Shown in pieces: positions 1-64,000 of a stretch of DNA of 64,000 bases. The position numbers and the translations under genes are program-made. The first letter of the stretch is position 1; every line of letters starts with the position of its first letter. The notes under the pieces were generated by a model. The model worked only from the letters and a program-made list of their open reading frames with translations, did not search any database and was not told the DNA's origin. The DNA is from Candidatus Zhuqueibacterota bacterium (GTDB lineage Bacteria; Electryoneota; RPQS01), in contig JACRMR010000002.1 in the NCBI GenBank assembly GCA_016214895.1, positions 1 to 64,000 on the forward strand. The letters run 5' to 3'.

Positions 1-1
1 C

Positions 2-127
2 ATTATGTCAGCGGTGGAACAGCACAATGACAACCCAACCCCGTTTCGCTGGGCCGCAACCGCCGACGACATCATTACCAAGTTCCGTCACGCCCGCGCC
101 GCCCTCGATAAGTTGCAATCTGAGTGA
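2..127 (+). mobile_element. 3' fragment of a transposase gene (IS630/Tc1-mariner-like C-terminus); the 5' part lies outside the window
   Basis: Frame 2 reads ...NDNPTPFRWAATADDIITKF... and stops at 125-127. This resembles, from memory, the conserved C-terminal 'N-P-(K/T)-P-F-x-W-T-x-x-A-d-x-I-l' segment of IS630-family transposases. No database check was possible. Confidence 0.45.
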
Positions 128-381
128 GACACTACACTAGTTGGACCCAATGCGGTTCCGAAAATCCTGGTAGTGCTGTTAGTTCCTGACGATGAAGTGA
201 AGTGGCTTGACCACTCTGAGGATCGACTAGAATTGCGCCGATGTGCGTATTGGATTAATCTTGAGTCGCTTGGTCCAACAACAAACCAGGCGAGCGTAAC
301 GATTCGTGTTCCTCGCTCGCAACAATTCACGGCATCTACCCTTAAGGGTCTCTTGGTGACAATCGGAAGCACAGGGGAACT

Positions 382-1545
382 ATGAGCCCGATTGGAATTG
401 ACGACAGTCTCCTGTCTGCTGTCTCTGTCGATAGCCTGCAACTCTACCTTGCGAGCAGACATTGGCGTGAGCGCGAGAGCATTGTGGGGAAGGCTTCTCT
501 CTGGACGAGGGACGACGGCGATGAAGAAGTCCTTGTACCGCAAAACAACCAGTTACGTGACTTTGTCCGGCGGATTTCTGATCTGCTGCAAATCCTCGAA
601 TATGATGAAGCTCGGCCTTCGTACCTGATCCTGAAGGACAGCGTCCTTGCCTGGTTTGACTGCTGGAGAATTCGTCGCGATGAGGAGGACACAAAGAACG
701 GGACAATCTCGTTTGAGGATGGAGCGCGACTCATCGCTGGTATGCGCGACTTGCTATCTGAGTCTACTAGGGGTTTTGTTCAGTCGTTGCAGCTGGACCC
801 GGAACCCTCCCGGCCGAAGTTACGGAGCATCCTTCGTCGATTCAGATTGGGTCAGACGGAAATGGGGAGCTTTGTCGCCACTTTGGTGACGAATGTCAAG
901 CAAGACTCGCCATCAGACCCAATATCTGGCCTCCAAGTGCCCGGTACTCCCGTTCAACGCTTGGTTTTGTACCGTCTTAATAAGACCATTTTTGCTGCCG
1001 TTCGTGCTGCGGAGACATCAAGAGTCGAGCAGTTCCGCGACTCGATTTTGGACGGGGTTACGCCTCGTGTCTGCCGCACACTGGCTGCAATCGGGGCGGA
1101 ACACGATTTGTCATCGTCCGTGGAGATTTCGTTTCAGTATTCTATGGGCCACGTGGTCACAACTCCTTTGGAAGCACGCGTTGCTATTTCTCCCGAGGCG
1201 CGAGAAATGTTGTCGGAGGCTGCGGAGTACTTGACTCATTCAGTCTTGCCCGCGACCGATGAGAAGTTTGCCGTTCGAGGACCAGTTGTTGTTCTCCAGC
1301 GTGATCCCAATGCATCGGAGGGAACCGTTTATGTGTTTTCAGACGTGGAAGGTAGAAATCGGAGAATCCGAGTTGAGCTGAAGGCCAGCGCTTACAGGCA
1401 AGCGATTCACGCGCATGAGCAAAATCTTGAGGTATCATGTCGCGGTACGCTTGTACGTGAAGGTCGTGCCTACCGAATAGACGATCCCAAATCGCTCACA
1501 ATTATGGATTCGGGAGACCAGATCGACCTCGAACTGCCCTCTTAG
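382..1545 (+). CDS. hypothetical protein (387 aa), no recognisable domain; a possible D...ExK nuclease-like motif near the C-terminus (SDVEG...VELK)
   Basis: Long ORF with AGGGGA ribosome-binding site 6 nt upstream. It sits in a lower-GC segment than the rest of the window. It is not shadowed by a better ORF. Confidence 0.6.
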   Translation: MSPIGIDDSLLSAVSVDSLQLYLASRHWRERESIVGKASLWTRDDGDEEVLVPQNNQLRDFVRRISDLLQILEYDEARPSYLILKDSVLAWFDCWRIRRDEEDTKNGTISFEDGARLIAGMRDLLSESTRGFVQSLQLDPEPSRPKLRSILRRFRLGQTEMGSFVATLVTNVKQDSPSDPISGLQVPGTPVQRLVLYRLNKTIFAAVRAAETSRVEQFRDSILDGVTPRVCRTLAAIGAEHDLSSSVEISFQYSMGHVVTTPLEARVAISPEAREMLSEAAEYLTHSVLPATDEKFAVRGPVVVLQRDPNASEGTVYVFSDVEGRNRRIRVELKASAYRQAIHAHEQNLEVSCRGTLVREGRAYRIDDPKSLTIMDSGDQIDLELPS

Positions 1546-1638
1546 CCTGCAGGTTGGTCGCGGCTCTTCCACGCGGCGCACCTGTCGGCATGTGTTCTGC
1601 TCGGCGAAAACTAAGAAGTACTGTCAGGAGAACTTGGC

Positions 1639-2130
1639 GTGAAAGAGAATTTGGCTGTGATCATAGTCGGCAATCCAAACTCGGGTAAGAGTCATACATG
1701 GAATACACTATTCGGAGCAGTCGTAAAGACAGGCTCACAGTTACGTCGACTGTGCTTGACTGTGACAACGAATGTTGAGGTCTTCCTAGTCAGCGGATCG
1801 CCAGAAGAACGCGAGACTTACGTTGGAAAGATTATCGGCGAGAAAGCTCCTCGTATTGTCTTATGCTCAATGCAGTATCGCCAAGACGCAGTTCAGACCA
1901 TCCAGTATTTTGTAGAACACGACTATTTCCTATTTGTTCATTGGCTGAACCCTGGATTTCGAGATGTAATCAGATACGAAGATCGGTTGAATATGGTCTC
2001 GCTTATTCTTGCCGAAGAGTCGTTACTTGGTGTACGTAATGGCTCCACTGATTCGATTTCGCGAGTGCAGGAGATAAAGGACTTCATCTACGGGTGGGCG
2101 TTTAGTAGAGGTCTCGTTCGCACAACTTGA
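1639..2130 (+). CDS. small P-loop NTPase/kinase-like protein (163 aa)
   Basis: GTG start preceded by SD AGGAG (1626-1630). Walker A motif GNPNSGKS in IIVGNPNSGKSHTWNTLFG. It is 93 nt downstream of the 387-aa gene on the same strand, so probably co-transcribed. Confidence 0.65.
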   Translation: MKENLAVIIVGNPNSGKSHTWNTLFGAVVKTGSQLRRLCLTVTTNVEVFLVSGSPEERETYVGKIIGEKAPRIVLCSMQYRQDAVQTIQYFVEHDYFLFVHWLNPGFRDVIRYEDRLNMVSLILAEESLLGVRNGSTDSISRVQEIKDFIYGWAFSRGLVRTT

Positions 2131-2150
2131 CGTTTACCGCCGAGGTAGGT

Positions 2151-2175
2151 CCCCCGACCTGCCCGGAATCGGGGG
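2151..2175 (+). terminator. GC hairpin (CCCCCGA...TCGGGGG) 20 nt after the stop of the P-loop gene; possible terminator, weak U-tract
   Basis: 7-bp perfect inverted repeat read directly. The downstream sequence is T/C-rich rather than pure T. Confidence 0.3.
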
Positions 2176-2180
2176 TATTC

Positions 2181-2450
2181 CTCTTCCTCGCGGCGGCACT
2201 TGTCTCAAAGTGCCCCGCTCGGGCAAATGCGTGAACGTGGATGGGTTTCGCCGAGCGGGTCGGATGATGACATCCAACGCCGCGAAGTCGAATACGAATC
2301 ACGGTCGCGGCGGCACTTGTCTCCAAGTGCCCCGCTCGGGAAAGTGCGTGCACGTGGACGGGTTTCGCCGAGCGGGTCGGATGAAGGCATCCAACGCCGC
2401 GATTCTCCTTCCTCGCGGCGGCACATGTCTTCATGTGCCCCCTTCGGCAA
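2181..2450. repeat. tandem array (2.3 copies; periods 117 and 108 bp) of a structured repetitive element with two conserved hairpins
   Basis: Units begin at 2189, 2306 and 2414 with cgcggcggcac. Hairpin A: GGCACTTG-tctc-CAAGTGCC (2195-2214, 2312-2331, 2420-2439). Hairpin B: CCCGCTCGG-(~27 nt)-CCGAGCGGG (2214-2259, 2331-2376). Copy 3 carries T>A in the left arm and A>T in the right arm, preserving pairing. Confidence 0.75.
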
Positions 2451-2822
2451 CACCTGTGAGCGCGTATACGCCACGCCGAAGCCCGATGAAAATGCCTCTC
2501 GCATTTCCCTCCCGCGCGATAGCTTGATGTATGCCATCACCGGACAGCCGGGCAGTGCCTCTCGCTCCATTTCTGGTAACTCGTTTACGAATAATAGGTT
2601 ACGACCTTTTCCTTCTTTCCACTTGCTTATTGCCCAAAAATGTTGTATATTAGGCTCCAAATGAATTCTGAAATATTCATTAAGGGCACAATTAGTGATA
2701 TCAATCCTCCATTCAGACGTATTTATGATACTTGTTCGCCGACACTACGTATTCCGCCCTACTCCTTGTTTTTCCATCAGTAAACCAGTTCGTTTGGTCA
2801 TAAAATATTTTCATCGACGAGC

Positions 2823-2851
2823 TTGACTTTCTTCTCCATACTTCATATTTC
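2823..2851 (+). promoter_or_regulatory. possible sigma70-like promoter (TTGACT-17-TATTTC) in the AT-rich junction upstream of the PhzF-family gene
   Basis: -35 TTGACT at 2823-2828, 17-nt spacer, weak -10 at 2846-2851. The surrounding 2560-2870 is ~40% GC. Confidence 0.3.
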
Positions 2852-2873
2852 ATAATTCATACCCTCCCCCGCC

Positions 2874-3686
2874 ATGCAGCTCTTCACCGTCGATGTCTTC
2901 ACCGACAAGCCCTTCTCCGGCAACCCGGCGGGCGTGTGCGCAATGGAGGCCCCGCTCGATCCGGCGCAAATGCAGCGCATCGCGTCGGAGCTGAACCTCG
3001 CCGAAACCGCGTTCCTCTATCCCATTTCGGAATCGCCGCTGTTCACGGAAGGGCAGGGAGGGTGGCATCTGCGCTGGTTCACGCCCGCCGTCGAGATCAA
3101 TCTGTGCGGACATGCCACCATCGCCGCCACGCATATCCTCGAACAAACCGGCCGCATCGCCCCCGACTCCTTGGTCCACTATCAAACCAAATCCGGGGCG
3201 CTCACCGCCCGTCGCGTCGGCGACAAGTTCGAGCTTAACTTCCCCGCGGTCCGTGTCGAATCGCGACCGCTGTCCGCCGAGGCCATGCGCGCCCTCGGAG
3301 TTACTCGCGTCAGCTTCAGCACCGGCGGAAACTGGCAATTGGCGGAACTGGAAACCGAAGACCGCGTGCGGATGCTCAGACCCGACGTCCGCGCCCTGTA
3401 TTCCCTCGGCATCGGCAACCTGATCGTTACCGCCCGGGCCTCGACCGCGCCCTTCGATTTCGTCATGCGCGTCTTCGTCCCCGCCTTCGGCATCGATGAA
3501 GATCCCGCCACCGGCGCCGCCCACTGCGTGCTCGCGCCCTACTGGTCCGCCAAGCTGAAACGATCTCCGCTGCTCGCGTGGCAGCTGTCCAAACGCGGCG
3601 GCTTCGCCGAATGCGAACCGCACGGTGACCGTGTCCTCATTCGCGGCGCCGCCGTCACTATGCTTTCCGCCGAACTGAACGTCTAA
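2874..3686 (+). CDS. PhzF-family phenazine-biosynthesis-like isomerase/epimerase (270 aa)
   Basis: N-terminus MQLFTVDVFTDKPFSGNPAGV..., LNLAETAFLYP, RWFTPAVEINLCGHATIAATHIL. These are classic PhzF/YddE family motifs. Confidence 0.85.
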   Translation: MQLFTVDVFTDKPFSGNPAGVCAMEAPLDPAQMQRIASELNLAETAFLYPISESPLFTEGQGGWHLRWFTPAVEINLCGHATIAATHILEQTGRIAPDSLVHYQTKSGALTARRVGDKFELNFPAVRVESRPLSAEAMRALGVTRVSFSTGGNWQLAELETEDRVRMLRPDVRALYSLGIGNLIVTARASTAPFDFVMRVFVPAFGIDEDPATGAAHCVLAPYWSAKLKRSPLLAWQLSKRGGFAECEPHGDRVLIRGAAVTMLSAELNV

Positions 3687-3715
3687 GCTACGCCTCCTAT
3701 TTAGAAATCGCACCT

Positions 3716-4066
3716 ATGCAAGTCCTCACCACCGACGAGAAAGACGTCATCGTGATTCATCTGCACGGCCGCATCACGGGTGTGCAAGACACGGATGATT
3801 TTCACAACGTGATCGAAACCATCCTCACGAGCGACTTCAAGAACGCCGTGCTGGATATCAAAGGCGTGGACTGGATGAATTCCACCGGCCTCGCGCTGCT
3901 GGTGCGCGCCTATACGCAACTGCACGAAGCCGGATGTCGGATGCACATCGCCGGAGCCTCGCCGGCCGTGCAGACCGTCCTGCACACCACCAAGTTGGAC
4001 AGCGTCTTCGGCCTCTTCCCCAACGTCGCCGAAGCCGCCGCGGATCTGCGCCAAACCGTGGCTTAG
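3716..4066 (+). CDS. STAS-domain anti-sigma-factor antagonist (SpoIIAA-like), 116 aa
   Basis: Size and pattern (IHLHGRITGVQDTDDFHNVI..., GVDWMNSTGLALLVRAY) are typical of STAS/SpoIIAA proteins. The stop is 2 nt before the next start. Confidence 0.8.
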   Translation: MQVLTTDEKDVIVIHLHGRITGVQDTDDFHNVIETILTSDFKNAVLDIKGVDWMNSTGLALLVRAYTQLHEAGCRMHIAGASPAVQTVLHTTKLDSVFGLFPNVAEAAADLRQTVA

Positions 4067-4068
4067 CC

Positions 4069-5094
4069 ATGTGGCGCGCGCGGATCTGCCCGCTGCTCAT
4101 TGTCGCCGCACTGCTGAGCGCCGCGAGTCGCGTGCCGGCCGTCGTCGAAGTGGAACCCAATGACAATAACTGGCAAGCTAACCCGGTGGTCTGTGGCGAC
4201 ACGGTCATCTGTGCCGTCCTCAGCAGCGGCACCCCTGCGGACGTCGATAATTTCCGCTTCACGGTACTTGGCCCCGACTCCGTCCTGTTGACAACCTATT
4301 CCTGCTTTGCCTCCGTCAACACCTTCCTGATTCTCTACGACAGCAACGACTCCATCGTCGCGACCGACAACGACAGCGGCCCCGGCTATTGCAGTGAGAT
4401 CCGCTATCGCACGCCCGGCCCCGCAACCTATGTCGCCCGCGTCATGCGCACCCTGCCGACCGTCGATTCCGTGTACTCCCTGACGATCTCGTGCCTGAAT
4501 CCGCCCCCGCAGGAATACGATCTTTGCACCACCCCGCGGATTATCGAAAGCCTGCCTTATTATAATGAAGGCTCGACCTACGGCGCGACCCATCAGGCCG
4601 GCACGGCGGCGCCCGACGTCTTCTATCGCTTTCACAATTACACCGTCGCCAACTACGATATCACGGTTTGCGCTTCGACGTGGGACGCGCGCGTGGGCCT
4701 GCTCTCCTACTGCCACGGCGGCTGGGGTGACGACGAGTCCGTCGGCTGCGGTCTTGGCGCGGCGCTCACAACCTACGGCCTTCCCATCGGAGATTACCTG
4801 ATCATCGTCGAAGGCGTCGCCGCGAATCAACAGGGAGATTTCTCTCTCGAAGTCGCCGCCGACCTGCCGCCTTGCCCCGCCCCCGATGCCGTCGTGATGT
4901 GGCAAGTCGGAGGGTATCCCTTCCTCGAATGGCCCGATCTGGTTGGACCCCAGTCCTTCGCGGTCTGGAACTCCGCGTCACCGGACGGCCCCTGGGAGCA
5001 TCTCGGACTCTCACCGTTCTCCTACTATCTCGATTCCCTCGGCTACAATCCCAGCCGCCGATTCTACCGCGTCACCTCAATCTGTCCGTGGTGA
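4069..5094 (+). CDS. secreted Cys-rich protein with a pre-peptidase-C-terminal (PPC)-like domain; ends in the unusual C-terminus ...RRFYRVTSICPW
   Basis: Signal peptide MWRARICPLLIVAALLSAASRVPA. EPND motif. The PPC-like block (DVFYRFHNYTVANYDITVCAS...GDYLIIVEGV...GDFSLEV) is paralogous to domains in 40573-43143 and 46882-49551. The internal start at 4069 is chosen over the ORF-track start at 3934, which overlaps the STAS gene. Confidence 0.7.
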   Translation: MWRARICPLLIVAALLSAASRVPAVVEVEPNDNNWQANPVVCGDTVICAVLSSGTPADVDNFRFTVLGPDSVLLTTYSCFASVNTFLILYDSNDSIVATDNDSGPGYCSEIRYRTPGPATYVARVMRTLPTVDSVYSLTISCLNPPPQEYDLCTTPRIIESLPYYNEGSTYGATHQAGTAAPDVFYRFHNYTVANYDITVCASTWDARVGLLSYCHGGWGDDESVGCGLGAALTTYGLPIGDYLIIVEGVAANQQGDFSLEVAADLPPCPAPDAVVMWQVGGYPFLEWPDLVGPQSFAVWNSASPDGPWEHLGLSPFSYYLDSLGYNPSRRFYRVTSICPW

Positions 5095-5388
5095 CGCCCC
5101 GCCGCGGCGCCTCAAGTTTAATCTCGAACTCGCCCGTTATCGCCGCCCCCCCGGCAACACGCCCCACGCGTGTGGCGCCATGTGCCCAATCGGGTAAGGT
5201 CCGTAACCGGGCGAGGCTCAGCGCCGCTCAGCACTTCCAATCGTCTCTTCGGCGCGCCTTTCGTCGAATTACATGACATATTGTATCCGTTCATATATGT
5301 CCAATGCTATACATGAATTCTATTTAGTATAGTATAGGCCTTGATTTCGCCGGGTCCGTTACCTATCTTCAAGTACCAAGTGAGATTC

Positions 5389-5422
5389 TTGACAGCTTGC
5401 GTACACAACCTGAAGATGGAGT
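5389..5422 (+). promoter_or_regulatory. possible promoter (-35 TTGACA at 5389-5394) upstream of 5433
   Basis: Perfect -35 hexamer. The -10 is weak (GAAGAT). Confidence 0.3.
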
Positions 5423-5432
5423 GATATACCCC

Positions 5433-7160
5433 ATGCGAATGATGTATGTTTTGGCTCTTGCCCTTTGTATGAGTTGGACCCTGGCGATCGCGCTGCCGCC
5501 GGCAGTCCAGTGGGAGAAGCAGTACGGACCGGGAGCGGCTGGTGAATTCGGTCAAGCGGTGATCCAGACCGCTGACGGCGGTTATGCCGTCGCCGGTGTG
5601 ACGGACTTCCTCGATCTGTTCGGGGATTTCATGCTGCTCCGACTCGACGCCAACGGCGACACCCTCTGGACTCGCATCTATGTCGATTTGGCCGGTGAAC
5701 AGTCGCCGCGGGCGCTGTTCCAAAAACCGGATAACGGATTTGTGATCGGCGGCCAGCATAACGACTTCATGTCCGGCGACGCCGATTATCGTTTGATCGA
5801 GACCGATGCCGCCGGAAACCTCGTCGGTACGCATACCTACGCGGATCCCAATTACGACCTATGCGCCGACATGATCCCGACCGCTGATGGCGGCGTCATG
5901 TTCGTCGGCACGCGCGATGTGTCCGGTGTCATGCAGGCGAACGTGCAGAAGGTCGATAATGCGTGGAATCTCGAGTGGGATTCCACCTACGCCTTCTTTC
6001 CCACCGGGTCGAATGGTGCCGCCGATATTCGCCAAACCGGTGACGGGGGCTACGCATTGGCGGGAACCTTTCAGAACGTGGATTCGACGAAGATCTTCCT
6101 CGCGAAGATCAACGCACTCGGGTTTACGCAGTGGGCGGTTCTGCTCGATCCCTACGGGATGGAATGGGGATACTGCCTCGAATTGGCTGGAAGCGGGTTC
6201 GTCGTCGGCGGCATGGCCGACACCGGCGGCCCGGACCTCTATGACGCGTGTCTGATCGCGACCGATGGCGCCGGAACCCTGCTCTGGAGTGGTACTTACG
6301 GTGGAGCCGACGTTGATTGGGCCCGCGATCTCAGTGCCACGCCTGACGGCGGGTTGGTAGCGACCGGTTACAATGTCGAGGGCTTCGACGATTATACCTA
6401 CATCTTCAAGACGGATGGCAGCGGTATTGAATACTGGTCCGTACTCCTCGGTGCCGCATCGTCCGATGAGGGCCGATCCGTTCGTCCGACCGCTGACGGA
6501 GGCTACGTGGCGACCGGACTCCGTGCGCGTCCCGATGCCGAGGACCAGAACATCTACGTCGTGAAACTCATCGCTGACGTGCCGCTGCCGGTGGAACTGC
6601 TCGCCTTCGATGCTCGGATCGTCGGTGATGGCATCGAGCTCTCCTTCACCACGGCGGCTGAGACCAACACGGCCTATTTCGAGATTCTGCGATCCGCCGG
6701 CGCTGACTTCGCCGCGATCGCCAGACTCGAAGGCGCTGGGAATTCGACCACGGAGCGGCACTACTCTTTCGCCGATCAGCGCGTGAATCCGGGGACGACC
6801 TATCGCTATTTCCTCGCCGACATCGATGCCGACGGAAACCGCACTGAGCATCGCGATCGTATGCAGACCGTGACCTTCGGCGGAACCGCCGAGCTCCCCG
6901 CGGATTTCGCGCTGTCGGCATTTCCCAATCCGTTCAATCCCGGAACCACTGTCGAATTCGCCCTCCCGGAAGCGTTGCGAGCCACCGTGAAGGTGTTCGA
7001 TCCGGCGGGCAGACTCGTCCGCACACTGGCCGACAACGTGTTCCCCGCCGGCAGCCACCGCGTTGCTTTCGCGGCGGCCGGTCTGCCCAGCGGAATCTAT
7101 CTCGTCCGAGTCGAAGCCGGGGAATATTCCAAGATCGCGAAGCTCGTCCTGCTCAAGTAA
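5433..7160 (+). CDS. secreted repeat (beta-propeller-like, TADGGY repeats) protein with T9SS C-terminal sorting domain
   Basis: Signal peptide MRMMYVLALALCMSWTLAIA. Repeated TADGGY/TPDGG motifs. C-terminal ~80 aa (FPNPFNPGTTVEFALP...VKVFDPAGRLV...SGIYLVRVEAGEYSKIAKLVLLK) matches the T9SS type-A CTD pattern shared by five other proteins here. The ATG at 5433 is preferred to the TTG at 5397. Confidence 0.8.
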   Translation: MRMMYVLALALCMSWTLAIALPPAVQWEKQYGPGAAGEFGQAVIQTADGGYAVAGVTDFLDLFGDFMLLRLDANGDTLWTRIYVDLAGEQSPRALFQKPDNGFVIGGQHNDFMSGDADYRLIETDAAGNLVGTHTYADPNYDLCADMIPTADGGVMFVGTRDVSGVMQANVQKVDNAWNLEWDSTYAFFPTGSNGAADIRQTGDGGYALAGTFQNVDSTKIFLAKINALGFTQWAVLLDPYGMEWGYCLELAGSGFVVGGMADTGGPDLYDACLIATDGAGTLLWSGTYGGADVDWARDLSATPDGGLVATGYNVEGFDDYTYIFKTDGSGIEYWSVLLGAASSDEGRSVRPTADGGYVATGLRARPDAEDQNIYVVKLIADVPLPVELLAFDARIVGDGIELSFTTAAETNTAYFEILRSAGADFAAIARLEGAGNSTTERHYSFADQRVNPGTTYRYFLADIDADGNRTEHRDRMQTVTFGGTAELPADFALSAFPNPFNPGTTVEFALPEALRATVKVFDPAGRLVRTLADNVFPAGSHRVAFAAAGLPSGIYLVRVEAGEYSKIAKLVLLK

Positions 7161-7201
7161 TCCGGTGTGAGCGCACCGCTCACGCGCCGCATTGAATGCA
7201 G

Positions 7202-7237
7202 AAGCGGTGGCCGTTCGGGCCACCGCTTGCGTTTTCT
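7202..7237 (+). terminator. rho-independent terminator (AAGCGGTGGCC-gttcg-GGCCACCGCTT + GCGTTTTCT)
   Basis: 11-bp perfect stem followed by a T-run, 40 nt after the stop at 7160. A second hairpin lies at 7166-7182. Confidence 0.65.
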
Positions 7238-7254
7238 ATGCTGCGGTCCAAGCG

Positions 7255-8514
7255 CTATTGCGGCCAGCGCTCCGCAACCCGCACCAGCGGCGTTAATAAA
7301 CGACGGACGATCGCGCGGGCACCGGACGAACGCGCGAGCCGCACCGCCGCCGCCGGCGCCAGCCGATAGTAAAGCCGAATGAACAGCCGGCCCGCGACCG
7401 AACGCTCCAAAACCTGATCGCGGAACCGACGCAGCGCCGCCACTTCCGCCGCCCAGTCCGAACCGTAGGCCGCCGTCGCAATGAAACAACCCGTGCGCAG
7501 CTCGAGCTTTGCCGGACCGCTCCAGTCGCTCAGCGTCTTGCTCAGTTGAATCATCCGCCGCGTCGAGCTGTCCGTGGCGTCAACATCCTCTTTCACCGTC
7601 CAGATCTTGACCACGTCGTCAAGGTCATCGTCAACGAATCGTTCGAGTTGTAATTGGGCTTTCTCCGGCAGCACCGGCTTGTAGCCGCCGATATATTCAG
7701 ATTGACTCGAACTGCCGTCAAGAAAAATGAAATAGCGCACGCCGCCCACGCTCGCCACTGCCGTCCAAAACGGCCAGTACACGCGCTTCACGTTCAGCTG
7801 CTGGAAGTACAGATCCTTGATCTTCGCGCGCGACTCCAGCCAGTTCTTCAGTTGCAACTCCGCCGCCTGCGCCGTGATCGTCAAGGGATACTGCGGCGTG
7901 TCGCCCGCCGATTCTCCGCTGAACGGCACAAGGCACGAGGTCGTGGCGTGCCGCAGCACGTTGCGACAGAAATCGATGTGAACGCTCCCGCGTCGCTCAT
8001 CGAACAGCTCATTCATGATGCGGTCGCTGAGTTCTTCCAGCGACACGTCCGTGGTCGGCGGAGTAAAGAAGCGCACGGCGCGACCGGTCTGTCGCATTTC
8101 GTTCAGCTTCCCGGTCGCCGGAATGAACTCGTTGAAGCCGCCGCTGATCGTGCCATTCGCCCGCCAGCCCGAGTAAACACCGGTCATCAGATAGAACGGC
8201 CAGTACGCCGCCTGTACGCTAACCAGCCGCGAACTCTGCGAGAAGGCCGGCGGGACGTCCTCGTGCGGCGCGCGAATCCAATGGTCGATCAGCCGCCGCG
8301 CCGGGCCTTCCGCCAGCCGCAACGGAGCGATGGAATCGGGAGCGACGCCGGATTCCCGGGCTTCGGCCAGCAGCGCCCGTCCGCAATACTCGCAGACGGG
8401 ACTGGCGGAGCCGAAGTCGAGCTCCGACTGGCCGCCGCAGCCCGGACACTTGACCGTCTTGACTTCGCTCTGTGTGCGCATGGAGTTCACGGGGCGGATC
8501 TCAAATCGTGTCAA
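7255..8514 (-). CDS. zinc-ribbon protein with C-terminal CFIATAAYGS...LRRFRD motif (CFI-box-like), 419 aa
   Basis: N-terminal CxxC...CxxC (KCPGCGG...CEYCGR). C-terminal CFIATAAYGSDWAAEVAALRRFRD. Overlaps the upstream SPFH gene by 14 nt on the same strand, so operonic. Confidence 0.65.
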   Translation of the reverse strand: MTRFEIRPVNSMRTQSEVKTVKCPGCGGQSELDFGSASPVCEYCGRALLAEARESGVAPDSIAPLRLAEGPARRLIDHWIRAPHEDVPPAFSQSSRLVSVQAAYWPFYLMTGVYSGWRANGTISGGFNEFIPATGKLNEMRQTGRAVRFFTPPTTDVSLEELSDRIMNELFDERRGSVHIDFCRNVLRHATTSCLVPFSGESAGDTPQYPLTITAQAAELQLKNWLESRAKIKDLYFQQLNVKRVYWPFWTAVASVGGVRYFIFLDGSSSQSEYIGGYKPVLPEKAQLQLERFVDDDLDDVVKIWTVKEDVDATDSSTRRMIQLSKTLSDWSGPAKLELRTGCFIATAAYGSDWAAEVAALRRFRDQVLERSVAGRLFIRLYYRLAPAAAVRLARSSGARAIVRRLLTPLVRVAERWPQ

Positions 8515-9484
8515 TCAGCTTCTGCTTCAACGTTTCAAACTCCGCCGCCGACAGCGCGCCGTTATCGAGCAGCGCCTTCAGCTGACCGAGCTTCTGCAAC
8601 GCAGCGTCCGCCGTCCCGCGCGCCGTCGGCGCCGCGGACAGCGCCGCCTGAATGTACTGCGGCAAGGCCGCGCCCATGCCGATCCCCGCGCCGAGGCCGA
8701 CGCCCGCGCCCGCGACGCCACCCGGGTTCTCCGCCGCGGTTTCGAGCGCCATCGCCGCCTTGAATTTCATGAATTCGTCCAGATTGCCGAGCGCCGCGAT
8801 GGCCGAACGCGTGTCAATTACGCTCTGCACATCGTCGGGCAGCGAAATCGCGTTGACATGAAAGTCGTGCAACAATAACCCCAGCCCGCGAAACTCCGTC
8901 AACAGACTCTCGCGAACCAGCAGCGCCAGCCGGTTGAACTGCATCGGCAGCTCGAACACGGTCTTCAACTCGCGGCCCAGAAATTCCGTCACCCGGCTGA
9001 CGATCAGATTGCGCAGATAGTTGGCGATCGTGTCGTCATAGTAAAGCCCTTCCGTGCCCACGACCTTATTCAGAAACAGCATCGGATCGCTGATCTGGAT
9101 TGAATAGATGCCGTGGGCGCGCAGCCGAACCATTTTTAGCTCGCTGTCCCGGAACACGATGGCCGCGGGGGTTCCCCATTTCAGATTGGGGAAAAGCTTC
9201 ATGTTGAGGAAGTAAACTTCGGAGCGAAACGGCGACTCGTCACCGTAGCCGAAGCTCGTCACCCATTTTCCGACCAGCGGAATGTTCGGCGTCTTCAGCA
9301 CGTGCCGCCCCGGAGGAAACACGTCCAGCGCGCGCCCATCGCGGAAGAACACGGCGACCTGACTCTCGCGGACCGTCAACTGCGCGCCCCACTTGATCTC
9401 GCACGTGCCGTCCTCGGGCACGCGCGCGACCATGGTCTTACCGCCGTCGTCGAGAAACTCGAGGACTTCCATGAGCTTCGGCAT
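8501..9484 (-). CDS. SPFH/band-7 domain protein with C-terminal SHOCT domain (YdjI-like), 327 aa
   Basis: SPFH-like core. Gly-rich linker (GVAGAGVGLGAGIGMGAA). C-terminal SHOCT-type motif LGQLKALLDNGALSAAEFETLKQKLI. The start overlaps the upstream gene's stop (TAATG). Confidence 0.75.
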   Translation of the reverse strand: MPKLMEVLEFLDDGGKTMVARVPEDGTCEIKWGAQLTVRESQVAVFFRDGRALDVFPPGRHVLKTPNIPLVGKWVTSFGYGDESPFRSEVYFLNMKLFPNLKWGTPAAIVFRDSELKMVRLRAHGIYSIQISDPMLFLNKVVGTEGLYYDDTIANYLRNLIVSRVTEFLGRELKTVFELPMQFNRLALLVRESLLTEFRGLGLLLHDFHVNAISLPDDVQSVIDTRSAIAALGNLDEFMKFKAAMALETAAENPGGVAGAGVGLGAGIGMGAALPQYIQAALSAAPTARGTADAALQKLGQLKALLDNGALSAAEFETLKQKLIDTI

Positions 9485-9948
9485 TATTTGAACTCCTGCA
9501 AGTAGTGACCGCGGGCGTCAACACAATGCTCGAGGCGGTGAATGACGGTCGTAAGGTCCTGCCAGGTCAGTTCGGCCACGCGCTCCGCCAGACGAATCGC
9601 GGACTCCAACAGCTCCAGATCGCGTCTCGTCAACTCTTCGAGTTCCGCCGTGCCGATGGTATCACAGGCCATCAACCCGCTCGCCCCGGCGGGGGCATGG
9701 TGCAGCCGCTCGCGGAGGGTCTGGATTCGCTGGCGGCAATTCTCGGCCATCTGCGCCCGGATCTCCTGATGGCGATCCAGTTCGAGCTGGAGGCGCTCCC
9801 GAACGATTTCCTCGCACTGTTCCAGTGCCGCGCAGACCCGGGCGCGAACCTGCGCGTCGGACTGCCGCCGTTCGTCGCGCTCCGCATAGCCCGTATAGCC
9901 GGGCATATAGCGCATCATTTTGTCGATTATGTTGGGATCTCGCTGCAT
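9484..9948 (-). CDS. hypothetical coiled-coil protein (155 aa), first gene of the SPFH operon
   Basis: Internal Met (MQRDPNIIDKMMRYMPGYTGY...) chosen. The ORF-track N-terminal extension to 10278 is Arg/Cys-rich, low-complexity and looks non-coding. The stop is coupled to the SPFH start. Confidence 0.5.
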   Translation of the reverse strand: MQRDPNIIDKMMRYMPGYTGYAERDERRQSDAQVRARVCAALEQCEEIVRERLQLELDRHQEIRAQMAENCRQRIQTLRERLHHAPAGASGLMACDTIGTAELEELTRRDLELLESAIRLAERVAELTWQDLTTVIHRLEHCVDARGHYLQEFK

Positions 9949-10705
9949 GGGCCGCTCCGCGCTGAAGAAATCATTCACGAGGCTATGTTCCAACGAATTT
10001 CGGCAAGAGATGTGCCAATTCAGCCGACCGGCGCCGGGGGGGAAGCGGGGCCTGCCGGAACGAGTACCGCCGTGAGGGCGCCCCAATTCCGGGCATTTGG
10101 GGAGGAGTCCGGCAGCCGGGTTCACAGAATGACCACTGGCCGAGGACCGTGCATGAATTCCCCGGCTTTTCACAGGATTCGCAGAATTGGCACGCCACCA
10201 TGCAGTGCAGGAGAAGTGGACCGACAATAATTCACACCTAAACACTGCATTGCACTGCGATACGCGCACGGTGTGCATTATGTGAGTGCATGCAACAAAA
10301 ACGTAAATACTTCTTTATCAATATATAAAGTCGTTGGCCTGCACATTGCGTAAGTAATCGTCGGAAGCTAATCGCTTCTCCCGGCCCTTCCGGGATGCTC
10401 GAACCGCCGGTCTCCTCGCGCGGCACACTCTCACCACCGTCGGTTGAGCACAAGAAACGGAACAAGGAGGGCCTCCAGCTAAGGCCAACCTGACACTGAG
10501 ATCTCCCCGGTGTTGCGGTTCACTCAGGTTGACGGCACGAGAAACCGGCACGGCATCCTGACCTGCGAGGCCTTCCTGACTTCCGATTGACCGATCGCCC
10601 ACATTCGCGGAGCTGCCCGGCGCATTATCTCGCCTACCTCAATGCGCTTCGGGAGTGGTGGCTGATTCAACCGCTTCGTCTCGCATCCGACCACTCCCAA
10701 CCAAA

Positions 10706-10733
10706 ACACCGGCGACCTGTCGGTGTTTTTTTT
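10706..10733 (+). terminator. intrinsic terminator (ACACCG-N9-CGGTGT + T8) with no protein-coding gene upstream
   Basis: 6-bp GC stem followed by 8 consecutive T. It lies inside the 1.1-kb non-coding gap 9949-11057. Confidence 0.55.
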
Positions 10734-10808
10734 ACCCCGTGGCCAGCGAACCGCCGGTCTTGCCGAACGGAGTGGGCCGAGACATCTCGACGTAAAGTGA
10801 GACGAGGG

Positions 10809-10837
10809 TTGACATTTGAGAGTTATTTGTTTATCTT
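10809..10837 (+). promoter_or_regulatory. sigma70-like promoter TTGACA-17-TATCTT upstream of icd
   Basis: Perfect -35 hexamer with 17-nt spacer, ~215 nt upstream of the icd start. Confidence 0.4.
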
Positions 10838-11057
10838 CAACCGCGCGTTAAGACGGGGTTATCCGGCACGGTTTCCAGACAGCGCGAGCGGGCTGCCGAA
10901 TTCCATATTAACCGGAGTTTGCACGCCGCGACCACGGATCTCGAAAGCCGCCGCCCGGCGGCAATCCTCCCGCCCTCCGCACCCCTTTTCTCTGTCTGGT
11001 CCCGCGACCGCGCCGCGCGCCGGTTGCCTGACCCTCCCAAATCCCGGTTGAATCCTT

Positions 11058-12308
11058 ATGGCGGCTTACCAGAAACTGACTCCCCCGACCGCGGGCCATG
11101 CGATCACCACGGCCGGAAATCGCTTGAATGTCCCCGACGACCCGATCATTCCGTTCATTGAAGGCGACGGCACCGGCCGCGATATCTGGAAAGCGAGTCG
11201 CCGGGTGTTCGACGCCGCGGTACAGAAGGCGTACAACGGAAAACGCCGCGTCGAATGGTTTGAAGTCTATGCCGGCGAGAAGGCGCTGGGAGTCTATGGC
11301 GAAAACGTCTGGCTGCCGGACGATACGCTCACCGCGATCAAAGCCTATATCGTGGCGATCAAAGGCCCGCTCACGACTCCGGTCGGCGGGGGGATCCGGT
11401 CGCTGAATGTCGCTCTGCGGCAAGTGCTTGATCTGTATGCCTGCGTGCGGCCCGTGCGCTGGTTCACCGGCGTCCCGGCTCCCGTCAAGCATCCGGAAAA
11501 GCTGAACGTGATTATCTTCCGCGAGAATACGGAAGATGTCTATGCGGGAATCGAGTGGAAATCCGGCACGCCGGAATGCAAGAAGGTGCTCGACTTCCTG
11601 AATAACGAGATGGGGAAGAACATCCGCGCCGACAGCGGGATCGGCATCAAGCCGATCTCCAAGGAAGGCACATACCGCATCGTCCGCAAAGCGATCAAGT
11701 GGGCGATCGCCAAGAAGTTATCGTCGGTTACGCTGGTGCACAAGGGCAACATCATGAAGTTCACCGAAGGCGCCTTCCGCGACTGGGGCTACCAGTGCGC
11801 GCGCGAAGAATTCGGTGAGCAGACGGTCAGCGAGCAGGAATTGTGGGATGCGCACGGCGGCAAACTGCCGGCCGGAAAGGTGCTGATTAAAGATCGCATC
11901 GCCGATTCGATGTTCCAGCAGATTCTGCTGCGGCCCGACGAATACGAAGTGCTCTGTACGCCGAATCTGAACGGCGACTATCTGTCCGATGCCTGCGCCG
12001 CGCAGGTCGGCGGCTTGGGACTGGCGCCGGGCGCGAATATCTCCGATTTCTACGCGGTGTTCGAAGCCACGCACGGTACGGCGCCGAAGTACGCGGACCA
12101 GGACATGATTAATCCCGGCAGCGTGATCCTGTCGGGGGTCATGATGTTCGAGTATCTGGGCTGGCCGGAAGTCGCAGATGCCATCGTGCGCGGGGTGGAC
12201 GGCGCGATCAAGAACAAGCGCGTCACCTACGACCTGCACCGGCAAATGGAGGGCGCGACCAAGCTCAAGACCTCCGAGTTCGCCGACGAGATTATCAAGA
12301 ATCTGTAA
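11058..12308 (+). CDS. icd: NADP-dependent isocitrate dehydrogenase (416 aa, prokaryotic homodimeric type)
   Basis: Full-length similarity pattern to E. coli-type Icd: same length, N-terminal ...[15 protein letters not shown]..., Icd-type phosphorylation-loop region, C-terminal ...[11 protein letters not shown]. Confidence 0.95.
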
Positions 12309-12451
12309 GGCGCGGCTGACGGATTCCGGGCGGGTAACGCGCGTCGGCGAGGTGATGGTCGCGCACGCTGATCGCCGAGGAGGGACTGTGTCCCTGCCGG
12401 AATCAACCGCCCATCGCGTCCAGGTGACTTCCGCAATTCCGGCGGAGTATG

Positions 12452-12556
12452 GAGACCCCGCTCGGGGTTTGAAGTGAGACATCGGCCGTGCACTGGGGAG
12501 AATTCCCGACGGGGCACTTGGAGACAAGTGTCGCCAAGAGCATTCCGGGCGGATGA
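12452..12556 (-). repeat. dispersed copy, in inverted orientation, of the 2181-2450 repeat family, located in the icd 3' UTR
   Basis: The reverse complement gcgacacttgtctccaagtgccccgtcggga...gtgcacg...ccccgagcggggtc aligns with unit 2 (gcggcacttgtctccaagtgccccgctcggga...gtgcacg...ccgagcgggtc). The 20-nt core is identical and both hairpins are preserved. Confidence 0.65.
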
Positions 12557-12610
12557 TTGGTAGTGTGCGATTGAGACTTATGCGGTAACGCGCACGGCGG
12601 GAAAAGAAAA

Positions 12611-12647
12611 CCCCTCACGAGGTGAGGGGAGGCTGTTTTGTTTTTGA
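12611..12647 (+). terminator. rho-independent terminator of icd (CCCCTCAC-gag-GTGAGGGG + TGTTTTGTTTTTG)
   Basis: Perfect 8-bp GC stem followed by a U-rich tract. Confidence 0.75.
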
Positions 12648-12873
12648 TCGGTTGCGGACTCGTTGTCCCGCGCCTGATCGTCGTTTGTTTGCGCTACTTC
12701 GCAGACGGGAGATCTCTATCTCTCCGCTTTTTGTTACGCTGTTGCGGGCACTTTGGTTTCCGGTCCCCCGATAATTCACTTCACTCGGGTTCCTTACCTG
12801 TATAGACGTTGAAATGCTTTTCTTGTTGCAGGCTCCCCCACGTTTTTCGAGCCGCCACCGCGAGGACTTCATC

Positions 12874-15800
12874 ATGAATCGATGCCATTGGCTCCCCTTT
12901 GCACTACTCCTGTTGCTGCTCGTGAGCCTGCCGCTGGAACTGCTCGCCGGCCCCGGGAAGATTGCCGGTACCATTCTTGACGAAAACAAGGAGGGAGTGA
13001 TCGGCGCGGCCGTCATGATTGTGCAGACCAATCAGGGCAGCGTGGCGAATATTCAGGGCGACTATACCATCCTGAATGTCCAGCCCGGAAGTTACACGGT
13101 GCGGATCAGCTCCGTCGGCTACGGCACACAGGTGTTTAATGGCGTGACGGTCAGCGGCGACCTGACGACGACGTTGAACGCCACCCTGCGGGATGAGGCG
13201 ATTCAGGTCGAGGAGCAGGAGATCATCTATAAGGCGCCGACGGTCAAGGCCGACGTGCCGAACAAGGAGATCCGCTTTAATCAGGATGACTTCAAGTCGC
13301 GCGCCGTGACCAATATCAAGGATATGCTCACGAAGCAGCCGGGCTTCAAGGTTGACCAGGAAGGCGCGATTCACGTGCGCGGCGGTCGCGAACACGAGGT
13401 GCTGGTCGCCGTGGACGGCCAAGCCTACCGCGATCCGCTGGTCAACAGCTCGAAGCGACTGGTAAACTTCTCCGCGCTGAACGTGGAGGAAGTAGAAGTC
13501 CTGACCGGCGGCGACGCGCGCTACGGCGGTTTCCAGGCGGCGCTCATCAATGTGACCACACCGGAAGGCTCAATGAAGGACTACGCGGGGACCGCCGAGT
13601 GGCGAACCGACCGCGCGTTCCAGACCTACAGCTTCAACACCGACCAGTACGATTACTCCCTGTCGGGACCGGTGCCGTTTGCCGACAAATTGCTCGGCGC
13701 GAAGAAGCTGAGCTTCTTCGCCTCGGGCACGTCCAAGCTGACCAACACTTATACGCCATACAGCGTGCAGCGCGACGCCAACGATTACCTCGGCGTCGGC
13801 CTGGATGTCCCCGAACGGCAGTCCAATGACTACTCCGCGTTCCTCAAGCTGACCTACCGGCTGTCGGGAAACAAGAAGATGAACTTGTCCTACAACCGCG
13901 ATTACTCGCTGTGGGACATCTACCCGGACGGCGAAGCGGCTATCGGCGGCAATTACGGCTGGACCTATAAGTACAACGTCGCCAATCGCCCGTACGCGAA
14001 GAACACGCGGCAGTCCGTCAATCTGGCCTTCTCGCACAACATTTCGAAGAATACGTTCTACGAGATCACGGTCGGCAATTTCCGCACGACGACGCAAATC
14101 CGGCCGCGCGGCAAGAACCCGGACCAATTCACGCTCGCGGATGACGTCGAAGACCAGAGCGTGCTCGACGGAGCCACGGTCGGCGACACGGATAACAATG
14201 GCTTCCTCGACGGCTATATCGACGCCAACCGCAATGGACGCTATGATGGTACCGGTGAAGGTTACGAGGACATCAACCAGAACGGACAGTGGGACCGCGG
14301 CGAAGATTTCGTGGACCTGAACGGCAACGGACTTTACGATGCCGCGGAGCCGTGGATCGATCGCGCCAACCCGCAGGGGGTCAACAATCTCGGCGTGTTC
14401 GACGCGTGGGATCCGTTCGTTGACCTGAACGGGAACGGCCGCTGGGATCCGGCCGAACCGCAGCTGTCCGAGCAGGACTGGAACCAGAACGGCGCGTGGG
14501 ACGGCGAACGCTTCAACGATGCCAACGGCAACGGTCGCTATGACGGCGCCGGCGAGGGTTACGACGACAAGAACCGCAGCGGTGACATCGATCGCAAAGA
14601 TCTCTACGCCATGAGCCAGGACGACCCGGACGTTCCCGAACCTTACGTGGATGGCGACTACTGGCACGATACCGGAGAGCCGTTCATCGATGAGCCGAAC
14701 GCGTTCGGTTATTACAACGGACGCTGGGATGAGGGTGAGGTGTTCTTTGATCTCCCGTCGTCCTATAATGGCCCGTTCTCGCCGCGCTTCCAGGCGTCGT
14801 TGAACAACCGCTATGACGCGCCCAACGGAGCGTTTGACGAGTACGAATTGTGGACCTATCCGGCCGCGGAAGCTTATGGGTCCGATCCGCGCTTCCCCGT
14901 GCTATATACGTGGGAGGACGTGCGCTTCGGAATTCGCGAGTTCGGGGCGCAGTGGATCAACGCTCCTGTGGATCTCGTGACGGGGTACCCGGGGTACTTC
15001 CTGTATGATCCCGATCATTCCACCTGGACCAACGCGACGCTGGATGACCGGGATCGACCGATTGCGGATTTCCCCGATCGCGTGTGGAATTCAGCCGATG
15101 CGGGAACCGATTCCCGCCCCGGTCAGCTCGAAGCCTACGAAGACTACAACGGCAACGGCGTCGCGGATCGCTTCACGGACGGCTTCCTGAATCCGGGCTG
15201 GTGGGATGCCAACGCCTTCTGGCAGAACCGCGAAGCCACCGAGTGGGCCGGGAAGATGGACGTGACCAGCCAGGTCAACAAGTTCCACGAGTTGAAGTCG
15301 GGGATCGAGATGAAGTTCCGTGACCTGGACATGCAGTCGATCATCGGACCGGATCAGCCGTACGATAACCCCGATGTCCCGCTGCCGCCGGACGCGCCGT
15401 ATGCGGGCCGCGGAGCCAAGCGCGACTTCTATACCCAGCAGCCGACCGAAGGCTCGCTCTATTTTCAGGACAAGATGGAATTCGAGGGCATGATCGTGCG
15501 CGCGGGGCTGCGCAGCGACTTCATCGTACAATCCGATGAATTTCTGCAGGCCACGCAGGACCTGATCGATGCCGAACAGCCGGGCGCATTGCTGGCGAAA
15601 CGCGGCCGGTTCGTAGTCGCGCCCCGGCTCGGAATTTCGCACCCGATTTCCACCAAGTCCAAGCTGTATTTCAACTACGGCCACTACTATCAGGCGCCGT
15701 CGTTCGAGTACTTCTATCGCTCGGCAACCGTGAACATCGCGCCCAACACCGAAATCGGGAACCCGAATCTTGAGTACGAAAAGACGGTTTCCTACGAATT

Positions 15801-16578
15801 GGGCGTGAACACGGAGTTCACCGAGGATTGGGTGATCGACGTGGCCGGTTATTACCGTGACGTGTATAATCAGATCGGAACGGTGGAACAGCGCGTCGGA
15901 CCGGTCACGCTGAACCGCTACTTCAATCTCGGTTACGGTCGCGCCCGCGGGTTCGAATTTTCACTGTCGAAGAAGCTGTCCAATATGTGGGCACTCACGG
16001 CCAACTACGACTTCTCCTATGCTTACGGCAAGGAATCGGCGGCCACCGAGGGCCTCACGCAACGGCAGAACTCGCAGGTGGAAAACCGCGACGAGCATCC
16101 GCTGGGCTGGGATGAGACCCACCGCGTCTCGGCGTTCCTCACGTTGTTAATGGGCCAGAAGGACAAGAAGCATCTGTTCGGGCTGCGGCTGCCGTCCGAC
16201 TGGCTGGCGACGGCCGAGTATTCCTACGGCTCGGGCCTGCCCTACACACCGTCAACGTACACCACGGGCAAGAAGGCCAATCTGATTCTGGCCAACTCGG
16301 CCCGCTATCCGATGACGACCCGGACCGACCTGAAGGTTGACAAGTTCTGGACATTGAACCGGAATCTGAAGCTCACGACCGGCGTTGAAATCTATAATCT
16401 GTTCGACAAGAAGAACGTCCGCGAGCTGTACGCCGAAACGGGCAACGCCCACGACGCCTCGCATAAAGAGAATCAGGACGCGCGCGAAGACGACAATCTG
16501 GGCAAGGATGTCGATCACAATCCGCGCAACTACGGGTCGCCGCGCCAGATCATGCTGCACTTCCGGCTGGCCTTCTAA
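12874..16578 (+). CDS. SusC/RagA-like TonB-dependent outer-membrane receptor (CarboxypepD_reg + plug + barrel) with a ~200-aa insertion of thrombospondin-type-3-like calcium-binding repeats
   Basis: Signal peptide MNRCHWLPFALLLLLLVSLPLELLA. CarboxypepD_reg-like GKIAGTILDE...GSYTVRISSVGY. Plug motifs (IHVRGGREHEVLVAVDGQ, LTGGDARYGGFQAALINV). About nine DxNGNGxYD repeats. Terminal aromatic ...HFRLAF. Confidence 0.8.
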   Translation: MNRCHWLPFALLLLLLVSLPLELLAGPGKIAGTILDENKEGVIGAAVMIVQTNQGSVANIQGDYTILNVQPGSYTVRISSVGYGTQVFNGVTVSGDLTTTLNATLRDEAIQVEEQEIIYKAPTVKADVPNKEIRFNQDDFKSRAVTNIKDMLTKQPGFKVDQEGAIHVRGGREHEVLVAVDGQAYRDPLVNSSKRLVNFSALNVEEVEVLTGGDARYGGFQAALINVTTPEGSMKDYAGTAEWRTDRAFQTYSFNTDQYDYSLSGPVPFADKLLGAKKLSFFASGTSKLTNTYTPYSVQRDANDYLGVGLDVPERQSNDYSAFLKLTYRLSGNKKMNLSYNRDYSLWDIYPDGEAAIGGNYGWTYKYNVANRPYAKNTRQSVNLAFSHNISKNTFYEITVGNFRTTTQIRPRGKNPDQFTLADDVEDQSVLDGATVGDTDNNGFLDGYIDANRNGRYDGTGEGYEDINQNGQWDRGEDFVDLNGNGLYDAAEPWIDRANPQGVNNLGVFDAWDPFVDLNGNGRWDPAEPQLSEQDWNQNGAWDGERFNDANGNGRYDGAGEGYDDKNRSGDIDRKDLYAMSQDDPDVPEPYVDGDYWHDTGEPFIDEPNAFGYYNGRWDEGEVFFDLPSSYNGPFSPRFQASLNNRYDAPNGAFDEYELWTYPAAEAYGSDPRFPVLYTWEDVRFGIREFGAQWINAPVDLVTGYPGYFLYDPDHSTWTNATLDDRDRPIADFPDRVWNSADAGTDSRPGQLEAYEDYNGNGVADRFTDGFLNPGWWDANAFWQNREATEWAGKMDVTSQVNKFHELKSGIEMKFRDLDMQSIIGPDQPYDNPDVPLPPDAPYAGRGAKRDFYTQQPTEGSLYFQDKMEFEGMIVRAGLRSDFIVQSDEFLQATQDLIDAEQPGALLAKRGRFVVAPRLGISHPISTKSKLYFNYGHYYQAPSFEYFYRSATVNIAPNTEIGNPNLEYEKTVSYELGVNTEFTEDWVIDVAGYYRDVYNQIGTVEQRVGPVTLNRYFNLGYGRARGFEFSLSKKLSNMWALTANYDFSYAYGKESAATEGLTQRQNSQVENRDEHPLGWDETHRVSAFLTLLMGQKDKKHLFGLRLPSDWLATAEYSYGSGLPYTPSTYTTGKKANLILANSARYPMTTRTDLKVDKFWTLNRNLKLTTGVEIYNLFDKKNVRELYAETGNAHDASHKENQDAREDDNLGKDVDHNPRNYGSPRQIMLHFRLAF

Positions 16579-16687
16579 GCCCATGACAGCGCGCAGTGCA
16601 TCCCCCAATCAGGTACGCTTGCAAACCTGCAATTCACCCCAGTGCGGTCATCCGGCCGGCACTCACGGTCCCGATATCCGGAGTAGA

Positions 16688-18748
16688 ATGGCAAATATGA
16701 CGAAATTTTTCGGCTCGCTTGGGAGCCTGCTCCTGGTCGGTCTGCTGATCGGCTGCACCAGCCCGACGTCCCACAAACCGGAGCCGCCCACCCCGAAGCG
16801 CGACGGCGTACCGCTCGACCGAACGCTGACGGAGATCTTCCCGTCCGCCACGGGCAAGCCGTGGTTGATCGATTCCGACTGGGTGATCGGCCCGGACGAT
16901 GTAGTGCGGATTCACGAGGGTACGGAGTTCATCTTCGACATCAATCCCAGCGACACAATCGGCCCGGTGTGGGTGGACGTGCAAGGTCAGTTGATCGCCG
17001 ATGGCTCGCCCGACGCGCCGATTATCTTCACGACGGCGTTCGTGGACAAGGATCGCGGGCACTGGCGCGGCTTCAAGCTGCGCAACCCCGATCCGGCGCG
17101 CGGGTCCGTGTTCGAACATTGCGTGTTTGAATACGGCGCCTATTTCGACGTGGATACGGTGTCCGATCGCGGGACGGACGCTCAGCTCTATCGCGGGATG
17201 CTCTCGATCATCAACAGCAGCCCGCGCATCGAACGCTGCGTCGTGTACTACAATCAGAACAACGCGGTGTTTATCAGCGGCCAGAACGCGCGGCCGACGA
17301 TCCGGTTCAACATTTTCACGGAAAACGACGCCTCGGCGGTCCGCGCGGATACGCTCGTCGATCTGGACGAGATCGTGCTGGCCTACAACGACGTCGCGGA
17401 CAACTCGGCCATCGCGTTCCTGATGGGTTACGATAGCACGCGATTCGGCAAGTTCACGCAGGTGAATTCGAATCTGGATAGTTGCGACCAGTTCTTCAAC
17501 GTCGAGATCTCGCCGCTGTTTGTCGATGCGCCCAACGGCGATTTCGGGCTGCAACCCTGCTCGCCCGCGATCGATGCCGGTCCAACCGACTCGCCGCAAT
17601 TCAACGATGCGGACGGCACCCGGGCGGACATGGGGATCTCGCCCTATTTGCAATCGCCGGGCGAATTGCGCGGCGTGCTGGCGGGAACGGACATCGTGCT
17701 GGATCCGGCCGTTGCCTATCGCATGTCCTGCGATTTGCGCGTGAATTTCGGACAGACGCTGACGATCCCGGCGGGAACGACCATCGAAATCAACGACGTT
17801 TACGACATCGAAGCGTTCGGTCGAATCCGCTGCATGGGCACCGCCGACAACCCGGTGCGCTTCTGGCGGCAGGGCGGCACGAATTCGTGGGGGACGATGA
17901 CGATTCACGAAGTCGATAGCATGCAACGGCGGCCGGCACCGTGGACCTTCCCCTCCGAGTTCCGCTATACGGAATTCGTCAATTATCAATCGATCAACAT
18001 CGAGAAACCGGGCGCGGTGTTTGAAGCCTGCAAATTCGAGCGCGGCTTCTTCTATGGCGCCTGGGTGAATCTGCCCAGCAAGAACATCGAAGACAGTGTC
18101 AATTTCAGCTATTGCGACTTCCTCGAGTGCGGAGCCTTCGGGCTGGTGATCGCGGAAAGCCCGGCCGGAGTCCGCAACTGCAAAGTCGTGCACGCGAAGG
18201 GGCGCGGGATCACCGTGTGGAAGGGCGGCGACAAGGTCGCGATCTCGAATTGCATCGTCGATGCGTGCAGCACGAGCGGCATCGTCATCGAAGTGCACGC
18301 GCATCCGCTGATTCTCAACAACTCCATTCGCGATTGCGGTTACTACGGACTCCAGATTACCGACCAATCCCGGCCGGTGGTGATGAACACGATCGTCGTC
18401 AACTCGGCACGCTATGGGGTTTACACCTACGCCAGCGCGCTTCCGTATCTGGACTACAACTGCTTCTTCAATAACTACACGCTGGGGAATCAGAATCTGA
18501 ATTTCGGTCCGCCGGAATCCGGCGGCGATACGTTGGATTCGTTCAACGACGTCACGGATAATCCGCTGCTCGGCGCCGATTTCCAGCTGGGAGCCGGTTC
18601 CCCGGCCATTGACGCCGGCAATCCCGAAGCGCCATACAACGACGTGGACGCGTCCCGCAATGACATGGGCGCCTTCGGCGGCCCGCAGGGCGGCCGCGTC
18701 GGTCGGTTCAGTCTGCCCCGCAACCCGCACACCTTGGCCGCCAAATGA
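16688..18748 (+). CDS. right-handed parallel beta-helix repeat lipoprotein
   Basis: Lipobox LLIGC after MANMTKFFGSLGSLLLVG. Repeated beta-helix signatures (NNSIRDCGYYGLQITDQS, CIVDACSTSGIVIEV, NCKVVHAKGRGITV). No terminator between the upstream gene and this one. Confidence 0.7.
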   Translation: MANMTKFFGSLGSLLLVGLLIGCTSPTSHKPEPPTPKRDGVPLDRTLTEIFPSATGKPWLIDSDWVIGPDDVVRIHEGTEFIFDINPSDTIGPVWVDVQGQLIADGSPDAPIIFTTAFVDKDRGHWRGFKLRNPDPARGSVFEHCVFEYGAYFDVDTVSDRGTDAQLYRGMLSIINSSPRIERCVVYYNQNNAVFISGQNARPTIRFNIFTENDASAVRADTLVDLDEIVLAYNDVADNSAIAFLMGYDSTRFGKFTQVNSNLDSCDQFFNVEISPLFVDAPNGDFGLQPCSPAIDAGPTDSPQFNDADGTRADMGISPYLQSPGELRGVLAGTDIVLDPAVAYRMSCDLRVNFGQTLTIPAGTTIEINDVYDIEAFGRIRCMGTADNPVRFWRQGGTNSWGTMTIHEVDSMQRRPAPWTFPSEFRYTEFVNYQSINIEKPGAVFEACKFERGFFYGAWVNLPSKNIEDSVNFSYCDFLECGAFGLVIAESPAGVRNCKVVHAKGRGITVWKGGDKVAISNCIVDACSTSGIVIEVHAHPLILNNSIRDCGYYGLQITDQSRPVVMNTIVVNSARYGVYTYASALPYLDYNCFFNNYTLGNQNLNFGPPESGGDTLDSFNDVTDNPLLGADFQLGAGSPAIDAGNPEAPYNDVDASRNDMGAFGGPQGGRVGRFSLPRNPHTLAAK

Positions 18749-18810
18749 GTCATCGATTCGAACAAACGGGCTGGCACGCTGCTTTGAGTCCGATGGGAGG
18801 TTTGACTTCT

Positions 18811-21756
18811 ATGCACAGGAACATGAAGGTCGGTCTCATGCTGGCCGCCCTCGCGCTCGGCTGGTCGTCAACGGCGCTCGCGCGCAATGACGCCTTCAAT
18901 CCGGATCGCGTACGCGGCCCGGTCCGGCCCGCGGTCAGCAACCCGAATATTGAGAACCGCGTCCACGACAAAGGCCGGATGTGCATGAACGTCACCAACT
19001 ACGGGTACTTCGGCAACTCCGACCCGTCACAGGACGCCCTGCCCAACCCGTGCCCGCCGGGCAACTGGGCCGAACAGTGCGAGTATCCCTGCGGCGGCGA
19101 TCAGAACTATCTGTATCAGGCCGGGCTGTGGATCGGCGCACTGATTGTCGAAGAGGGCTTTGAAACCAAGCGCGTCAGCGTCGGCGTGGACGGCTGGCTG
19201 AATCCGTCGGTCAACGAGTTCTGGCCGGGGGAAGGCTCGGCGGGCGGAATTACCGAGCGGTCGATCCGTCCCGGTTCGACGAACTGTCTCGGCGTGATGG
19301 TCAGCGATCCCGCGGCCGTCTCCGACCAGGATTTCATCGCCGCGATGGCCGATACACTGCGCGACGATTTCTGGCTGACCGACGATCCGGTCGATGGTAA
19401 ACACAGGCCGCTCGGTCTGAAAATTACGCAGACATCCTATTCCTTCAGTCAGGCGTTCGCGGAAGATTTCATCCTGATTGACTACGAAATCGAGAATATC
19501 GCCTCGAACTTCCTGAAGAACGTGTATGTCGGTCTGTATGTCGATGCCGATGTCGGCGACAAGAACCTCTTCAACGAGCATACAGACGACATCTGCGGGT
19601 TCCGCCGGTCCACACGCGAGGCGTCGCCGAATGGCGAAGACGTGCTCGTGCCGATCGACGTGGCCTGGATTGCCGATAACGACGGGCGTCCGTCAACGCG
19701 GGGCAGCGGAGCGCTGACGTGTCCGAATGTGACCGGAACGCGAGTAATTCGCGGGCCGAATCCGCGGCTCGAGACCTCATTCAATTGGTGGATATCGAAC
19801 AGCGACCAGTCATTGGACTTCGGACCGTTCTGGGATATCCACTGCGATAATCCGCTCGATCCGCTCTATTGGAACCGCACGCTCGGCACCCCGATGGGTG
19901 ACGAACACAAGTATCAGATTCTGAGCAATACGGAGTTTGATCCGGATCAACTCTGGGTCTGCGATATGGCCGCCGCGCCGCCGCAAATCATCGATCCGCC
20001 GGGAGGGAATCCCGATGATACCGTCCGAACGTGGGCCGTGTGCGACCCGTCCACCGAACAAGCGGATATCTGCAACGGCTACGATACGCGCTACCTGCTG
20101 TCCTGGGGGCCGCTCGGGATTCGTGACTATCAGGACCAGACCGGTCGGTGGATCTACCGCCTGAATCCGGGCGAGAAGTTCAATATGACCATCGCCTACG
20201 TCGGCGGCGAGAATTTCCACGATCCGACGCATCCGCAGAACGGCAATGAAGTCATCGACTCCACGCTGTTCAATTTCGCCGATCTCGAATTGAATGCGCG
20301 GTGGTCGAAAGATGTCTATGACAACCGCGGGACCGATACCCCGCAGTGGGACTGGGGTAACGATCACATTGACGGCACGGCGGATGATGACGGCAGCGAG
20401 GGCGATGGCATCCTGGATACCGGTGACGGCTGGTACGGGGAAGACGTCGGGAATGACGGCCTCTACACCGAAGTGCCCTCCGGTTTCCGGCCCGGTATCG
20501 ACAGCGTCGTCGTGACCTATTGGAAGGGTACGCGCTGGGAGAAATTTGCCGGATATTATCGCGGTCCGGATGCGGGTGAACGTGACGGCATCATTTCCGC
20601 CGTCAATAACAGCTTCTTGTTCCCGGAAACGGGAGGCGCGGGCACTGAAGACGGAATTATTCCCTTCGATCTGGCCTACGAGCATCCCGTCTATCGTTAC
20701 TGGGATATGGGGTGGATGAGCGGGAACGGGTTGCTGGACCAAGGGGACGGTTTGCCGGACTTCACGGGTCCGCCTCCGCCGCGACTCCCCGCGCTGTTGC
20801 ATTGTGTGGAGAACACCAGCAACGCTTCCGCGCATCTGGGCGGCGTGGTGCGATCTCAACAGAACGGCACTTGCTTTACCGGCGGTCTGGGCTATGAACT
20901 CCTCAACACGGCGGTCACCCTGCGCTGGTCCAAACGCGCATCGGAAGACCCGGACTACGTGGATCCGTTCTCCCGCGTGCAGGACTTTGAAGGCTATCGT
21001 ATTCATCGCGGCACGACACCGTTGGATACGTCGTTCTCCTTGCTCGCCGAATACGACCTGATCGACTTTGCCTACTTCTCGTCCACGGATTCGATGATGA
21101 CGATTCCGATCGTCACCACGCGTCCCGATACGCTGCCGCAGGATACGACGATTCTCGAAGTTCAGGGCACGCTCAAGCCCTATGGCAACAACACCGGACT
21201 GCAAGATATCATCCGCGACGACTCGACGTATCAATTCACCGAGTCCGCGCATCCGCTGGCGCCGCTGTACTACTCGGTGACGGCGTTCGACTTCGGAGAT
21301 CCGAAATCCGGGTTAGGCTCGCTGGAAACCCGTCCGACCGCCAACGCCGTGCTGCTGGCTCCTGCCGGCACACCCAAAGAGCCGGTCAAGGTCGTGCCGA
21401 ATCCCTACCGTGCGTATGAAGACTACACGGTGTCCTCGCTGGGAATCAGCTGGGAAAATCAGAATGACGGGACCAAAGACTTCTACGCGCAGCAGGATCG
21501 TCGCATCGAGTTCATCAATCTGCCGGAGAAGTGCCTGATCCGCGTGTTCACGACCGCCGGGGACCTGGTCCAGATTATTCCTCACAATACCGACGGTGAC
21601 AAGAGCGCCTGGGCGTCGATGGCTTCTGAACGCTGGGACCTCAACTCGCGCAATCGTCAACAGGTCGTTTCGGGGATCTACCTGTACTCCGTCGAAAACC
21701 TGACCGACGGTCATGGTTACGAAATCGAGACCGGCAAATTCGTTATCATCCGCTAA
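18811..21756 (+). CDS. large secreted protein (~980 aa) with a CTD-like C-terminal beta-sandwich; candidate PorU-like partner of the downstream PorV-family protein
   Basis: Signal peptide MHRNMKVGLMLAALALGWSSTALA. C-terminus ...CLIRVFTTAGDLVQII...SGIYLYSVENLTDGHGYEIETGKFVIIR resembles a T9SS CTD. It sits immediately upstream of the PorV-like gene. The PorU role is inference from synteny only. The ATG at 18745, overlapping the upstream stop (ATGA), is an alternative start. Confidence 0.55.
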   Translation: MHRNMKVGLMLAALALGWSSTALARNDAFNPDRVRGPVRPAVSNPNIENRVHDKGRMCMNVTNYGYFGNSDPSQDALPNPCPPGNWAEQCEYPCGGDQNYLYQAGLWIGALIVEEGFETKRVSVGVDGWLNPSVNEFWPGEGSAGGITERSIRPGSTNCLGVMVSDPAAVSDQDFIAAMADTLRDDFWLTDDPVDGKHRPLGLKITQTSYSFSQAFAEDFILIDYEIENIASNFLKNVYVGLYVDADVGDKNLFNEHTDDICGFRRSTREASPNGEDVLVPIDVAWIADNDGRPSTRGSGALTCPNVTGTRVIRGPNPRLETSFNWWISNSDQSLDFGPFWDIHCDNPLDPLYWNRTLGTPMGDEHKYQILSNTEFDPDQLWVCDMAAAPPQIIDPPGGNPDDTVRTWAVCDPSTEQADICNGYDTRYLLSWGPLGIRDYQDQTGRWIYRLNPGEKFNMTIAYVGGENFHDPTHPQNGNEVIDSTLFNFADLELNARWSKDVYDNRGTDTPQWDWGNDHIDGTADDDGSEGDGILDTGDGWYGEDVGNDGLYTEVPSGFRPGIDSVVVTYWKGTRWEKFAGYYRGPDAGERDGIISAVNNSFLFPETGGAGTEDGIIPFDLAYEHPVYRYWDMGWMSGNGLLDQGDGLPDFTGPPPPRLPALLHCVENTSNASAHLGGVVRSQQNGTCFTGGLGYELLNTAVTLRWSKRASEDPDYVDPFSRVQDFEGYRIHRGTTPLDTSFSLLAEYDLIDFAYFSSTDSMMTIPIVTTRPDTLPQDTTILEVQGTLKPYGNNTGLQDIIRDDSTYQFTESAHPLAPLYYSVTAFDFGDPKSGLGSLETRPTANAVLLAPAGTPKEPVKVVPNPYRAYEDYTVSSLGISWENQNDGTKDFYAQQDRRIEFINLPEKCLIRVFTTAGDLVQIIPHNTDGDKSAWASMASERWDLNSRNRQQVVSGIYLYSVENLTDGHGYEIETGKFVIIR

Positions 21757-21821
21757 GCCGTGGCCAATCCCCTCAACCCAATCAACGCTCCTGCATCCTT
21801 GATATACGGAAGGATTCTCCC

Positions 21822-22907
21822 ATGATGCGATGGACTTCCCTTGCTCTTCTTGCCGCGCTGTGTCTCCTGCCGGAATTCGGCTGGGCACAGGCCAAAGTGG
21901 GAACCGCCGGTGTGCAGTTTCTTAAGATCAGCCCGAGCTGCCGAGCGGTCGGAATGGGCGAAGCGTATGTGGCCGTCGCCAACGACGCCTCCGCTATTTT
22001 CCATAACCCGGGCGCGCTGGCCCGGATCGCGGAACCGCATGCCACGCTCAGCTATATCGATTACGCCGCGGGTTTGCAGTATGGCTATATCGGAATGTCG
22101 CAACCGATGAAGAAACTGAACGGAACGGTCGCCGCCTCCGTGGTCTATCTGACCACGGACGAAATGGAAGAGACGACGTCCCTCCAGCCACAAGGTACGG
22201 GCCGGACGTTCACCGCGGGCGACATGGCCGTCGGACTCAGCTACAGCCAGCAACTGACGAACAAGTTCTCGGTCGGCGGAACGCTGAAAGTCATCAATGA
22301 ATCGCTCGCCGACAAGTCCGCGACCGGTTGGGGCGCCGATCTCGGGACGTACTATTACACCGGCTGGCGCAGCGTCCGGCTGGCGATGTTGACCTCGAAT
22401 TTCGGTCCGGACATGAACTTCGTGGACAATCCGTTCCCGCTGCCGATGAATTTCACGTTCGGCATGGCCGGCTACATCATGAACTCCGGTCCGCGCGATT
22501 TCTGGACCGGCTCCGATTCGGTCGGTTGCCATGCCGTGCTGCTGTCGGGCGCCTGGTCGCATCCCAACGACAACCTTGAAGTCTATAATGTCGGGCTCGA
22601 ATACGGTTTCGCGAATTCGGCCTTCCTGCGCTTCGGCAAAAAGATAAACGGCCTGACCCGCAAAGGTTGGGACGAATATCAGCGCAAGATCGAAGCCGGG
22701 GAAGACGCGACGAGCGAGAACCCGTTTTATGAGTATCCGCTGTTCTCGAAAACCGGAAAGTTCTTCCAGAACGGCGCCTCGGTCGGCGCCGGACTGAAGT
22801 TCGACAAGATAGGACTGACCATTGACTATGCCTTCAACGGCATCGCCTATCTCGACAACATCCACCGGTTTTCGCTCGGGTACCGTTTCAACCGACCGCT
22901 GTTTTGA
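21822..22907 (+). CDS. PorV/PorQ-family T9SS outer-membrane beta-barrel protein (361 aa)
   Basis: Signal peptide. N-terminal motif AGVQFLKISPSCRAVGMGEAYVAVANDASAIFHNPGALA parallels the PorV family signature PFLxIxPDARsGGMGDAGVA...NPA. C-terminal aromatic end. Confidence 0.7.
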   Translation: MMRWTSLALLAALCLLPEFGWAQAKVGTAGVQFLKISPSCRAVGMGEAYVAVANDASAIFHNPGALARIAEPHATLSYIDYAAGLQYGYIGMSQPMKKLNGTVAASVVYLTTDEMEETTSLQPQGTGRTFTAGDMAVGLSYSQQLTNKFSVGGTLKVINESLADKSATGWGADLGTYYYTGWRSVRLAMLTSNFGPDMNFVDNPFPLPMNFTFGMAGYIMNSGPRDFWTGSDSVGCHAVLLSGAWSHPNDNLEVYNVGLEYGFANSAFLRFGKKINGLTRKGWDEYQRKIEAGEDATSENPFYEYPLFSKTGKFFQNGASVGAGLKFDKIGLTIDYAFNGIAYLDNIHRFSLGYRFNRPLF

Positions 22908-22930
22908 TCCGCGACCTCAGGAGATCCCCC

Positions 22931-25141
22931 ATGAGAAACACAAAATACTTCCTTGCGGCTTGCGCGGTGCTGATTGCGGTATTCGTCTTTGATGGCTGTG
23001 ACCGCCTAACCGGCGACGCGAACCCGAATGCCGCCCCCGACGTCCGATTCGTGAATACCCCGATGGATACGTCCACCTTCAATTATGCCCCGATCGTGTA
23101 CTGGATTGGTTACGATTCGGACGGTCTGATCAGCGGCTACGAGTACTACGACGACTCGACCGAAGCCGCGCGCGAGGCCTATCGGCAGGATCGCACGACG
23201 CCGGGAACCTTGAAAGCCTACATCGACGCGATCCCGGCGGACGACTGGGTGCGCACGTCACGCACGCAAGAGACGATCTATCTCGGAACGGCCGCCGGAG
23301 AAACGAAGGAACACGTCTTTATCGTGCGGGCGATCGACGACAAAGAAGCGCGCTCGCTGCCCAAAGTGCGCACGTATTTCCGCACCAACGTAGCGCCCGA
23401 CCCGCCGCTCGTCAAGTGGTCGCAGTCGGCGGACGAGGTCGCATTTGCCCGCGTTATCGTGATTGCGGAGACGCTGTTCTGGGGCGATACGGTCAGCACG
23501 ACCTATCCCGGAATCGAGTTTCTCTGGCAAGGCAATGATGCCGACAGCCGCGACCTCAATATCATTCCCCTCGAATTCAGCTATGCGCTCGTGCGCTTGC
23601 CGAACGACACGATCCCGCACCCGATCTACGGTGACAGCCTGAATATTGTCGGCTACGAAGGCGGCTGGAGTCCGTGGTCGGAGGACGCCTCCGTTGTGTT
23701 CTTTGGCCAGGAAACGGGTGACTACGTGCTAACGTTGCGTGTGCGCGATGACGGCTTGACCCTGTGCCATCCTGATTCCTTCGCCTACGCGTATTTCAAG
23801 GCCATCAAGCCGACGTTCGCGTACCAGTTGCTGATCGTAGACGAAACGTCGATCCCCACCAACAACGAACTCAATCTGTTCGGCGCGCGCAATGCCGACT
23901 CCGTGATGGCCTTCTACTACGACCTCGTGCCGCAGGCGTTTCACATCGCCGAGCTGTTCAGGTCGATGGCGTATGATTCGCTGATCCCGACGCCGTTTGA
24001 GGACTACGAGATTCAACCGGCCGGAAGTGGCGCGCAGGTGCAGGAGTTCGACAACAAGAACGTCAACGATGGACACACGATTCCGTATGGCTTGATCGGA
24101 CAGTTCAAGTGGGTGTGGGTCATTCACGATAACAATGCCAACAATACGGATGACATCGGTGTGGACGCCCGTCAGCACGTGATGGACCGTTACCTCCGAG
24201 TCGGCGGGCAGATCATGCTGTCGGGACGACGCCTGTTTTCCGGTGGGTACCTGCTGGCCGAAGGCGGCGAACAACCGCTTTCCGCGCAGGACAACGGCAC
24301 GTTCTTCACGACGTTTTTCAACCTCAATACGGTGTCCGCCAAGTCGCAATGGGGGACCGCGCAACCGCCACCCGAATTCTCGGGAGCTACGACGTCGAAC
24401 ACCTTCCTGCCCGACCTGAAGGTTGACACCGCGGTCTGTGCATCGCTCAACTGGCGGGGTCGGCATTTCCCGAATCTCACGGAAATCGACTACTTCAGCC
24501 GGGCGACCAGTCAGACCAGCTACGACCTTTCGCTCACGCTCTACGATTACAACTCGGCAACCCGTGATGCGAGCTACGACACCACGAACGTGGACTGCAG
24601 AGTGCACGCGTCCTCGCCGTCCGTGGCCTACCTGCAGCCGGCGCCCGGCCACAACATCATTTTCCAGGTGGACCGGATTTTCAACGTGACGCGGGATGTC
24701 TATGCGCAGTTCCTCTGGATGGACCATGGCGGACCGTTTGACTCCGCCAGAATCGTTTGTTCGACACCCGAGCAGGCGGGTGCGTGGCTGACCAGCGATT
24801 CGCTTCAAGTTGACTACGTTTTCAGCCCGATCTCGGTGAATCACAACAAGCCGGTGGCCTGTCACTTCCAGAAGCATGAAGTGGTGCAGACTCGTGATCC
24901 GCGAAATCCGAACGCCTTTCTCTTCCAGTTGGCCGTGTTGTACCGGACATCGCTATTTACCTTCCCGTTCTCCTTCCTGGATACCACCGAGCAGGAGATC
25001 CTGCCGCAATTCGGACCGATGAATCCGGTAGCGTATATGGTCGCGAACGAGATCATCAACTTCAATTTGCCGCGAAATCTCGGTGATTTCAATTTTGATT
25101 TCAGCCGAGACCGCCCCGGTCCGGTCGGCCCGGTGCGATGA
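22931..25141 (+). CDS. hypothetical lipoprotein (737 aa), last gene of the 12-kb operon
   Basis: SD AGGAGA 10 nt upstream. Signal peptide MRNTKYFLAACAVLIAVFVFDGC with Cys. No recognisable catalytic motif. Confidence 0.7.
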   Translation: MRNTKYFLAACAVLIAVFVFDGCDRLTGDANPNAAPDVRFVNTPMDTSTFNYAPIVYWIGYDSDGLISGYEYYDDSTEAAREAYRQDRTTPGTLKAYIDAIPADDWVRTSRTQETIYLGTAAGETKEHVFIVRAIDDKEARSLPKVRTYFRTNVAPDPPLVKWSQSADEVAFARVIVIAETLFWGDTVSTTYPGIEFLWQGNDADSRDLNIIPLEFSYALVRLPNDTIPHPIYGDSLNIVGYEGGWSPWSEDASVVFFGQETGDYVLTLRVRDDGLTLCHPDSFAYAYFKAIKPTFAYQLLIVDETSIPTNNELNLFGARNADSVMAFYYDLVPQAFHIAELFRSMAYDSLIPTPFEDYEIQPAGSGAQVQEFDNKNVNDGHTIPYGLIGQFKWVWVIHDNNANNTDDIGVDARQHVMDRYLRVGGQIMLSGRRLFSGGYLLAEGGEQPLSAQDNGTFFTTFFNLNTVSAKSQWGTAQPPPEFSGATTSNTFLPDLKVDTAVCASLNWRGRHFPNLTEIDYFSRATSQTSYDLSLTLYDYNSATRDASYDTTNVDCRVHASSPSVAYLQPAPGHNIIFQVDRIFNVTRDVYAQFLWMDHGGPFDSARIVCSTPEQAGAWLTSDSLQVDYVFSPISVNHNKPVACHFQKHEVVQTRDPRNPNAFLFQLAVLYRTSLFTFPFSFLDTTEQEILPQFGPMNPVAYMVANEIINFNLPRNLGDFNFDFSRDRPGPVGPVR

Positions 25142-25172
25142 GGGCGCCTACGCCGTAACAGACGACGAACAA

Positions 25173-25209
25173 AGGCCGCGGGCAACAGCCCCGCGGCCTC
25201 TCTCTTCAT
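25173..25209 (+). terminator. hairpin GGCCGCGGG-caacag-CCCGCGGCC followed by TCTCTCTTCAT; probable operon-end terminator
   Basis: 9-bp perfect stem. The U-tract is interrupted by C, hence moderate confidence. Confidence 0.45.
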
Positions 25210-25219
25210 AAACTCCGGG

Positions 25220-26722
25220 ATGATGCTGAAGCGCTGGAATACGTATCGTGTGCTATGGTCGCTGCTCGTGCTGCCGGCCGCATGGTTTGGACCGGAGCAC
25301 GGGAGTTGGTCGCTGGAGGATCAGTTGCGCCGATTGGACTTCTGCACGCACGGCGACTCGCTCGCGCGGACGCATAATTCCGTGGTCGTCGCGGATCTGG
25401 GAGTGACACCGCTGGCGACGGCCTTGCATCGCGGCGCGCACGCGTTCGGGGAGCGCCCGTATCGCCTGCTCTTTGCGATAATTGCGGTCGGCGCCGGGTG
25501 GCTCTGTGCCGCCGGCGGTTATGCCGCGGCCTGGTTGCTGATCCCGCTCACCCTGTCGGCGATCATCCCCGGTGAATACGGGCTGACGCTACTGCTGGTC
25601 TGGCCGTTACTCTATCTGCTGACGCGCGACAAGCGTCCGGGAGCGGCTCAGATCGCCGTGGCAGCCGTGGCCGGCGCCGTGGCCACCGCGCTGTCGCCGC
25701 TGCTAATTCCCGTCATCGTAATTCTGCTGTTTCAGGCGGGAGCCCGCGGCTGGTCCCGCGAGGCGATCATCGCGGCAGGCTGCTGGGGCATCGTGGCTTC
25801 TTTCCTCAGCGCGGAATTCGCGTCGCACCTGCCGCTCTTTGCCGCTCCGTCCGGCGAGAGCATCTTGATGAACTTGAGACGGGTCGCGGGAATGGATTCT
25901 GACCCAGTTTGGTCGGGAGTCGTGCTTGCGAGCTGGCTGATGGGCACGTTGCTCATGACTCGCAACGGGACGGTTCCGCGAACGGCCGGCGGCGGGTTGC
26001 TTGCCGTCGGCTTCGGTGTATTTCAGCACCGGTTGTGGAGTGCAGCCTTGACCTCTGGGCAGATTGACGGGCAGATCTCGCTGCTCGCGCTTGCGCCGTG
26101 GATCCTGCTCGCGGGATTGCCGCCCTATCGACGGCGTCCGACAGGCGTCGCGCTGCTGCTGGCACTCCTGTTTGGCGTGCTGGCATTGCGGATACCCGAA
26201 GACCCGCAGGCACTGCCGGTGGCTGCCGCCGTTCTGCTGCCGCTCTGGCTCATCGATCTCAAAAAAAATGGCCGCGATCGCGGCCCGGCATTTGTCAGTT
26301 TGTTGCTGCTGACCGCGCTGAATACGGCCGCGTTTTCCGCCATCGTATATGACCGCGCGCAGGCCACAGCGGATCACGTCCGGCTGCTCGAACCCCGAGC
26401 GGGTTCACCGCTCGTCATTTCACCGCCTAAACTCGGCTTCGAGGTGGCGCCGCTCTGGCGGCAGCGGGAGATCTACGGTGCGCATGACCGCGATCAACTG
26501 CTGGCGACCGCGCTCGAGTTTCGCCAGACCCACGTGGACACGTTCTATCTCCTGCTCGATGCGCACTATCCGCTGTATGTCGAGACCTTCCCGGGTGGAA
26601 AACCCGCCTGGCCGACGCAGATGACCGTTACCAACGGCGGTACAATCCATCGCACGCAGCGCCGGCTCTACCAACTCGTCACCAACCCGACGGATTCACT
26701 CTGGCAGCAGTGGGAGCAGTGA
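25220..26722 (+). CDS. polytopic integral membrane protein (500 aa), possibly GT-C-type glycosyltransferase-like; hypothetical
   Basis: About 10 predicted hydrophobic helices. No soluble catalytic motif recognised. Confidence 0.65.
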   Translation: MMLKRWNTYRVLWSLLVLPAAWFGPEHGSWSLEDQLRRLDFCTHGDSLARTHNSVVVADLGVTPLATALHRGAHAFGERPYRLLFAIIAVGAGWLCAAGGYAAAWLLIPLTLSAIIPGEYGLTLLLVWPLLYLLTRDKRPGAAQIAVAAVAGAVATALSPLLIPVIVILLFQAGARGWSREAIIAAGCWGIVASFLSAEFASHLPLFAAPSGESILMNLRRVAGMDSDPVWSGVVLASWLMGTLLMTRNGTVPRTAGGGLLAVGFGVFQHRLWSAALTSGQIDGQISLLALAPWILLAGLPPYRRRPTGVALLLALLFGVLALRIPEDPQALPVAAAVLLPLWLIDLKKNGRDRGPAFVSLLLLTALNTAAFSAIVYDRAQATADHVRLLEPRAGSPLVISPPKLGFEVAPLWRQREIYGAHDRDQLLATALEFRQTHVDTFYLLLDAHYPLYVETFPGGKPAWPTQMTVTNGGTIHRTQRRLYQLVTNPTDSLWQQWEQ

Positions 26723-26735
26723 GTTGCATGGGTGA

Positions 26736-28670
26736 CTACTGCCCAAACAGCGGCAGGAGCTGATCCCGCAGTCTGCGCGCCTCGGACAGGCCCGGATCGA
26801 GCACCAAAGCGCGATCGAGATGGGCGATGGCTTCGCCCTGGAAATTCATCCGGCCCAACGCGATCGCGAGATTGTAATGAGCGACCGGCGTTGGCTCGTA
26901 GAATATGCACGAATCGAGATAGGCCGCGCCCAACGAGTCCGCGCCCAACTTCAAATAACGAATTCCGACGCGGAAATTCAGCCCCGCGAGATTGTGCCTT
27001 GCATCCAGCGCCAACGGCCGCTCCTGAATCGCGCGGCGATAGCTCGCGAACGCGCCCGCCGTATCGCCCAACATCTCCTGCACGGTGCCGAGGTTGTTCC
27101 ACGCTTGCGGATTGTGCGGATCGTAGCGCAATGATGTTTCATACCAGTAGCGCGCGCTGTCCAGCCGCTGCTTGCGGTAGAACACCACACCGAGGTTGAG
27201 CGCGTCGCGGGCCGGTTGTTCGCCGTCGCGGAGTCCGTCGCTGAAACAGACCCGTGCCGAATCGAGCTGATTCAGTTTCAGGTATGCATTTCCTTCCATG
27301 CTCCGCGCCCAGCCCTCCGGGGCTTCGCGCAACTGCCAGAGGTTCAGATAGGCCAATGCGCAGCCCGGGATCAGCAAGGTGAGCGGCAGCAACCTGCGAG
27401 TCCGGCCCCCGCGAATCACCGAAACCGACCAGGCGACGCCAATGCCCGATAGCCAACAAAGCCACGGGACGGCGGGCAATCGAAAGCGACTGGTCACAAA
27501 GAACAAGATCACGCTCACCGCGTAGGCGGCAACCATCCCGACCAGCAACCGTGTCCCAGCCTCACGCCGAGTGACCCAGCCCCCCAGCAGACTCAGCGGC
27601 ACGAGCACCCCGAAGTTCAGGTAAATCAGCCACGGAAGCCAGGGACTCAGAGCGCTGAAATGAAGGATATGTTTGTTGTTCGAAATCTCAAACCGGTTGC
27701 AAAACAGAGCCGTCTTGTGTATCATAAAGCGGAAGCTGTCCCACGGATGCGAAAGCAGGAAGCGCCACGCCTTGTCCGCATAGAAATCGGAAAGTTCGCC
27801 GCTGCGGAGTTGTCGCCCGGTTTCGCGCTCGGCTTGCAGCTCGGCATCCTGCATGGTCCAGGTACTGCCGTATCCCGGGAGCACGGAGAGAATCCCGGTG
27901 GATTCGGGATTGTTACCGATCCAGAGATTGACTCCCCCCTGCGTGGCAATCAGCACGAACTCGTGGCCGCGCACGTAATTCGCCGCGGTTACGGGTACGA
28001 TCGGTAGCGCGAGGCCGACCAGCCACACTCCGAGCAGCTTGAGCGGCGCGTTCGACCGCCGCATCCAGTAGGCCGCTGCGAGCAGCGCCAGAGGAGCGAC
28101 CATTAAGAAATTCGGTCGCAGAATTGCCGCCGCGCCCCAGACCAGCCCGCACAGCAGGAGCGACGCCGGAGTCGAATCGCGACTCAGCCGCAGTGTGGCC
28201 CAGGCCACCAACGTGGCCGCGAGAATCTCCGCACTGACGGAGAGCAGCTCGCCGCCGTAGAAGATGCAAGTGCCGTTCAGCGCGAGCAGCGCCGCCGCCA
28301 CGATGGCCGCGATGCTGCCGAAGTACGACTTTCCCGCGCGGAACACTGCCCACACCGCCGCCCCTTGCAGCAGCACATTCAGCATCCGCGCCGCGACCAG
28401 ATCGCGCCCGAAGACCGCATAGACCCCGGCCAGCAGGGTAGGGTAGAGTGGAGCACGAAACAGCGGAAACGGCCCCCATTCACCGCGGGTGATTCGTTGC
28501 GCCGCCTCGTCGTACCACTGCGGATCTACCGCCGGGACCCAAAACGTCGGGTTCGTGTGGCTATTCCAGATGTGCAGGACACGCAGCAGCACGGCCAGCC
28601 CAACTAATAGCACCGGCCAGCCGTGCCACTCCGCCCAACGGGGTCCCTGTACTGTCGCATCGGCACTCAT
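26736..28670 (-). CDS. GT39/PMT-family (ArnT-like) membrane glycosyltransferase with C-terminal TPR repeats (644 aa)
   Basis: N-terminal membrane domain with the PMT_2-type pattern. C-terminal TPR-like repeats (AWNNLGTVQEMLGDTAGAFASYRRAIQ...). Confidence 0.8.
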   Translation of the reverse strand: MSADATVQGPRWAEWHGWPVLLVGLAVLLRVLHIWNSHTNPTFWVPAVDPQWYDEAAQRITRGEWGPFPLFRAPLYPTLLAGVYAVFGRDLVAARMLNVLLQGAAVWAVFRAGKSYFGSIAAIVAAALLALNGTCIFYGGELLSVSAEILAATLVAWATLRLSRDSTPASLLLCGLVWGAAAILRPNFLMVAPLALLAAAYWMRRSNAPLKLLGVWLVGLALPIVPVTAANYVRGHEFVLIATQGGVNLWIGNNPESTGILSVLPGYGSTWTMQDAELQAERETGRQLRSGELSDFYADKAWRFLLSHPWDSFRFMIHKTALFCNRFEISNNKHILHFSALSPWLPWLIYLNFGVLVPLSLLGGWVTRREAGTRLLVGMVAAYAVSVILFFVTSRFRLPAVPWLCWLSGIGVAWSVSVIRGGRTRRLLPLTLLIPGCALAYLNLWQLREAPEGWARSMEGNAYLKLNQLDSARVCFSDGLRDGEQPARDALNLGVVFYRKQRLDSARYWYETSLRYDPHNPQAWNNLGTVQEMLGDTAGAFASYRRAIQERPLALDARHNLAGLNFRVGIRYLKLGADSLGAAYLDSCIFYEPTPVAHYNLAIALGRMNFQGEAIAHLDRALVLDPGLSEARRLRDQLLPLFGQ

Positions 28671-28739
28671 CTTGCACGCACAATATAACTATCCGTCTTC
28701 AATTCTGCCAATCCCGTTCGCCACAAGCCGGAGGAACCG

Positions 28740-31700
28740 ATGAACCGCCTACTCAAACTACTCACGTGCACTGCGTGTGCGCTCGCCGTCCTGATCGGAC
28801 CGGGTGGACTGTCGCAGGCCGCGGAGCACTCGCCGACGCTTGACGAAACCATACAAACCACGCCCGCCGGGAAACTGATCCCCGTGGTGCTCGTACTGGA
28901 CAGCCGGGTCAGCATGGACGAGGTGTATCCGAATGCGCTCGCCCTCGCGATGGACGCCCGCCGCGACTATGTGATCCGCACGCTTAAAGAGCGCTTTGCC
29001 ATGATGAGTGAAAGCGTGTGGCCGTACCTCGCCGATGAGAAGAAAGCCGGTCGCGTTTCATTGCTGCGACCACTCTGGGTCGTGAACTCGATCCGGGTCG
29101 TGCTCGATCCTGCGCTGATCGCTGACATCGACAGCAAGTTTCCCGAAGTCGTGTACATCCTGAGCGATCAGCGGTACGACAACACGCTCGATGCGGCGGG
29201 CTGGGGATTGCTCGACATCGAAGCGCCGCGCTGTTGGGAGGAGGTTGAAGCGAACGGCAGCGGCGTGATTCTCGGCCACAAGGACTCCGGTTGTAATACC
29301 GCGCTGCCCGCATTCGCCAATAATTTGTGGGTGAATCCCGGCGAGGACCTGAATGGCAACGGCCATGTGGACACGATCGAACAAAACGAAATCGATGATG
29401 ACGGCAACGGATATGTGGACGACTTCTACGGCTGGAACTTCGAGGACGACAACGCATACTTGTATCCCACGGATGGCAGCGGCCACGGAAATCTGACTGC
29501 GTCGGTGATCGCCTCCGCGCTCGGCACGGCGACCAATCCGTGTGACACCTCCGCCGTCGCACCGGGAGTGAAGCTGATGATCCTGAAGAGTTACACTTCG
29601 CAGAGTTCTGTCTGGGAAGCGAGTCAGTATGCGATTGACCATGGTGCGATGGTCATCTCCGCGAGTTTGAGCTTCAAACTCTCCGATTGCGGAGATACCG
29701 TGCGCGATTGCCCGAATCTGGTCATGCATCGCCGGGTCAGCGAGATGGAACTTGCGGCGGGCATCATTCACGCGAATTCCACGGGAAACTACGGGCTGTC
29801 GAATCCGGTTCCCATGTCATGTTCAGCCCCTTCGACCTGCCCGCCGCCGGCGATGACCGACGGTCACGAACAGCAGGGCGGAGTCAGCTCGATCGTCGCG
29901 GTTTCCGCCTACCTCTCCGGGCATGTCCATTTCTCACAGTCCGGTCACGGTCCGGGCGGCTGGTCGCGCGATGACATCTGCTTCACCGCGGGGAGCCCGA
30001 TCTCACGTATGCCATTCTGCGGACCCGCCGGTAGCAGCAACGCATATCCGGCCGAATACGAGGACTATCCGTGGCAGGACGGAGCATTCCCGGGATTGGC
30101 AAAGCCTGATGTGACCGCGCCGACGGTGGTTAGTGCGGTTGATCGCGGCGGCTTCTGCTCGAGCATTAACGGCACCAGCGGCGCGACTCCGCATGTCGGC
30201 GCGGCACTCGCCTTGATCTACTCGGCCTTTCCGGGGATTACGCCGGAAGACTGCTACCGCTACCTGATCGCCGGAATTCAAGATCAAGGCGAGGCGGGCT
30301 GGGATTCCCTGTGGGGATTCGGAATGGTGCGGCCGTATGCCGCGATTCTCGAAGGTCGCGGCCTGCGCGGGACCATCGCCGGAACCGCGGCGATCGGCCA
30401 ATCACCGGTCGAGGGTGTGCGCGTCTCCGTCGCCGGGAATCAGCCGGTCTATTCGAATAGCAACGGAGTGTTCCGGCTCGTTGTCGCGGCGGGCGACTAC
30501 GACGTGCTGTTCGAGCGGTACGGCTATCTCGACATTCATTTGAATCGTCACGTCACCGCGCAGGGAACGGTGAATGCCGACGTGGAATTGCAGGTTGCGC
30601 CGCAGACCACGCTGGCGGTCTCCGTCGTGAATTATGCGGGAGCCCCGCTCGCCGACATGCCCGTCTGGATTCCTGAGATCGAGCGCTCGGGGATAACCGA
30701 TGTGAATGGATACGCGACCTTCAACGACATCTACGCCGGGGCCTACGACGTGCACTGCGGGGCCTTGCCGTGGGCTGAACACGTCGTGAACGCGGACGTC
30801 CACAGCGACCCATTGACGGTCACCGCTACGTTGAACTACTCGCCGCAGGCCACGGTCAGCGGACCGGATGAGTACGGATACTACATCTACGACAACTATG
30901 ATTCGCCCCAGGCCGCGTTCGAGTGGGTGGAAATCAATCCGAATGCCGGCGGATTGAACGGAGAGTGCCTGAATATCACCGGCGACAATTGCGCCCCGCG
31001 CACACTGCCGTTCGACTTCCAATTCTACGGAGTAAGCACTACGTCCGTGCGAATTCACGCGAACGGTTTTGTCCTGTTCGGCACGACGTGTTCGCAAGAC
31101 TGGGGTTCGAATCCGATTCCGCGCGTCGAAGCGCCGAATGGTTACGTCGCGCCGATGTTCACGGACTGGATGCCGACCGCCGCGTCGTGCGTCTATTACC
31201 TGGCCGACAATGCCAACCACCGCGTCATCGTCGAGTGGTACAATGTAATCGAGTATTACGAGACCGGTCCGGCGCGCTTCGAGATCATTCTCTACGATCC
31301 GCAATTCATGCCGACGCCCAGCGGTGACGGCGCGATGAAGATGCAGTATGATGGGTGGGAGGGCCGCTACGAGGGATCGGTCGGCGTCGAAAACCCGACC
31401 GGAACCGACGGATTGCAGTATTACTTCCAGGGCTATTATGAACCGCACGCCGCGCCGATCGTGCCCGGCCGGGCGCTGCTCGTCACCACCGACCCGAACC
31501 TCTCCGCGGCCGACGAGGCGCGTCCAACTTCGCCGCAGCAGTTCCTGCTGTCGCAAAACTATCCCAATCCGTTCAATCCGTCCACGACCTTTGCGATCAC
31601 CGTGCCGCATCGGGCGCAGGTCCGCCTGACCTTGTTTGACGTGCTTGGTCGCGAAGCCGCCGTGTTACTTGACGGAGTTCGCGAACCCGGCGTACACTCG

Positions 31701-31802
31701 GTCACGTTCAACGCCACCGGACTCAGCAGCGGCATCTACTTCGCCCGCCTCGAATCCGGAGGCGCGATCTACACCGTGCGCAAGATCATGCTGCTGAAGT
31801 GA
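28740..31802 (+). CDS. S8-family subtilisin-like serine peptidase with T9SS C-terminal sorting domain (1020 aa)
   Basis: SD GGAGG 7 nt upstream. Signal peptide. Catalytic triad motifs HKDSG (Asp), GSGHGN (His), GTSGATPHVGAALALI (Ser). C-terminal CTD QNYPNPFNPSTTFAITVP...LFDVLGREAAVL...SGIYFARLESGGAIYTVRKIMLLK. Confidence 0.9.
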   Translation: MNRLLKLLTCTACALAVLIGPGGLSQAAEHSPTLDETIQTTPAGKLIPVVLVLDSRVSMDEVYPNALALAMDARRDYVIRTLKERFAMMSESVWPYLADEKKAGRVSLLRPLWVVNSIRVVLDPALIADIDSKFPEVVYILSDQRYDNTLDAAGWGLLDIEAPRCWEEVEANGSGVILGHKDSGCNTALPAFANNLWVNPGEDLNGNGHVDTIEQNEIDDDGNGYVDDFYGWNFEDDNAYLYPTDGSGHGNLTASVIASALGTATNPCDTSAVAPGVKLMILKSYTSQSSVWEASQYAIDHGAMVISASLSFKLSDCGDTVRDCPNLVMHRRVSEMELAAGIIHANSTGNYGLSNPVPMSCSAPSTCPPPAMTDGHEQQGGVSSIVAVSAYLSGHVHFSQSGHGPGGWSRDDICFTAGSPISRMPFCGPAGSSNAYPAEYEDYPWQDGAFPGLAKPDVTAPTVVSAVDRGGFCSSINGTSGATPHVGAALALIYSAFPGITPEDCYRYLIAGIQDQGEAGWDSLWGFGMVRPYAAILEGRGLRGTIAGTAAIGQSPVEGVRVSVAGNQPVYSNSNGVFRLVVAAGDYDVLFERYGYLDIHLNRHVTAQGTVNADVELQVAPQTTLAVSVVNYAGAPLADMPVWIPEIERSGITDVNGYATFNDIYAGAYDVHCGALPWAEHVVNADVHSDPLTVTATLNYSPQATVSGPDEYGYYIYDNYDSPQAAFEWVEINPNAGGLNGECLNITGDNCAPRTLPFDFQFYGVSTTSVRIHANGFVLFGTTCSQDWGSNPIPRVEAPNGYVAPMFTDWMPTAASCVYYLADNANHRVIVEWYNVIEYYETGPARFEIILYDPQFMPTPSGDGAMKMQYDGWEGRYEGSVGVENPTGTDGLQYYFQGYYEPHAAPIVPGRALLVTTDPNLSAADEARPTSPQQFLLSQNYPNPFNPSTTFAITVPHRAQVRLTLFDVLGREAAVLLDGVREPGVHSVTFNATGLSSGIYFARLESGGAIYTVRKIMLLK

Positions 31803-31822
31803 TTTGAAAACACCGGCAAACG

Positions 31823-31857
31823 AAAGCCCGATGTCGCAGCATCGGGCTTTTCTCGTT
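31823..31857. terminator. terminator hairpin (AAAGCCCGAT-N8-ATCGGGCTTT + TTCTCGTT), probably bidirectional between convergent genes
   Basis: 10-bp perfect stem with T-rich flanks on both strands. Confidence 0.6.
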
Positions 31858-31897
31858 GTGCCGGGGACTTCCAGGCTCACCGGCATACTCAAGGACG

Positions 31898-32332
31898 CTA
31901 CAGAATATCGTGGCGATCCGCCATCGGCGTGGCTTCCTTGGAAGCACCCCAGGCTTGCTCGATGGCGGGCTGCAGCGAGTCGATGGCCTGCTTCAATTGA
32001 TCCAGCGTAAACGGTTTTTCCATGTAGATATCGGGCCGCACGGCCTCCATGTTCAGAACCGCTTTCAGGTGCATTAAGCCGGTCACCAGTATCACAGGAA
32101 TGTCGGGATTCATCGACTTGATGTCCGCCAATAACATCAGCCCATTCCGGTTCGGCATGTGAATGTCGGAAACCACCAGATCGGGATGATGCTCACGGAA
32201 GGCGGCAAATCCTTCGTCACCATCCTGTGCCGTGATCGTCTCGAACCCAAATTGCTGAATTGCCGTCTTCATCAGCATCAGAAAACTGCTATCGTCGTCC
32301 ACGAGCAAGCACTTGTGAGTCGTTGCGGGCAT
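31898..32332 (-). CDS. stand-alone CheY-like response-regulator receiver protein (144 aa)
   Basis: LLVDDDSSFLMLMK...VVSDIHMPNRNGLMLLADIK...PVILVTGL. REC domain with the conserved Asp pocket and no output domain. Confidence 0.85.
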   Translation of the reverse strand: MPATTHKCLLVDDDSSFLMLMKTAIQQFGFETITAQDGDEGFAAFREHHPDLVVSDIHMPNRNGLMLLADIKSMNPDIPVILVTGLMHLKAVLNMEAVRPDIYMEKPFTLDQLKQAIDSLQPAIEQAWGASKEATPMADRHDIL

Positions 32333-32465
32333 GTTTCAATCTCGATTCATGAGTAGGCTGTTGCCTCAGGAATCGGCAAACGATATGCCCAACTTCCGGC
32401 GCCATTCGTCCCGCCCTTCCGTTGCGATTCGTCAACCTGCAATCCGGGGCCGAGATTAGTAGCGA

Positions 32466-32596
32466 CCCCCCCCGGCCCCCCACAGGATGTGGGGGGAGGG
32501 CGGAGGCCGATTCCGGCGGGGTCCAGCGGATGCGCGAAGCCGCGCCCCCCCCGGCCCCCCACAGGATGTGGGGGGAGAGCGGAGGCCGATTCCGGC
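32466..32596. repeat. two tandem copies (period 79 bp) of a G/C-rich ~52-bp element containing the hairpin CCCCCCACAGG-a-TGTGGGGGG
   Basis: Copy 1 32466-32517, copy 2 32545-32596. Sequence ccccccccggccccccacaggatgtggggggag(g/a)gcggaggccgattccggc. Lies between the rtcB stop and the response-regulator start on the minus strand. Confidence 0.65.
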
Positions 32597-32635
32597 CGCG
32601 CGGGGACGCACGGCTCGGCGGGCGGGAATCGCGTG

Positions 32636-34090
32636 CTATCCCTTGATCCCGCCGACCGGACGCAGCTTCGCCACGGGTCGCGCCAGACCAACTCCGGCGG
32701 CGACCGCCACAACATCATCCACGTTCTTGTAAACTTCCGGTTGTTCTTCAGCCAGTGTTGACCCGGTACGTGCCTGCACGATGATCCCGCGGGCCGCCAG
32801 TTGTTCCCGCACCTCGTTGGAGCGCCGCAGCTTCAGTCCGGCATTACGCGACATCAGCCGACCCGCGCCGTGCGGCGCGGAGCCGAAGGATTCCGTCAAC
32901 GCGTTCGGTTCGCCGACCAACACCCAGGATGCGCGGCCCATGTCGCCCGGAATCAGCACCGGCTGACCGACTTGCCGGTACGCGAGCGGCACGAGCGGAT
33001 GCCCGGCCGGGAGTGAACGCGTCGCACCTTTACGATGCACGCACACGCGGGCTTCGTCGCCGGCGACGAGGTGTTGCTCGAACTTGGCAATGTTGTGACA
33101 GACGTCGTACACCAGGCCGAAGCCGCAGTCTTCAATGCGTCGTTTCATAATTTCCGCGAAGACCTGCATCCAGTGCCAGCGCATGGTCAACCGATTCACC
33201 CACGCGAAGTTCGCCGCGCATTTCATTGCCGCAAAATACCGTTGGCCCTCCTTGCTGGTGAGCGGAGCACAGGCTAACTGCCGATCGGGCAATTCAATCC
33301 CGAACTTGCTGGCCGCTCTGTCCATCACGGGCAGGAAATCCGTGCAGACCTGATAACCGAAGCCGCGCGAACCTGAATGCACCATGCAACAAACCTGGCC
33401 CGGAAACAGTCCGAATACTTGAGCGACGCGCTCGTCGTGAATCTCCTCAACCACCTGGACCTCGACAAAGTGGTTGCCCGCGCCCAGCGTGCCGAGCTGC
33501 TCGAAGCCGCGTTCCCGCGCGCGCGCCGAGATTTCGCCGGGGTCGGCTCCGGCGAGCGCCCCTTGCTCTTCCATGTGCAGCGGATCATCCGCCCCGCACA
33601 CCCCTCGCCGGACGGCAAACTGAGCGCCGGTCAGCAAGACCTGCTCGAATTCCGGCTTTGTCACCCGCAGCCCGCCCTTGGATCCCACGCCCGTCGGAAT
33701 CCGCGCGAACATCGTGTTGATCAACCGCTCCAGCGGCCCCTGTACTTCCTGCCAGTGCACCGCGGTTCGCGTAAGATTCACTCCGCAGTTGATGTCGTAG
33801 CCCACGCCGCCCGGAGAGATCACGCCCTCGGTGGCATGGAAGGCCGCAACACCCCCGATCGGGAATCCATACCCCCAATGCATGTCCGGCATCGCTAGGC
33901 TGCACCCGACGATGCCCGGCAGAGTGGCGACATTCGCCACTTGGGTCGGCGACATGTCGGCCCGGAGCTGGCCGAACAGAGAATCGTTCAGGAACATGAT
34001 CCCGTCCGTCCGCATGTCAGCGCGGCTTTCCTGCGGAATTCGGTAGCGGAACGGCCCGGCGCGCTCGATGGTTGCTTGTGGTTGTGCCAT
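32636..34090 (-). CDS. rtcB: RNA-splicing ligase RtcB (484 aa)
   Basis: Conserved RtcB motifs (GYDINCG, GNHF, SAPHGAGR) and full-length co-linearity. Confidence 0.95.
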   Translation of the reverse strand: MAQPQATIERAGPFRYRIPQESRADMRTDGIMFLNDSLFGQLRADMSPTQVANVATLPGIVGCSLAMPDMHWGYGFPIGGVAAFHATEGVISPGGVGYDINCGVNLTRTAVHWQEVQGPLERLINTMFARIPTGVGSKGGLRVTKPEFEQVLLTGAQFAVRRGVCGADDPLHMEEQGALAGADPGEISARARERGFEQLGTLGAGNHFVEVQVVEEIHDERVAQVFGLFPGQVCCMVHSGSRGFGYQVCTDFLPVMDRAASKFGIELPDRQLACAPLTSKEGQRYFAAMKCAANFAWVNRLTMRWHWMQVFAEIMKRRIEDCGFGLVYDVCHNIAKFEQHLVAGDEARVCVHRKGATRSLPAGHPLVPLAYRQVGQPVLIPGDMGRASWVLVGEPNALTESFGSAPHGAGRLMSRNAGLKLRRSNEVREQLAARGIIVQARTGSTLAEEQPEVYKNVDDVVAVAAGVGLARPVAKLRPVGGIKG

Positions 34091-34524
34091 TAGAGATCGC
34101 AGACAAAGTAAATCTTTACCATCCCCGTCTCCTTAGTAACGCGGAAGCCGTGGTACGTGACCGCTTTGACGTCGTATTTCAACTCGTGGCGCGTCGGGTC
34201 GAGGGGTTCGCCACCCAGAACTACCTGTAATTCGTTACAATCTTTAGAGTTACAATTTGTCATGTATTTTACCGAGCATGGCAACCAGCGTCTCGCAGAT
34301 ATAAGATAAATAATTTCATTAAGATAGGCGATCATCCGCCGATCTACATCTTCGTCAGCTATCCACAACGGAAACTGTTCTCGCTCTTCAATCGTATCAA
34401 GCGGAACCAACTGAGCCACCAGTCCAAGAGAGGCATTGGCCAGTGCCTCCAATTCGTCGGCGCCCCAAGCCTCAACTGCGAGGTCGCCGGAGTGGTCAAC
34501 TGCCCGGAATCGTTTGTCGATCAT
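34090..34524 (-). CDS. archease (RtcB activator), 144 aa
   Basis: Archease signature RAVDHSGDLAVEAWGADELEALANASLGL. Stop overlaps the rtcB start (TAATG), giving the canonical archease-rtcB pair. Confidence 0.8.
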   Translation of the reverse strand: MIDKRFRAVDHSGDLAVEAWGADELEALANASLGLVAQLVPLDTIEEREQFPLWIADEDVDRRMIAYLNEIIYLISARRWLPCSVKYMTNCNSKDCNELQVVLGGEPLDPTRHELKYDVKAVTYHGFRVTKETGMVKIYFVCDL

Positions 34525-34707
34525 GGACTTGGGTATTTCTGTGGATATGTGGATAACTCCAATATTTACGGAACCTTTACAATCCGCTGCGCGTTACATT
34601 TCGTAACCCGTTTGAGCAAAATAGTACATGCGATTCCCGCTGCGCAAGCCCTTGAGTTGACATAAAGATAGTCACTTTCTGCGATGGAAAAAAGTGGGGA
34701 AAAGGCA

Positions 34708-34736
34708 TTGACAATCCTCGCAGAATTCACTATAAT
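34708..34736 (+). promoter_or_regulatory. consensus sigma70 promoter TTGACA-17-TATAAT for the downstream OMP gene
   Basis: Perfect -35 and -10 hexamers with 17-nt spacer. SD GGAGAAGG before the ATG at 34779. Confidence 0.65.
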
Positions 34737-34778
34737 ACCTGCCGATTTTCCCCAACCAACACCGGAGAAGGAACCCCT

Positions 34779-35951
34779 ATGCTGAGTTTTAAGAAGTTTT
34801 TCGCAATTCTCGTCATCTGCGCTGTAATGATCCCGATGGTCGCCAGCGCAACGGTCACCCGCATGGTCGGCCTAGGCGGCGGCGATGTCACCTACATCAC
34901 CAAGGACCAGTCCAACTCGAATGTCTGGCCGCAGCTCGTCAAGAAGTACGGCAATCGCGCCGGGGCCGAATTCGCCGGCAACTCGGTCACCTGGGATGCC
35001 AATGCCGTCTGGGCTACCTATGACTTCGGCGATGAGAAGTCGGTCCTCTACTTCGGTCTGAACAAGTATCAGGTCACGAAGTACACCGAGATGCCCGATG
35101 CCGTCAATGACGGACCCGGGATCAACAACGCGCTGTCGATCAAGTACGGTCGTCCGCTGGGCGAGAACATGCTGATCGGCGCGGGCCTGTCCTACGCGAG
35201 CGAAGGCTTCACGCAGAAGGCTACGGCTGGCGAGACGAACACCAATGCCAGTGACTTCGGCCTTGATCTCGGTGTTTCCTGCATCAAGAACAACTGGGAC
35301 CTCGTGGTGGGCTTCGACATGGCTTCGTTCACGGATGAAGCCGGCGGCACCAAGCTCAGCGAGCCGAACGGCATGATGGGGATCCACCTTGATGGCCGCT
35401 GGTGGTACAACTACTCCGACAACGCGTCGCTCATTCCGAACCTCCGCTTCAGCACCCTGTCCGACGGGATGAAGGCGTCTGGTGGCTTCGAGCGTACGCA
35501 CAAGACCACGGCGTTCTCCTTCGGTGCCGGTCACAACTGGTGGCCTGCCGACAATGCGCTCGTGATTTTCGACTTTGGTTTCGCGATGCGCTCGACCGCG
35601 CATGAGTTCAAGCCGGCGACGACCCCGTCCAGCGATTCAACTGACTCGTGGAGCGCTATGCCTTACTGGCGCGTGGGCGCCGAGACCAAGGTGTTCGGTT
35701 GGCTCGATGGCCGCATTGGTGCCGAGCGTTTCTGGGCGAGCCACACGCCGAACGGCGATCGCGACGACGAGATGACCCACAGCTACATGCAGACGAACAC
35801 CTATGTCGGCGCGACGGCGCATTGGAATCGCCTGTCGCTCGATCTGTTGGTGCATCCAGACTTCCTGATGAAGGGCCCGTACTTCGTCTCCGGCGATGCG
35901 ACCACTGAAATGTTCTCGCAGGTCTCGCTGGTTTACGACTTCAAGCAGTAA
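34779..35951 (+). CDS. hypothetical outer-membrane beta-barrel (porin-like) protein, 390 aa
   Basis: Signal peptide MLSFKKFFAILVICAVMIPMVASA. Alternating amphipathic beta-strand pattern rich in Gly/Tyr/Trp. Strong promoter and terminator flank it. Confidence 0.65.
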   Translation: MLSFKKFFAILVICAVMIPMVASATVTRMVGLGGGDVTYITKDQSNSNVWPQLVKKYGNRAGAEFAGNSVTWDANAVWATYDFGDEKSVLYFGLNKYQVTKYTEMPDAVNDGPGINNALSIKYGRPLGENMLIGAGLSYASEGFTQKATAGETNTNASDFGLDLGVSCIKNNWDLVVGFDMASFTDEAGGTKLSEPNGMMGIHLDGRWWYNYSDNASLIPNLRFSTLSDGMKASGGFERTHKTTAFSFGAGHNWWPADNALVIFDFGFAMRSTAHEFKPATTPSSDSTDSWSAMPYWRVGAETKVFGWLDGRIGAERFWASHTPNGDRDDEMTHSYMQTNTYVGATAHWNRLSLDLLVHPDFLMKGPYFVSGDATTEMFSQVSLVYDFKQ

Positions 35952-35974
35952 GCTCGCGTAGTTGGCAGTTCTCA

Positions 35975-36010
35975 GCCGGCTCACGGGTTCCCGTGAGCCG
36001 GTTTTGTTAT
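35975..36010 (+). terminator. rho-independent terminator (CCGGCTCACGGG/CCCGTGAGCCGG + TTTTGTTAT)
   Basis: 11-12-bp GC-rich stem followed by a T-tract, 24 nt after the stop codon. Confidence 0.7.
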
Positions 36011-36174
36011 TCTCCCCCCCCCCGTTTACGGGAGGGCTGGGGGGGTCTCGGCTGAGCCGGGTTGTGTCGTCGCAACCCGGCCTGATTCGGAAGTAGGGTG
36101 CGTTCAGAGCGGGCGATGCAATCGGCCCCTGCACTCTCCACGGGATCTGGAACGGCTCAATAGGCGCAAAGGTA

Positions 36175-36200
36175 AGGAGCGGGGCCGAAACCCCGCTCCT
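36175..36200 (-). terminator. hairpin AGGAGCGGGG-ccgaaa-CCCCGCTCCT 28 nt downstream of the minus-strand gene 36228-38213; weak U-tract
   Basis: 10-bp perfect stem. The flanking T-tract is poor on both strands. Confidence 0.3.
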
Positions 36201-36227
36201 TGCTTTACAGCAGATTTCATCCCCCGA

Positions 36228-38213
36228 CTACTTCGTCAGCAACAGCTTTCTTACCGCGATGTATTCGCCGGCACGCACGCGCATGAAATAGACGCCGGTA
36301 GCGAAGTCGCCGAGGTCTATTTCCAAACGATGATTGCCTGCACTCATCCCCTCGTGCCTGAGTTCGCGCACCGTACGTCCGACAACGTCAAACACGCGCA
36401 GCGCAACATCCGCCGCACGCGGTAGCGTCAGCTCCAGAGTCGTGATGCCATTGAACGGATTCGGATAGACCTCGGAGACCGCGAACTCCCCCGCAAGTCC
36501 GGGTTCAGTCTCCGCATCCAGCACGGTCACAAACACCGGAATCTCCGCGACCGTGTCCGGACACGTATTCGTACGCACCGTGAGCCGGCCGTAGAACTCG
36601 AAGACACCGTCATCCGTCGTGTCAGCGGTCACCGTGATCTGCACGGTTTCCGTTTGCAGCGGCGCGATGGAGCCGACCGGCGGATCGACCGATAACCAAG
36701 CTTCGTCCGGGCCGGGGTTGAACATCTCGACAGCGATCGAATAGGACAGATCCCCGTCGCCATCGTTGCGCAAGGTTAACGTGCCCCCCGCGGTCACGTG
36801 GTTGTACGCGATCAGGTTGATCGACGTCGGCAGCGACCCGATCGCGGGTTCGTGGGCCGTGATTGCGTACGCGAGCAGACTGTCCGCGGCCACGGTGATC
36901 CACGCGGTAGTGTCCGTGTCGATGCAGTTGCCGGAGTAGATCAAGCGGTGTTGACCGGCCGCCAGCCCGAGCACGAACCGGCCATCCGCGGTACTGACCG
37001 CCGTGCAGCTTTCTCCGACCGCCCGCACCCGGATTCCGCTCAGAGCATCGCCGTGGGCATTCCGCACGACGCCCAACACGCCCTGCTCCGGCGCAAGGCG
37101 CAGCGCGAACGCGCGCGAAGTGCCGCCCTCATTCGCGAATCCATAGACCAAGTATCCGCTGCAATTCAGGCCTTCGATGCCCCAGAAGCCTGAAGAATCA
37201 CCCAAGTTGGGCGTCCAACTCCAGAGCGAATCGCCGTGCGAATCCGCGAGCATGATCAGGCACTGGCGATCCCCCGCGATTTCCACCCAGCCCGCGCAGA
37301 TCGGCTGGTCGCCCCCGTACATGGCCACGCCGCGGAGGTGGCCGGTCATTCCTGACGCGAAATAATCGGAGCGCGACCAAATCAGATTCAGCTCCGGATC
37401 CGTCTTCGCCAAAAACGGCACGGCCGCTTCCCGGCCGCCGACATAGACATCTCCCGCTGCGCCGATCGCAGCGGCATACGCCAGTTGATCCCCGTCCAGC
37501 TCGATCCGTTGTCCGCTGCCCCACGCCAACGCCGTGTCGAACTTGGAAACATACAGGTCATACTCGCCGTTCGTCTCCGCCTGATCGTAACCTGCCGTGA
37601 CAAAGTAGTCATCACGGAACTCGATTGAGATCGCGGCATCGATTCCGGAACTGTGTTCCATCATCGACCACAGGGTGTCTCCGGTCGCGGACTTGCGCAT
37701 GGTCCACGCGTCCGAACCCATACCGATGCCACCGTAACCGTAACCGACCACGCCGAGATCGCCGCCCGGCCACAACGCGATATCCATCCCCTTCGTGCGC
37801 CCGCCCGGGGTTTCATAGCTCCAGACATGAATCACGTTGCCCTCCGAATCCACATCGAGCACATTCAGTGTGTACGAATTCGCAGACCAACCCACGACCC
37901 GCAGTTCACCGCTCGGCAACTCAACAACCGAACTGGCCTGATCCACGTCTTCGAACCCGCTCGTCGGCCGCGTCGTCCAGAGCACCTCGCCGTTATCGGC
38001 CAACCTGACGATCAGCATGTCCTGCGACGAGGCCTCACCATCGTCGATCGATCCCACCAAGACGAAGTCGCCGTTCGCGCAAGCGGTCGCGCCATAGAAG
38101 ACCGAGTTACCGGTCAGGTCCGGCAGAGCCGACCATAACGTGTCGGGACGCGCGACGGCAAGCCGCGATGAAATTACCGTCAGCGCGATTACGAACATGG
38201 CTCGAAGCGTCAT
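36228..38213 (-). CDS. secreted repeat protein with T9SS C-terminal sorting domain (661 aa)
   Basis: Signal peptide MTLRAMFVIALTVISSRLAVA. CTD VYPNPFNGITTLELTLP...RVFDVVGRTVREL...GVYFMRVRAGEYIAVRKLLLTK. Confidence 0.8.
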   Translation of the reverse strand: MTLRAMFVIALTVISSRLAVARPDTLWSALPDLTGNSVFYGATACANGDFVLVGSIDDGEASSQDMLIVRLADNGEVLWTTRPTSGFEDVDQASSVVELPSGELRVVGWSANSYTLNVLDVDSEGNVIHVWSYETPGGRTKGMDIALWPGGDLGVVGYGYGGIGMGSDAWTMRKSATGDTLWSMMEHSSGIDAAISIEFRDDYFVTAGYDQAETNGEYDLYVSKFDTALAWGSGQRIELDGDQLAYAAAIGAAGDVYVGGREAAVPFLAKTDPELNLIWSRSDYFASGMTGHLRGVAMYGGDQPICAGWVEIAGDRQCLIMLADSHGDSLWSWTPNLGDSSGFWGIEGLNCSGYLVYGFANEGGTSRAFALRLAPEQGVLGVVRNAHGDALSGIRVRAVGESCTAVSTADGRFVLGLAAGQHRLIYSGNCIDTDTTAWITVAADSLLAYAITAHEPAIGSLPTSINLIAYNHVTAGGTLTLRNDGDGDLSYSIAVEMFNPGPDEAWLSVDPPVGSIAPLQTETVQITVTADTTDDGVFEFYGRLTVRTNTCPDTVAEIPVFVTVLDAETEPGLAGEFAVSEVYPNPFNGITTLELTLPRAADVALRVFDVVGRTVRELRHEGMSAGNHRLEIDLGDFATGVYFMRVRAGEYIAVRKLLLTK

Positions 38214-38276
38214 TGTCTCACCTCGATATGTAGGAAGCGGGCGCGGCCTGGCAGCCCGCGCCGAAAAACCGATTCG

Positions 38277-40295
38277 CTATTTCAGCAACAACAGCTTCGT
38301 CATGCGCGTCTCGGCTCCCGCGCGCAGCACGGCGAAATACATCCCGGTCGCTAAATCCGTTCCGTCAAAGCTCAACTCGTGAAGGCCCGCGCGCTGTGCC
38401 GCATCAACGAGCACCGCGGACTCGCGACCCTGAATGTCGAACACGCGCAAGGAGACCCGCGAATCCCGCGGCAGCGCGTAGCGAATGGTCGTCCGCGCAT
38501 TGAACGGATTCGGATAGGCATCCCAGAGCCGGAACTCATGCGCGAGGGACGGCGGCGCAGCCGCATCGAGGACCGTGACCAGAATCGGGATAGCGTCCGT
38601 GCTGTCCGGGCAGGAGTTGGTGCGCACGCTCAGTGTCCCGGCAAAGTCATAGACGCCGTCATTTGTCGTGTCCGGCGCGACCGTCAGCATGACCGCAATG
38701 GAATCGTGCGCGCCGACGAGTCCTGCGGCAGGGGAAACACTCAACCAGGGCCCGACCGGCGCCTCAGCCTGAACCGACACCCGGAACCGCAATGCTCCCG
38801 AACCGCTATTGTAGAGGTACACCGGGGATGTCTGCGATACATCATTCCAAGCCAGCAGATTAATCGAGGTATGGTGCTTCGCGTAGTCCGGGACGCCGAT
38901 TTCCAGATCCGTCACGAGATCCGGGTTGTCTGTCACTGTAATCCCGTGAAGCGTGTCCGTTTCTACGCAGGCGCCGGAAAGAATGAAGTCGAAGGTCCCC
39001 GCGGGCAGCTCCAGCGCATAGTAGCCATCGTCCGTTGAGATCGTGTATTGCCAGCCATCCGCTCGCTGCACCCACACACCACTCTGCGGGACTCCGCCTT
39101 CGCGATCCAGCACGCGGCCATGCAGCCCGCGCGGCCGCTGAAGTCGCGCAACAAAACCCTGGCTCTTGCCATTGACGACGCCCGCGCCAAAGGCCAGCCA
39201 TCCGCCCGTTGACAACGCCGACACCCCGTAAAACCCGCTGCTGTCCGTCGGCCCATACGCCCACGTGCCTTCGCTGTCGCCCGCCGATGTGTACATCGCC
39301 AGCAAGAACTGTCGATGCGCGCCGCCGGTTCCGGCCGTACCCACGCAAATCGCCCCGCCCGCCGGACGTGCCGCGACGCCGCGCAGGCGCGAGTAGGGGT
39401 AACCGCCGCTTACCAATCGATCCCAATCGCGAAAGCCGTCTTCGGAAACCTTCACGAGATAGCCCGTGGTCAGATTCGACGACGTGCCCGCGCCACCGAG
39501 ATACAAATCGCCGAACACCGAGCGGTCCATGTCCGCCAGCTCATCCGCGCCCGTGTGAGAATACGACGTGCCCCATTCCTGCACTCCGTTCGTGTCCGCG
39601 CGCAACAGCCAGAAATCATAGTTCTGGGTTCCGGCCTGGCGATAACCCGCAAGGTAGTAGGCATCGGCCACCGCGACGCCGCGCATGCCGTAGTCGTAAA
39701 GCGCGTTCATTCCGAACTGCGCGGACCACGCCTGCTCACCGGAAAAATTCCGAACGGAGAGCAGCATGTTCGGCGCCGCGTAAGGCGAATCAGCACGACG
39801 AAAGCCCACCGCCGCCACTTGACCGCCACCGGGAGTAAAGAAGAGGTCGTTCAGCCGCGCGCTGGAATCCGCGCCGCCGACGAAATACTCGGTCAGAAGC
39901 GATCCGGTTGACGACAGCCGGAGCAGCATTCCGCGTGTCGAGTTTCCTGAGACCAGTTGCCAACCGCTCACCAGCAGCTCGCCGTTCGGAAGTTCGATGA
40001 CCGCCGTTCCCTGCTCCTGATGGCCAACGTACGCTCCGCCGCTGACCACGGAAGTCCAAGTCAAGTCGCCGGAAGCGGACAGCCGCGCAATGATCATGTC
40101 CTGTTGCTGAACTTCGCCAGAACTGCGCAAGTTGGTGACACCCGTCAGCAGGAAGTCGCCGTTGGCCGCCTCCGCCGCCCCCAGAAACACCGTGGCGCTG
40201 TCCGTTTCCACGTAGCGAGTCCACAGGGTGTCAGGCTGAGCGGCAACGTACTGTGCGGCAAACAGGATCAAGCTCGTGAAAACAAGAGGGCGCAT
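38277..40295 (-). CDS. paralogous secreted repeat protein with T9SS C-terminal sorting domain (~672 aa)
   Basis: Shares DTLW, LxVRTNxCPD and CTD motifs (AYPNPFNARTTIRYALP...RVFDIQGRESAVL...GMYFAVLRAGAETRMTKLLLLK) with 36228-38213. Internal Met (MRPLVFTSLILFAAQYVAA) chosen as start. Confidence 0.8.
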   Translation of the reverse strand: MRPLVFTSLILFAAQYVAAQPDTLWTRYVETDSATVFLGAAEAANGDFLLTGVTNLRSSGEVQQQDMIIARLSASGDLTWTSVVSGGAYVGHQEQGTAVIELPNGELLVSGWQLVSGNSTRGMLLRLSSTGSLLTEYFVGGADSSARLNDLFFTPGGGQVAAVGFRRADSPYAAPNMLLSVRNFSGEQAWSAQFGMNALYDYGMRGVAVADAYYLAGYRQAGTQNYDFWLLRADTNGVQEWGTSYSHTGADELADMDRSVFGDLYLGGAGTSSNLTTGYLVKVSEDGFRDWDRLVSGGYPYSRLRGVAARPAGGAICVGTAGTGGAHRQFLLAMYTSAGDSEGTWAYGPTDSSGFYGVSALSTGGWLAFGAGVVNGKSQGFVARLQRPRGLHGRVLDREGGVPQSGVWVQRADGWQYTISTDDGYYALELPAGTFDFILSGACVETDTLHGITVTDNPDLVTDLEIGVPDYAKHHTSINLLAWNDVSQTSPVYLYNSGSGALRFRVSVQAEAPVGPWLSVSPAAGLVGAHDSIAVMLTVAPDTTNDGVYDFAGTLSVRTNSCPDSTDAIPILVTVLDAAAPPSLAHEFRLWDAYPNPFNARTTIRYALPRDSRVSLRVFDIQGRESAVLVDAAQRAGLHELSFDGTDLATGMYFAVLRAGAETRMTKLLLLK

Positions 40296-40572
40296 CTGGG
40301 AGGGGGTACGGTTCTGTACGACAAGGAGCGGCGGTTCGCCGTCCGGACAATCCGGTTGAATATACCCTCCTTTCAATCAAGGGTCAAGGCTACACCCCTG
40401 TTTTCCACACGATGACAGACCCCCCGGGGCGCCCGGGTGTGCAAGATTTTCAGCCGCTTGGCTGGTAGCCAGACCCCAACCCAAAAGAGAGGCACAGCGT
40501 TCGCCGTGCCTCTCTTCATCAATGCCTCCGCCGCAGTCGCGCAAGAGTGCGGGGAGATGTGCTGCGCGTGGC

Positions 40573-43143
40573 CTATTTCATCAAGATCATCTTCCGCAAC
40601 TGTGAAAAGTCGGCGGCCTCGATCCGGTACAGATATAGTCCGGACGGCAGTCCCTGCGCCGCAAACTCGACGCGATGGCGACCGGCATCCTGCCGGCCAT
40701 TCTGCAACACGGCGATTTCGCGGCCCAGCACGTCGAAGACGCTGAGCTTCACGTGTCCGGCTTCCATCAAGTCGTACACGATGGTCGTGGACGGATTGAA
40801 CGGATTCGGGAAGTTCGCATGCAGTTTGTATTCGCTGACCGTCTGCGGGTCAGCGGCGGTCACCGCGACCGAGCGCTCCGCGACGATGGAACGGTGTCCG
40901 TTCACATCGACCGTGAGGAGTCGATAGGCGTAGGTCGTGCCGATCAGCACCTCCGCGTCGCTGAATGCATAGTTGCGCGTTTGCGTGGACGTGCCTGCGC
41001 CGTCGAGCCGCTCGATCATGAGCCACTCGCCGCGAATCTGCTTTTCGATCTCGAAAGAGCGGTTATCGCGTTCACTCGCGGTGCTCCACTCGAGTCGAAC
41101 TTCGCCATTGCCCGCGAGCGCCGGTTGATGCGCTGCCGAGAATGAAAGCAGTTCGACGTCGAGTTGCAGATCTCGAATCAAATAGTCTTCGACTTCGCCC
41201 AAGACCGGATCCACGCCGGCCTGCGCTTCGATGCAGCCCGGAGCGGAAGACATGAGCCGGAAGCGCAAGCGACCCTGATAGCGCCCGATATCCGTGACGC
41301 CGGGGTCGGGAAAACAGAATTGCAGTGTCTGAGTTCCATTGGCCTCCATCGGCGGAACGAGCGCGCCCTGAATAATGCACTCCGAAGCCTGGCCGTTGCA
41401 AAGCACGTCATCCCAACTGCAATCCAGATCCCCGTCTTTCCAGCCATAGATGTACATCGGCTCGCCAAAGTAGAACGGGCCGGTTCGCACCGTCACCCTC
41501 ACGCAGACGTTCGCGCAGGGCTCCCACGGCGTCAGCAGAAACTCCACGCCGTCGTCGCCTGCGTCCGTGTCGGGTACGTTCGGTACGTCCTCGGCGGTGA
41601 CCGTGTCCCCCAACCACGCCAGCGGAAGCGCCTGGACCACATTGGCCGGGCCGCCTGTCTCTAACGTTCCCAGCGGATAGCCCAACTGACACTCGGGCAC
41701 CTGAATGTCGCCGAGGTCATACACTTCCGGGACCTGCGGACCGCACGGACCGCGAATGATCGACGGAAATTGCAGCGTGGCGTGGTCCAGACTCAGGGTT
41801 CCCTGGGCGTCCACGGCATAAACCTCGACCAGCCAGATGTCGTCGATCTCCGTGTCAGCCGCCGGAATACAGCTTCCCGAGTGATCCACCGGATGCAACG
41901 GATTCCACTCGTCGTCCACAAATCCGCCGTTGGTCTGATCGTTCATCACGAACCAGCGGTACTGATAGGTAACCGCGTCGCCGTCGGGGTCGGCAGGCTG
42001 CGGTCCGGTCACCAGAACGCATAGATCCTCATCCGCGGTGTAGCACGGTCCGCTTTCCACCAGCGGAGTGTAGGGCGGCTGGTTGCAGGCCTGCGTCCGA
42101 TAGCGGACAATCAATTGCGACCAGTGAACCGTCGTCGCCCACGTGCAGGTGTAGTTCCAGACGTCGATGTCCAGAAACATTTCCAGGCCGCCGTCCGCCA
42201 GCAGCGCCCCGGGCGATACGTCGAACGTCGTTACCGCCCAGTCGCCATCGTTCCCTTGCAAATAGTTCGGATTCAGGAGCACCGCGTCCGCGAAGAGATT
42301 GTCGAGCTCGCAAGCCTGCGGATTGTTCGGATGCAATTCACTGCAATCGCTCTGATCGACATCGTATGAGCAGACGACGATCTCCACCGACTGCACGCAC
42401 ACCCCGCCTTCGGCATTGTAACCCGGCCAAGTGTGGAGCCAGCCGTAATCCTGATCGTACCAACTGTAGATGTCGAAGCCGTACTCGGTCATGCCGGAGA
42501 CGCAGGGATTCGATCCCGCCGGGTACGGACCGCCATACAGCTCCGTGCCCGCGTCCGAGGCATCGACGGTCTGCACGTACGTCAGCGTACCGTCGCCGTT
42601 GTCATGCACGCCGTCGGCCAACTGCACTTGCTCGCACGTGTTCCGGCACTGCGAAATATCGAGCGTGTACGGCCCTTCGCCCCCGGCGGTGCGCGGCTCG
42701 ATGATCAACCAGTACGTGCCTGCCGTCAGGGGCACGCAGTCAATGCGTGCCGGGCCGAAGGTCGTGCCACAGCCGTCGTCGTTCGTCGCGATCGTGCTGC
42801 CGCTGCAACAGCCCGTCTTGATGTAGATCTGGGTGTTCGTGGCGGCGGGTCCGTCGCAGAGCGAAAATGTGTATTCGTCCGCCACCGTCACCACGACTTG
42901 ATAGATGTGCTCCTGGCCGGAGCGCACCAGACAATCGTTCACCGCGTCCACCAGCGTCGATTCGTGGTGATAGGGGAACGAAGTCACATTGAAGTCCGCG
43001 AGGCACGTGCGCGGACCGTCGTCCAGAATCGTACCGGTCTCGGTCCGGTCGGCCGCCTGCAGCTCATCCCAGTCGGAGGCTGCGGCAATCCCAAAGATCC
43101 CGAGCAGGCAAATCAACAGCAAAATCGGATATAGGTTCTTCAT
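40573..43143 (-). CDS. secreted Cys-rich PPC-like domain protein with T9SS C-terminal sorting domain (~856 aa)
   Basis: SD AGGAGG 9 nt upstream of MKNLYPILLLICLLGIFGIAAA. PPC-like block (IYQVVVTVADEYTFSLCDG...NDDGCG...AGTYWLIIE...GPYTLDI). CTD ANFPNPFNPSTTIVYDL...SVFDVLGREIAVL...SGLYLYRIEAADFSQLRKMILMK. Confidence 0.8.
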   Translation of the reverse strand: MKNLYPILLLICLLGIFGIAAASDWDELQAADRTETGTILDDGPRTCLADFNVTSFPYHHESTLVDAVNDCLVRSGQEHIYQVVVTVADEYTFSLCDGPAATNTQIYIKTGCCSGSTIATNDDGCGTTFGPARIDCVPLTAGTYWLIIEPRTAGGEGPYTLDISQCRNTCEQVQLADGVHDNGDGTLTYVQTVDASDAGTELYGGPYPAGSNPCVSGMTEYGFDIYSWYDQDYGWLHTWPGYNAEGGVCVQSVEIVVCSYDVDQSDCSELHPNNPQACELDNLFADAVLLNPNYLQGNDGDWAVTTFDVSPGALLADGGLEMFLDIDVWNYTCTWATTVHWSQLIVRYRTQACNQPPYTPLVESGPCYTADEDLCVLVTGPQPADPDGDAVTYQYRWFVMNDQTNGGFVDDEWNPLHPVDHSGSCIPAADTEIDDIWLVEVYAVDAQGTLSLDHATLQFPSIIRGPCGPQVPEVYDLGDIQVPECQLGYPLGTLETGGPANVVQALPLAWLGDTVTAEDVPNVPDTDAGDDGVEFLLTPWEPCANVCVRVTVRTGPFYFGEPMYIYGWKDGDLDCSWDDVLCNGQASECIIQGALVPPMEANGTQTLQFCFPDPGVTDIGRYQGRLRFRLMSSAPGCIEAQAGVDPVLGEVEDYLIRDLQLDVELLSFSAAHQPALAGNGEVRLEWSTASERDNRSFEIEKQIRGEWLMIERLDGAGTSTQTRNYAFSDAEVLIGTTYAYRLLTVDVNGHRSIVAERSVAVTAADPQTVSEYKLHANFPNPFNPSTTIVYDLMEAGHVKLSVFDVLGREIAVLQNGRQDAGRHRVEFAAQGLPSGLYLYRIEAADFSQLRKMILMK

Positions 43144-43282
43144 GCGTCTTACCTCCTTGGTCATCCGTTGTCGGTAACCACTTCATACCTGCAATGCACG
43201 CGTATCTGTTTTCGGCGCCCGGGCCGACCCGCCGGAATCCGGACTACTTCTCCGAATCCCGCCTCCAAGGGTGGAGGGGGGG

Positions 43283-43311
43283 TTGACTTTTGGGCGGCTA
43301 ACTCGTAAATT
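43283..43311 (+). promoter_or_regulatory. sigma70-like promoter TTGACT-17-TAAATT for tRNA-Phe
   Basis: -35 at 43283-43288 and -10 at 43306-43311. The tRNA 5' end is at 43323. Confidence 0.5.
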
Positions 43312-43322
43312 CTCGCTCCCAT

Positions 43323-43398
<76 letters not shown>

Positions 43399-43407
43399 AG
43401 GCAAATG

Positions 43408-43439
43408 GCCCGCAGATCTCCGGATTTGCGGGCTTTTGA
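43408..43439 (+). terminator. rho-independent terminator after tRNA-Phe (GCCCGCAGATC...GGATTTGCGGGC + TTTTGAT)
   Basis: Approximately 11-bp stem including G-U pairs, followed by TTTT. Confidence 0.7.
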
Positions 43440-43779
43440 TTGTCCGCTTGTGATTCCGGTCCACCATAGTTAGTCGATTCGCTACGGCCCAAATGTACTC
43501 CACGATTTACCGTAAGTCAATAATGAATAACTCTTTATTGCATAATGCAATCATCGTGTGCTGAGTGCCACCGATCCCAACAGATTTCAAGGGCTTGCGA
43601 CCCCATGAAGCATGTCAAGCCAAATAAGAACCTAAAGTTAAAGTGGGCATTTGGGCCACTAATAGACACGGTGCCGGCCGCCTCTGCCTCCTCAAGCGAG
43701 GCAATCTCCCGTGGGCTCGGTGAACAGGCTGACTGGTCGGACCGACCGCGGGTCGAGATCGCTATATCCGGCCGTGGCC

Positions 43780-43828
43780 TTGACTATTCTCCTCTCAGAT
43801 GTTAAATTATGTAAGGCCTTACGTAATA
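43780..43828 (+). promoter_or_regulatory. promoter TTGACT-17-TAAATT overlapping a 12-bp perfect palindrome GTAAGGCCTTAC; probable MarR autoregulatory operator
   Basis: -35 at 43780-43785, -10 at 43803-43808, palindrome at 43811-43822, immediately upstream of the ATG at 43853. Confidence 0.5.
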
Positions 43829-43852
43829 TCTAACCATCAGAGCATCCTCCGC

Positions 43853-44857
43853 ATGGACCTAATCGATACCCTCGGATACCTCGCGGTCGGCAGCCGCCTC
43901 CGCCGACTCAGCGACCGCTTCATGCGGGACGCAGCGCGGGCCTACGAATCCCAGGAGCTCGACTTCGAGCCGCGCTGGTTTCCCGTTTATTATTTGGTGC
44001 TGAAGGCGCAGCAGCCGATCACGGTTACCGAAATTGCCAAGCGACTCGGAGTCACGCACCCCGCCGTCGTCCAGATTGTCAAAGACATGAGTCGCGAAGG
44101 TGTCATCCTGACCGACGAGGGCAAAGCGGATCGCCGGCAGCGGCTCGTCACGCTTTCGGAAAAGGGCCGGCGAATGGCCCCGCCGCTCGAAATACTGTGG
44201 GACGATATTCGCCAAGCGACCGTTGAGCTCGTGCGCGAAACCGATCTCGATCTGATCGCGGTTTCCGAGACGCTCGAAGCCGCGCTCGCCAAACGCGGCG
44301 TGTTCGAGCGCGTACAGGAACGCGTCAAGGCGCGTCAATTGGACGCCGTGCGGATTGTTGATTACCGCCCGACCTTTCGCGCGCTGTTCCGCACGCTCAA
44401 TGAAGAGTGGCTGCGGAAATTCTTCGTGCTCGAACCACACGATGTCGAAATGCTCTCGGATCCGGAGGGCTGCATCATTGCGCGCGGCGGCGTCGTGCTG
44501 TTCGCGGAACTCGAGGGCGAAATCCTCGGCACCTGCGCGTTGCTGCCGCACGCGCCACACGTCTTTGAGCTGGCCAAGATGGCGGTGACGGAACGAGCGC
44601 AGGGCAAACAGATCGGCAGGAAGCTCGCGCTCGCCGCGATTGAGCGGGCGCGAACGCTGCAAGCGAACGCCGTTATCCTGGAAAGCAGCACTAAACTCGG
44701 GCCCGCGCTGGCCCTCTACGAAAAGCTGGGCTTCCGCCATGTGCCGCGTGAACGCCCCTCCGCATACGCCCGCGCGGATGTCTTCATGCGGCTGGAGCTC
44801 GACGGATCCGCTCGACGGGCGGAAGGTTCCGCACCGCACGCGAAGCCGGCGAATTGA
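43853..44857 (+). CDS. MarR-family winged-helix regulator fused to a GNAT N-acetyltransferase domain (~334 aa)
   Basis: MarR HTH (ITVTEIAKRLGVTHPAVVQIVKDMSREGVI...DRRQRLVTLSEKG). GNAT motifs (ELAKMAVTERAQGKQIGRKLALAAIERAR...LYEKLGF). The ATG at 43799 lies inside the promoter, so 43853 is preferred. Confidence 0.75.
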   Translation: MDLIDTLGYLAVGSRLRRLSDRFMRDAARAYESQELDFEPRWFPVYYLVLKAQQPITVTEIAKRLGVTHPAVVQIVKDMSREGVILTDEGKADRRQRLVTLSEKGRRMAPPLEILWDDIRQATVELVRETDLDLIAVSETLEAALAKRGVFERVQERVKARQLDAVRIVDYRPTFRALFRTLNEEWLRKFFVLEPHDVEMLSDPEGCIIARGGVVLFAELEGEILGTCALLPHAPHVFELAKMAVTERAQGKQIGRKLALAAIERARTLQANAVILESSTKLGPALALYEKLGFRHVPRERPSAYARADVFMRLELDGSARRAEGSAPHAKPAN

Positions 44858-45035
44858 CGAGCAACGCTAACTGCTCGGCCCGTGACGGGGTTCGGTACTA
44901 AACTTCGCTCTATGCAACCGCTCCAAGTCGTTATCGCCGCGGTGTGCGGACGCTTGCAGTCCGGCGCCCGGCCTGCCGCTCAGGAACTCCTCGCTCGTGA
45001 TTCCGCACATCAATCACATCGCTTATGAGGCCCGT

Positions 45036-46724
45036 ATGACTACTCGCACGCTGCTCCTGCTCGCCAGCATGATCCTGCATGGTTCCGCGAATGCCGTAAC
45101 GCGCAACGTCCCGGCGCAATATGCGACGATCCGAGAGGCAATCGTGGCTGCCGATCCCCACGATACCGTGCTCGTCGCCCAGGGTACTTACGCCGAGAAC
45201 CTGAACTTCTACGGCAAGAATATCGTGGTCGCGAGTCACTATGTGCTCGACGGCAATCCGCTCACGGTCCGTCAGACGACGATCGACGGCAGTCAGCCCG
45301 TTGACCCCGATTCCGGTTCCGTTGTCGCCATCATTTCCGGCGAAGACGGAACCGCGGAATTGGCAGGCTTCACGATCACCGGCGGCACGGGGATGCCACT
45401 CGAAGATGACGACAACCACAGTTTCTACGTGGAGGGTGGCGGGATCATCATCGAGAATTCCACACCCTATGTTCATCACAATTTGATTGTCGGCAATGCC
45501 GCATCACGGCGACCCGCCGGAATCACGAGCGCGGGCGGCGGCGGGATCCGCTGCGGCTTCAGCGACGGCACGCGCATCCTGAATAACGTGGTGATCGGCA
45601 ACAGCGGCCGCTACGGCGGCGGCATTGTCATCAATTATGCAATCGCCGAAGTGAGCAACAATATTATTGCGCTCAACTCCGGCGGTCAGGATTACGGCGG
45701 CGGAGGGTTGTGGACCAACGGCGCCCAAAGTGATACCCTTTTCGTCTGGAACAACACGATTGTGGGAAACAGCTCCGCGCTGCCCGGCGGCGGCATTCGC
45801 CGCTTCAGCCAACGGATCATCGGCGGCAACAACATCGTCTGGGGAAACCGGTCCGCGCAAGGCGGCGCGCAAATACACGGCGGCGGAGCGTCGCTGCTCC
45901 TGACCTATAGCGGCGTACAGGGCGGCTATGCCGGGACCGGAAATATCACGGACTATCCCGGCTTCGCCGATTCGCTGCTGGCGCTACTCGACGGCTCACC
46001 GTGCGTGGACAGCGGCGATCCGAATCCGATCTTCAATGATGCCAATGGCACGCGCAATGACATGGGCGCCTATGGCGGACCGCGCGCAACCGGCTTCAGT
46101 TTTGACAGCCCCCCGACGGTCTCGGCGCCCGCGTCCCGGCTGGCGAGCAGTGCGGGCCCGGGATCGGTTGATACGATCGGAGTCGCGATTTCAAATTTCG
46201 GATTGACAACATTACTGATCGAAAACGCGTCTTTCGTGACGGGCGAATCCAACGGGCTGCGAGTGGTCAATACTCCGATGCAGGTCCGCCCGGTTGCCGT
46301 TGACAGCTTGTACGTGCGCTGGGCGGCGCCGGGAAGCACTGACGTGTTTGATACCCTGCTGATCTTCCACAACGATCCGGCAGCGATGAATCCGGCGCGC
46401 ATCGCATTCCACGGTCAGCTGTCGGCGGCCGCGGATCCGCGTCGTGAATCCGCCGTGGCTGGGGACCTGTGGATGTCGCAGAACTTCCCGAATCCGTTCA
46501 ATCCGGAAACCGAGCTTCGTTTCACCCTCCCGTACGATACGCACGTCGTGCTCCAGGTCTTTGATCTCGCGGGGCGGTTGACCACCACGCTCGTCGCCGG
46601 CAGGTACGCTGCCGGGAGCCACACCATCAAATGGGACGCAGGCGACACGCCCACCGGTATGTACTTTGCCCGCTTGACGGCGGGAAACCAAACCGTCATG
46701 CTGAAGATGCTCTTGCTCAGATGA
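45036..46724 (+). CDS. right-handed beta-helix protein with T9SS C-terminal sorting domain (562 aa)
   Basis: Signal peptide MTTRTLLLLASMILHGSANA. Beta-helix repeats (GGGIRCGFSDGTRILNNVVIGNSG...). PbH1-like DMGAYGG segment. CTD SQNFPNPFNPETELRFTLP...VFDLAGRLTTTL...GMYFARLTAGNQTVMLKMLLLR. Confidence 0.8.
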   Translation: MTTRTLLLLASMILHGSANAVTRNVPAQYATIREAIVAADPHDTVLVAQGTYAENLNFYGKNIVVASHYVLDGNPLTVRQTTIDGSQPVDPDSGSVVAIISGEDGTAELAGFTITGGTGMPLEDDDNHSFYVEGGGIIIENSTPYVHHNLIVGNAASRRPAGITSAGGGGIRCGFSDGTRILNNVVIGNSGRYGGGIVINYAIAEVSNNIIALNSGGQDYGGGGLWTNGAQSDTLFVWNNTIVGNSSALPGGGIRRFSQRIIGGNNIVWGNRSAQGGAQIHGGGASLLLTYSGVQGGYAGTGNITDYPGFADSLLALLDGSPCVDSGDPNPIFNDANGTRNDMGAYGGPRATGFSFDSPPTVSAPASRLASSAGPGSVDTIGVAISNFGLTTLLIENASFVTGESNGLRVVNTPMQVRPVAVDSLYVRWAAPGSTDVFDTLLIFHNDPAAMNPARIAFHGQLSAAADPRRESAVAGDLWMSQNFPNPFNPETELRFTLPYDTHVVLQVFDLAGRLTTTLVAGRYAAGSHTIKWDAGDTPTGMYFARLTAGNQTVMLKMLLLR

Positions 46725-46762
46725 GAGCGGTGCGAGGTTCGTCGCGCTCCCGGAATACAAGA

Positions 46763-46805
46763 CAAACAGGTGCAGCCGTGGGCCGCACCTGTTTGCGTTT
46801 TTTCG
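46763..46805. terminator. strong hairpin terminator (CAAACAGGTGC...GCACCTGTTTG + CGTTTTTTCG), plausibly bidirectional
   Basis: 11-bp perfect outer stem plus inner GC pairs and a T6 run. Lies between convergent genes. Confidence 0.75.
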
Positions 46806-46881
46806 AGATTTGAACTACCTTAGTGCGGTCGACCGTCCCGCCGACGTCCAATGTCGGCATTTTCCGAGGAATCGATCCCGG

Positions 46882-49551
46882 TTATGGACAGTGGAACGTG
46901 ACCACGTACTGTCGAAACGTCACCGGTGGACGACTGTCCGTGTAACTGACTGCACCGGCAATCGCCGCGGCGGCGTCCACCAACTCCCATGCCGGGTCGG
47001 CGCCCTCGTCGGGGTCGCCGTCGTTCTGCAAGTCGCTCGTGCTGTAGATCCGATAGTCCCCGTCGTGCAGCGCCGTCCAGAACAGCCGCACCCCGTCCAG
47101 CAGGCTGCGCGTGATTCGCAGATCGGGAACTGTATCGCAGGGAATTTGCACCTGCCCGCAATCGATCACGAGCGAGATCAGTCCGCAGGTCGTGCCCACC
47201 GTACTTTCATCGTAAGCGGAAACGCCAAGATAGTAGGTCCCGGGCCACAGCGAGTCGCAGCCCTGCTCCGTGTTGTACCGGCCCGTCAGCTCCAGCCCCG
47301 GATAGTTCACGTCCTGGCTGAAGATACAAGTGCTGTCCGGATTTGCACAATCCGTGAAGATTGCGAATTGAACGTCGCCGCCGAACGAAAGTGTATCGCC
47401 CGTGACCGTAAAGCAATACTCCCCGGCCGCGGTGACGACCAGGCGGGCGAACTGCTGCGGCCCGGCAATCCAGTGCGGACCCTCGCAGTTCGCTTCGGCC
47501 GTGCCGGGATAAAGTAAACAGCCGTCGCACGTATTCAGAAGCAGCGCGCTGTCGCACGTCGCCGTGACGGAGTTGGCGCAGGAAATCGTGCAGACGCCCA
47601 ACGCGAGTTCGCTCAAACGGAGTTGGTAGTCCCCGCTGCCGGCCGCGAACGCCGCTTCCACCGATACAATGACATCGGCCGGGCCGTCGATCAGCCACCC
47701 GGTGGAGGTCGGAGGTTGACCGCCCGTTGCATCCTGGCAGGTGACCGGATCGAACAGCGACAACACCACAGCCGCCGGCTGAAGCAGGCAGTCCGTGTCC
47801 GATCCGCTATGAACTTCCAGCGTCGCCCGGATTCCCGCTGGAATGGACCAAGAGTAGAAATCGCGATCCCCAATCGGACAGACCGTCCCCGCGAGCGTCA
47901 TGGCCCCACCGAGCACGCTCGGGTCAAGCGTTGCGCCGCAGATGCTATTCGGCTCTAATTCCGTGACGTCGCCGACGCAAAACTGCGGCAACATCGAGCA
48001 CGGAAGCTGCAAGTCGGTCGTCAGCGCCAGGATGTAGCTTGACTGACACGCCGTGACGGAGCTGTCCGTCAGCTCGACGCGAATGTAGTACTCTCCGACC
48101 GGCAAGGCGAATGTCTCACAGTAATTGCTGCAGGCCGGAACACTGGCAGCCGCGAGACAGGGTAGAGTGTCACAATTCTCCACGGTGGACATGAGCACTA
48201 ATCGCGTCGCATGCTGCGGCGCGAAGCAAATCGTGACGTCCGCGGACAGCGATAATACCAGCCGATACCAATCCGTGTCGTGAAGGAGTGAATCGTTGCG
48301 AACAAACGCTCCGGCCGCGCCCCAAACGGTTTCGTTCCCGGCGAGATCCACGAACGCAAACGGCAGGGATTCACAGCCGCCGTTGAACTGGTCGGTGTAG
48401 TCGGGGCCGCAGGGGGGCTCGCCTTCGTCAATCGCAAGACTTGGCCGCAGCAGCGTGCACGACGCGCACGGCGCGGACAGCAGCTGAAGCTGGTAGTCGC
48501 TGCCGCCGGTCAGGGAGTCGTCGGAGAGCGGATAGTAATAATCACCGGCCGCGAGGTTTGTCCAACTCAGAATAACGTTGCCATCCCCGCAGGACGCCGA
48601 ATTCAGCGTAGCGGCGGCGCTCAGTGTGGCGCAGTCGCAGTCCCGTGCCAGATTCAACCAGACCGCGGAGAGCACCGGCAGCGAGCCACACAGCCGCAGC
48701 TCCACGTCCGCGCACTCCGGCAACGTGAATCCGATCCAAACATGGCGGCCGGGAAAAGTCGGGCAATCTTCCGTCGCGCAGCGCGTCGCCCCACTCATCA
48801 CGGCGGGCAACGTCTGGAGCGCGACACTCACGCAACTGTCGTTCGGCGGTTGCACCGTGCATGGCGGATGCAGATCGATTCGCAAATCATATTGGCCGCC
48901 GACGGACTCGACGCCGTCGATCACGATGAAGTACTGCTCGCCCGGCTGTAGTACCATCGAATCCAGTCGGGATGCGGTAGGCGTTCCGCCGTTATTCAGG
49001 CAGCCGTCATCGTCGCAGGCGATCACCGTTTCCCCGCAACTGCCGGACAGGAGATACAGCTCCGTGTCAAAGGCTGACTGGCACAGCGTAATATCCACTG
49101 CGGTTGTCGAGTCCACCGTCACAAAATAGAAGACATCGGGGGCGTTGTGGCCGATCGCGGGACACGGCACTTCGATATCGTCGGCATAGCCGATCGTGGT
49201 TCCCGTCGCCTGGTAGGGCAGGGATTCCACCGCGGTCGCCGTTAGACAATCGTCGCCGCCCTGATCCAGCGTCGGTCGCTCACTTTGCCGTGGTGCGTCC
49301 ACTCGCAGCAACACCGGCCCGGCTCGCCGCACCGGAGCCAGCGGTGTCACCATCGGCGGCGCCGTTCGCCGGGCGGATGGGAGCGCGCGTGGAAGTTCGG
49401 CCCGCCACCGTGTTACCGTGCGCCCGGAGGTCCCGCGAGCCGGGGAGTCTTGCTGACCCCCGAGCGCGGCGGCCGCTACGATGAACCAAAGGCCTGCAAT
49501 GCGATACCAACGCCGCAAGTAACCCGACCTCTCTATTTGGTGATGAGACAT
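46882..49551 (-). CDS. large secreted Cys-rich protein with multiple PPC-like domains; non-T9SS C-terminus ...FRQYVVTFHCP (889 aa)
   Basis: N-terminal hydrophobic segment IAGLWFIVAAAALG. PPC-like block (DVFYFVTVDSTTAVDITLCQS...GEQYFIVIDGV...GQYDLRIDL). C-terminal ~80 aa alignable with the C-terminus of 4069-5094. Confidence 0.7.
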   Translation of the reverse strand: MSHHQIERSGYLRRWYRIAGLWFIVAAAALGGQQDSPARGTSGRTVTRWRAELPRALPSARRTAPPMVTPLAPVRRAGPVLLRVDAPRQSERPTLDQGGDDCLTATAVESLPYQATGTTIGYADDIEVPCPAIGHNAPDVFYFVTVDSTTAVDITLCQSAFDTELYLLSGSCGETVIACDDDGCLNNGGTPTASRLDSMVLQPGEQYFIVIDGVESVGGQYDLRIDLHPPCTVQPPNDSCVSVALQTLPAVMSGATRCATEDCPTFPGRHVWIGFTLPECADVELRLCGSLPVLSAVWLNLARDCDCATLSAAATLNSASCGDGNVILSWTNLAAGDYYYPLSDDSLTGGSDYQLQLLSAPCASCTLLRPSLAIDEGEPPCGPDYTDQFNGGCESLPFAFVDLAGNETVWGAAGAFVRNDSLLHDTDWYRLVLSLSADVTICFAPQHATRLVLMSTVENCDTLPCLAAASVPACSNYCETFALPVGEYYIRVELTDSSVTACQSSYILALTTDLQLPCSMLPQFCVGDVTELEPNSICGATLDPSVLGGAMTLAGTVCPIGDRDFYSWSIPAGIRATLEVHSGSDTDCLLQPAAVVLSLFDPVTCQDATGGQPPTSTGWLIDGPADVIVSVEAAFAAGSGDYQLRLSELALGVCTISCANSVTATCDSALLLNTCDGCLLYPGTAEANCEGPHWIAGPQQFARLVVTAAGEYCFTVTGDTLSFGGDVQFAIFTDCANPDSTCIFSQDVNYPGLELTGRYNTEQGCDSLWPGTYYLGVSAYDESTVGTTCGLISLVIDCGQVQIPCDTVPDLRITRSLLDGVRLFWTALHDGDYRIYSTSDLQNDGDPDEGADPAWELVDAAAAIAGAVSYTDSRPPVTFRQYVVTFHCP

Positions 49552-49685
49552 CTGAATGTGTTCCTACTGTCTGCAATATACATTCCCTCCCGCCGATTTG
49601 CAATGGTTCATGACCCCACGCCGGAGAACGCGCCCGCGCCAACGTCAGCTGGTTCTTCCCGGAGGTCAAGCCTGATGATCTGCCC

Positions 49686-51050
49686 ATGAATATTTTGCTG
49701 CAACACCTCGCTGCCGTGTTCCAATCCGCGGAGCGCGAACTGCGCGATGCCGATATCCTACTCAGCGATGAACGGATCGTCGAGGTCGGGCAGGCGATCG
49801 AACCGCCCGCAGGGGCACAAGTTATCGATTGCCGGGGTAAGGTAGCGATCCCGGGACTTATCAACTGCCACCACCATTTCTTTCAGATTCTCACCCGCTG
49901 TTTGCCCGGTGCGCAGGACGCGAAGTTGTTTGACTGGCTGGTCTTCCACTATCCCGTCTGGCGGCACATGAATCCCGCGGCGTTCCGCGCCGCCAACAGG
50001 CTGGCGATTTGTGAATTGCTGCTCACCGGCTGTACGACGACCTCGGATCACCTCTACCTCTTTCCGCAGGCCCAGTCCGAGGATCCGCTGTCGCTGCAAG
50101 TCGAGAACGCGCGCGAACTCGGCATCCGCTATTGTGGCACTCGCGGCTCCATGTCACGCGGCCGCTCGCAGGGCGGTCTCCCGCCGGACGATTTGTGCGA
50201 AGCTGACGAGCGCGTCCTCCTCCACAGCGAAGATTCGATTCGTCGTTATCATGATCCGCGGCCATTCGCCATGTCGCAACTGCACCTCGCCCCTTGCAGT
50301 CCGTTCAATGTCACGCGTGACCTGCTGATCCAGACGGCGCGACTGGCCCGCAAACACGGCGTCCGGCTGCATACACATCTGGCCGAGACGACCGACGAGC
50401 ACGAGTACTGTCGCGAAGTTTACGGCTGCACTCCCCTCGAACTCATGGAACAGGTCGAGTGGCTTGGACCCGATGTATGGTTCGCGCACGGCGTCTGTTT
50501 TTGCGATGCCGAGCTCGACGCACTGGCGACCGCGCGATGTGGAATCTGTCATTGCCCGTCCAGCAACATGCGCCTCGGGTCGGGCGTGGCGCGGGTTCCC
50601 GAGATGCTGTTGCGGGATATTCCGCTCGGCCTCGGTGTGGATGGCAGCGCGTCCAACGACAGCTCGGATATGCTGGGCGAACTCAGACAGGCGATGCTGC
50701 TCGCCCGAATGAACTATGGCGCCGCCGCGATGAATGCGCGCACGGTCTTGCGGATGGCCACCGAAGGGTCCGCACGCCTGCTCGGTCGGCCTGAACTGGG
50801 CCGGATCGAACCGGGAATGGCGGCGGACATCGCGGTTTTCGACGTGGAACGTCTCGGCTTCGCCGGGGCCGCCGATCCTATCGCTGCCCTGCTGTTCTGC
50901 GGCTTCGACCACCGGGCCTGGCTCGTCATGGTCAACGGGCGAATCCTCGTCGAGAAGGGCCGCCTGACCACCGCGGACGAAACCCAGATTGCCGCCGATG
51001 CCGTTCGAGAGGCACGAGCGATGTGGGCAAGATCCGGCGTGATTCGGTAG
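49686..51050 (+). CDS. metal-dependent amidohydrolase of the 8-oxoguanine deaminase/chlorohydrolase (TRZ/ATZ-like) family (454 aa)
   Basis: HxH motif in AIPGLINCHHHFFQILTR. Downstream HTH...AET, FAHGV, VGLGVDGSASNDS motifs fit the amidohydrolase family. Specific substrate not determinable. Confidence 0.8.
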   Translation: MNILLQHLAAVFQSAERELRDADILLSDERIVEVGQAIEPPAGAQVIDCRGKVAIPGLINCHHHFFQILTRCLPGAQDAKLFDWLVFHYPVWRHMNPAAFRAANRLAICELLLTGCTTTSDHLYLFPQAQSEDPLSLQVENARELGIRYCGTRGSMSRGRSQGGLPPDDLCEADERVLLHSEDSIRRYHDPRPFAMSQLHLAPCSPFNVTRDLLIQTARLARKHGVRLHTHLAETTDEHEYCREVYGCTPLELMEQVEWLGPDVWFAHGVCFCDAELDALATARCGICHCPSSNMRLGSGVARVPEMLLRDIPLGLGVDGSASNDSSDMLGELRQAMLLARMNYGAAAMNARTVLRMATEGSARLLGRPELGRIEPGMAADIAVFDVERLGFAGAADPIAALLFCGFDHRAWLVMVNGRILVEKGRLTTADETQIAADAVREARAMWARSGVIR

Positions 51051-51292
51051 CTGGTTGTACCGGATCAGTCTGCCAGAACCGTTGCGGGAGAGCAGCGTAT
51101 CAAAACGTTATATTTCAGGTCGAAATGGTGAAATGACAGATTCGGGCTCACATGACTCGCTGCGTCCAAGACCGATACCGAATCGGCCGGGCCGCACAAC
51201 GGCCTATTGCATTTTCGCCCGCTCGTCCTATCTTGTCAGGATTGAATCGATCTTGACCCATTCCTAAGATTAACGACCCGGCTGCCATAATC

Positions 51293-52237
51293 GTGACCAA
51301 CTCTTCCGATAGTCGCCTCGATGAAGACCTGCGCGATCTGACCGAGCTTCGCGCCGGATCGCAAGGCGCCGCCAACCGGCTGATCAACAGGTACCAGAAA
51401 CCCCTTACAGGCTTCGTGCTCGGACACTGCACTTGCGCCCGCGATCAAGCCGCCGATCTCGTGCAGGAAATCTGGATCCGCACACTTCCCGAACTGACCA
51501 AGCCCGCAGATGCCGGGGGCTACGATCCCGCCAAAGGGTCGTTCTATACTTTTCTGATTAACCGCCACGCTCGCTATCTCGTCCTGCAGTTCATCGATCG
51601 CACACGCCGCCGCCCGGAATCCGTGGTTGCATCGGCGGATGATGGTGCCGTGGAATCGCGATCCGCGCTGACCGACGAGCAGGACAATGCTGAGTCCCTC
51701 CTCATCAAGCGCGAGGAGCTGCGCCGGCGCCACGATCTGCTCACCGAGTGCTTTCGGTTGACCTTTCTCCACGGCGGCTATCCCCATCAAGTACTCGCCT
51801 TTGGATTCTCCAAACTCATCCTGGGCCAATCTACGCGTCGCGACTCCGTGAACTCGGCCGCCGGCGCTAAACGCAGACGCGAGATCGAAGGCGATCCGCA
51901 ACGGCTGGATACCGAACGTGGCGGAGAGGACCTGAAGCAGCTTGCGGACGCCTTCTGGGAGTGTTTTCAGCGCGGCTCCGGGCTCGATCAGCCCGCTTTG
52001 GACCGCCTCGCCCAGGCGATGCAACCGACTCGCAACAGCCTCCCGCTGACCGTCGAACAAATGGCGGTCGGCAACCGTCTCTTTCTGGACCATCATGCGG
52101 CCATCGCCGGACGAATCGTCGGCCAGACCGCCTTGCGGGACTACTATGGCGCCCGCGGCCTGAATGCGATTGCCGACTGGTGCGACAAGGTCCAGAACCG
52201 GGTTCGTGATAGGCTTGGAGTAGGTCGGCATAAGTGA
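51293..52237 (+). CDS. ECF-type sigma-70 family sigma factor with ~130-aa C-terminal extension (314 aa)
   Basis: Region 2 motifs DLVQEIWIRTL and FYTFLINRHARYLVLQFIDRTRRR. Degenerate region 4. Long C-terminal tail. Confidence 0.65.
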   Translation: MTNSSDSRLDEDLRDLTELRAGSQGAANRLINRYQKPLTGFVLGHCTCARDQAADLVQEIWIRTLPELTKPADAGGYDPAKGSFYTFLINRHARYLVLQFIDRTRRRPESVVASADDGAVESRSALTDEQDNAESLLIKREELRRRHDLLTECFRLTFLHGGYPHQVLAFGFSKLILGQSTRRDSVNSAAGAKRRREIEGDPQRLDTERGGEDLKQLADAFWECFQRGSGLDQPALDRLAQAMQPTRNSLPLTVEQMAVGNRLFLDHHAAIAGRIVGQTALRDYYGARGLNAIADWCDKVQNRVRDRLGVGRHK

Positions 52238-52356
52238 CCGGCCCGGACTCCGCAATCTCGTGCATGATTCCTCGCCCGCTTTCGACCTGTCCCGCGAGAA
52301 CTCCGCCCCCCCTGCGTAATTGAGCATGAACTCCCGATGCCAGTCGGATCATTAGC

Positions 52357-53145
52357 ATGAATCACCTCAACGACAACATCCTCTTGGCCTACGTGGCTAA
52401 TGAGATCGCCGATGACGTCCGGATCAGTACGGATCGGCATCTCAGCGAGTGTGACGATTGTGTTCGACGTGTCCGCGCACTACTCGCCCTGCGCGGTTCC
52501 TTCGAGGAGGTCTGGATGTCCTGGAGCGCGGATGAACATGCGCGCATCGCGCGTCAATTGCAATTGCTGCAGGCGCTGAATCCTGCCACCGAGTCCTTGT
52601 CGAAACGCGCGGCCGAGTGGCTGAGCGCGATTTCCGCGGGTGCCGAACTCGCTGTCAGTGTGCTGTTGCATCGCGGCGAGCGTGTCGCCGGACTCGCAGC
52701 GAGCAGCCTGCCGCCCGCATTCCGATTCGAATTTCATCCGGCCATCTCCGGCGTCGGCTCGCCCGCCGAAGAAGCACTGCTCGATCGCATGATTGCCGAC
52801 AGCAGCGTGGCGCTCGCGGACCATCAGACCGAACGGGCGCTGGCCGCGCTGCGAGAGGTTTCGCACATCAATGCGATCGTGGCGCAGTCCGCGTCGTCGA
52901 TCATCTACCGCGATAACCGTAAGTACGCGGAAATTGTGGCTGACGGCCGCCGCGGATCGCTGATGGTCAAACACTGGCCGGGCCCGAATCCATCCGCGGA
53001 ATACGTCCTGCTGATCCCCGCCGACCCGACGAAACTCCCCGCGCTCGGTGTGCTCGCTGCGGTCGCAGGCGAAGAGTATTTGCTGGCGGCCTTTGCCGAC
53101 TTTCCCGACGGCGCCTGTGATGTGATTATCGGGCCGTCGCGCTAA
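52357..53145 (+). CDS. zf-HC2 (ChrR/RsrA-like) putative anti-sigma factor (262 aa)
   Basis: N-terminal MNHLNDNILLAYVANEIADD...HLSECDDCVRRV matches the zf-HC2 anti-sigma signature. It is adjacent to the sigma gene. Confidence 0.65.
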   Translation: MNHLNDNILLAYVANEIADDVRISTDRHLSECDDCVRRVRALLALRGSFEEVWMSWSADEHARIARQLQLLQALNPATESLSKRAAEWLSAISAGAELAVSVLLHRGERVAGLAASSLPPAFRFEFHPAISGVGSPAEEALLDRMIADSSVALADHQTERALAALREVSHINAIVAQSASSIIYRDNRKYAEIVADGRRGSLMVKHWPGPNPSAEYVLLIPADPTKLPALGVLAAVAGEEYLLAAFADFPDGACDVIIGPSR

Positions 53146-53205
53146 TTCCCCAAGCCCTCCGCAATCGCCCGTGCCCGCTTCGCGTTCCGCCGAGCGGGCC
53201 ATTCC

Positions 53206-55170
53206 ATGTTACATCCCGCAACCCCACAAGACCTCCCGCACGAGCGCGTCAGAATCGTCATCATCCCGGCCGATGGCATTCGAGCGCCCATCGAACGCGT
53301 GTTCGCTCAGCCGGTGATTCGCGTCGGACGACCCGATCCGGCCAATCCCGGCCAAGCGCCCGAGCTGAACTTGCATCCGGACATGACGGTGAGCCGGGAG
53401 CATGCCACGATTCTGCGTCAGGGTGCACGCTGGCTCGTCGAAGATCAACGGAGCAAGCACGGTACCGCCCTCAACGGGAAACAAATTCAAGGCGCCGGCG
53501 CCGTTGAAATTCCGTTCGGCGCGCTGATCCGAACCGGCGATTCGCTGTGGACGTTGATCCCGGAAGATTGGTGGTCCGTGCCGTTCGACTCCGTCCTGAT
53601 CGTGGCCCCCTGTGCACGCGTCCTCAACTACGCATCGTATCATTGCGGCATGCCGATCATGCCGCGACTGGTCGCGATCAACACGGCGCGCAGCGTGTCA
53701 CGCCCGTTCATGCTGCGGCTGCAGGTCTCCGGACTTTCGACTCCCGTGGACATCCGAGTGGCGCCACTCGAACCTGAAATGTCGCGGGAAATCGCCGTGC
53801 CTGCCCTGGCGTTTGACACGGCTTCACTGCGCGCGCAGATCGAACCCATCCGCGCCTCGATCCGGTTGGACTATGAAGCCAAACTCGGAGTCGAGCCTTC
53901 CGTGGATACCTTGGGCGGCCGCGGCGCGCTTCCGCAATACCCGCCTGATGCGACACCGCTCCGGTTGCGTGGTGAGCGCGAGCTGACGGTGCTGGGCTTC
54001 TGGGACTGGCCGTATGATTCCGCTTCACGACGCACGATCGCGGCGTTCGTTACCCCGCGCAATCCGGCCGTCGAACGGATCATAAACGAAGCACAAGCTA
54101 AGCCCGGCGCACGCGCGTTTCGTGAACTCCTGCGGACCGGTGCCCCTGACGCCGAACTCGAAATTCTCCGCTCCTTATACGACTTTCTGGCCACGCAGCG
54201 GTGTATTCACTATGAGGATCCGAAGCTCAAGTCCGGCGTGGCGTTGACCCCCTATCAGTCGATTCGATCCCCGCACCGCATCTTTCACGGTGATAACCCC
54301 CGCGATCCCGGGCGCGCCACCTGCATCGACCTCGCGGTGTTGTTTGCCGCGTGTCTCGAGCATGTCGGGCTGTGCCCCTTGATCATCTTCTCCGGTGCCG
54401 CTGATATCGCGCCGCGTCACGCGCTCGTCGGAGTGTGGGTCGGTTCGACACCGGGAGGTCAACCGGTCATCGACGATCAGGCCATGCTGATCCGCGAAAT
54501 CCGCTCCGGCCGGATGCACACGGTCGAAGGCACCGGAGTCACCCTCGATGTCGGTGGCGGCAAACCGCGCCTCGCGTTCGCCGATGCGGTCGCGCAGGCC
54601 GCCGCGCTGATCGAACGCGCCGCATGGGTGAGCGCCGTCGATGTGCTGGCGTTGCGGCCGCCGCACGGCACCATTACGCCACTTGAGAATGCCTACGAAC
54701 CGGAAGTCGCGCGTATCTATGACGAGTGCCGGCGGCTGGCGACCGTGCAGGGAGCGCGACATGTGGAGACCGGGCATCTCTTTTGCGCGATCATCACGGC
54801 AGGCGGGGAAATCACCGACCGCTTGTTCTCGCGCATGAATCTGAATCTTGCCGAAATGCGCGCGGCGGTCCGGGGACCCGAATTGGCCCGCGAGGGCATT
54901 TTGCGCGTGGTCGCGACGCAAAACGTGCTCGAGACGCAGCAGCTGGCGTTCAACTTTGCGCGCGATGCCGGTTCGCCCTCCGTGCGCGAACAGGATTTGC
55001 TCTGGGCCGTCATGCAAAAGGCGCCGCTCAGCCCCAAGCTGCAGGACCTGCTGCGCAAGTTGCAAATTGACCTGGCGCGCATGCGCGAACTGCTCGCCGA
55101 CGAGTTTCCCTCGCCGTTGCTGGCGGCGACCGGCGTGTTCGCAAATGAGCGCTTAGGCCAAGCCGAATGA
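53206..55170 (+). CDS. multidomain FHA - transglutaminase-like (TGc Cys/His core) - Clp-N-repeat protein (654 aa)
   Basis: FHA domain (VIRVGR...DMTVSREHATIL...WLVEDQRSKHGTALNGKQI). TGc-like GRATCIDLAVLFAACLEHVGLCPLIIFSG...HALVGVWV. Clp-N-like repeats (ARHVETGHLFCAII..., SPSVREQDLLWAVMQ). Stop overlaps the next start (ATGA). Confidence 0.7.
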   Translation: MLHPATPQDLPHERVRIVIIPADGIRAPIERVFAQPVIRVGRPDPANPGQAPELNLHPDMTVSREHATILRQGARWLVEDQRSKHGTALNGKQIQGAGAVEIPFGALIRTGDSLWTLIPEDWWSVPFDSVLIVAPCARVLNYASYHCGMPIMPRLVAINTARSVSRPFMLRLQVSGLSTPVDIRVAPLEPEMSREIAVPALAFDTASLRAQIEPIRASIRLDYEAKLGVEPSVDTLGGRGALPQYPPDATPLRLRGERELTVLGFWDWPYDSASRRTIAAFVTPRNPAVERIINEAQAKPGARAFRELLRTGAPDAELEILRSLYDFLATQRCIHYEDPKLKSGVALTPYQSIRSPHRIFHGDNPRDPGRATCIDLAVLFAACLEHVGLCPLIIFSGAADIAPRHALVGVWVGSTPGGQPVIDDQAMLIREIRSGRMHTVEGTGVTLDVGGGKPRLAFADAVAQAAALIERAAWVSAVDVLALRPPHGTITPLENAYEPEVARIYDECRRLATVQGARHVETGHLFCAIITAGGEITDRLFSRMNLNLAEMRAAVRGPELAREGILRVVATQNVLETQQLAFNFARDAGSPSVREQDLLWAVMQKAPLSPKLQDLLRKLQIDLARMRELLADEFPSPLLAATGVFANERLGQAE

Positions 55171-56984
55171 CAACGGTGCTGCCCGCCGTCCTCGCCGCTC
55201 TTTGTTACCCGCTGGCCGCCGGCCTCTGCCTGTTCGCCCTCGCGCGCTTCCTCTATCCTACTCCCGCCCGGGTCAATGCGGTGTTCAGTCAATATCGCCG
55301 GCCCCCGAAACTCCGCAAGCTGATTGTTGCCTGGTTTCTGATCATGGTGGGCGTGTTCATCGCCGTACAGGTCATCCGTGTCCCGATCCTGTTCAGTACG
55401 CTCGATCGGATCGCCGGGCAGCAAGCGGGGTCGTGGAAATCGGTCGTGGGCGTGATCGGATTCTGCGGTTTGATCGCGACGGAACTTGTGATCGCGGCTA
55501 ACTGGCTCATCTACATCGGGTACGCATGGCTGGGTGCTTCGCGATATCAACTGCCGGTCCCGCAGCCCGGGAATTCGCGCGTGGTGCCCGTGGCCGTGGT
55601 CATTGCCTGCTGCGATGAGGACCCGCGGATTCTCGAACGCAGTCTATCGTCGTGCGCCCGACTGAATTACCCCGACTTCGAGGTGTTCCTCCTTGAGAAC
55701 TCCCGGCGACCTGACGCCAAAGCCGCGGCGATCGATCTGGCGAAGCGCTGCGGCGCGACGATCATTGATCTGCCGAACCGCGGCCATAAGCAGGGCGCCA
55801 TGAACGATGGCGTGCCCTTCATCGACCGCCGCTATGAATACTGGGCCGTGCTGGATGCCGATCAGCGAGTCCGCCGGAATTTCCTCGGTGAGCTTGTCCC
55901 GCTCTTGAGCGGCGATGAGCGGGTCGCGTTCGTGCAGACGCCGCAGTTCTACGAGAACTCCGACGAATCCTGGTTGACCCGCGCGGCCGCGCAACAGGAG
56001 ATGCTCTCCTACGATACCGTGATGGAGGGCAAGGGCGCGCTCGAACGCGCGATGTGTTGCGGCACCAACTACGTGATTCGACGCTCGGCCATCGAAAGCG
56101 TCGGCGGCTACGATGAAACCTCGCTGTCCGAAGATATGATCATGTCGTATCGCCTGCATTGCGCTGGCTGGAAATCGCTCTTTGTGCGCCGGGCCTATGC
56201 GTTCGGGATCGGGCCGCGGGACCTGTCGGCGTACTGGAAACAGCAGCGACGCTGGGTGATCGGCAACACGACCATCGCCAAGGAGATCGTCCTGTCGGCG
56301 TTCTCCGCGCGACGCAAGCAGATTCCGTTGAGCGTCGGCATCGAATACTTGTGGAGCTCCGGCTACTACATTGCCACGTTGCTGCTGGCCGCGCTCGCTA
56401 CCGTGCCGATGCTCATGTTGACCTATCATCTCCTGCGCTTCGGGATCGACGCCACGTTTCCCGTCGGCGGCGGTTCGGAATGGCTGTACCTCTCCGTGCT
56501 GCCCTTCTACGCGGTGGTGATGGCCTTTCCCTATCTGCATATGCGACTGCGCGGCTACCGGCTGCGACACCTGCTCATGGTGCAGGGAATCCTCGCCGTG
56601 ACCATGCCCGTTTATGCGACCGGAGTGCTTCGTGCATTACGCAAACGGGATATGAAATGGGACGTCTCACCGAAGGCGCGCGGAGCGCGGATCAACCTCC
56701 TCACATCGCCGCAAACCTATGTATTTCTTGCGGCGCTGGCGGTTGGTTCCGTTCTTGCCTTTCGCCTCGGTGAGCGGCCCCAGGCACCGCTCGGCTGGGT
56801 CGCGTTGTTCTGGCTGTTCTTCTATACGATCAGCTTCGGACACTTCTTCTTCTATGCCGCAAATCCGCGGGCGGACGCCGCGCTTGAGACCGACCTGCCC
56901 GAAGACACGACCGCAGTTGATCACAGTTACGCGGAGGCGGAAGGAACTGCATCCGCGTCACGCAGGGAGGCGATTCCTGAATGA
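55167..56984 (+). CDS. family-2 processive glycosyltransferase, cellulose-synthase-like membrane synthase (605 aa), no PilZ domain
   Basis: Motifs VIACCDEDP (D,D), VLDADQ (DxD), QTPQFY, SEDMIMSYRL (TED), QQRRW (QxxRW). Multiple TM helices on both sides of the catalytic domain. The C-terminus lacks the RxxxR/DxSxxG PilZ motifs. Confidence 0.85.
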   Translation: MTTVLPAVLAALCYPLAAGLCLFALARFLYPTPARVNAVFSQYRRPPKLRKLIVAWFLIMVGVFIAVQVIRVPILFSTLDRIAGQQAGSWKSVVGVIGFCGLIATELVIAANWLIYIGYAWLGASRYQLPVPQPGNSRVVPVAVVIACCDEDPRILERSLSSCARLNYPDFEVFLLENSRRPDAKAAAIDLAKRCGATIIDLPNRGHKQGAMNDGVPFIDRRYEYWAVLDADQRVRRNFLGELVPLLSGDERVAFVQTPQFYENSDESWLTRAAAQQEMLSYDTVMEGKGALERAMCCGTNYVIRRSAIESVGGYDETSLSEDMIMSYRLHCAGWKSLFVRRAYAFGIGPRDLSAYWKQQRRWVIGNTTIAKEIVLSAFSARRKQIPLSVGIEYLWSSGYYIATLLLAALATVPMLMLTYHLLRFGIDATFPVGGGSEWLYLSVLPFYAVVMAFPYLHMRLRGYRLRHLLMVQGILAVTMPVYATGVLRALRKRDMKWDVSPKARGARINLLTSPQTYVFLAALAVGSVLAFRLGERPQAPLGWVALFWLFFYTISFGHFFFYAANPRADAALETDLPEDTTAVDHSYAEAEGTASASRREAIPE

Positions 56985-57335
56985 GCGGACTCCGGTTTTC
57001 GCCAAAATAGCATTCGATTTTCGATGCTTGTTGATGACAAACGCCTCGCGGATTCGCTGTGAAGATTTTTGCATCCGCCCGGAACCCGGAGCCGGTTACG
57101 CGGGTATCATCAACGTCAGACAGTCAGCAAACGACACGACTCAGCTGCCGCTTTCGCGGAACTGATTACGCATAAGTTTAAGGCGTGCCGTGGAGATCAC
57201 CGACGACGGAGGCCACGTCGTAGTTTCTTCTCGGGCCGCGGCTCGCCGCCAATTTCGCGTGGTAGGGTAGGACCGGTCTTCGACGGCTGGAACCGCGCTT
57301 CCCAGACTCAGGCCTCCTCCACGCGCATCAATAGT

Positions 57336-57376
57336 GACCGGGTCATCAACTTGCTGGTGACCCGGTTTCTTTTTGC
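57336..57376 (+). terminator. terminator-like hairpin (ACCGGGTCA-N12-TGACCCGGT + TTCTTTTTG); a second hairpin at 57394-57416
   Basis: 9-bp stem followed by a T-run, ~350 nt after the GT2 stop. Second hairpin GCCTCTCC-atcccac-GGAGAGGC. Confidence 0.45.
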
Positions 57377-57492
57377 CTCTCTTCCATATTCAAGCCTCTC
57401 CATCCCACGGAGAGGCGTTGTCTTATCATAGCTGACCCACTGGCATGTTCTATACATAAGTATTTTAATAATTTATGTAAATACGATGCGAC

Positions 57493-57574
57493 TTGACAAT
57501 ATGCTGTTTTATTACTAAACTATGTTCAGTGACTGAAACACGATTACCGACCATGTAGTCAATTAAGGTAATCG
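57493..57574 (+). promoter_or_regulatory. promoter TTGACA-17-TAAACT plus 8-bp inverted repeat CGATTACC-N18-GGTAATCG in the leader; putative TetR operator
   Basis: -35 at 57493-57498, -10 at 57516-57521. Inverted-repeat arms at 57541-57548 and 57567-57574. A further inverted repeat TACATAA-N13-TTATGTA at 57453-57479. Confidence 0.5.
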
Positions 57575-57634
57575 ACGCAGAATTCCGTTAGCTCGCGCAG
57601 GCACACACCGAGCTGAGCCTGACGAGAGGCACAC

Positions 57635-58267
57635 ATGACCATCGCCGAACGAAAGTCCCGTGAACGCCAGGAAATGCGTTCGCTGATCCTCGAAACTGCG
57701 CGCGCCCTCTTTGTCGAGGAAGGCTTCGCCACGGTGTCGATCCGCCGCATTGCCGAAAAGATCGAGTACAGCCCGGCCACGATCTACCTCTATTTCAAGG
57801 ACAAGGACGAGATTCTCTATGCCGTTCACAATCTCGGCTTCGAGATGCTCATGGAGAAATTCCGCGATACGGCCACGATCTCCGATCCGTTTGAGCGCCT
57901 GCAGGCCATCAGCCGCCGCTACCTCGAATTTGCTATCGAGCACCCCGGATACTACGATCTGATGTTCATCATGCGCGGCCCGATTAAGACGATCGAGGAG
58001 GGCAGCGACGAATGGAATTACGGCCGCAAGTCCTTTGACTTCTTCAATGCCACGGTTCAGGAATGCGTGGATGCCGGCTACCTGCCCGCCGATTCGCGCG
58101 AGATAGCGGCCTTTGCGCTCTGGGGCTACGTACATGGCGTGGCCGCGTTGATTATCCGCCGCCGCTGTCCGATGCTTGATCAGGACAATATCGAAAATAT
58201 CGCGCTGGCCAGCGGGGACATGCTGAACCAACTTATCGCCGCGCACAAGCAGCGGACCCCGCATTGA
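57635..58267 (+). CDS. TetR/AcrR-family transcriptional regulator (210 aa)
   Basis: N-terminal HTH LILETARALFVEEGFATVSIRRIAEKIEYSPATIYLYFKDKDEIL is the canonical TetR signature. Confidence 0.9.
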   Translation: MTIAERKSRERQEMRSLILETARALFVEEGFATVSIRRIAEKIEYSPATIYLYFKDKDEILYAVHNLGFEMLMEKFRDTATISDPFERLQAISRRYLEFAIEHPGYYDLMFIMRGPIKTIEEGSDEWNYGRKSFDFFNATVQECVDAGYLPADSREIAAFALWGYVHGVAALIIRRRCPMLDQDNIENIALASGDMLNQLIAAHKQRTPH

Positions 58268-58307
58268 GACTTCCGCGCTATTCATGTTGGCCGCTTACTA
58301 CATCCCT

Positions 58308-59690
58308 ATGAAACGAACTCCACTCATCCGTCTCGCCGCCGGCACCCTGTTGCGCGCGGCGGCTCTCAGCGGCGCGCTGCTGCTCAGCTCGCTGACCGCC
58401 CGGGCGCAAGATACGCTGCGGTTGTCCCTCGACTCCGCCATCACGATTGCGCTACAGAATAGCAAGACGCTGCTGATCGCCCGGCAACAATCCGAAGCCG
58501 CGCAAGCGGCGGCGCAGGCCGCGCAGACGACGATGCTCCCGACACTTAAGGCAGGCGCATCCTACGCGCGGCTCTCCGATGTACCGGCGTTCGCGGTTAC
58601 GACGCCCTTTCCCGCGCCGCTGGACAAGATCACGTTGTCGGATCCGATTCTCGATAACTACTCCGCGAAGCTCGCGCTCGAGCAACCGCTGTTCACCGGC
58701 GGCAAGCTCAAGGCCGCGGTCGATGCACAGCGCGCCGCCGCCGGGGTCGCCGGCGCGGACCTCCAGACCACGCGAAGCCAACTGATCTATGATGCCCAGA
58801 AAGCGTATTGGCAACTCTACAAGGCGACGGAATTCAAAAGCGTCATTGACGATAATCTCGCGACCGTCGAAGCGCACTTGAAGGATGTCCGGAATCTGGT
58901 CGAGCAAGGATTAGCAACCACCACCGACGCACTGGCGGTCGAAGTGCAACTCGCAGATGTCCGACTGACGCAAATCGACGCCACCGACAACGTGCGCTTG
59001 GCAGCGATCGCGCTCTGCAATCAAGTCGGCTTGCCGCTGAACACTCCGATCAACGTGAGCACGCGGCCCGATCGCGCGGATGACATCGAGATCCCCGTGC
59101 GATTCCGGGATGGCGCGGCGCTCGATCAGACCGCACTGGCTCGTCGCGCAGAGCTGAACGCCGCCCAACACCGAATCGAAGCCGGTTCGGCCGGCGTGCG
59201 GTTGGCCCGTGCGGGATGGCTGCCGCAATTCGCAGGGGTGGCGAATTTCTCTTATCAGAATCCGAATCAACGCTATCAGCCGCTCACGCATGAGTGGAAC
59301 GACAGTTGGGATGTGGGTATTGCCGCCACCTGGACGCTCTGGAACTGGGGCGCCACGAAACATCAGACTCGATTGGCGCGCGCCCAACTCGCCCAAGCCG
59401 AGACGGCCAGGGCCGCCATGCAGGACGCGATCCGGCTCGAAGTCACCGCCGATCTCCTCCATCTAAACGAAGCCCGGCAGAAGATCTCCGTCGCCGCCGA
59501 CGGTGCGCGCTTGGCGGAAGAAAACTACCGGGCCACCCGCGAGAAATTCAAAAACGGCCTCGCCCGCAATTCCGAACTCCTGGACGCCGAAGACGATCTG
59601 CTGCGCGCGCGCTGGAATCAGACGCAGTCCATCGTTGATTTCCAGGTCGCGATTGCCAGGCTCGACAAGTCAACGGCAGCCACGCGCTGA
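58308..59690 (+). CDS. TolC-family outer-membrane efflux protein (~460 aa)
   Basis: Signal peptide. Two-repeat TolC architecture with LxxAxxNNxxL motifs (LSLDSAITIALQNSKTL; LAQAETARAAMQDAIRLEV). Confidence 0.85.
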   Translation: MKRTPLIRLAAGTLLRAAALSGALLLSSLTARAQDTLRLSLDSAITIALQNSKTLLIARQQSEAAQAAAQAAQTTMLPTLKAGASYARLSDVPAFAVTTPFPAPLDKITLSDPILDNYSAKLALEQPLFTGGKLKAAVDAQRAAAGVAGADLQTTRSQLIYDAQKAYWQLYKATEFKSVIDDNLATVEAHLKDVRNLVEQGLATTTDALAVEVQLADVRLTQIDATDNVRLAAIALCNQVGLPLNTPINVSTRPDRADDIEIPVRFRDGAALDQTALARRAELNAAQHRIEAGSAGVRLARAGWLPQFAGVANFSYQNPNQRYQPLTHEWNDSWDVGIAATWTLWNWGATKHQTRLARAQLAQAETARAAMQDAIRLEVTADLLHLNEARQKISVAADGARLAEENYRATREKFKNGLARNSELLDAEDDLLRARWNQTQSIVDFQVAIARLDKSTAATR

Positions 59691-59750
59691 GGTCGCGCAC
59701 GCCGTTGCCGCATGACCGATTTCAATCCACAATTCCGATAGGACGCCCCC

Positions 59751-60800
59751 ATGAGCAAGATAAGAACCGCCGGAATCACGATCATTCTGCTGGCCGTGAT
59801 CGTATTCGTCCTGCTGAGTAACAAGCAACACCTCGCCGCGATCTCCGTGCCCGATGTCCAGCTCACGATTCCGGTCCGCGTGCAGCAGGTGCAGCGCGCG
59901 CCGCTGGCCAACCAGGTCTCCCTTGTCGGCATGATCGCCGGGGCGAGCGACGTGACGATCGTGGCCGAAGCCGAGGGCCGGATCACCGCCGTCACGGCCG
60001 AGGTCGGCGATCAGGTCCGGGCCGGAGACGTGCTTTTTCAAATCGAAGACGAGTTGAAGCGCGCGGCCTTTGCGACCGCCGAAGTGAATTACGAAAAAGC
60101 CCGGCGCGATCTTGAACGCTATCAGAGCCTGCATCTTGACAGTACCGTCTCCGACACGCAGCTCGAGGGCGCGCGGTTGGCCGCCAAAACGGCCGAAGCC
60201 GCCTTCATTACGGCCCGCCGGCAACTCGCCGACTGCCGGGTAACGTCGCCGATCGACGGTGTGATCACGGCGCGACCACTCGATCTCGGAACGCGCGTGA
60301 AAATCGGCGATGTCGTCGCCAATGTCGTGGATATCGCGAAACTCAAAGTACGGGTCCAAGTTGCCGAAAAGGACGCCTTCCGGCTCAAACCGAAGGATGC
60401 GGTCGAAATCCACACGGACGTCTATCGCGATCAGTCATTCCGGGGAGAGATCGCGACCATCAGCGACAAGGCTGATGACGCGCACACGTATGCCGTCGAG
60501 ATCGCATTGTCGAACAGCGCCGCGCATCCCTTGAAAGCCGGCATGTTCGCGCGCGTGCAGTTCGCGATGGGCGATGTCAACCCGGTGCTGGCAATTCCGC
60601 GCGATGCGCTCACCGGCAGCTTGCGCGATCCGCACGTGTATATCATCGACGAGGGCGTGGCCCGGCTGCGAAGCGTCGTCATCGGCGACCAGGCCGGAAC
60701 CCTGCTGGCGGTCGAGGGCGGTCTGCGCGAAGGCGAAACTGTCGTCACCAGCGGGCAGAACAACTTGCGCGACAGCGCGAATGTCAGTATCGTCGAGTGA
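59751..60800 (+). CDS. efflux RND transporter periplasmic adaptor subunit (HlyD/MFP family), 349 aa
   Basis: N-terminal TM anchor. Biotinyl/lipoyl-like hairpin (GDQVRAGDVLFQIED). Coiled-coil. C-terminal beta-barrel motifs. Confidence 0.85.
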   Translation: MSKIRTAGITIILLAVIVFVLLSNKQHLAAISVPDVQLTIPVRVQQVQRAPLANQVSLVGMIAGASDVTIVAEAEGRITAVTAEVGDQVRAGDVLFQIEDELKRAAFATAEVNYEKARRDLERYQSLHLDSTVSDTQLEGARLAAKTAEAAFITARRQLADCRVTSPIDGVITARPLDLGTRVKIGDVVANVVDIAKLKVRVQVAEKDAFRLKPKDAVEIHTDVYRDQSFRGEIATISDKADDAHTYAVEIALSNSAAHPLKAGMFARVQFAMGDVNPVLAIPRDALTGSLRDPHVYIIDEGVARLRSVVIGDQAGTLLAVEGGLREGETVVTSGQNNLRDSANVSIVE

Positions 60801-60843
60801 GCCGGACCAGACACAAGCAACGTGACTCCGCGGAAACGACACT

Positions 60844-63800
60844 ATGAGTATCACTGAACTATCGATCAAGCGACCGACGCTCGTCATCGTGGGCTTCACG
60901 ATTCTGATGCTGCTCGGCGCATTTGGATACACGCAGCTCAATTATGAGCTGCTGCCGAAGATTACGCCGCCCGTGATCACGATCACCACGGTCTATCCCG
61001 GTGCTTCGCCGAGCGAAGTCGAGAATTCCGTCACGAAGGTGCTCGAGGATGCGGTGTCGGGACTCGACAAGGTGGACGCGCTCTATGCGCAGTCGCAAGA
61101 GGGCGCGTCGCTGCTGACCGTGAATTTCGAACAGTCCGCCGACATCGACAAAGCGCTGAGTGACGCCCAACGCGAGATTTCACAGGTCCAATCGCGCTTA
61201 CCCGACGGCATCAAAGCACCGATCATCGACCGCTTCGCGCTGGACGAATTCCCCGTGCTGCGCGTGGCCATGACCGGCACGCTTCCGGGAACGCAATTCT
61301 ATCAGTTGCTCAAAGACAAGGTGCAGCCCCGCCTCGCGCGGCTCGCCGGCGTCGGTCAAGTTACGCTGATCGGCGGCGAGGAACGCGAAATCCGGATCGC
61401 CCTCGACGCGCAGAAGATTCGCGCCAACAACTTGTCGATCTTGCAGGTCACCCAGGCGATCAAGAGCGCGAATCTCGATATTCCCACCGGCAAGGTCAAC
61501 GATACCGACGGTGAGTACATCGTCAGGCTCGCGGGAAAATTCGCGAGCGTCGACGATCTGCGCACGCTGGTGGTGGCGGAGGCGCGTGACGGCAGCCGGA
61601 TTCATCTGGCCGAGATCGCCGAGGTGCACGATGGCACTAAGGAAATTGCGACGTACAGCCGCTTGAATGGCGTGGACGCCGTGACCGTGCAGATCTTCAA
61701 GCAGTCGGACGCCAATCAGCTCGAAGTCAGCCGTCTCGCACGGGCGGAACTTGTGAATTTGGAGCAGGACTTCAAAGCGATCGGCCTCAAAGCGGATATT
61801 GCGCAAGACGGTTCGACGTTCACGGTGGATGCCGCGAATGCGGTGAAGCAGGACCTCAGCGTAGCGATTCTGCTTGTGGCGCTCGTCATGCTGGCGTTTC
61901 TGCACAGTGTGCGCAATTCCCTCATCGTCATGGTCGCGATTCCGGCGTCCCTGATCTCGACGATCTTCGCCATGTTTCTGCTTGGCTATACGCTGAATCT
62001 GATGACGTTGCTCGCCATGTCGCTGGTGATCGGAATCCTGGTGGACGACTCCATCGTCGTGCTCGAGAACATCTATCATCACATGGAGAAAGGCGAAGAC
62101 CGGCGCCAGGCGTCGGTTACCGGGCGCAGCGAGATCGGCTTCGCCGCGCTCGCCATTACCCTGGTTGACGTCGCCGTGTTCGTGCCGCTCATCATGGTAA
62201 CCGGAATCGTCGGCAACATCATGCGGCAATTCGCCGCCGTGGTCGTGGTCTCGACTCTGCTCAGCTTACTCGTGTCGTTCACGCTCACCCCGATGCTGGC
62301 GTCGCGCTTTGCGATCTTGCAGCCCTTGACGGCCAAATCGGTCATGGGACGGATCGGGCTGTTCTTTGAAGCGATGTACGACCGCTTCGCGAATCACTAC
62401 TCCGGAATACTCCACTGGAGCCTGCGCCACCGCAAGACCGTCGGAATCGCCACCCTCGTCATGTTCTTCGCGTCTGTGGCCCTGGTGCCGCTGGGCTTTA
62501 TCGGCGGCGAGTTCATTACGAAATCCGATCGCGGCGAGTTTTCGGTCACCGTTGAATTGCCACTGGGTACGCCGGTCGAAGAGACCAATCGCTTGACCCG
62601 CGACATCGAGGAGCGGCTGGCGGCTGTGCCCGAGGTACGAAAACTACTGACCAACGTCGGCACGTCCTCGGAAGGGTGGATCGGTCTAACGTCTCCGCAC
62701 GCCGCGGAAGTGAATGTGACGCTGGCAGCGCGGAGCGAACGCGAACGAACCACCGCGGAAATCGCGCGCGAGATCAAAGCAATCGTGCGGTCGTTTCCGG
62801 GAGTCAAGGTACGCGTGAATGAGATCGGCATCTTCGGCACGGCCGACCAGTCCCCGATCCAATTGGTCGTGAACGGCACGGACTACGACGAGGTTAGAGC
62901 CGGAGCCGAGCACTTGGCAACCGTGGTTCGACACGTTCCGGGCGCCACGGACGTTCGGCTGTCGAGTGAGGATGGCAAGCCCGAAACGCGCATCGACTTT
63001 GACCGCGAGAAAATGGCCGCTTTAGGTCTCTCCGTCGCCGAAGTCGGGCAGACACTGCGCGTGGCGCTGGACGGCGATGATGATTCAAAATTCCGCGACG
63101 GTCCGAACGACTTCGGCATTCGTATTCAATTGGACAGCTATGACCGGTCGCGCACCGCTAATCTCGCGAATTTGACTTTCTTCAACCGCTCCGGTCAGCA
63201 GATCGAGCTGCAACAATTTGCGACGATTCAGCAGACCTCCGGGCCGACCAAGCTGTTGCGACGCGACCGAAACTACGGGATCACCGTGCTCGCCAACTCG
63301 ACGGGACGACCCATCGGCTCGATCGGTCAGGATGTCGCCACCGCGCTCAAGAGCAATCCGCTCCCGGCGGGTGTCGGCATGGCGTACGAAGCGGACTTGA
63401 AGATGCAGCAGGAATCGAACTCGAGTCTCGGGATGGCGTTTCTCGCGGGCATCGTATTCACCTACCTGATCATGGTTGCCCTGTACAACTCCTGGATCTA
63501 CCCGTTCGTCGTTCTATTCTCGATCCCGGTGGCGATGATCGGCGCGCTGCTGGCGTTGGCGCTGACGATGAAGAGTCTGAGTATCTTCTCAATGCTCGGC
63601 ATCATCATGCTGATCGGACTCGTCGGCAAGAATGCGATTCTGCTCGTGGACCGCGCCAATGTGAACAAGGCCTCCGGGATGCCGACTTTCGCGGCGCTGA
63701 TGGAGGCGGGCAAGACGCGCCTGCGGCCGATTGTGATGACCACGATCGCGATGATCCTCGGAATGGTTCCGCTCGCGTTGCATTCCAGCGCCGGCGCCGA

Positions 63801-64000
63801 GTGGAAGTCGGGCCTCGCCGCGGCCCTGATCGGCGGACTCACCAGTTCGTTGCTGTTGACGTTGGTGCTCGTGCCCGTCGTTTACATCAAAGTCGATCAG
63901 TGGCGCGAATCCGTACCGGCCTTCTTCGGTCGCCTGTTCGGTCGTCGGATTGCGGTTCGGCCGATCCGTGTAGCGGTCGCCGCCGAGCATACGTCCGTAT
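60844..64000 (+). CDS. efflux RND transporter permease subunit (AcrB/HAE1 family), 3' end beyond the window
   Basis: MSITELSIKRPTLVIVGFTILMLLGAFGY... Canonical AcrB N-terminus. The open frame runs to the window end with the TM/periplasmic domain alternation of RND pumps. Confidence 0.9.
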   Translation, partial: MSITELSIKRPTLVIVGFTILMLLGAFGYTQLNYELLPKITPPVITITTVYPGASPSEVENSVTKVLEDAVSGLDKVDALYAQSQEGASLLTVNFEQSADIDKALSDAQREISQVQSRLPDGIKAPIIDRFALDEFPVLRVAMTGTLPGTQFYQLLKDKVQPRLARLAGVGQVTLIGGEEREIRIALDAQKIRANNLSILQVTQAIKSANLDIPTGKVNDTDGEYIVRLAGKFASVDDLRTLVVAEARDGSRIHLAEIAEVHDGTKEIATYSRLNGVDAVTVQIFKQSDANQLEVSRLARAELVNLEQDFKAIGLKADIAQDGSTFTVDAANAVKQDLSVAILLVALVMLAFLHSVRNSLIVMVAIPASLISTIFAMFLLGYTLNLMTLLAMSLVIGILVDDSIVVLENIYHHMEKGEDRRQASVTGRSEIGFAALAITLVDVAVFVPLIMVTGIVGNIMRQFAAVVVVSTLLSLLVSFTLTPMLASRFAILQPLTAKSVMGRIGLFFEAMYDRFANHYSGILHWSLRHRKTVGIATLVMFFASVALVPLGFIGGEFITKSDRGEFSVTVELPLGTPVEETNRLTRDIEERLAAVPEVRKLLTNVGTSSEGWIGLTSPHAAEVNVTLAARSERERTTAEIAREIKAIVRSFPGVKVRVNEIGIFGTADQSPIQLVVNGTDYDEVRAGAEHLATVVRHVPGATDVRLSSEDGKPETRIDFDREKMAALGLSVAEVGQTLRVALDGDDDSKFRDGPNDFGIRIQLDSYDRSRTANLANLTFFNRSGQQIELQQFATIQQTSGPTKLLRRDRNYGITVLANSTGRPIGSIGQDVATALKSNPLPAGVGMAYEADLKMQQESNSSLGMAFLAGIVFTYLIMVALYNSWIYPFVVLFSIPVAMIGALLALALTMKSLSIFSMLGIIMLIGLVGKNAILLVDRANVNKASGMPTFAALMEAGKTRLRPIVMTTIAMILGMVPLALHSSAGAEWKSGLAAALIGGLTSSLLLTLVLVPVVYIKVDQWRESVPAFFGRLFGRRIAVRPIRVAVAAEHTSV

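Follow-up and report, generated by a model that had tools for sequence, protein, structure and literature searches.

A possible phospho-threonine-dependent sigma/anti-sigma switch encoded with a PilZ-less BcsA-like synthase in a KSB1 bacterium

The four-gene locus and its products

In the stretch of DNA analyzed here (the window, 64 kb) a sigma-like protein, an anti-sigma-like protein, a 654-aa FHA protein and a family-2 glycosyltransferase (GT2) are encoded one after the other on the same strand (Table 1). The positions of the open reading frames agree with the four co-directional genes described in a previous sequence-only reading of this locus. The ATGA overlap named there could be read directly in the sequence and supports the proposed translational coupling of the GT2 to the 654-aa protein. 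The first of two hairpins downstream of the GT2 gene is probably the 3' end of the four-gene unit; the second hairpin and a sigma-70-like promoter ahead of a TetR gene lie beyond it, and the promoter is located beyond both. The GT2 gene is flanked by the FHA gene on one side and by a TetR/efflux operon on the other. The overlap or short spacing between the FHA and GT2 genes, together with a terminator that follows only after the GT2 gene, argues for co-transcription. A 363-aa antisense ORF at 51236-52327 was rejected as a real gene, because the product of the plus strand has conserved homologues and sigma matches.

Table 1. Coordinates of genes, protein domains and signals at the locus (positions in the window).
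Feature	Position	Strand	Basis or remark
Divergent sigma-70-family (ECF-like) sigma factor, 314 aa	51293..52237	+	Region 2 match, family profile
Soluble zinc-finger (ZAS/ChrR-type) anti-sigma-like protein, 262 aa	52357..53145	+	zf-HC2/ChrR matches, ligands
FHA-transglutaminase-ClpN protein, 654 aa	53206..55170	+	
FHA domain, aa 1-120	53206..53565	+	Fold and HMM match
Ig-like beta-sandwich, aa 121-262	53566..53991	+	Disordered loop aa 228-244
Transglutaminase-like (papain-fold) core, aa 263-498	53992..54699	+	Q351, C373, H405, E441
Double Clp-N (Clp/Hsp100 N-domain) module, aa 499-654	54700..55170	+	Unattached to any AAA+ ATPase
ATGA overlap	55167..55170	+	GT2 start codon overlaps stop codon of FHA protein
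Membrane-embedded processive family-2 glycosyltransferase, BcsA-like, PilZ-less, 605 aa	55167..56984	+	Glyco_trans_2_3, motifs
Strong terminator-like hairpin	57336..57367	+	13 bp stem plus T-run
Second hairpin	57394-57416		3' of the terminator-like hairpin
Sigma-70-like promoter	57493-57521		Ahead of TetR gene

The sigma-like protein matched Pfam Sigma70_r2 with E=4e-5 and 23.6 bits, which is 0.4 bits under the gathering score of 24, and the NCBIfam ECF models matched aa 8-145 only. Comparison of the family profile (A4) with solved ECF sigma factors revealed similarity to AlgU-type proteins (1e-10) and RpoE (2e-8) over region 2 plus the linker. These matches support the assignment as an ECF sigma factor made in the sequence-only reading, with region 2 plus the linker as the detectable part. 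Acidic residues are retained in region 2.2, and D55 and Q58 are invariant in the alignment. For region 4 no Pfam, NCBIfam or PDB-profile match was obtained beyond aa 145. The C-terminal 170 aa are conserved across relatives (GGYPHQ...WCDKVQNRVR) and end in a VQNRVRxxL helix, whose sequence is reminiscent of region 4.2. The failure to demonstrate a region-4 DNA-binding domain counts against the switch discussed below.

The HMM scores of the anti-sigma-like protein are weak (zf-HC2 E=0.02, ChrR subfamily E=0.006), and its profile matched the N-terminus of ChrR with E=0.015. The protein contains an H-x3-C-x2-C motif plus an upstream His ligand; these ChrR-type zinc ligands (H3, H28, C32 and C35) align with those of ChrR and are invariant in 6 homologues, which supports the previous zf-HC2 anti-sigma call. 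An AGVGS/T segment at aa ~130-135 is invariant as well. The gene is located directly downstream of the sigma gene in 6 loci, and this synteny together with the fusions described below suggests that the 262-aa protein is the putative cognate anti-sigma factor. Its hydrophobic segments stay below threshold throughout, and it thus has no transmembrane segment. As the sigma, the anti-sigma and the FHA protein all lack a membrane segment, sensing is placed in the cytoplasm, and the control by envelope stress that had been suggested finds no support.

For the 654-aa protein, HMMs and invariant residues together with a confident AlphaFold model confirmed the proposed FHA, transglutaminase-like and double Clp-N domains. 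The Ig-like beta-sandwich (aa ~121-262) between the FHA domain and the core was absent from the domain list of the sequence-only reading. The FHA domain shows both an 11-stranded beta-sandwich fold and an HMM match. Among the positions that bind phospho-threonine in FHA domains, G41-R42, S63 and H66 are kept in most sequences (34-43 of 45), and the conserved FHA Asn is replaced by His in the window protein and is H, N or R across the family. Fold searches with the whole protein were swamped by FHA and Clp-N matches and a separate domain model was needed; the core has a transglutaminase/papain fold. Pfam Transglut_core and related HMMs did not match the window protein, a PDB sequence-profile search was without match, and DUF553 was matched by two of 21 relatives at E=0.056. 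Nevertheless, C373, H405 and Q351 are invariant in the 45-sequence alignment and the position of E441 is occupied by E in 41 and by D in 4 sequences. From these residues the core is predicted to contain a Cys-His-Asp/Glu catalytic triad, and their strict invariance argues for catalysis. The Clp-N region has the fold of a double four-helix repeat. A membrane helix at aa 371-398 was considered and rejected, because in the model this segment is a buried helix carrying C373.

The GT2 is 100% identical to a GenBank protein annotated as 'glycosyltransferase [candidate division KSB1 bacterium]' and matched Glyco_trans_2_3 (3e-27), Cellulose_synt (6.5e-10) and BcsA structures (2e-18); it has about 6 hydrophobic segments. 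With D150, D230xD232, E322-D323 and Q359QRRW363, all conserved across 31 orthologues, the full processive-synthase set claimed before is indeed in place (D, DxD, TED and QxxRW). The FxVTxK-like motif is followed by only about 100 residues, which include two hydrophobic segments. The absence of PilZ was likewise verified: PF07238 gave no match at E<=1, and PilZ is missing from the precomputed domains of the 31 orthologues. A distant 759-aa relative does carry PilZ.

Partners of the FHA protein in other genomes

An exhaustive representative search with the FHA protein resulted in 1153 matches at E<1e-3; with the threshold at E<1e-30, 135 clusters remained. The members are largely metagenomic, mostly about 600 aa long and of the same architecture. 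Word-indexed protein searches returned 3-5 matches even from a 45-sequence profile. Because of its diversity the 45-sequence alignment was unsuitable for finding loci, and one of 14 sequences was used instead; the sample is small, as this alignment yielded 3 genome and 6 metagenome loci only. The context analysis rests on about a dozen loci, most of them on short metagenomic contigs.

In the window and in L001, L002, L007, L008 and L013 the FHA gene is directly preceded by homologues of the sigma and the anti-sigma gene. Together with TPR Ser/Thr kinases, these two genes recur as partners of the FHA protein in the few loci where the context can be read. Kinase genes adjoin in three relatives: a Pkinase-TPR gene is located directly downstream of the FHA gene in L008, a Pkinase gene is convergent with it in L005, and in L007 the anti-sigma domain itself is fused to Pkinase-TPR. 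The protein P0007 combines Pkinase, TPR, FHA, core and ClpN in a single chain, and in P0117 the transglutaminase-like core is fused to a sigma factor of the window's sigma family (C-terminal half E=5e-17). The connection to Ser/Thr-kinase signalling expected in the sequence-only reading is therefore real, as in relatives the FHA protein or the anti-sigma has a TPR-Hanks kinase as neighbour or as fusion partner. The search for Hanks-type kinases suggested there was successful in the loci of the relatives and negative in the 64-kb window, where neither a kinase nor a homologue of the relatives' kinases was found. A phmmer search of the window with the three relatives' kinases and an FGE-sulfatase/TPR protein also revealed no counterparts.

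The four-gene arrangement was seen again in other contigs at protein identities of 39-60%, and this recurrence argues against chance. The repeated synteny at low identity, three independent fusion types and the overlapping codons also speak against a fortuitous adjacency of four unrelated co-directional genes, and the comparative data effectively refute it.

The position of the GT2 gene was analyzed separately. It follows the FHA gene in one KSB1-like clade only (window, L002, L003, L013 and the P0155 contig). L002 has a GTGA overlap equivalent to the ATGA of the window, and the spacing is about +30 in L013, +52 in the P0155 contig and +87 nt in L003. Neither the close relatives L001 and L006 nor L005, L008, L009 and L010, four distant loci whose downstream sequence can be read, have a GT2 gene next to the FHA gene; the contig of L007 stops just after the FHA gene. 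Orthologues at <=47% identity were always found in a PMT_2-GT2-658-aa operon without an FHA gene (five other loci), in which the 658-aa partner is a membrane/TPR protein. Searching the window with the PMT_2 and 658-aa partners using phmmer revealed no counterparts.

These data bear on the view, derived from the sequence-only reading, that the FHA protein serves the GT2 specifically, as a subunit or as a post-translational regulator kept stoichiometric by the coupling, and that phospho-threonine replaces control by PilZ and c-di-GMP. The overlaps in the window and L002, the short distances in L003, L013 and the P0155 contig, the lack of PilZ in the synthase and a linkage kept at 39-60% identity are in line with such a role. 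We nevertheless regard it as improbable, since no GT2 adjoins in L001, L005, L006, L008, L009 and L010, GT2 orthologues are instead coupled to PMT_2 and the 658-aa protein in five further loci, and all fusions in the family are with a kinase, an anti-sigma or a sigma and none with a glycosyltransferase. Thus, the synteny of the two genes holds within one clade and not in the other readable loci, and a specific partnership of the FHA protein with the GT2 is not supported. The restriction to a single clade, the secondary absence in L001 and L006 and the PMT_2 operon of the deeper orthologues suggest that the GT2 is an add-on.

A candidate switch and competing readings

From the earlier interpretation the domain calls, the lack of PilZ, the translational coupling and the kinase link can be retained, whereas the FHA-GT2 partnership and the envelope-stress control were given up. 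We propose instead, at roughly even chances, that the module is a cytoplasmic phospho-threonine-dependent sigma/anti-sigma switch, in which the FHA protein inactivates the anti-sigma factor and the GT2 is the co-transcribed output in this lineage. An activated kinase would phosphorylate a threonine, in the simplest case its own or one of the anti-sigma complex, and the FHA domain would dock the four-domain protein onto this mark. With the substrate held by the Clp-N and sandwich domains, the Cys-His-Glu core would inactivate the anti-sigma factor, most likely via cleavage, and the sigma factor, once freed, would transcribe its own operon. In the KSB1 lineage this operon may have acquired the PilZ-less BcsA-like synthase, whose translation is coupled to that of the third gene. 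The switch would then have polysaccharide synthesis as an output, without the FHA protein acting on it directly. A precedent is known from Mycobacterium tuberculosis, where phosphorylation of RseA by PknB is followed by its degradation through ClpC1P2.

Several results count against the switch. A kinase is missing from the window, the FHA genes of L005, L009 and L010 are not preceded by a recognisable sigma or anti-sigma gene, and the anti-sigma alignment shows no invariant Thr. Six sigma-upstream regions, a set too small and divergent for formal motif discovery, were compared by eye and had no promoter motif in common.

Cleavage of the anti-sigma by the core is purely an inference; the core could also act by transamidation, deamidation or binding only. 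The same module might accordingly work with a core that is a transamidase, a deamidase or a non-catalytic scaffold, while the kinase phosphorylates the sigma factor directly, as in EcfP/PknT. This we consider unlikely: the strictly invariant Q, C, H and E/D argue for catalysis, and the sigma factor keeps acidic residues in region 2.2, where D55 and Q58 are invariant. The phosphorylation-dependent ECF43 type differs from the window sigma in this respect. Moreover, an anti-sigma is conserved here, whereas kinase-linked ECF groups typically lack one and are thought to be phosphorylated directly (PMC7826278).

A different function was suggested by the middle 360 aa of the FHA protein: they match the N-terminus of 'anti-phage protein ProA' in NCBIfam (E=6e-27; hhalign probability 99.4%), and ProA retains the catalytic residues. 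In a conflict or anti-phage system the sandwich and the Cys-His-Glu core would form a threat-sensing or effector protease, and the sigma factor would turn on a defence, here surface polysaccharide. The relative P0152 shows a weak CHAT caspase-like match, and combinations of TPR kinases, FHA domains and peptidases with ECF sigmas have been described in bacterial conflict systems (PMC8195603). In contrast, no PADLOC model matched, the ProA score was 93.5 bits (cut-off 1500) with helicase and nuclease absent, and literature on ProA or anti-phage transglutaminase-like proteins was not found. The locus lies among housekeeping, efflux and T9SS genes in synteny with L002 and not on a mobile island. 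A defence function therefore appears quite unlikely to us.

Relation to known systems and implications

No description of a sigma/anti-sigma/FHA-transglutaminase-ClpN module was found in the literature, and searches for ECF/FHA/transglutaminase or ECF/FHA/kinase combinations revealed nothing on it. Clp N-domains are known from the SigE/RseA/PknB/ClpC1P2 system of M. tuberculosis, in which a Hanks kinase marks a cytoplasmic ZAS anti-sigma that is removed by a Clp N-domain machine. The window module would resemble it in the soluble ZAS-type anti-sigma, the link to a Hanks kinase and the Clp N-domain, but FHA, Clp-N and the putative Cys protease are combined in one ATP-independent polypeptide without AAA+ or ClpP. 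Stand-alone Clp-N proteins (plant ClpT1/2, mycobacterial ClpC2) differ, because Clp-N here forms the C-terminal part of a larger protein with signalling and enzymatic domains.

Ser/Thr-kinase-linked ECF groups comprise ECF43, ECF59-62, ECF217, ECF267 and ECF283, with EcfP/PknT of Vibrio parahaemolyticus as an example (PMC7826278). Like the window family they combine a group-4-like sigma with Hanks-type kinase neighbours, often with TPR repeats (PMC7826278). The window module differs by its conserved soluble ZAS-type anti-sigma, the FHA-protease-like-ClpN protein and a conserved 170-aa C-terminal half of the sigma without domain match. The words FHA and transglutaminase were not found in the main text of the ECF reclassification (PMC7826278). 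The anti-sigma-like protein is soluble like the ZAS proteins ChrR and RsrA and has an N-terminal H-x(24)-H-x3-C-x2-C ligand set, with weak sequence support (E about 0.02); its C-terminal 200 aa are unrelated to the cupin domain of ChrR, and in contrast to ChrR/RsrA a homologous domain is fused to a kinase in L007.

The GT2 shares the D, DxD, (T/S)ED, QxxRW and FxVTxK-like motifs and the membrane channel topology with BcsA, but lacks PilZ and has no BcsB-like neighbour among the scanned flanking genes, and its orthologues pair with PMT_2-type proteins. The CelA model TIGR03030 scored 103.7 bits at a cut-off of 699.1. With ProA (NF058533) the FHA protein has in common a module of about 340 aa, consisting of beta-sandwich and transglutaminase-like core with the same Q/C/H/E residues, and only positions 1-317 of the ProA model were matched. 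A genuine ProA reaches 1782 bits and continues into DUF4011, an SF1 helicase and a REase_MTES_1575 nuclease; it is related to Hhe and lacks FHA and Clp-N, whereas the window protein has none of this enzymatic body.

Tentatively, and with clearly less confidence than the switch as such, we suggest a widespread mechanism in which a single ATP-independent FHA protein destroys a soluble zinc anti-sigma by a Cys-His-Glu protease aided by Clp-N, with the sandwich-protease module reused as sensor head of ProA.

Kinase-linked ECF sigmas occur commonly in phyla that have been little studied, and the only mode demonstrated for them so far is that the sigma is directly phosphorylated. If the proposal is true, a conserved module with three or four parts (sigma, soluble anti-sigma, FHA-protease-like-ClpN protein and TPR kinase) would add phospho-dependent enzymatic removal of an anti-sigma. 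Its small size and solubility make the module directly accessible to tests in vitro and in E. coli. A family that spans over a hundred sequence clusters and has no family-level annotation would gain a function, and the role of the N-terminal head of the ProA defence protein would be hinted at. For KSB1 bacteria it would mean that the production of surface polysaccharide may be under the control of Ser/Thr kinases.

The four-gene unit and its proteins

The forward strand carries at 51293-56984 four ORFs of 314, 262, 654 and 605 aa, which encode a predicted sigma factor, a predicted anti-sigma factor, an FHA protein and a BcsA-like family-2 glycosyltransferase (GT2); the last two overlap via ATGA at 55167-55170. 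A 242-nt intergenic region separates the sigma ORF from the amidohydrolase gene. The 350 nt from the GT2 stop to the first hairpin contain no convincing ORF; in a relative with 75% identity, a 205-aa ORF was called in the region 3' of GT2. The hairpins and the promoter are followed by a TetR/OEP/MFP/AcrB efflux operon. An antisense ORF of 363 aa (GC3 0.68) spans the entire sigma gene; it most likely represents a shadow ORF opposite a high-GC gene. Homologues and sigma matches exist for the plus-strand product.

Features of the window and of two other loci
Feature	Position	Remark
Amidohydrolase gene	49686-51050	upstream of four-gene unit
Sigma	51293-52237 (+)	
Antisense ORF	51236-52327 (-)	
Anti-sigma	52357-53145 (+)	
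FHA gene	53206-55170 (+)	
GT2	55167-56984 (+)	
Lower-G+C intergenic region, 650 nt	56985-57634	3' of GT2
Terminator-like hairpin, 13-bp	57336-57367	3' of GT2
Second terminator-like hairpin	57394-57416	3' of GT2
Sigma-70-like promoter, 10/12	57493-57521	ahead of TetR gene
tRNA-Val(GAC) call, 93 nt	5542-5634	ARAGORN
T9SS-cargo ORF, 587 aa	5397-7160	
PorV-like gene	21822-22907	region 18745-26722
RtcB RNA ligase gene	32636-34090	
T9SS cargo genes	36228-46724	
tRNA	43323-43395	Rfam
PMT_2-GT2-~658-aa operon	L014 6499-11718	also L015-L020; Calditrichota and other MAGs
ProA, 1718 aa	L022 6944-12100	Acinetobacter baumannii plasmid pDETAB2; DUF4011 / SF1 helicase / REase_MTES_1575

The AlphaFold model of the FHA protein, calculated with a 45-sequence alignment as input, reached a mean pLDDT of 89.7 and a pTM of 0.89. 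In the alignment Q351, C373 and H405 are invariant across 45 of 45 homologues, and position 441 is E or D in all of them. Model and conserved residues confirm the FHA, transglutaminase-like and Clp-N domains assigned by the sequence-only reading, which overlooked a fourth domain, a beta-sandwich.

The GT2 motifs D150, D230xD232, E322-D323 and Q359QRRW363 are conserved in 31 orthologues, as is WDVSPK, its version of FxVTxK, and no PilZ domain was found in the protein; the earlier description of a catalytically complete synthase without PilZ was therefore correct. GT2 is 100% identical to the GenBank entry 'glycosyltransferase [candidate division KSB1 bacterium]', encoded on a 525-kb contig, and this naming fits the abundance of type IX secretion (T9SS) cargo proteins in the window.

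Region 2 and the linker of the sigma factor match ECF sigmas: a profile built from its own family hits an AlgU-type sigma at 1e-10 and RpoE at 2e-8. The conserved C-terminal 170 aa matched nothing searched and region 4 was not demonstrated; this 314-aa sigma is atypical. In the anti-sigma factor all four ChrR-type zinc ligands are invariant, although HMMs support the assignment only weakly; the protein has no membrane segment.

Elsewhere in the window, large ORFs of 1003, 745 and 500 aa surround the PorV-like gene, and none of the three matched Pfam at 1e-5. With the T9SS cargo genes included, this neighbourhood is rich in T9SS genes and encodes several large proteins that could not be annotated. 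The tRNA-Val call lies inside a T9SS-cargo ORF and is probably a false positive; Rfam at gathering threshold found only the other tRNA. The G+C content is lower at 1-2000 (0.52) and 34001-36000 (0.56) than elsewhere (~0.61), and the latter stretch adjoins the RtcB gene.

Distribution of the GT2 linkage

When the FHA proteins are arranged in a neighbour-joining tree, the GT2-linked loci L002, L003 and L013 form one branch and the window groups with L001 and L006 in the sister branch. Downstream of the FHA gene there is no GT2 at L001, which has 540 nt of non-coding-looking sequence, or at L006, where a convergent AcrB is located; at the more distant L005, L008, L009 and L010 kinases or TPR proteins follow instead. 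The FHA-gene/GT2 synteny, for which conservation had been the proposed check, is missing at these loci and limited to one clade. The contig of L007 stops just past the FHA gene.

GT2 orthologues with 56-75% identity are located behind an FHA gene. Those with 43-47% identity lie, in five of five examined operons, between PMT_2 and a ~658-aa membrane/TPR protein. Codons of adjacent genes overlap in these operons, which lack FHA and sigma genes; neither partner protein has a counterpart in the window. The tree, the absence of GT2 from the other loci and the PMT_2 operons therefore mark GT2 as a clade-specific addition behind the module. It probably moved there in a KSB1-like ancestor and was then lost in some descendants.

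The PMT_2 operon, in which PMT_2 is sometimes duplicated and the ~658-aa protein is multi-pass membrane with a TPR-like C-terminal region, adjoins pentose-phosphate and T9SS cargo genes and looks like an uncharacterised glycan-synthesis cassette. At L013 (4244-4302) the GT2 frame is homologous from ~4276, with ATC at the position of the orthologues' ATG; the first canonical start (GTG) lies ~25 nt past the ATC and the database gene call begins 130 nt later. Translation may thus begin at a non-canonical codon, or the ATC reflects an error in the sequence.

Partners of the FHA-protein family

The family is large (1153 matches, 135 at E<1e-30, mostly ~600 aa) and almost wholly metagenomic; gene context was readable for the small sample of about a dozen loci. 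Sigma and anti-sigma homologues lie upstream of the FHA gene in the window and at L001, L002, L013, L007 and L008. A Pkinase-TPR gene follows immediately 3' at L008, a convergent Pkinase lies beside the FHA gene at L005, and L007 encodes a fusion of the anti-sigma domain with Pkinase-TPR. The relative P0007 (1312 aa) is a single-chain Pkinase-TPR-FHA-core-ClpN fusion. In P0117 (768 aa) the core is fused to a sigma of the window-sigma family (C-terminal half, E=5e-17), a fusion that may be an assembly artefact of its 2.4-kb contig (L021 8-2314). Fusions of three independent types thus join the kinase, the anti-sigma, the sigma and the FHA protein in one predicted functional unit. Within the family, the distant relative P0152 (787 aa) shows a weak CHAT (caspase-like) match, and a subfamily of ~490 aa is without the FHA domain.

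According to the ECF reclassification, anti-sigma factors are typically missing from kinase-linked ECF groups, and its main text never mentions FHA or transglutaminase (PMC7826278). In contrast, the window module has a conserved anti-sigma factor; with this and its FHA/transglutaminase protein it is therefore a variant beyond that scheme.

The sandwich and core of the FHA protein also constitute the N-terminal ~340 aa of the NCBIfam 'anti-phage protein ProA' (hhalign probability 99.4%; Q, C, H and E kept), which is related to Hhe and for which a literature search found no describing paper. The two proteins have a common domain by homology and do not belong to one family. This common module would fit a defence-related system, but such a role is improbable, as PADLOC was negative and the four-gene locus is in conserved chromosomal synteny.

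Proposed signalling mechanism

We favor a signalling function. The sigma/anti-sigma pair is conserved, cytoplasmic and genomically linked to TPR Hanks kinases. The sequence-only reading had proposed a synthase wired to Ser/Thr-kinase signalling and envelope-stress sigma control; the kinase link stands, envelope-stress control is not supported, and the GT2 coupling is the trait of one clade. The third protein is a predicted phospho-threonine reader; its Cys-His-Glu core looks catalytically intact, and it also carries a Clp-N module for binding. Activation of a kinase would generate phospho-threonine and recruit the FHA domain, the core would then inactivate the anti-sigma factor, probably by cleavage, and the released sigma would transcribe its own operon, in the KSB1-like lineage including GT2. 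Weak points are that no kinase is encoded within the 64-kb window and no invariant Thr was seen in the anti-sigma alignment.

The closest functional precedent known is the ZAS anti-sigma RseA of M. tuberculosis, which is degraded by ClpC1P2 in a PknB-dependent manner. In contrast to this pathway, reader, binder and protease would here be one ATP-independent chain. The object of interest is thus the sigma / anti-sigma / FHA-transglutaminase-ClpN (/kinase) module rather than the synthase coupling itself.
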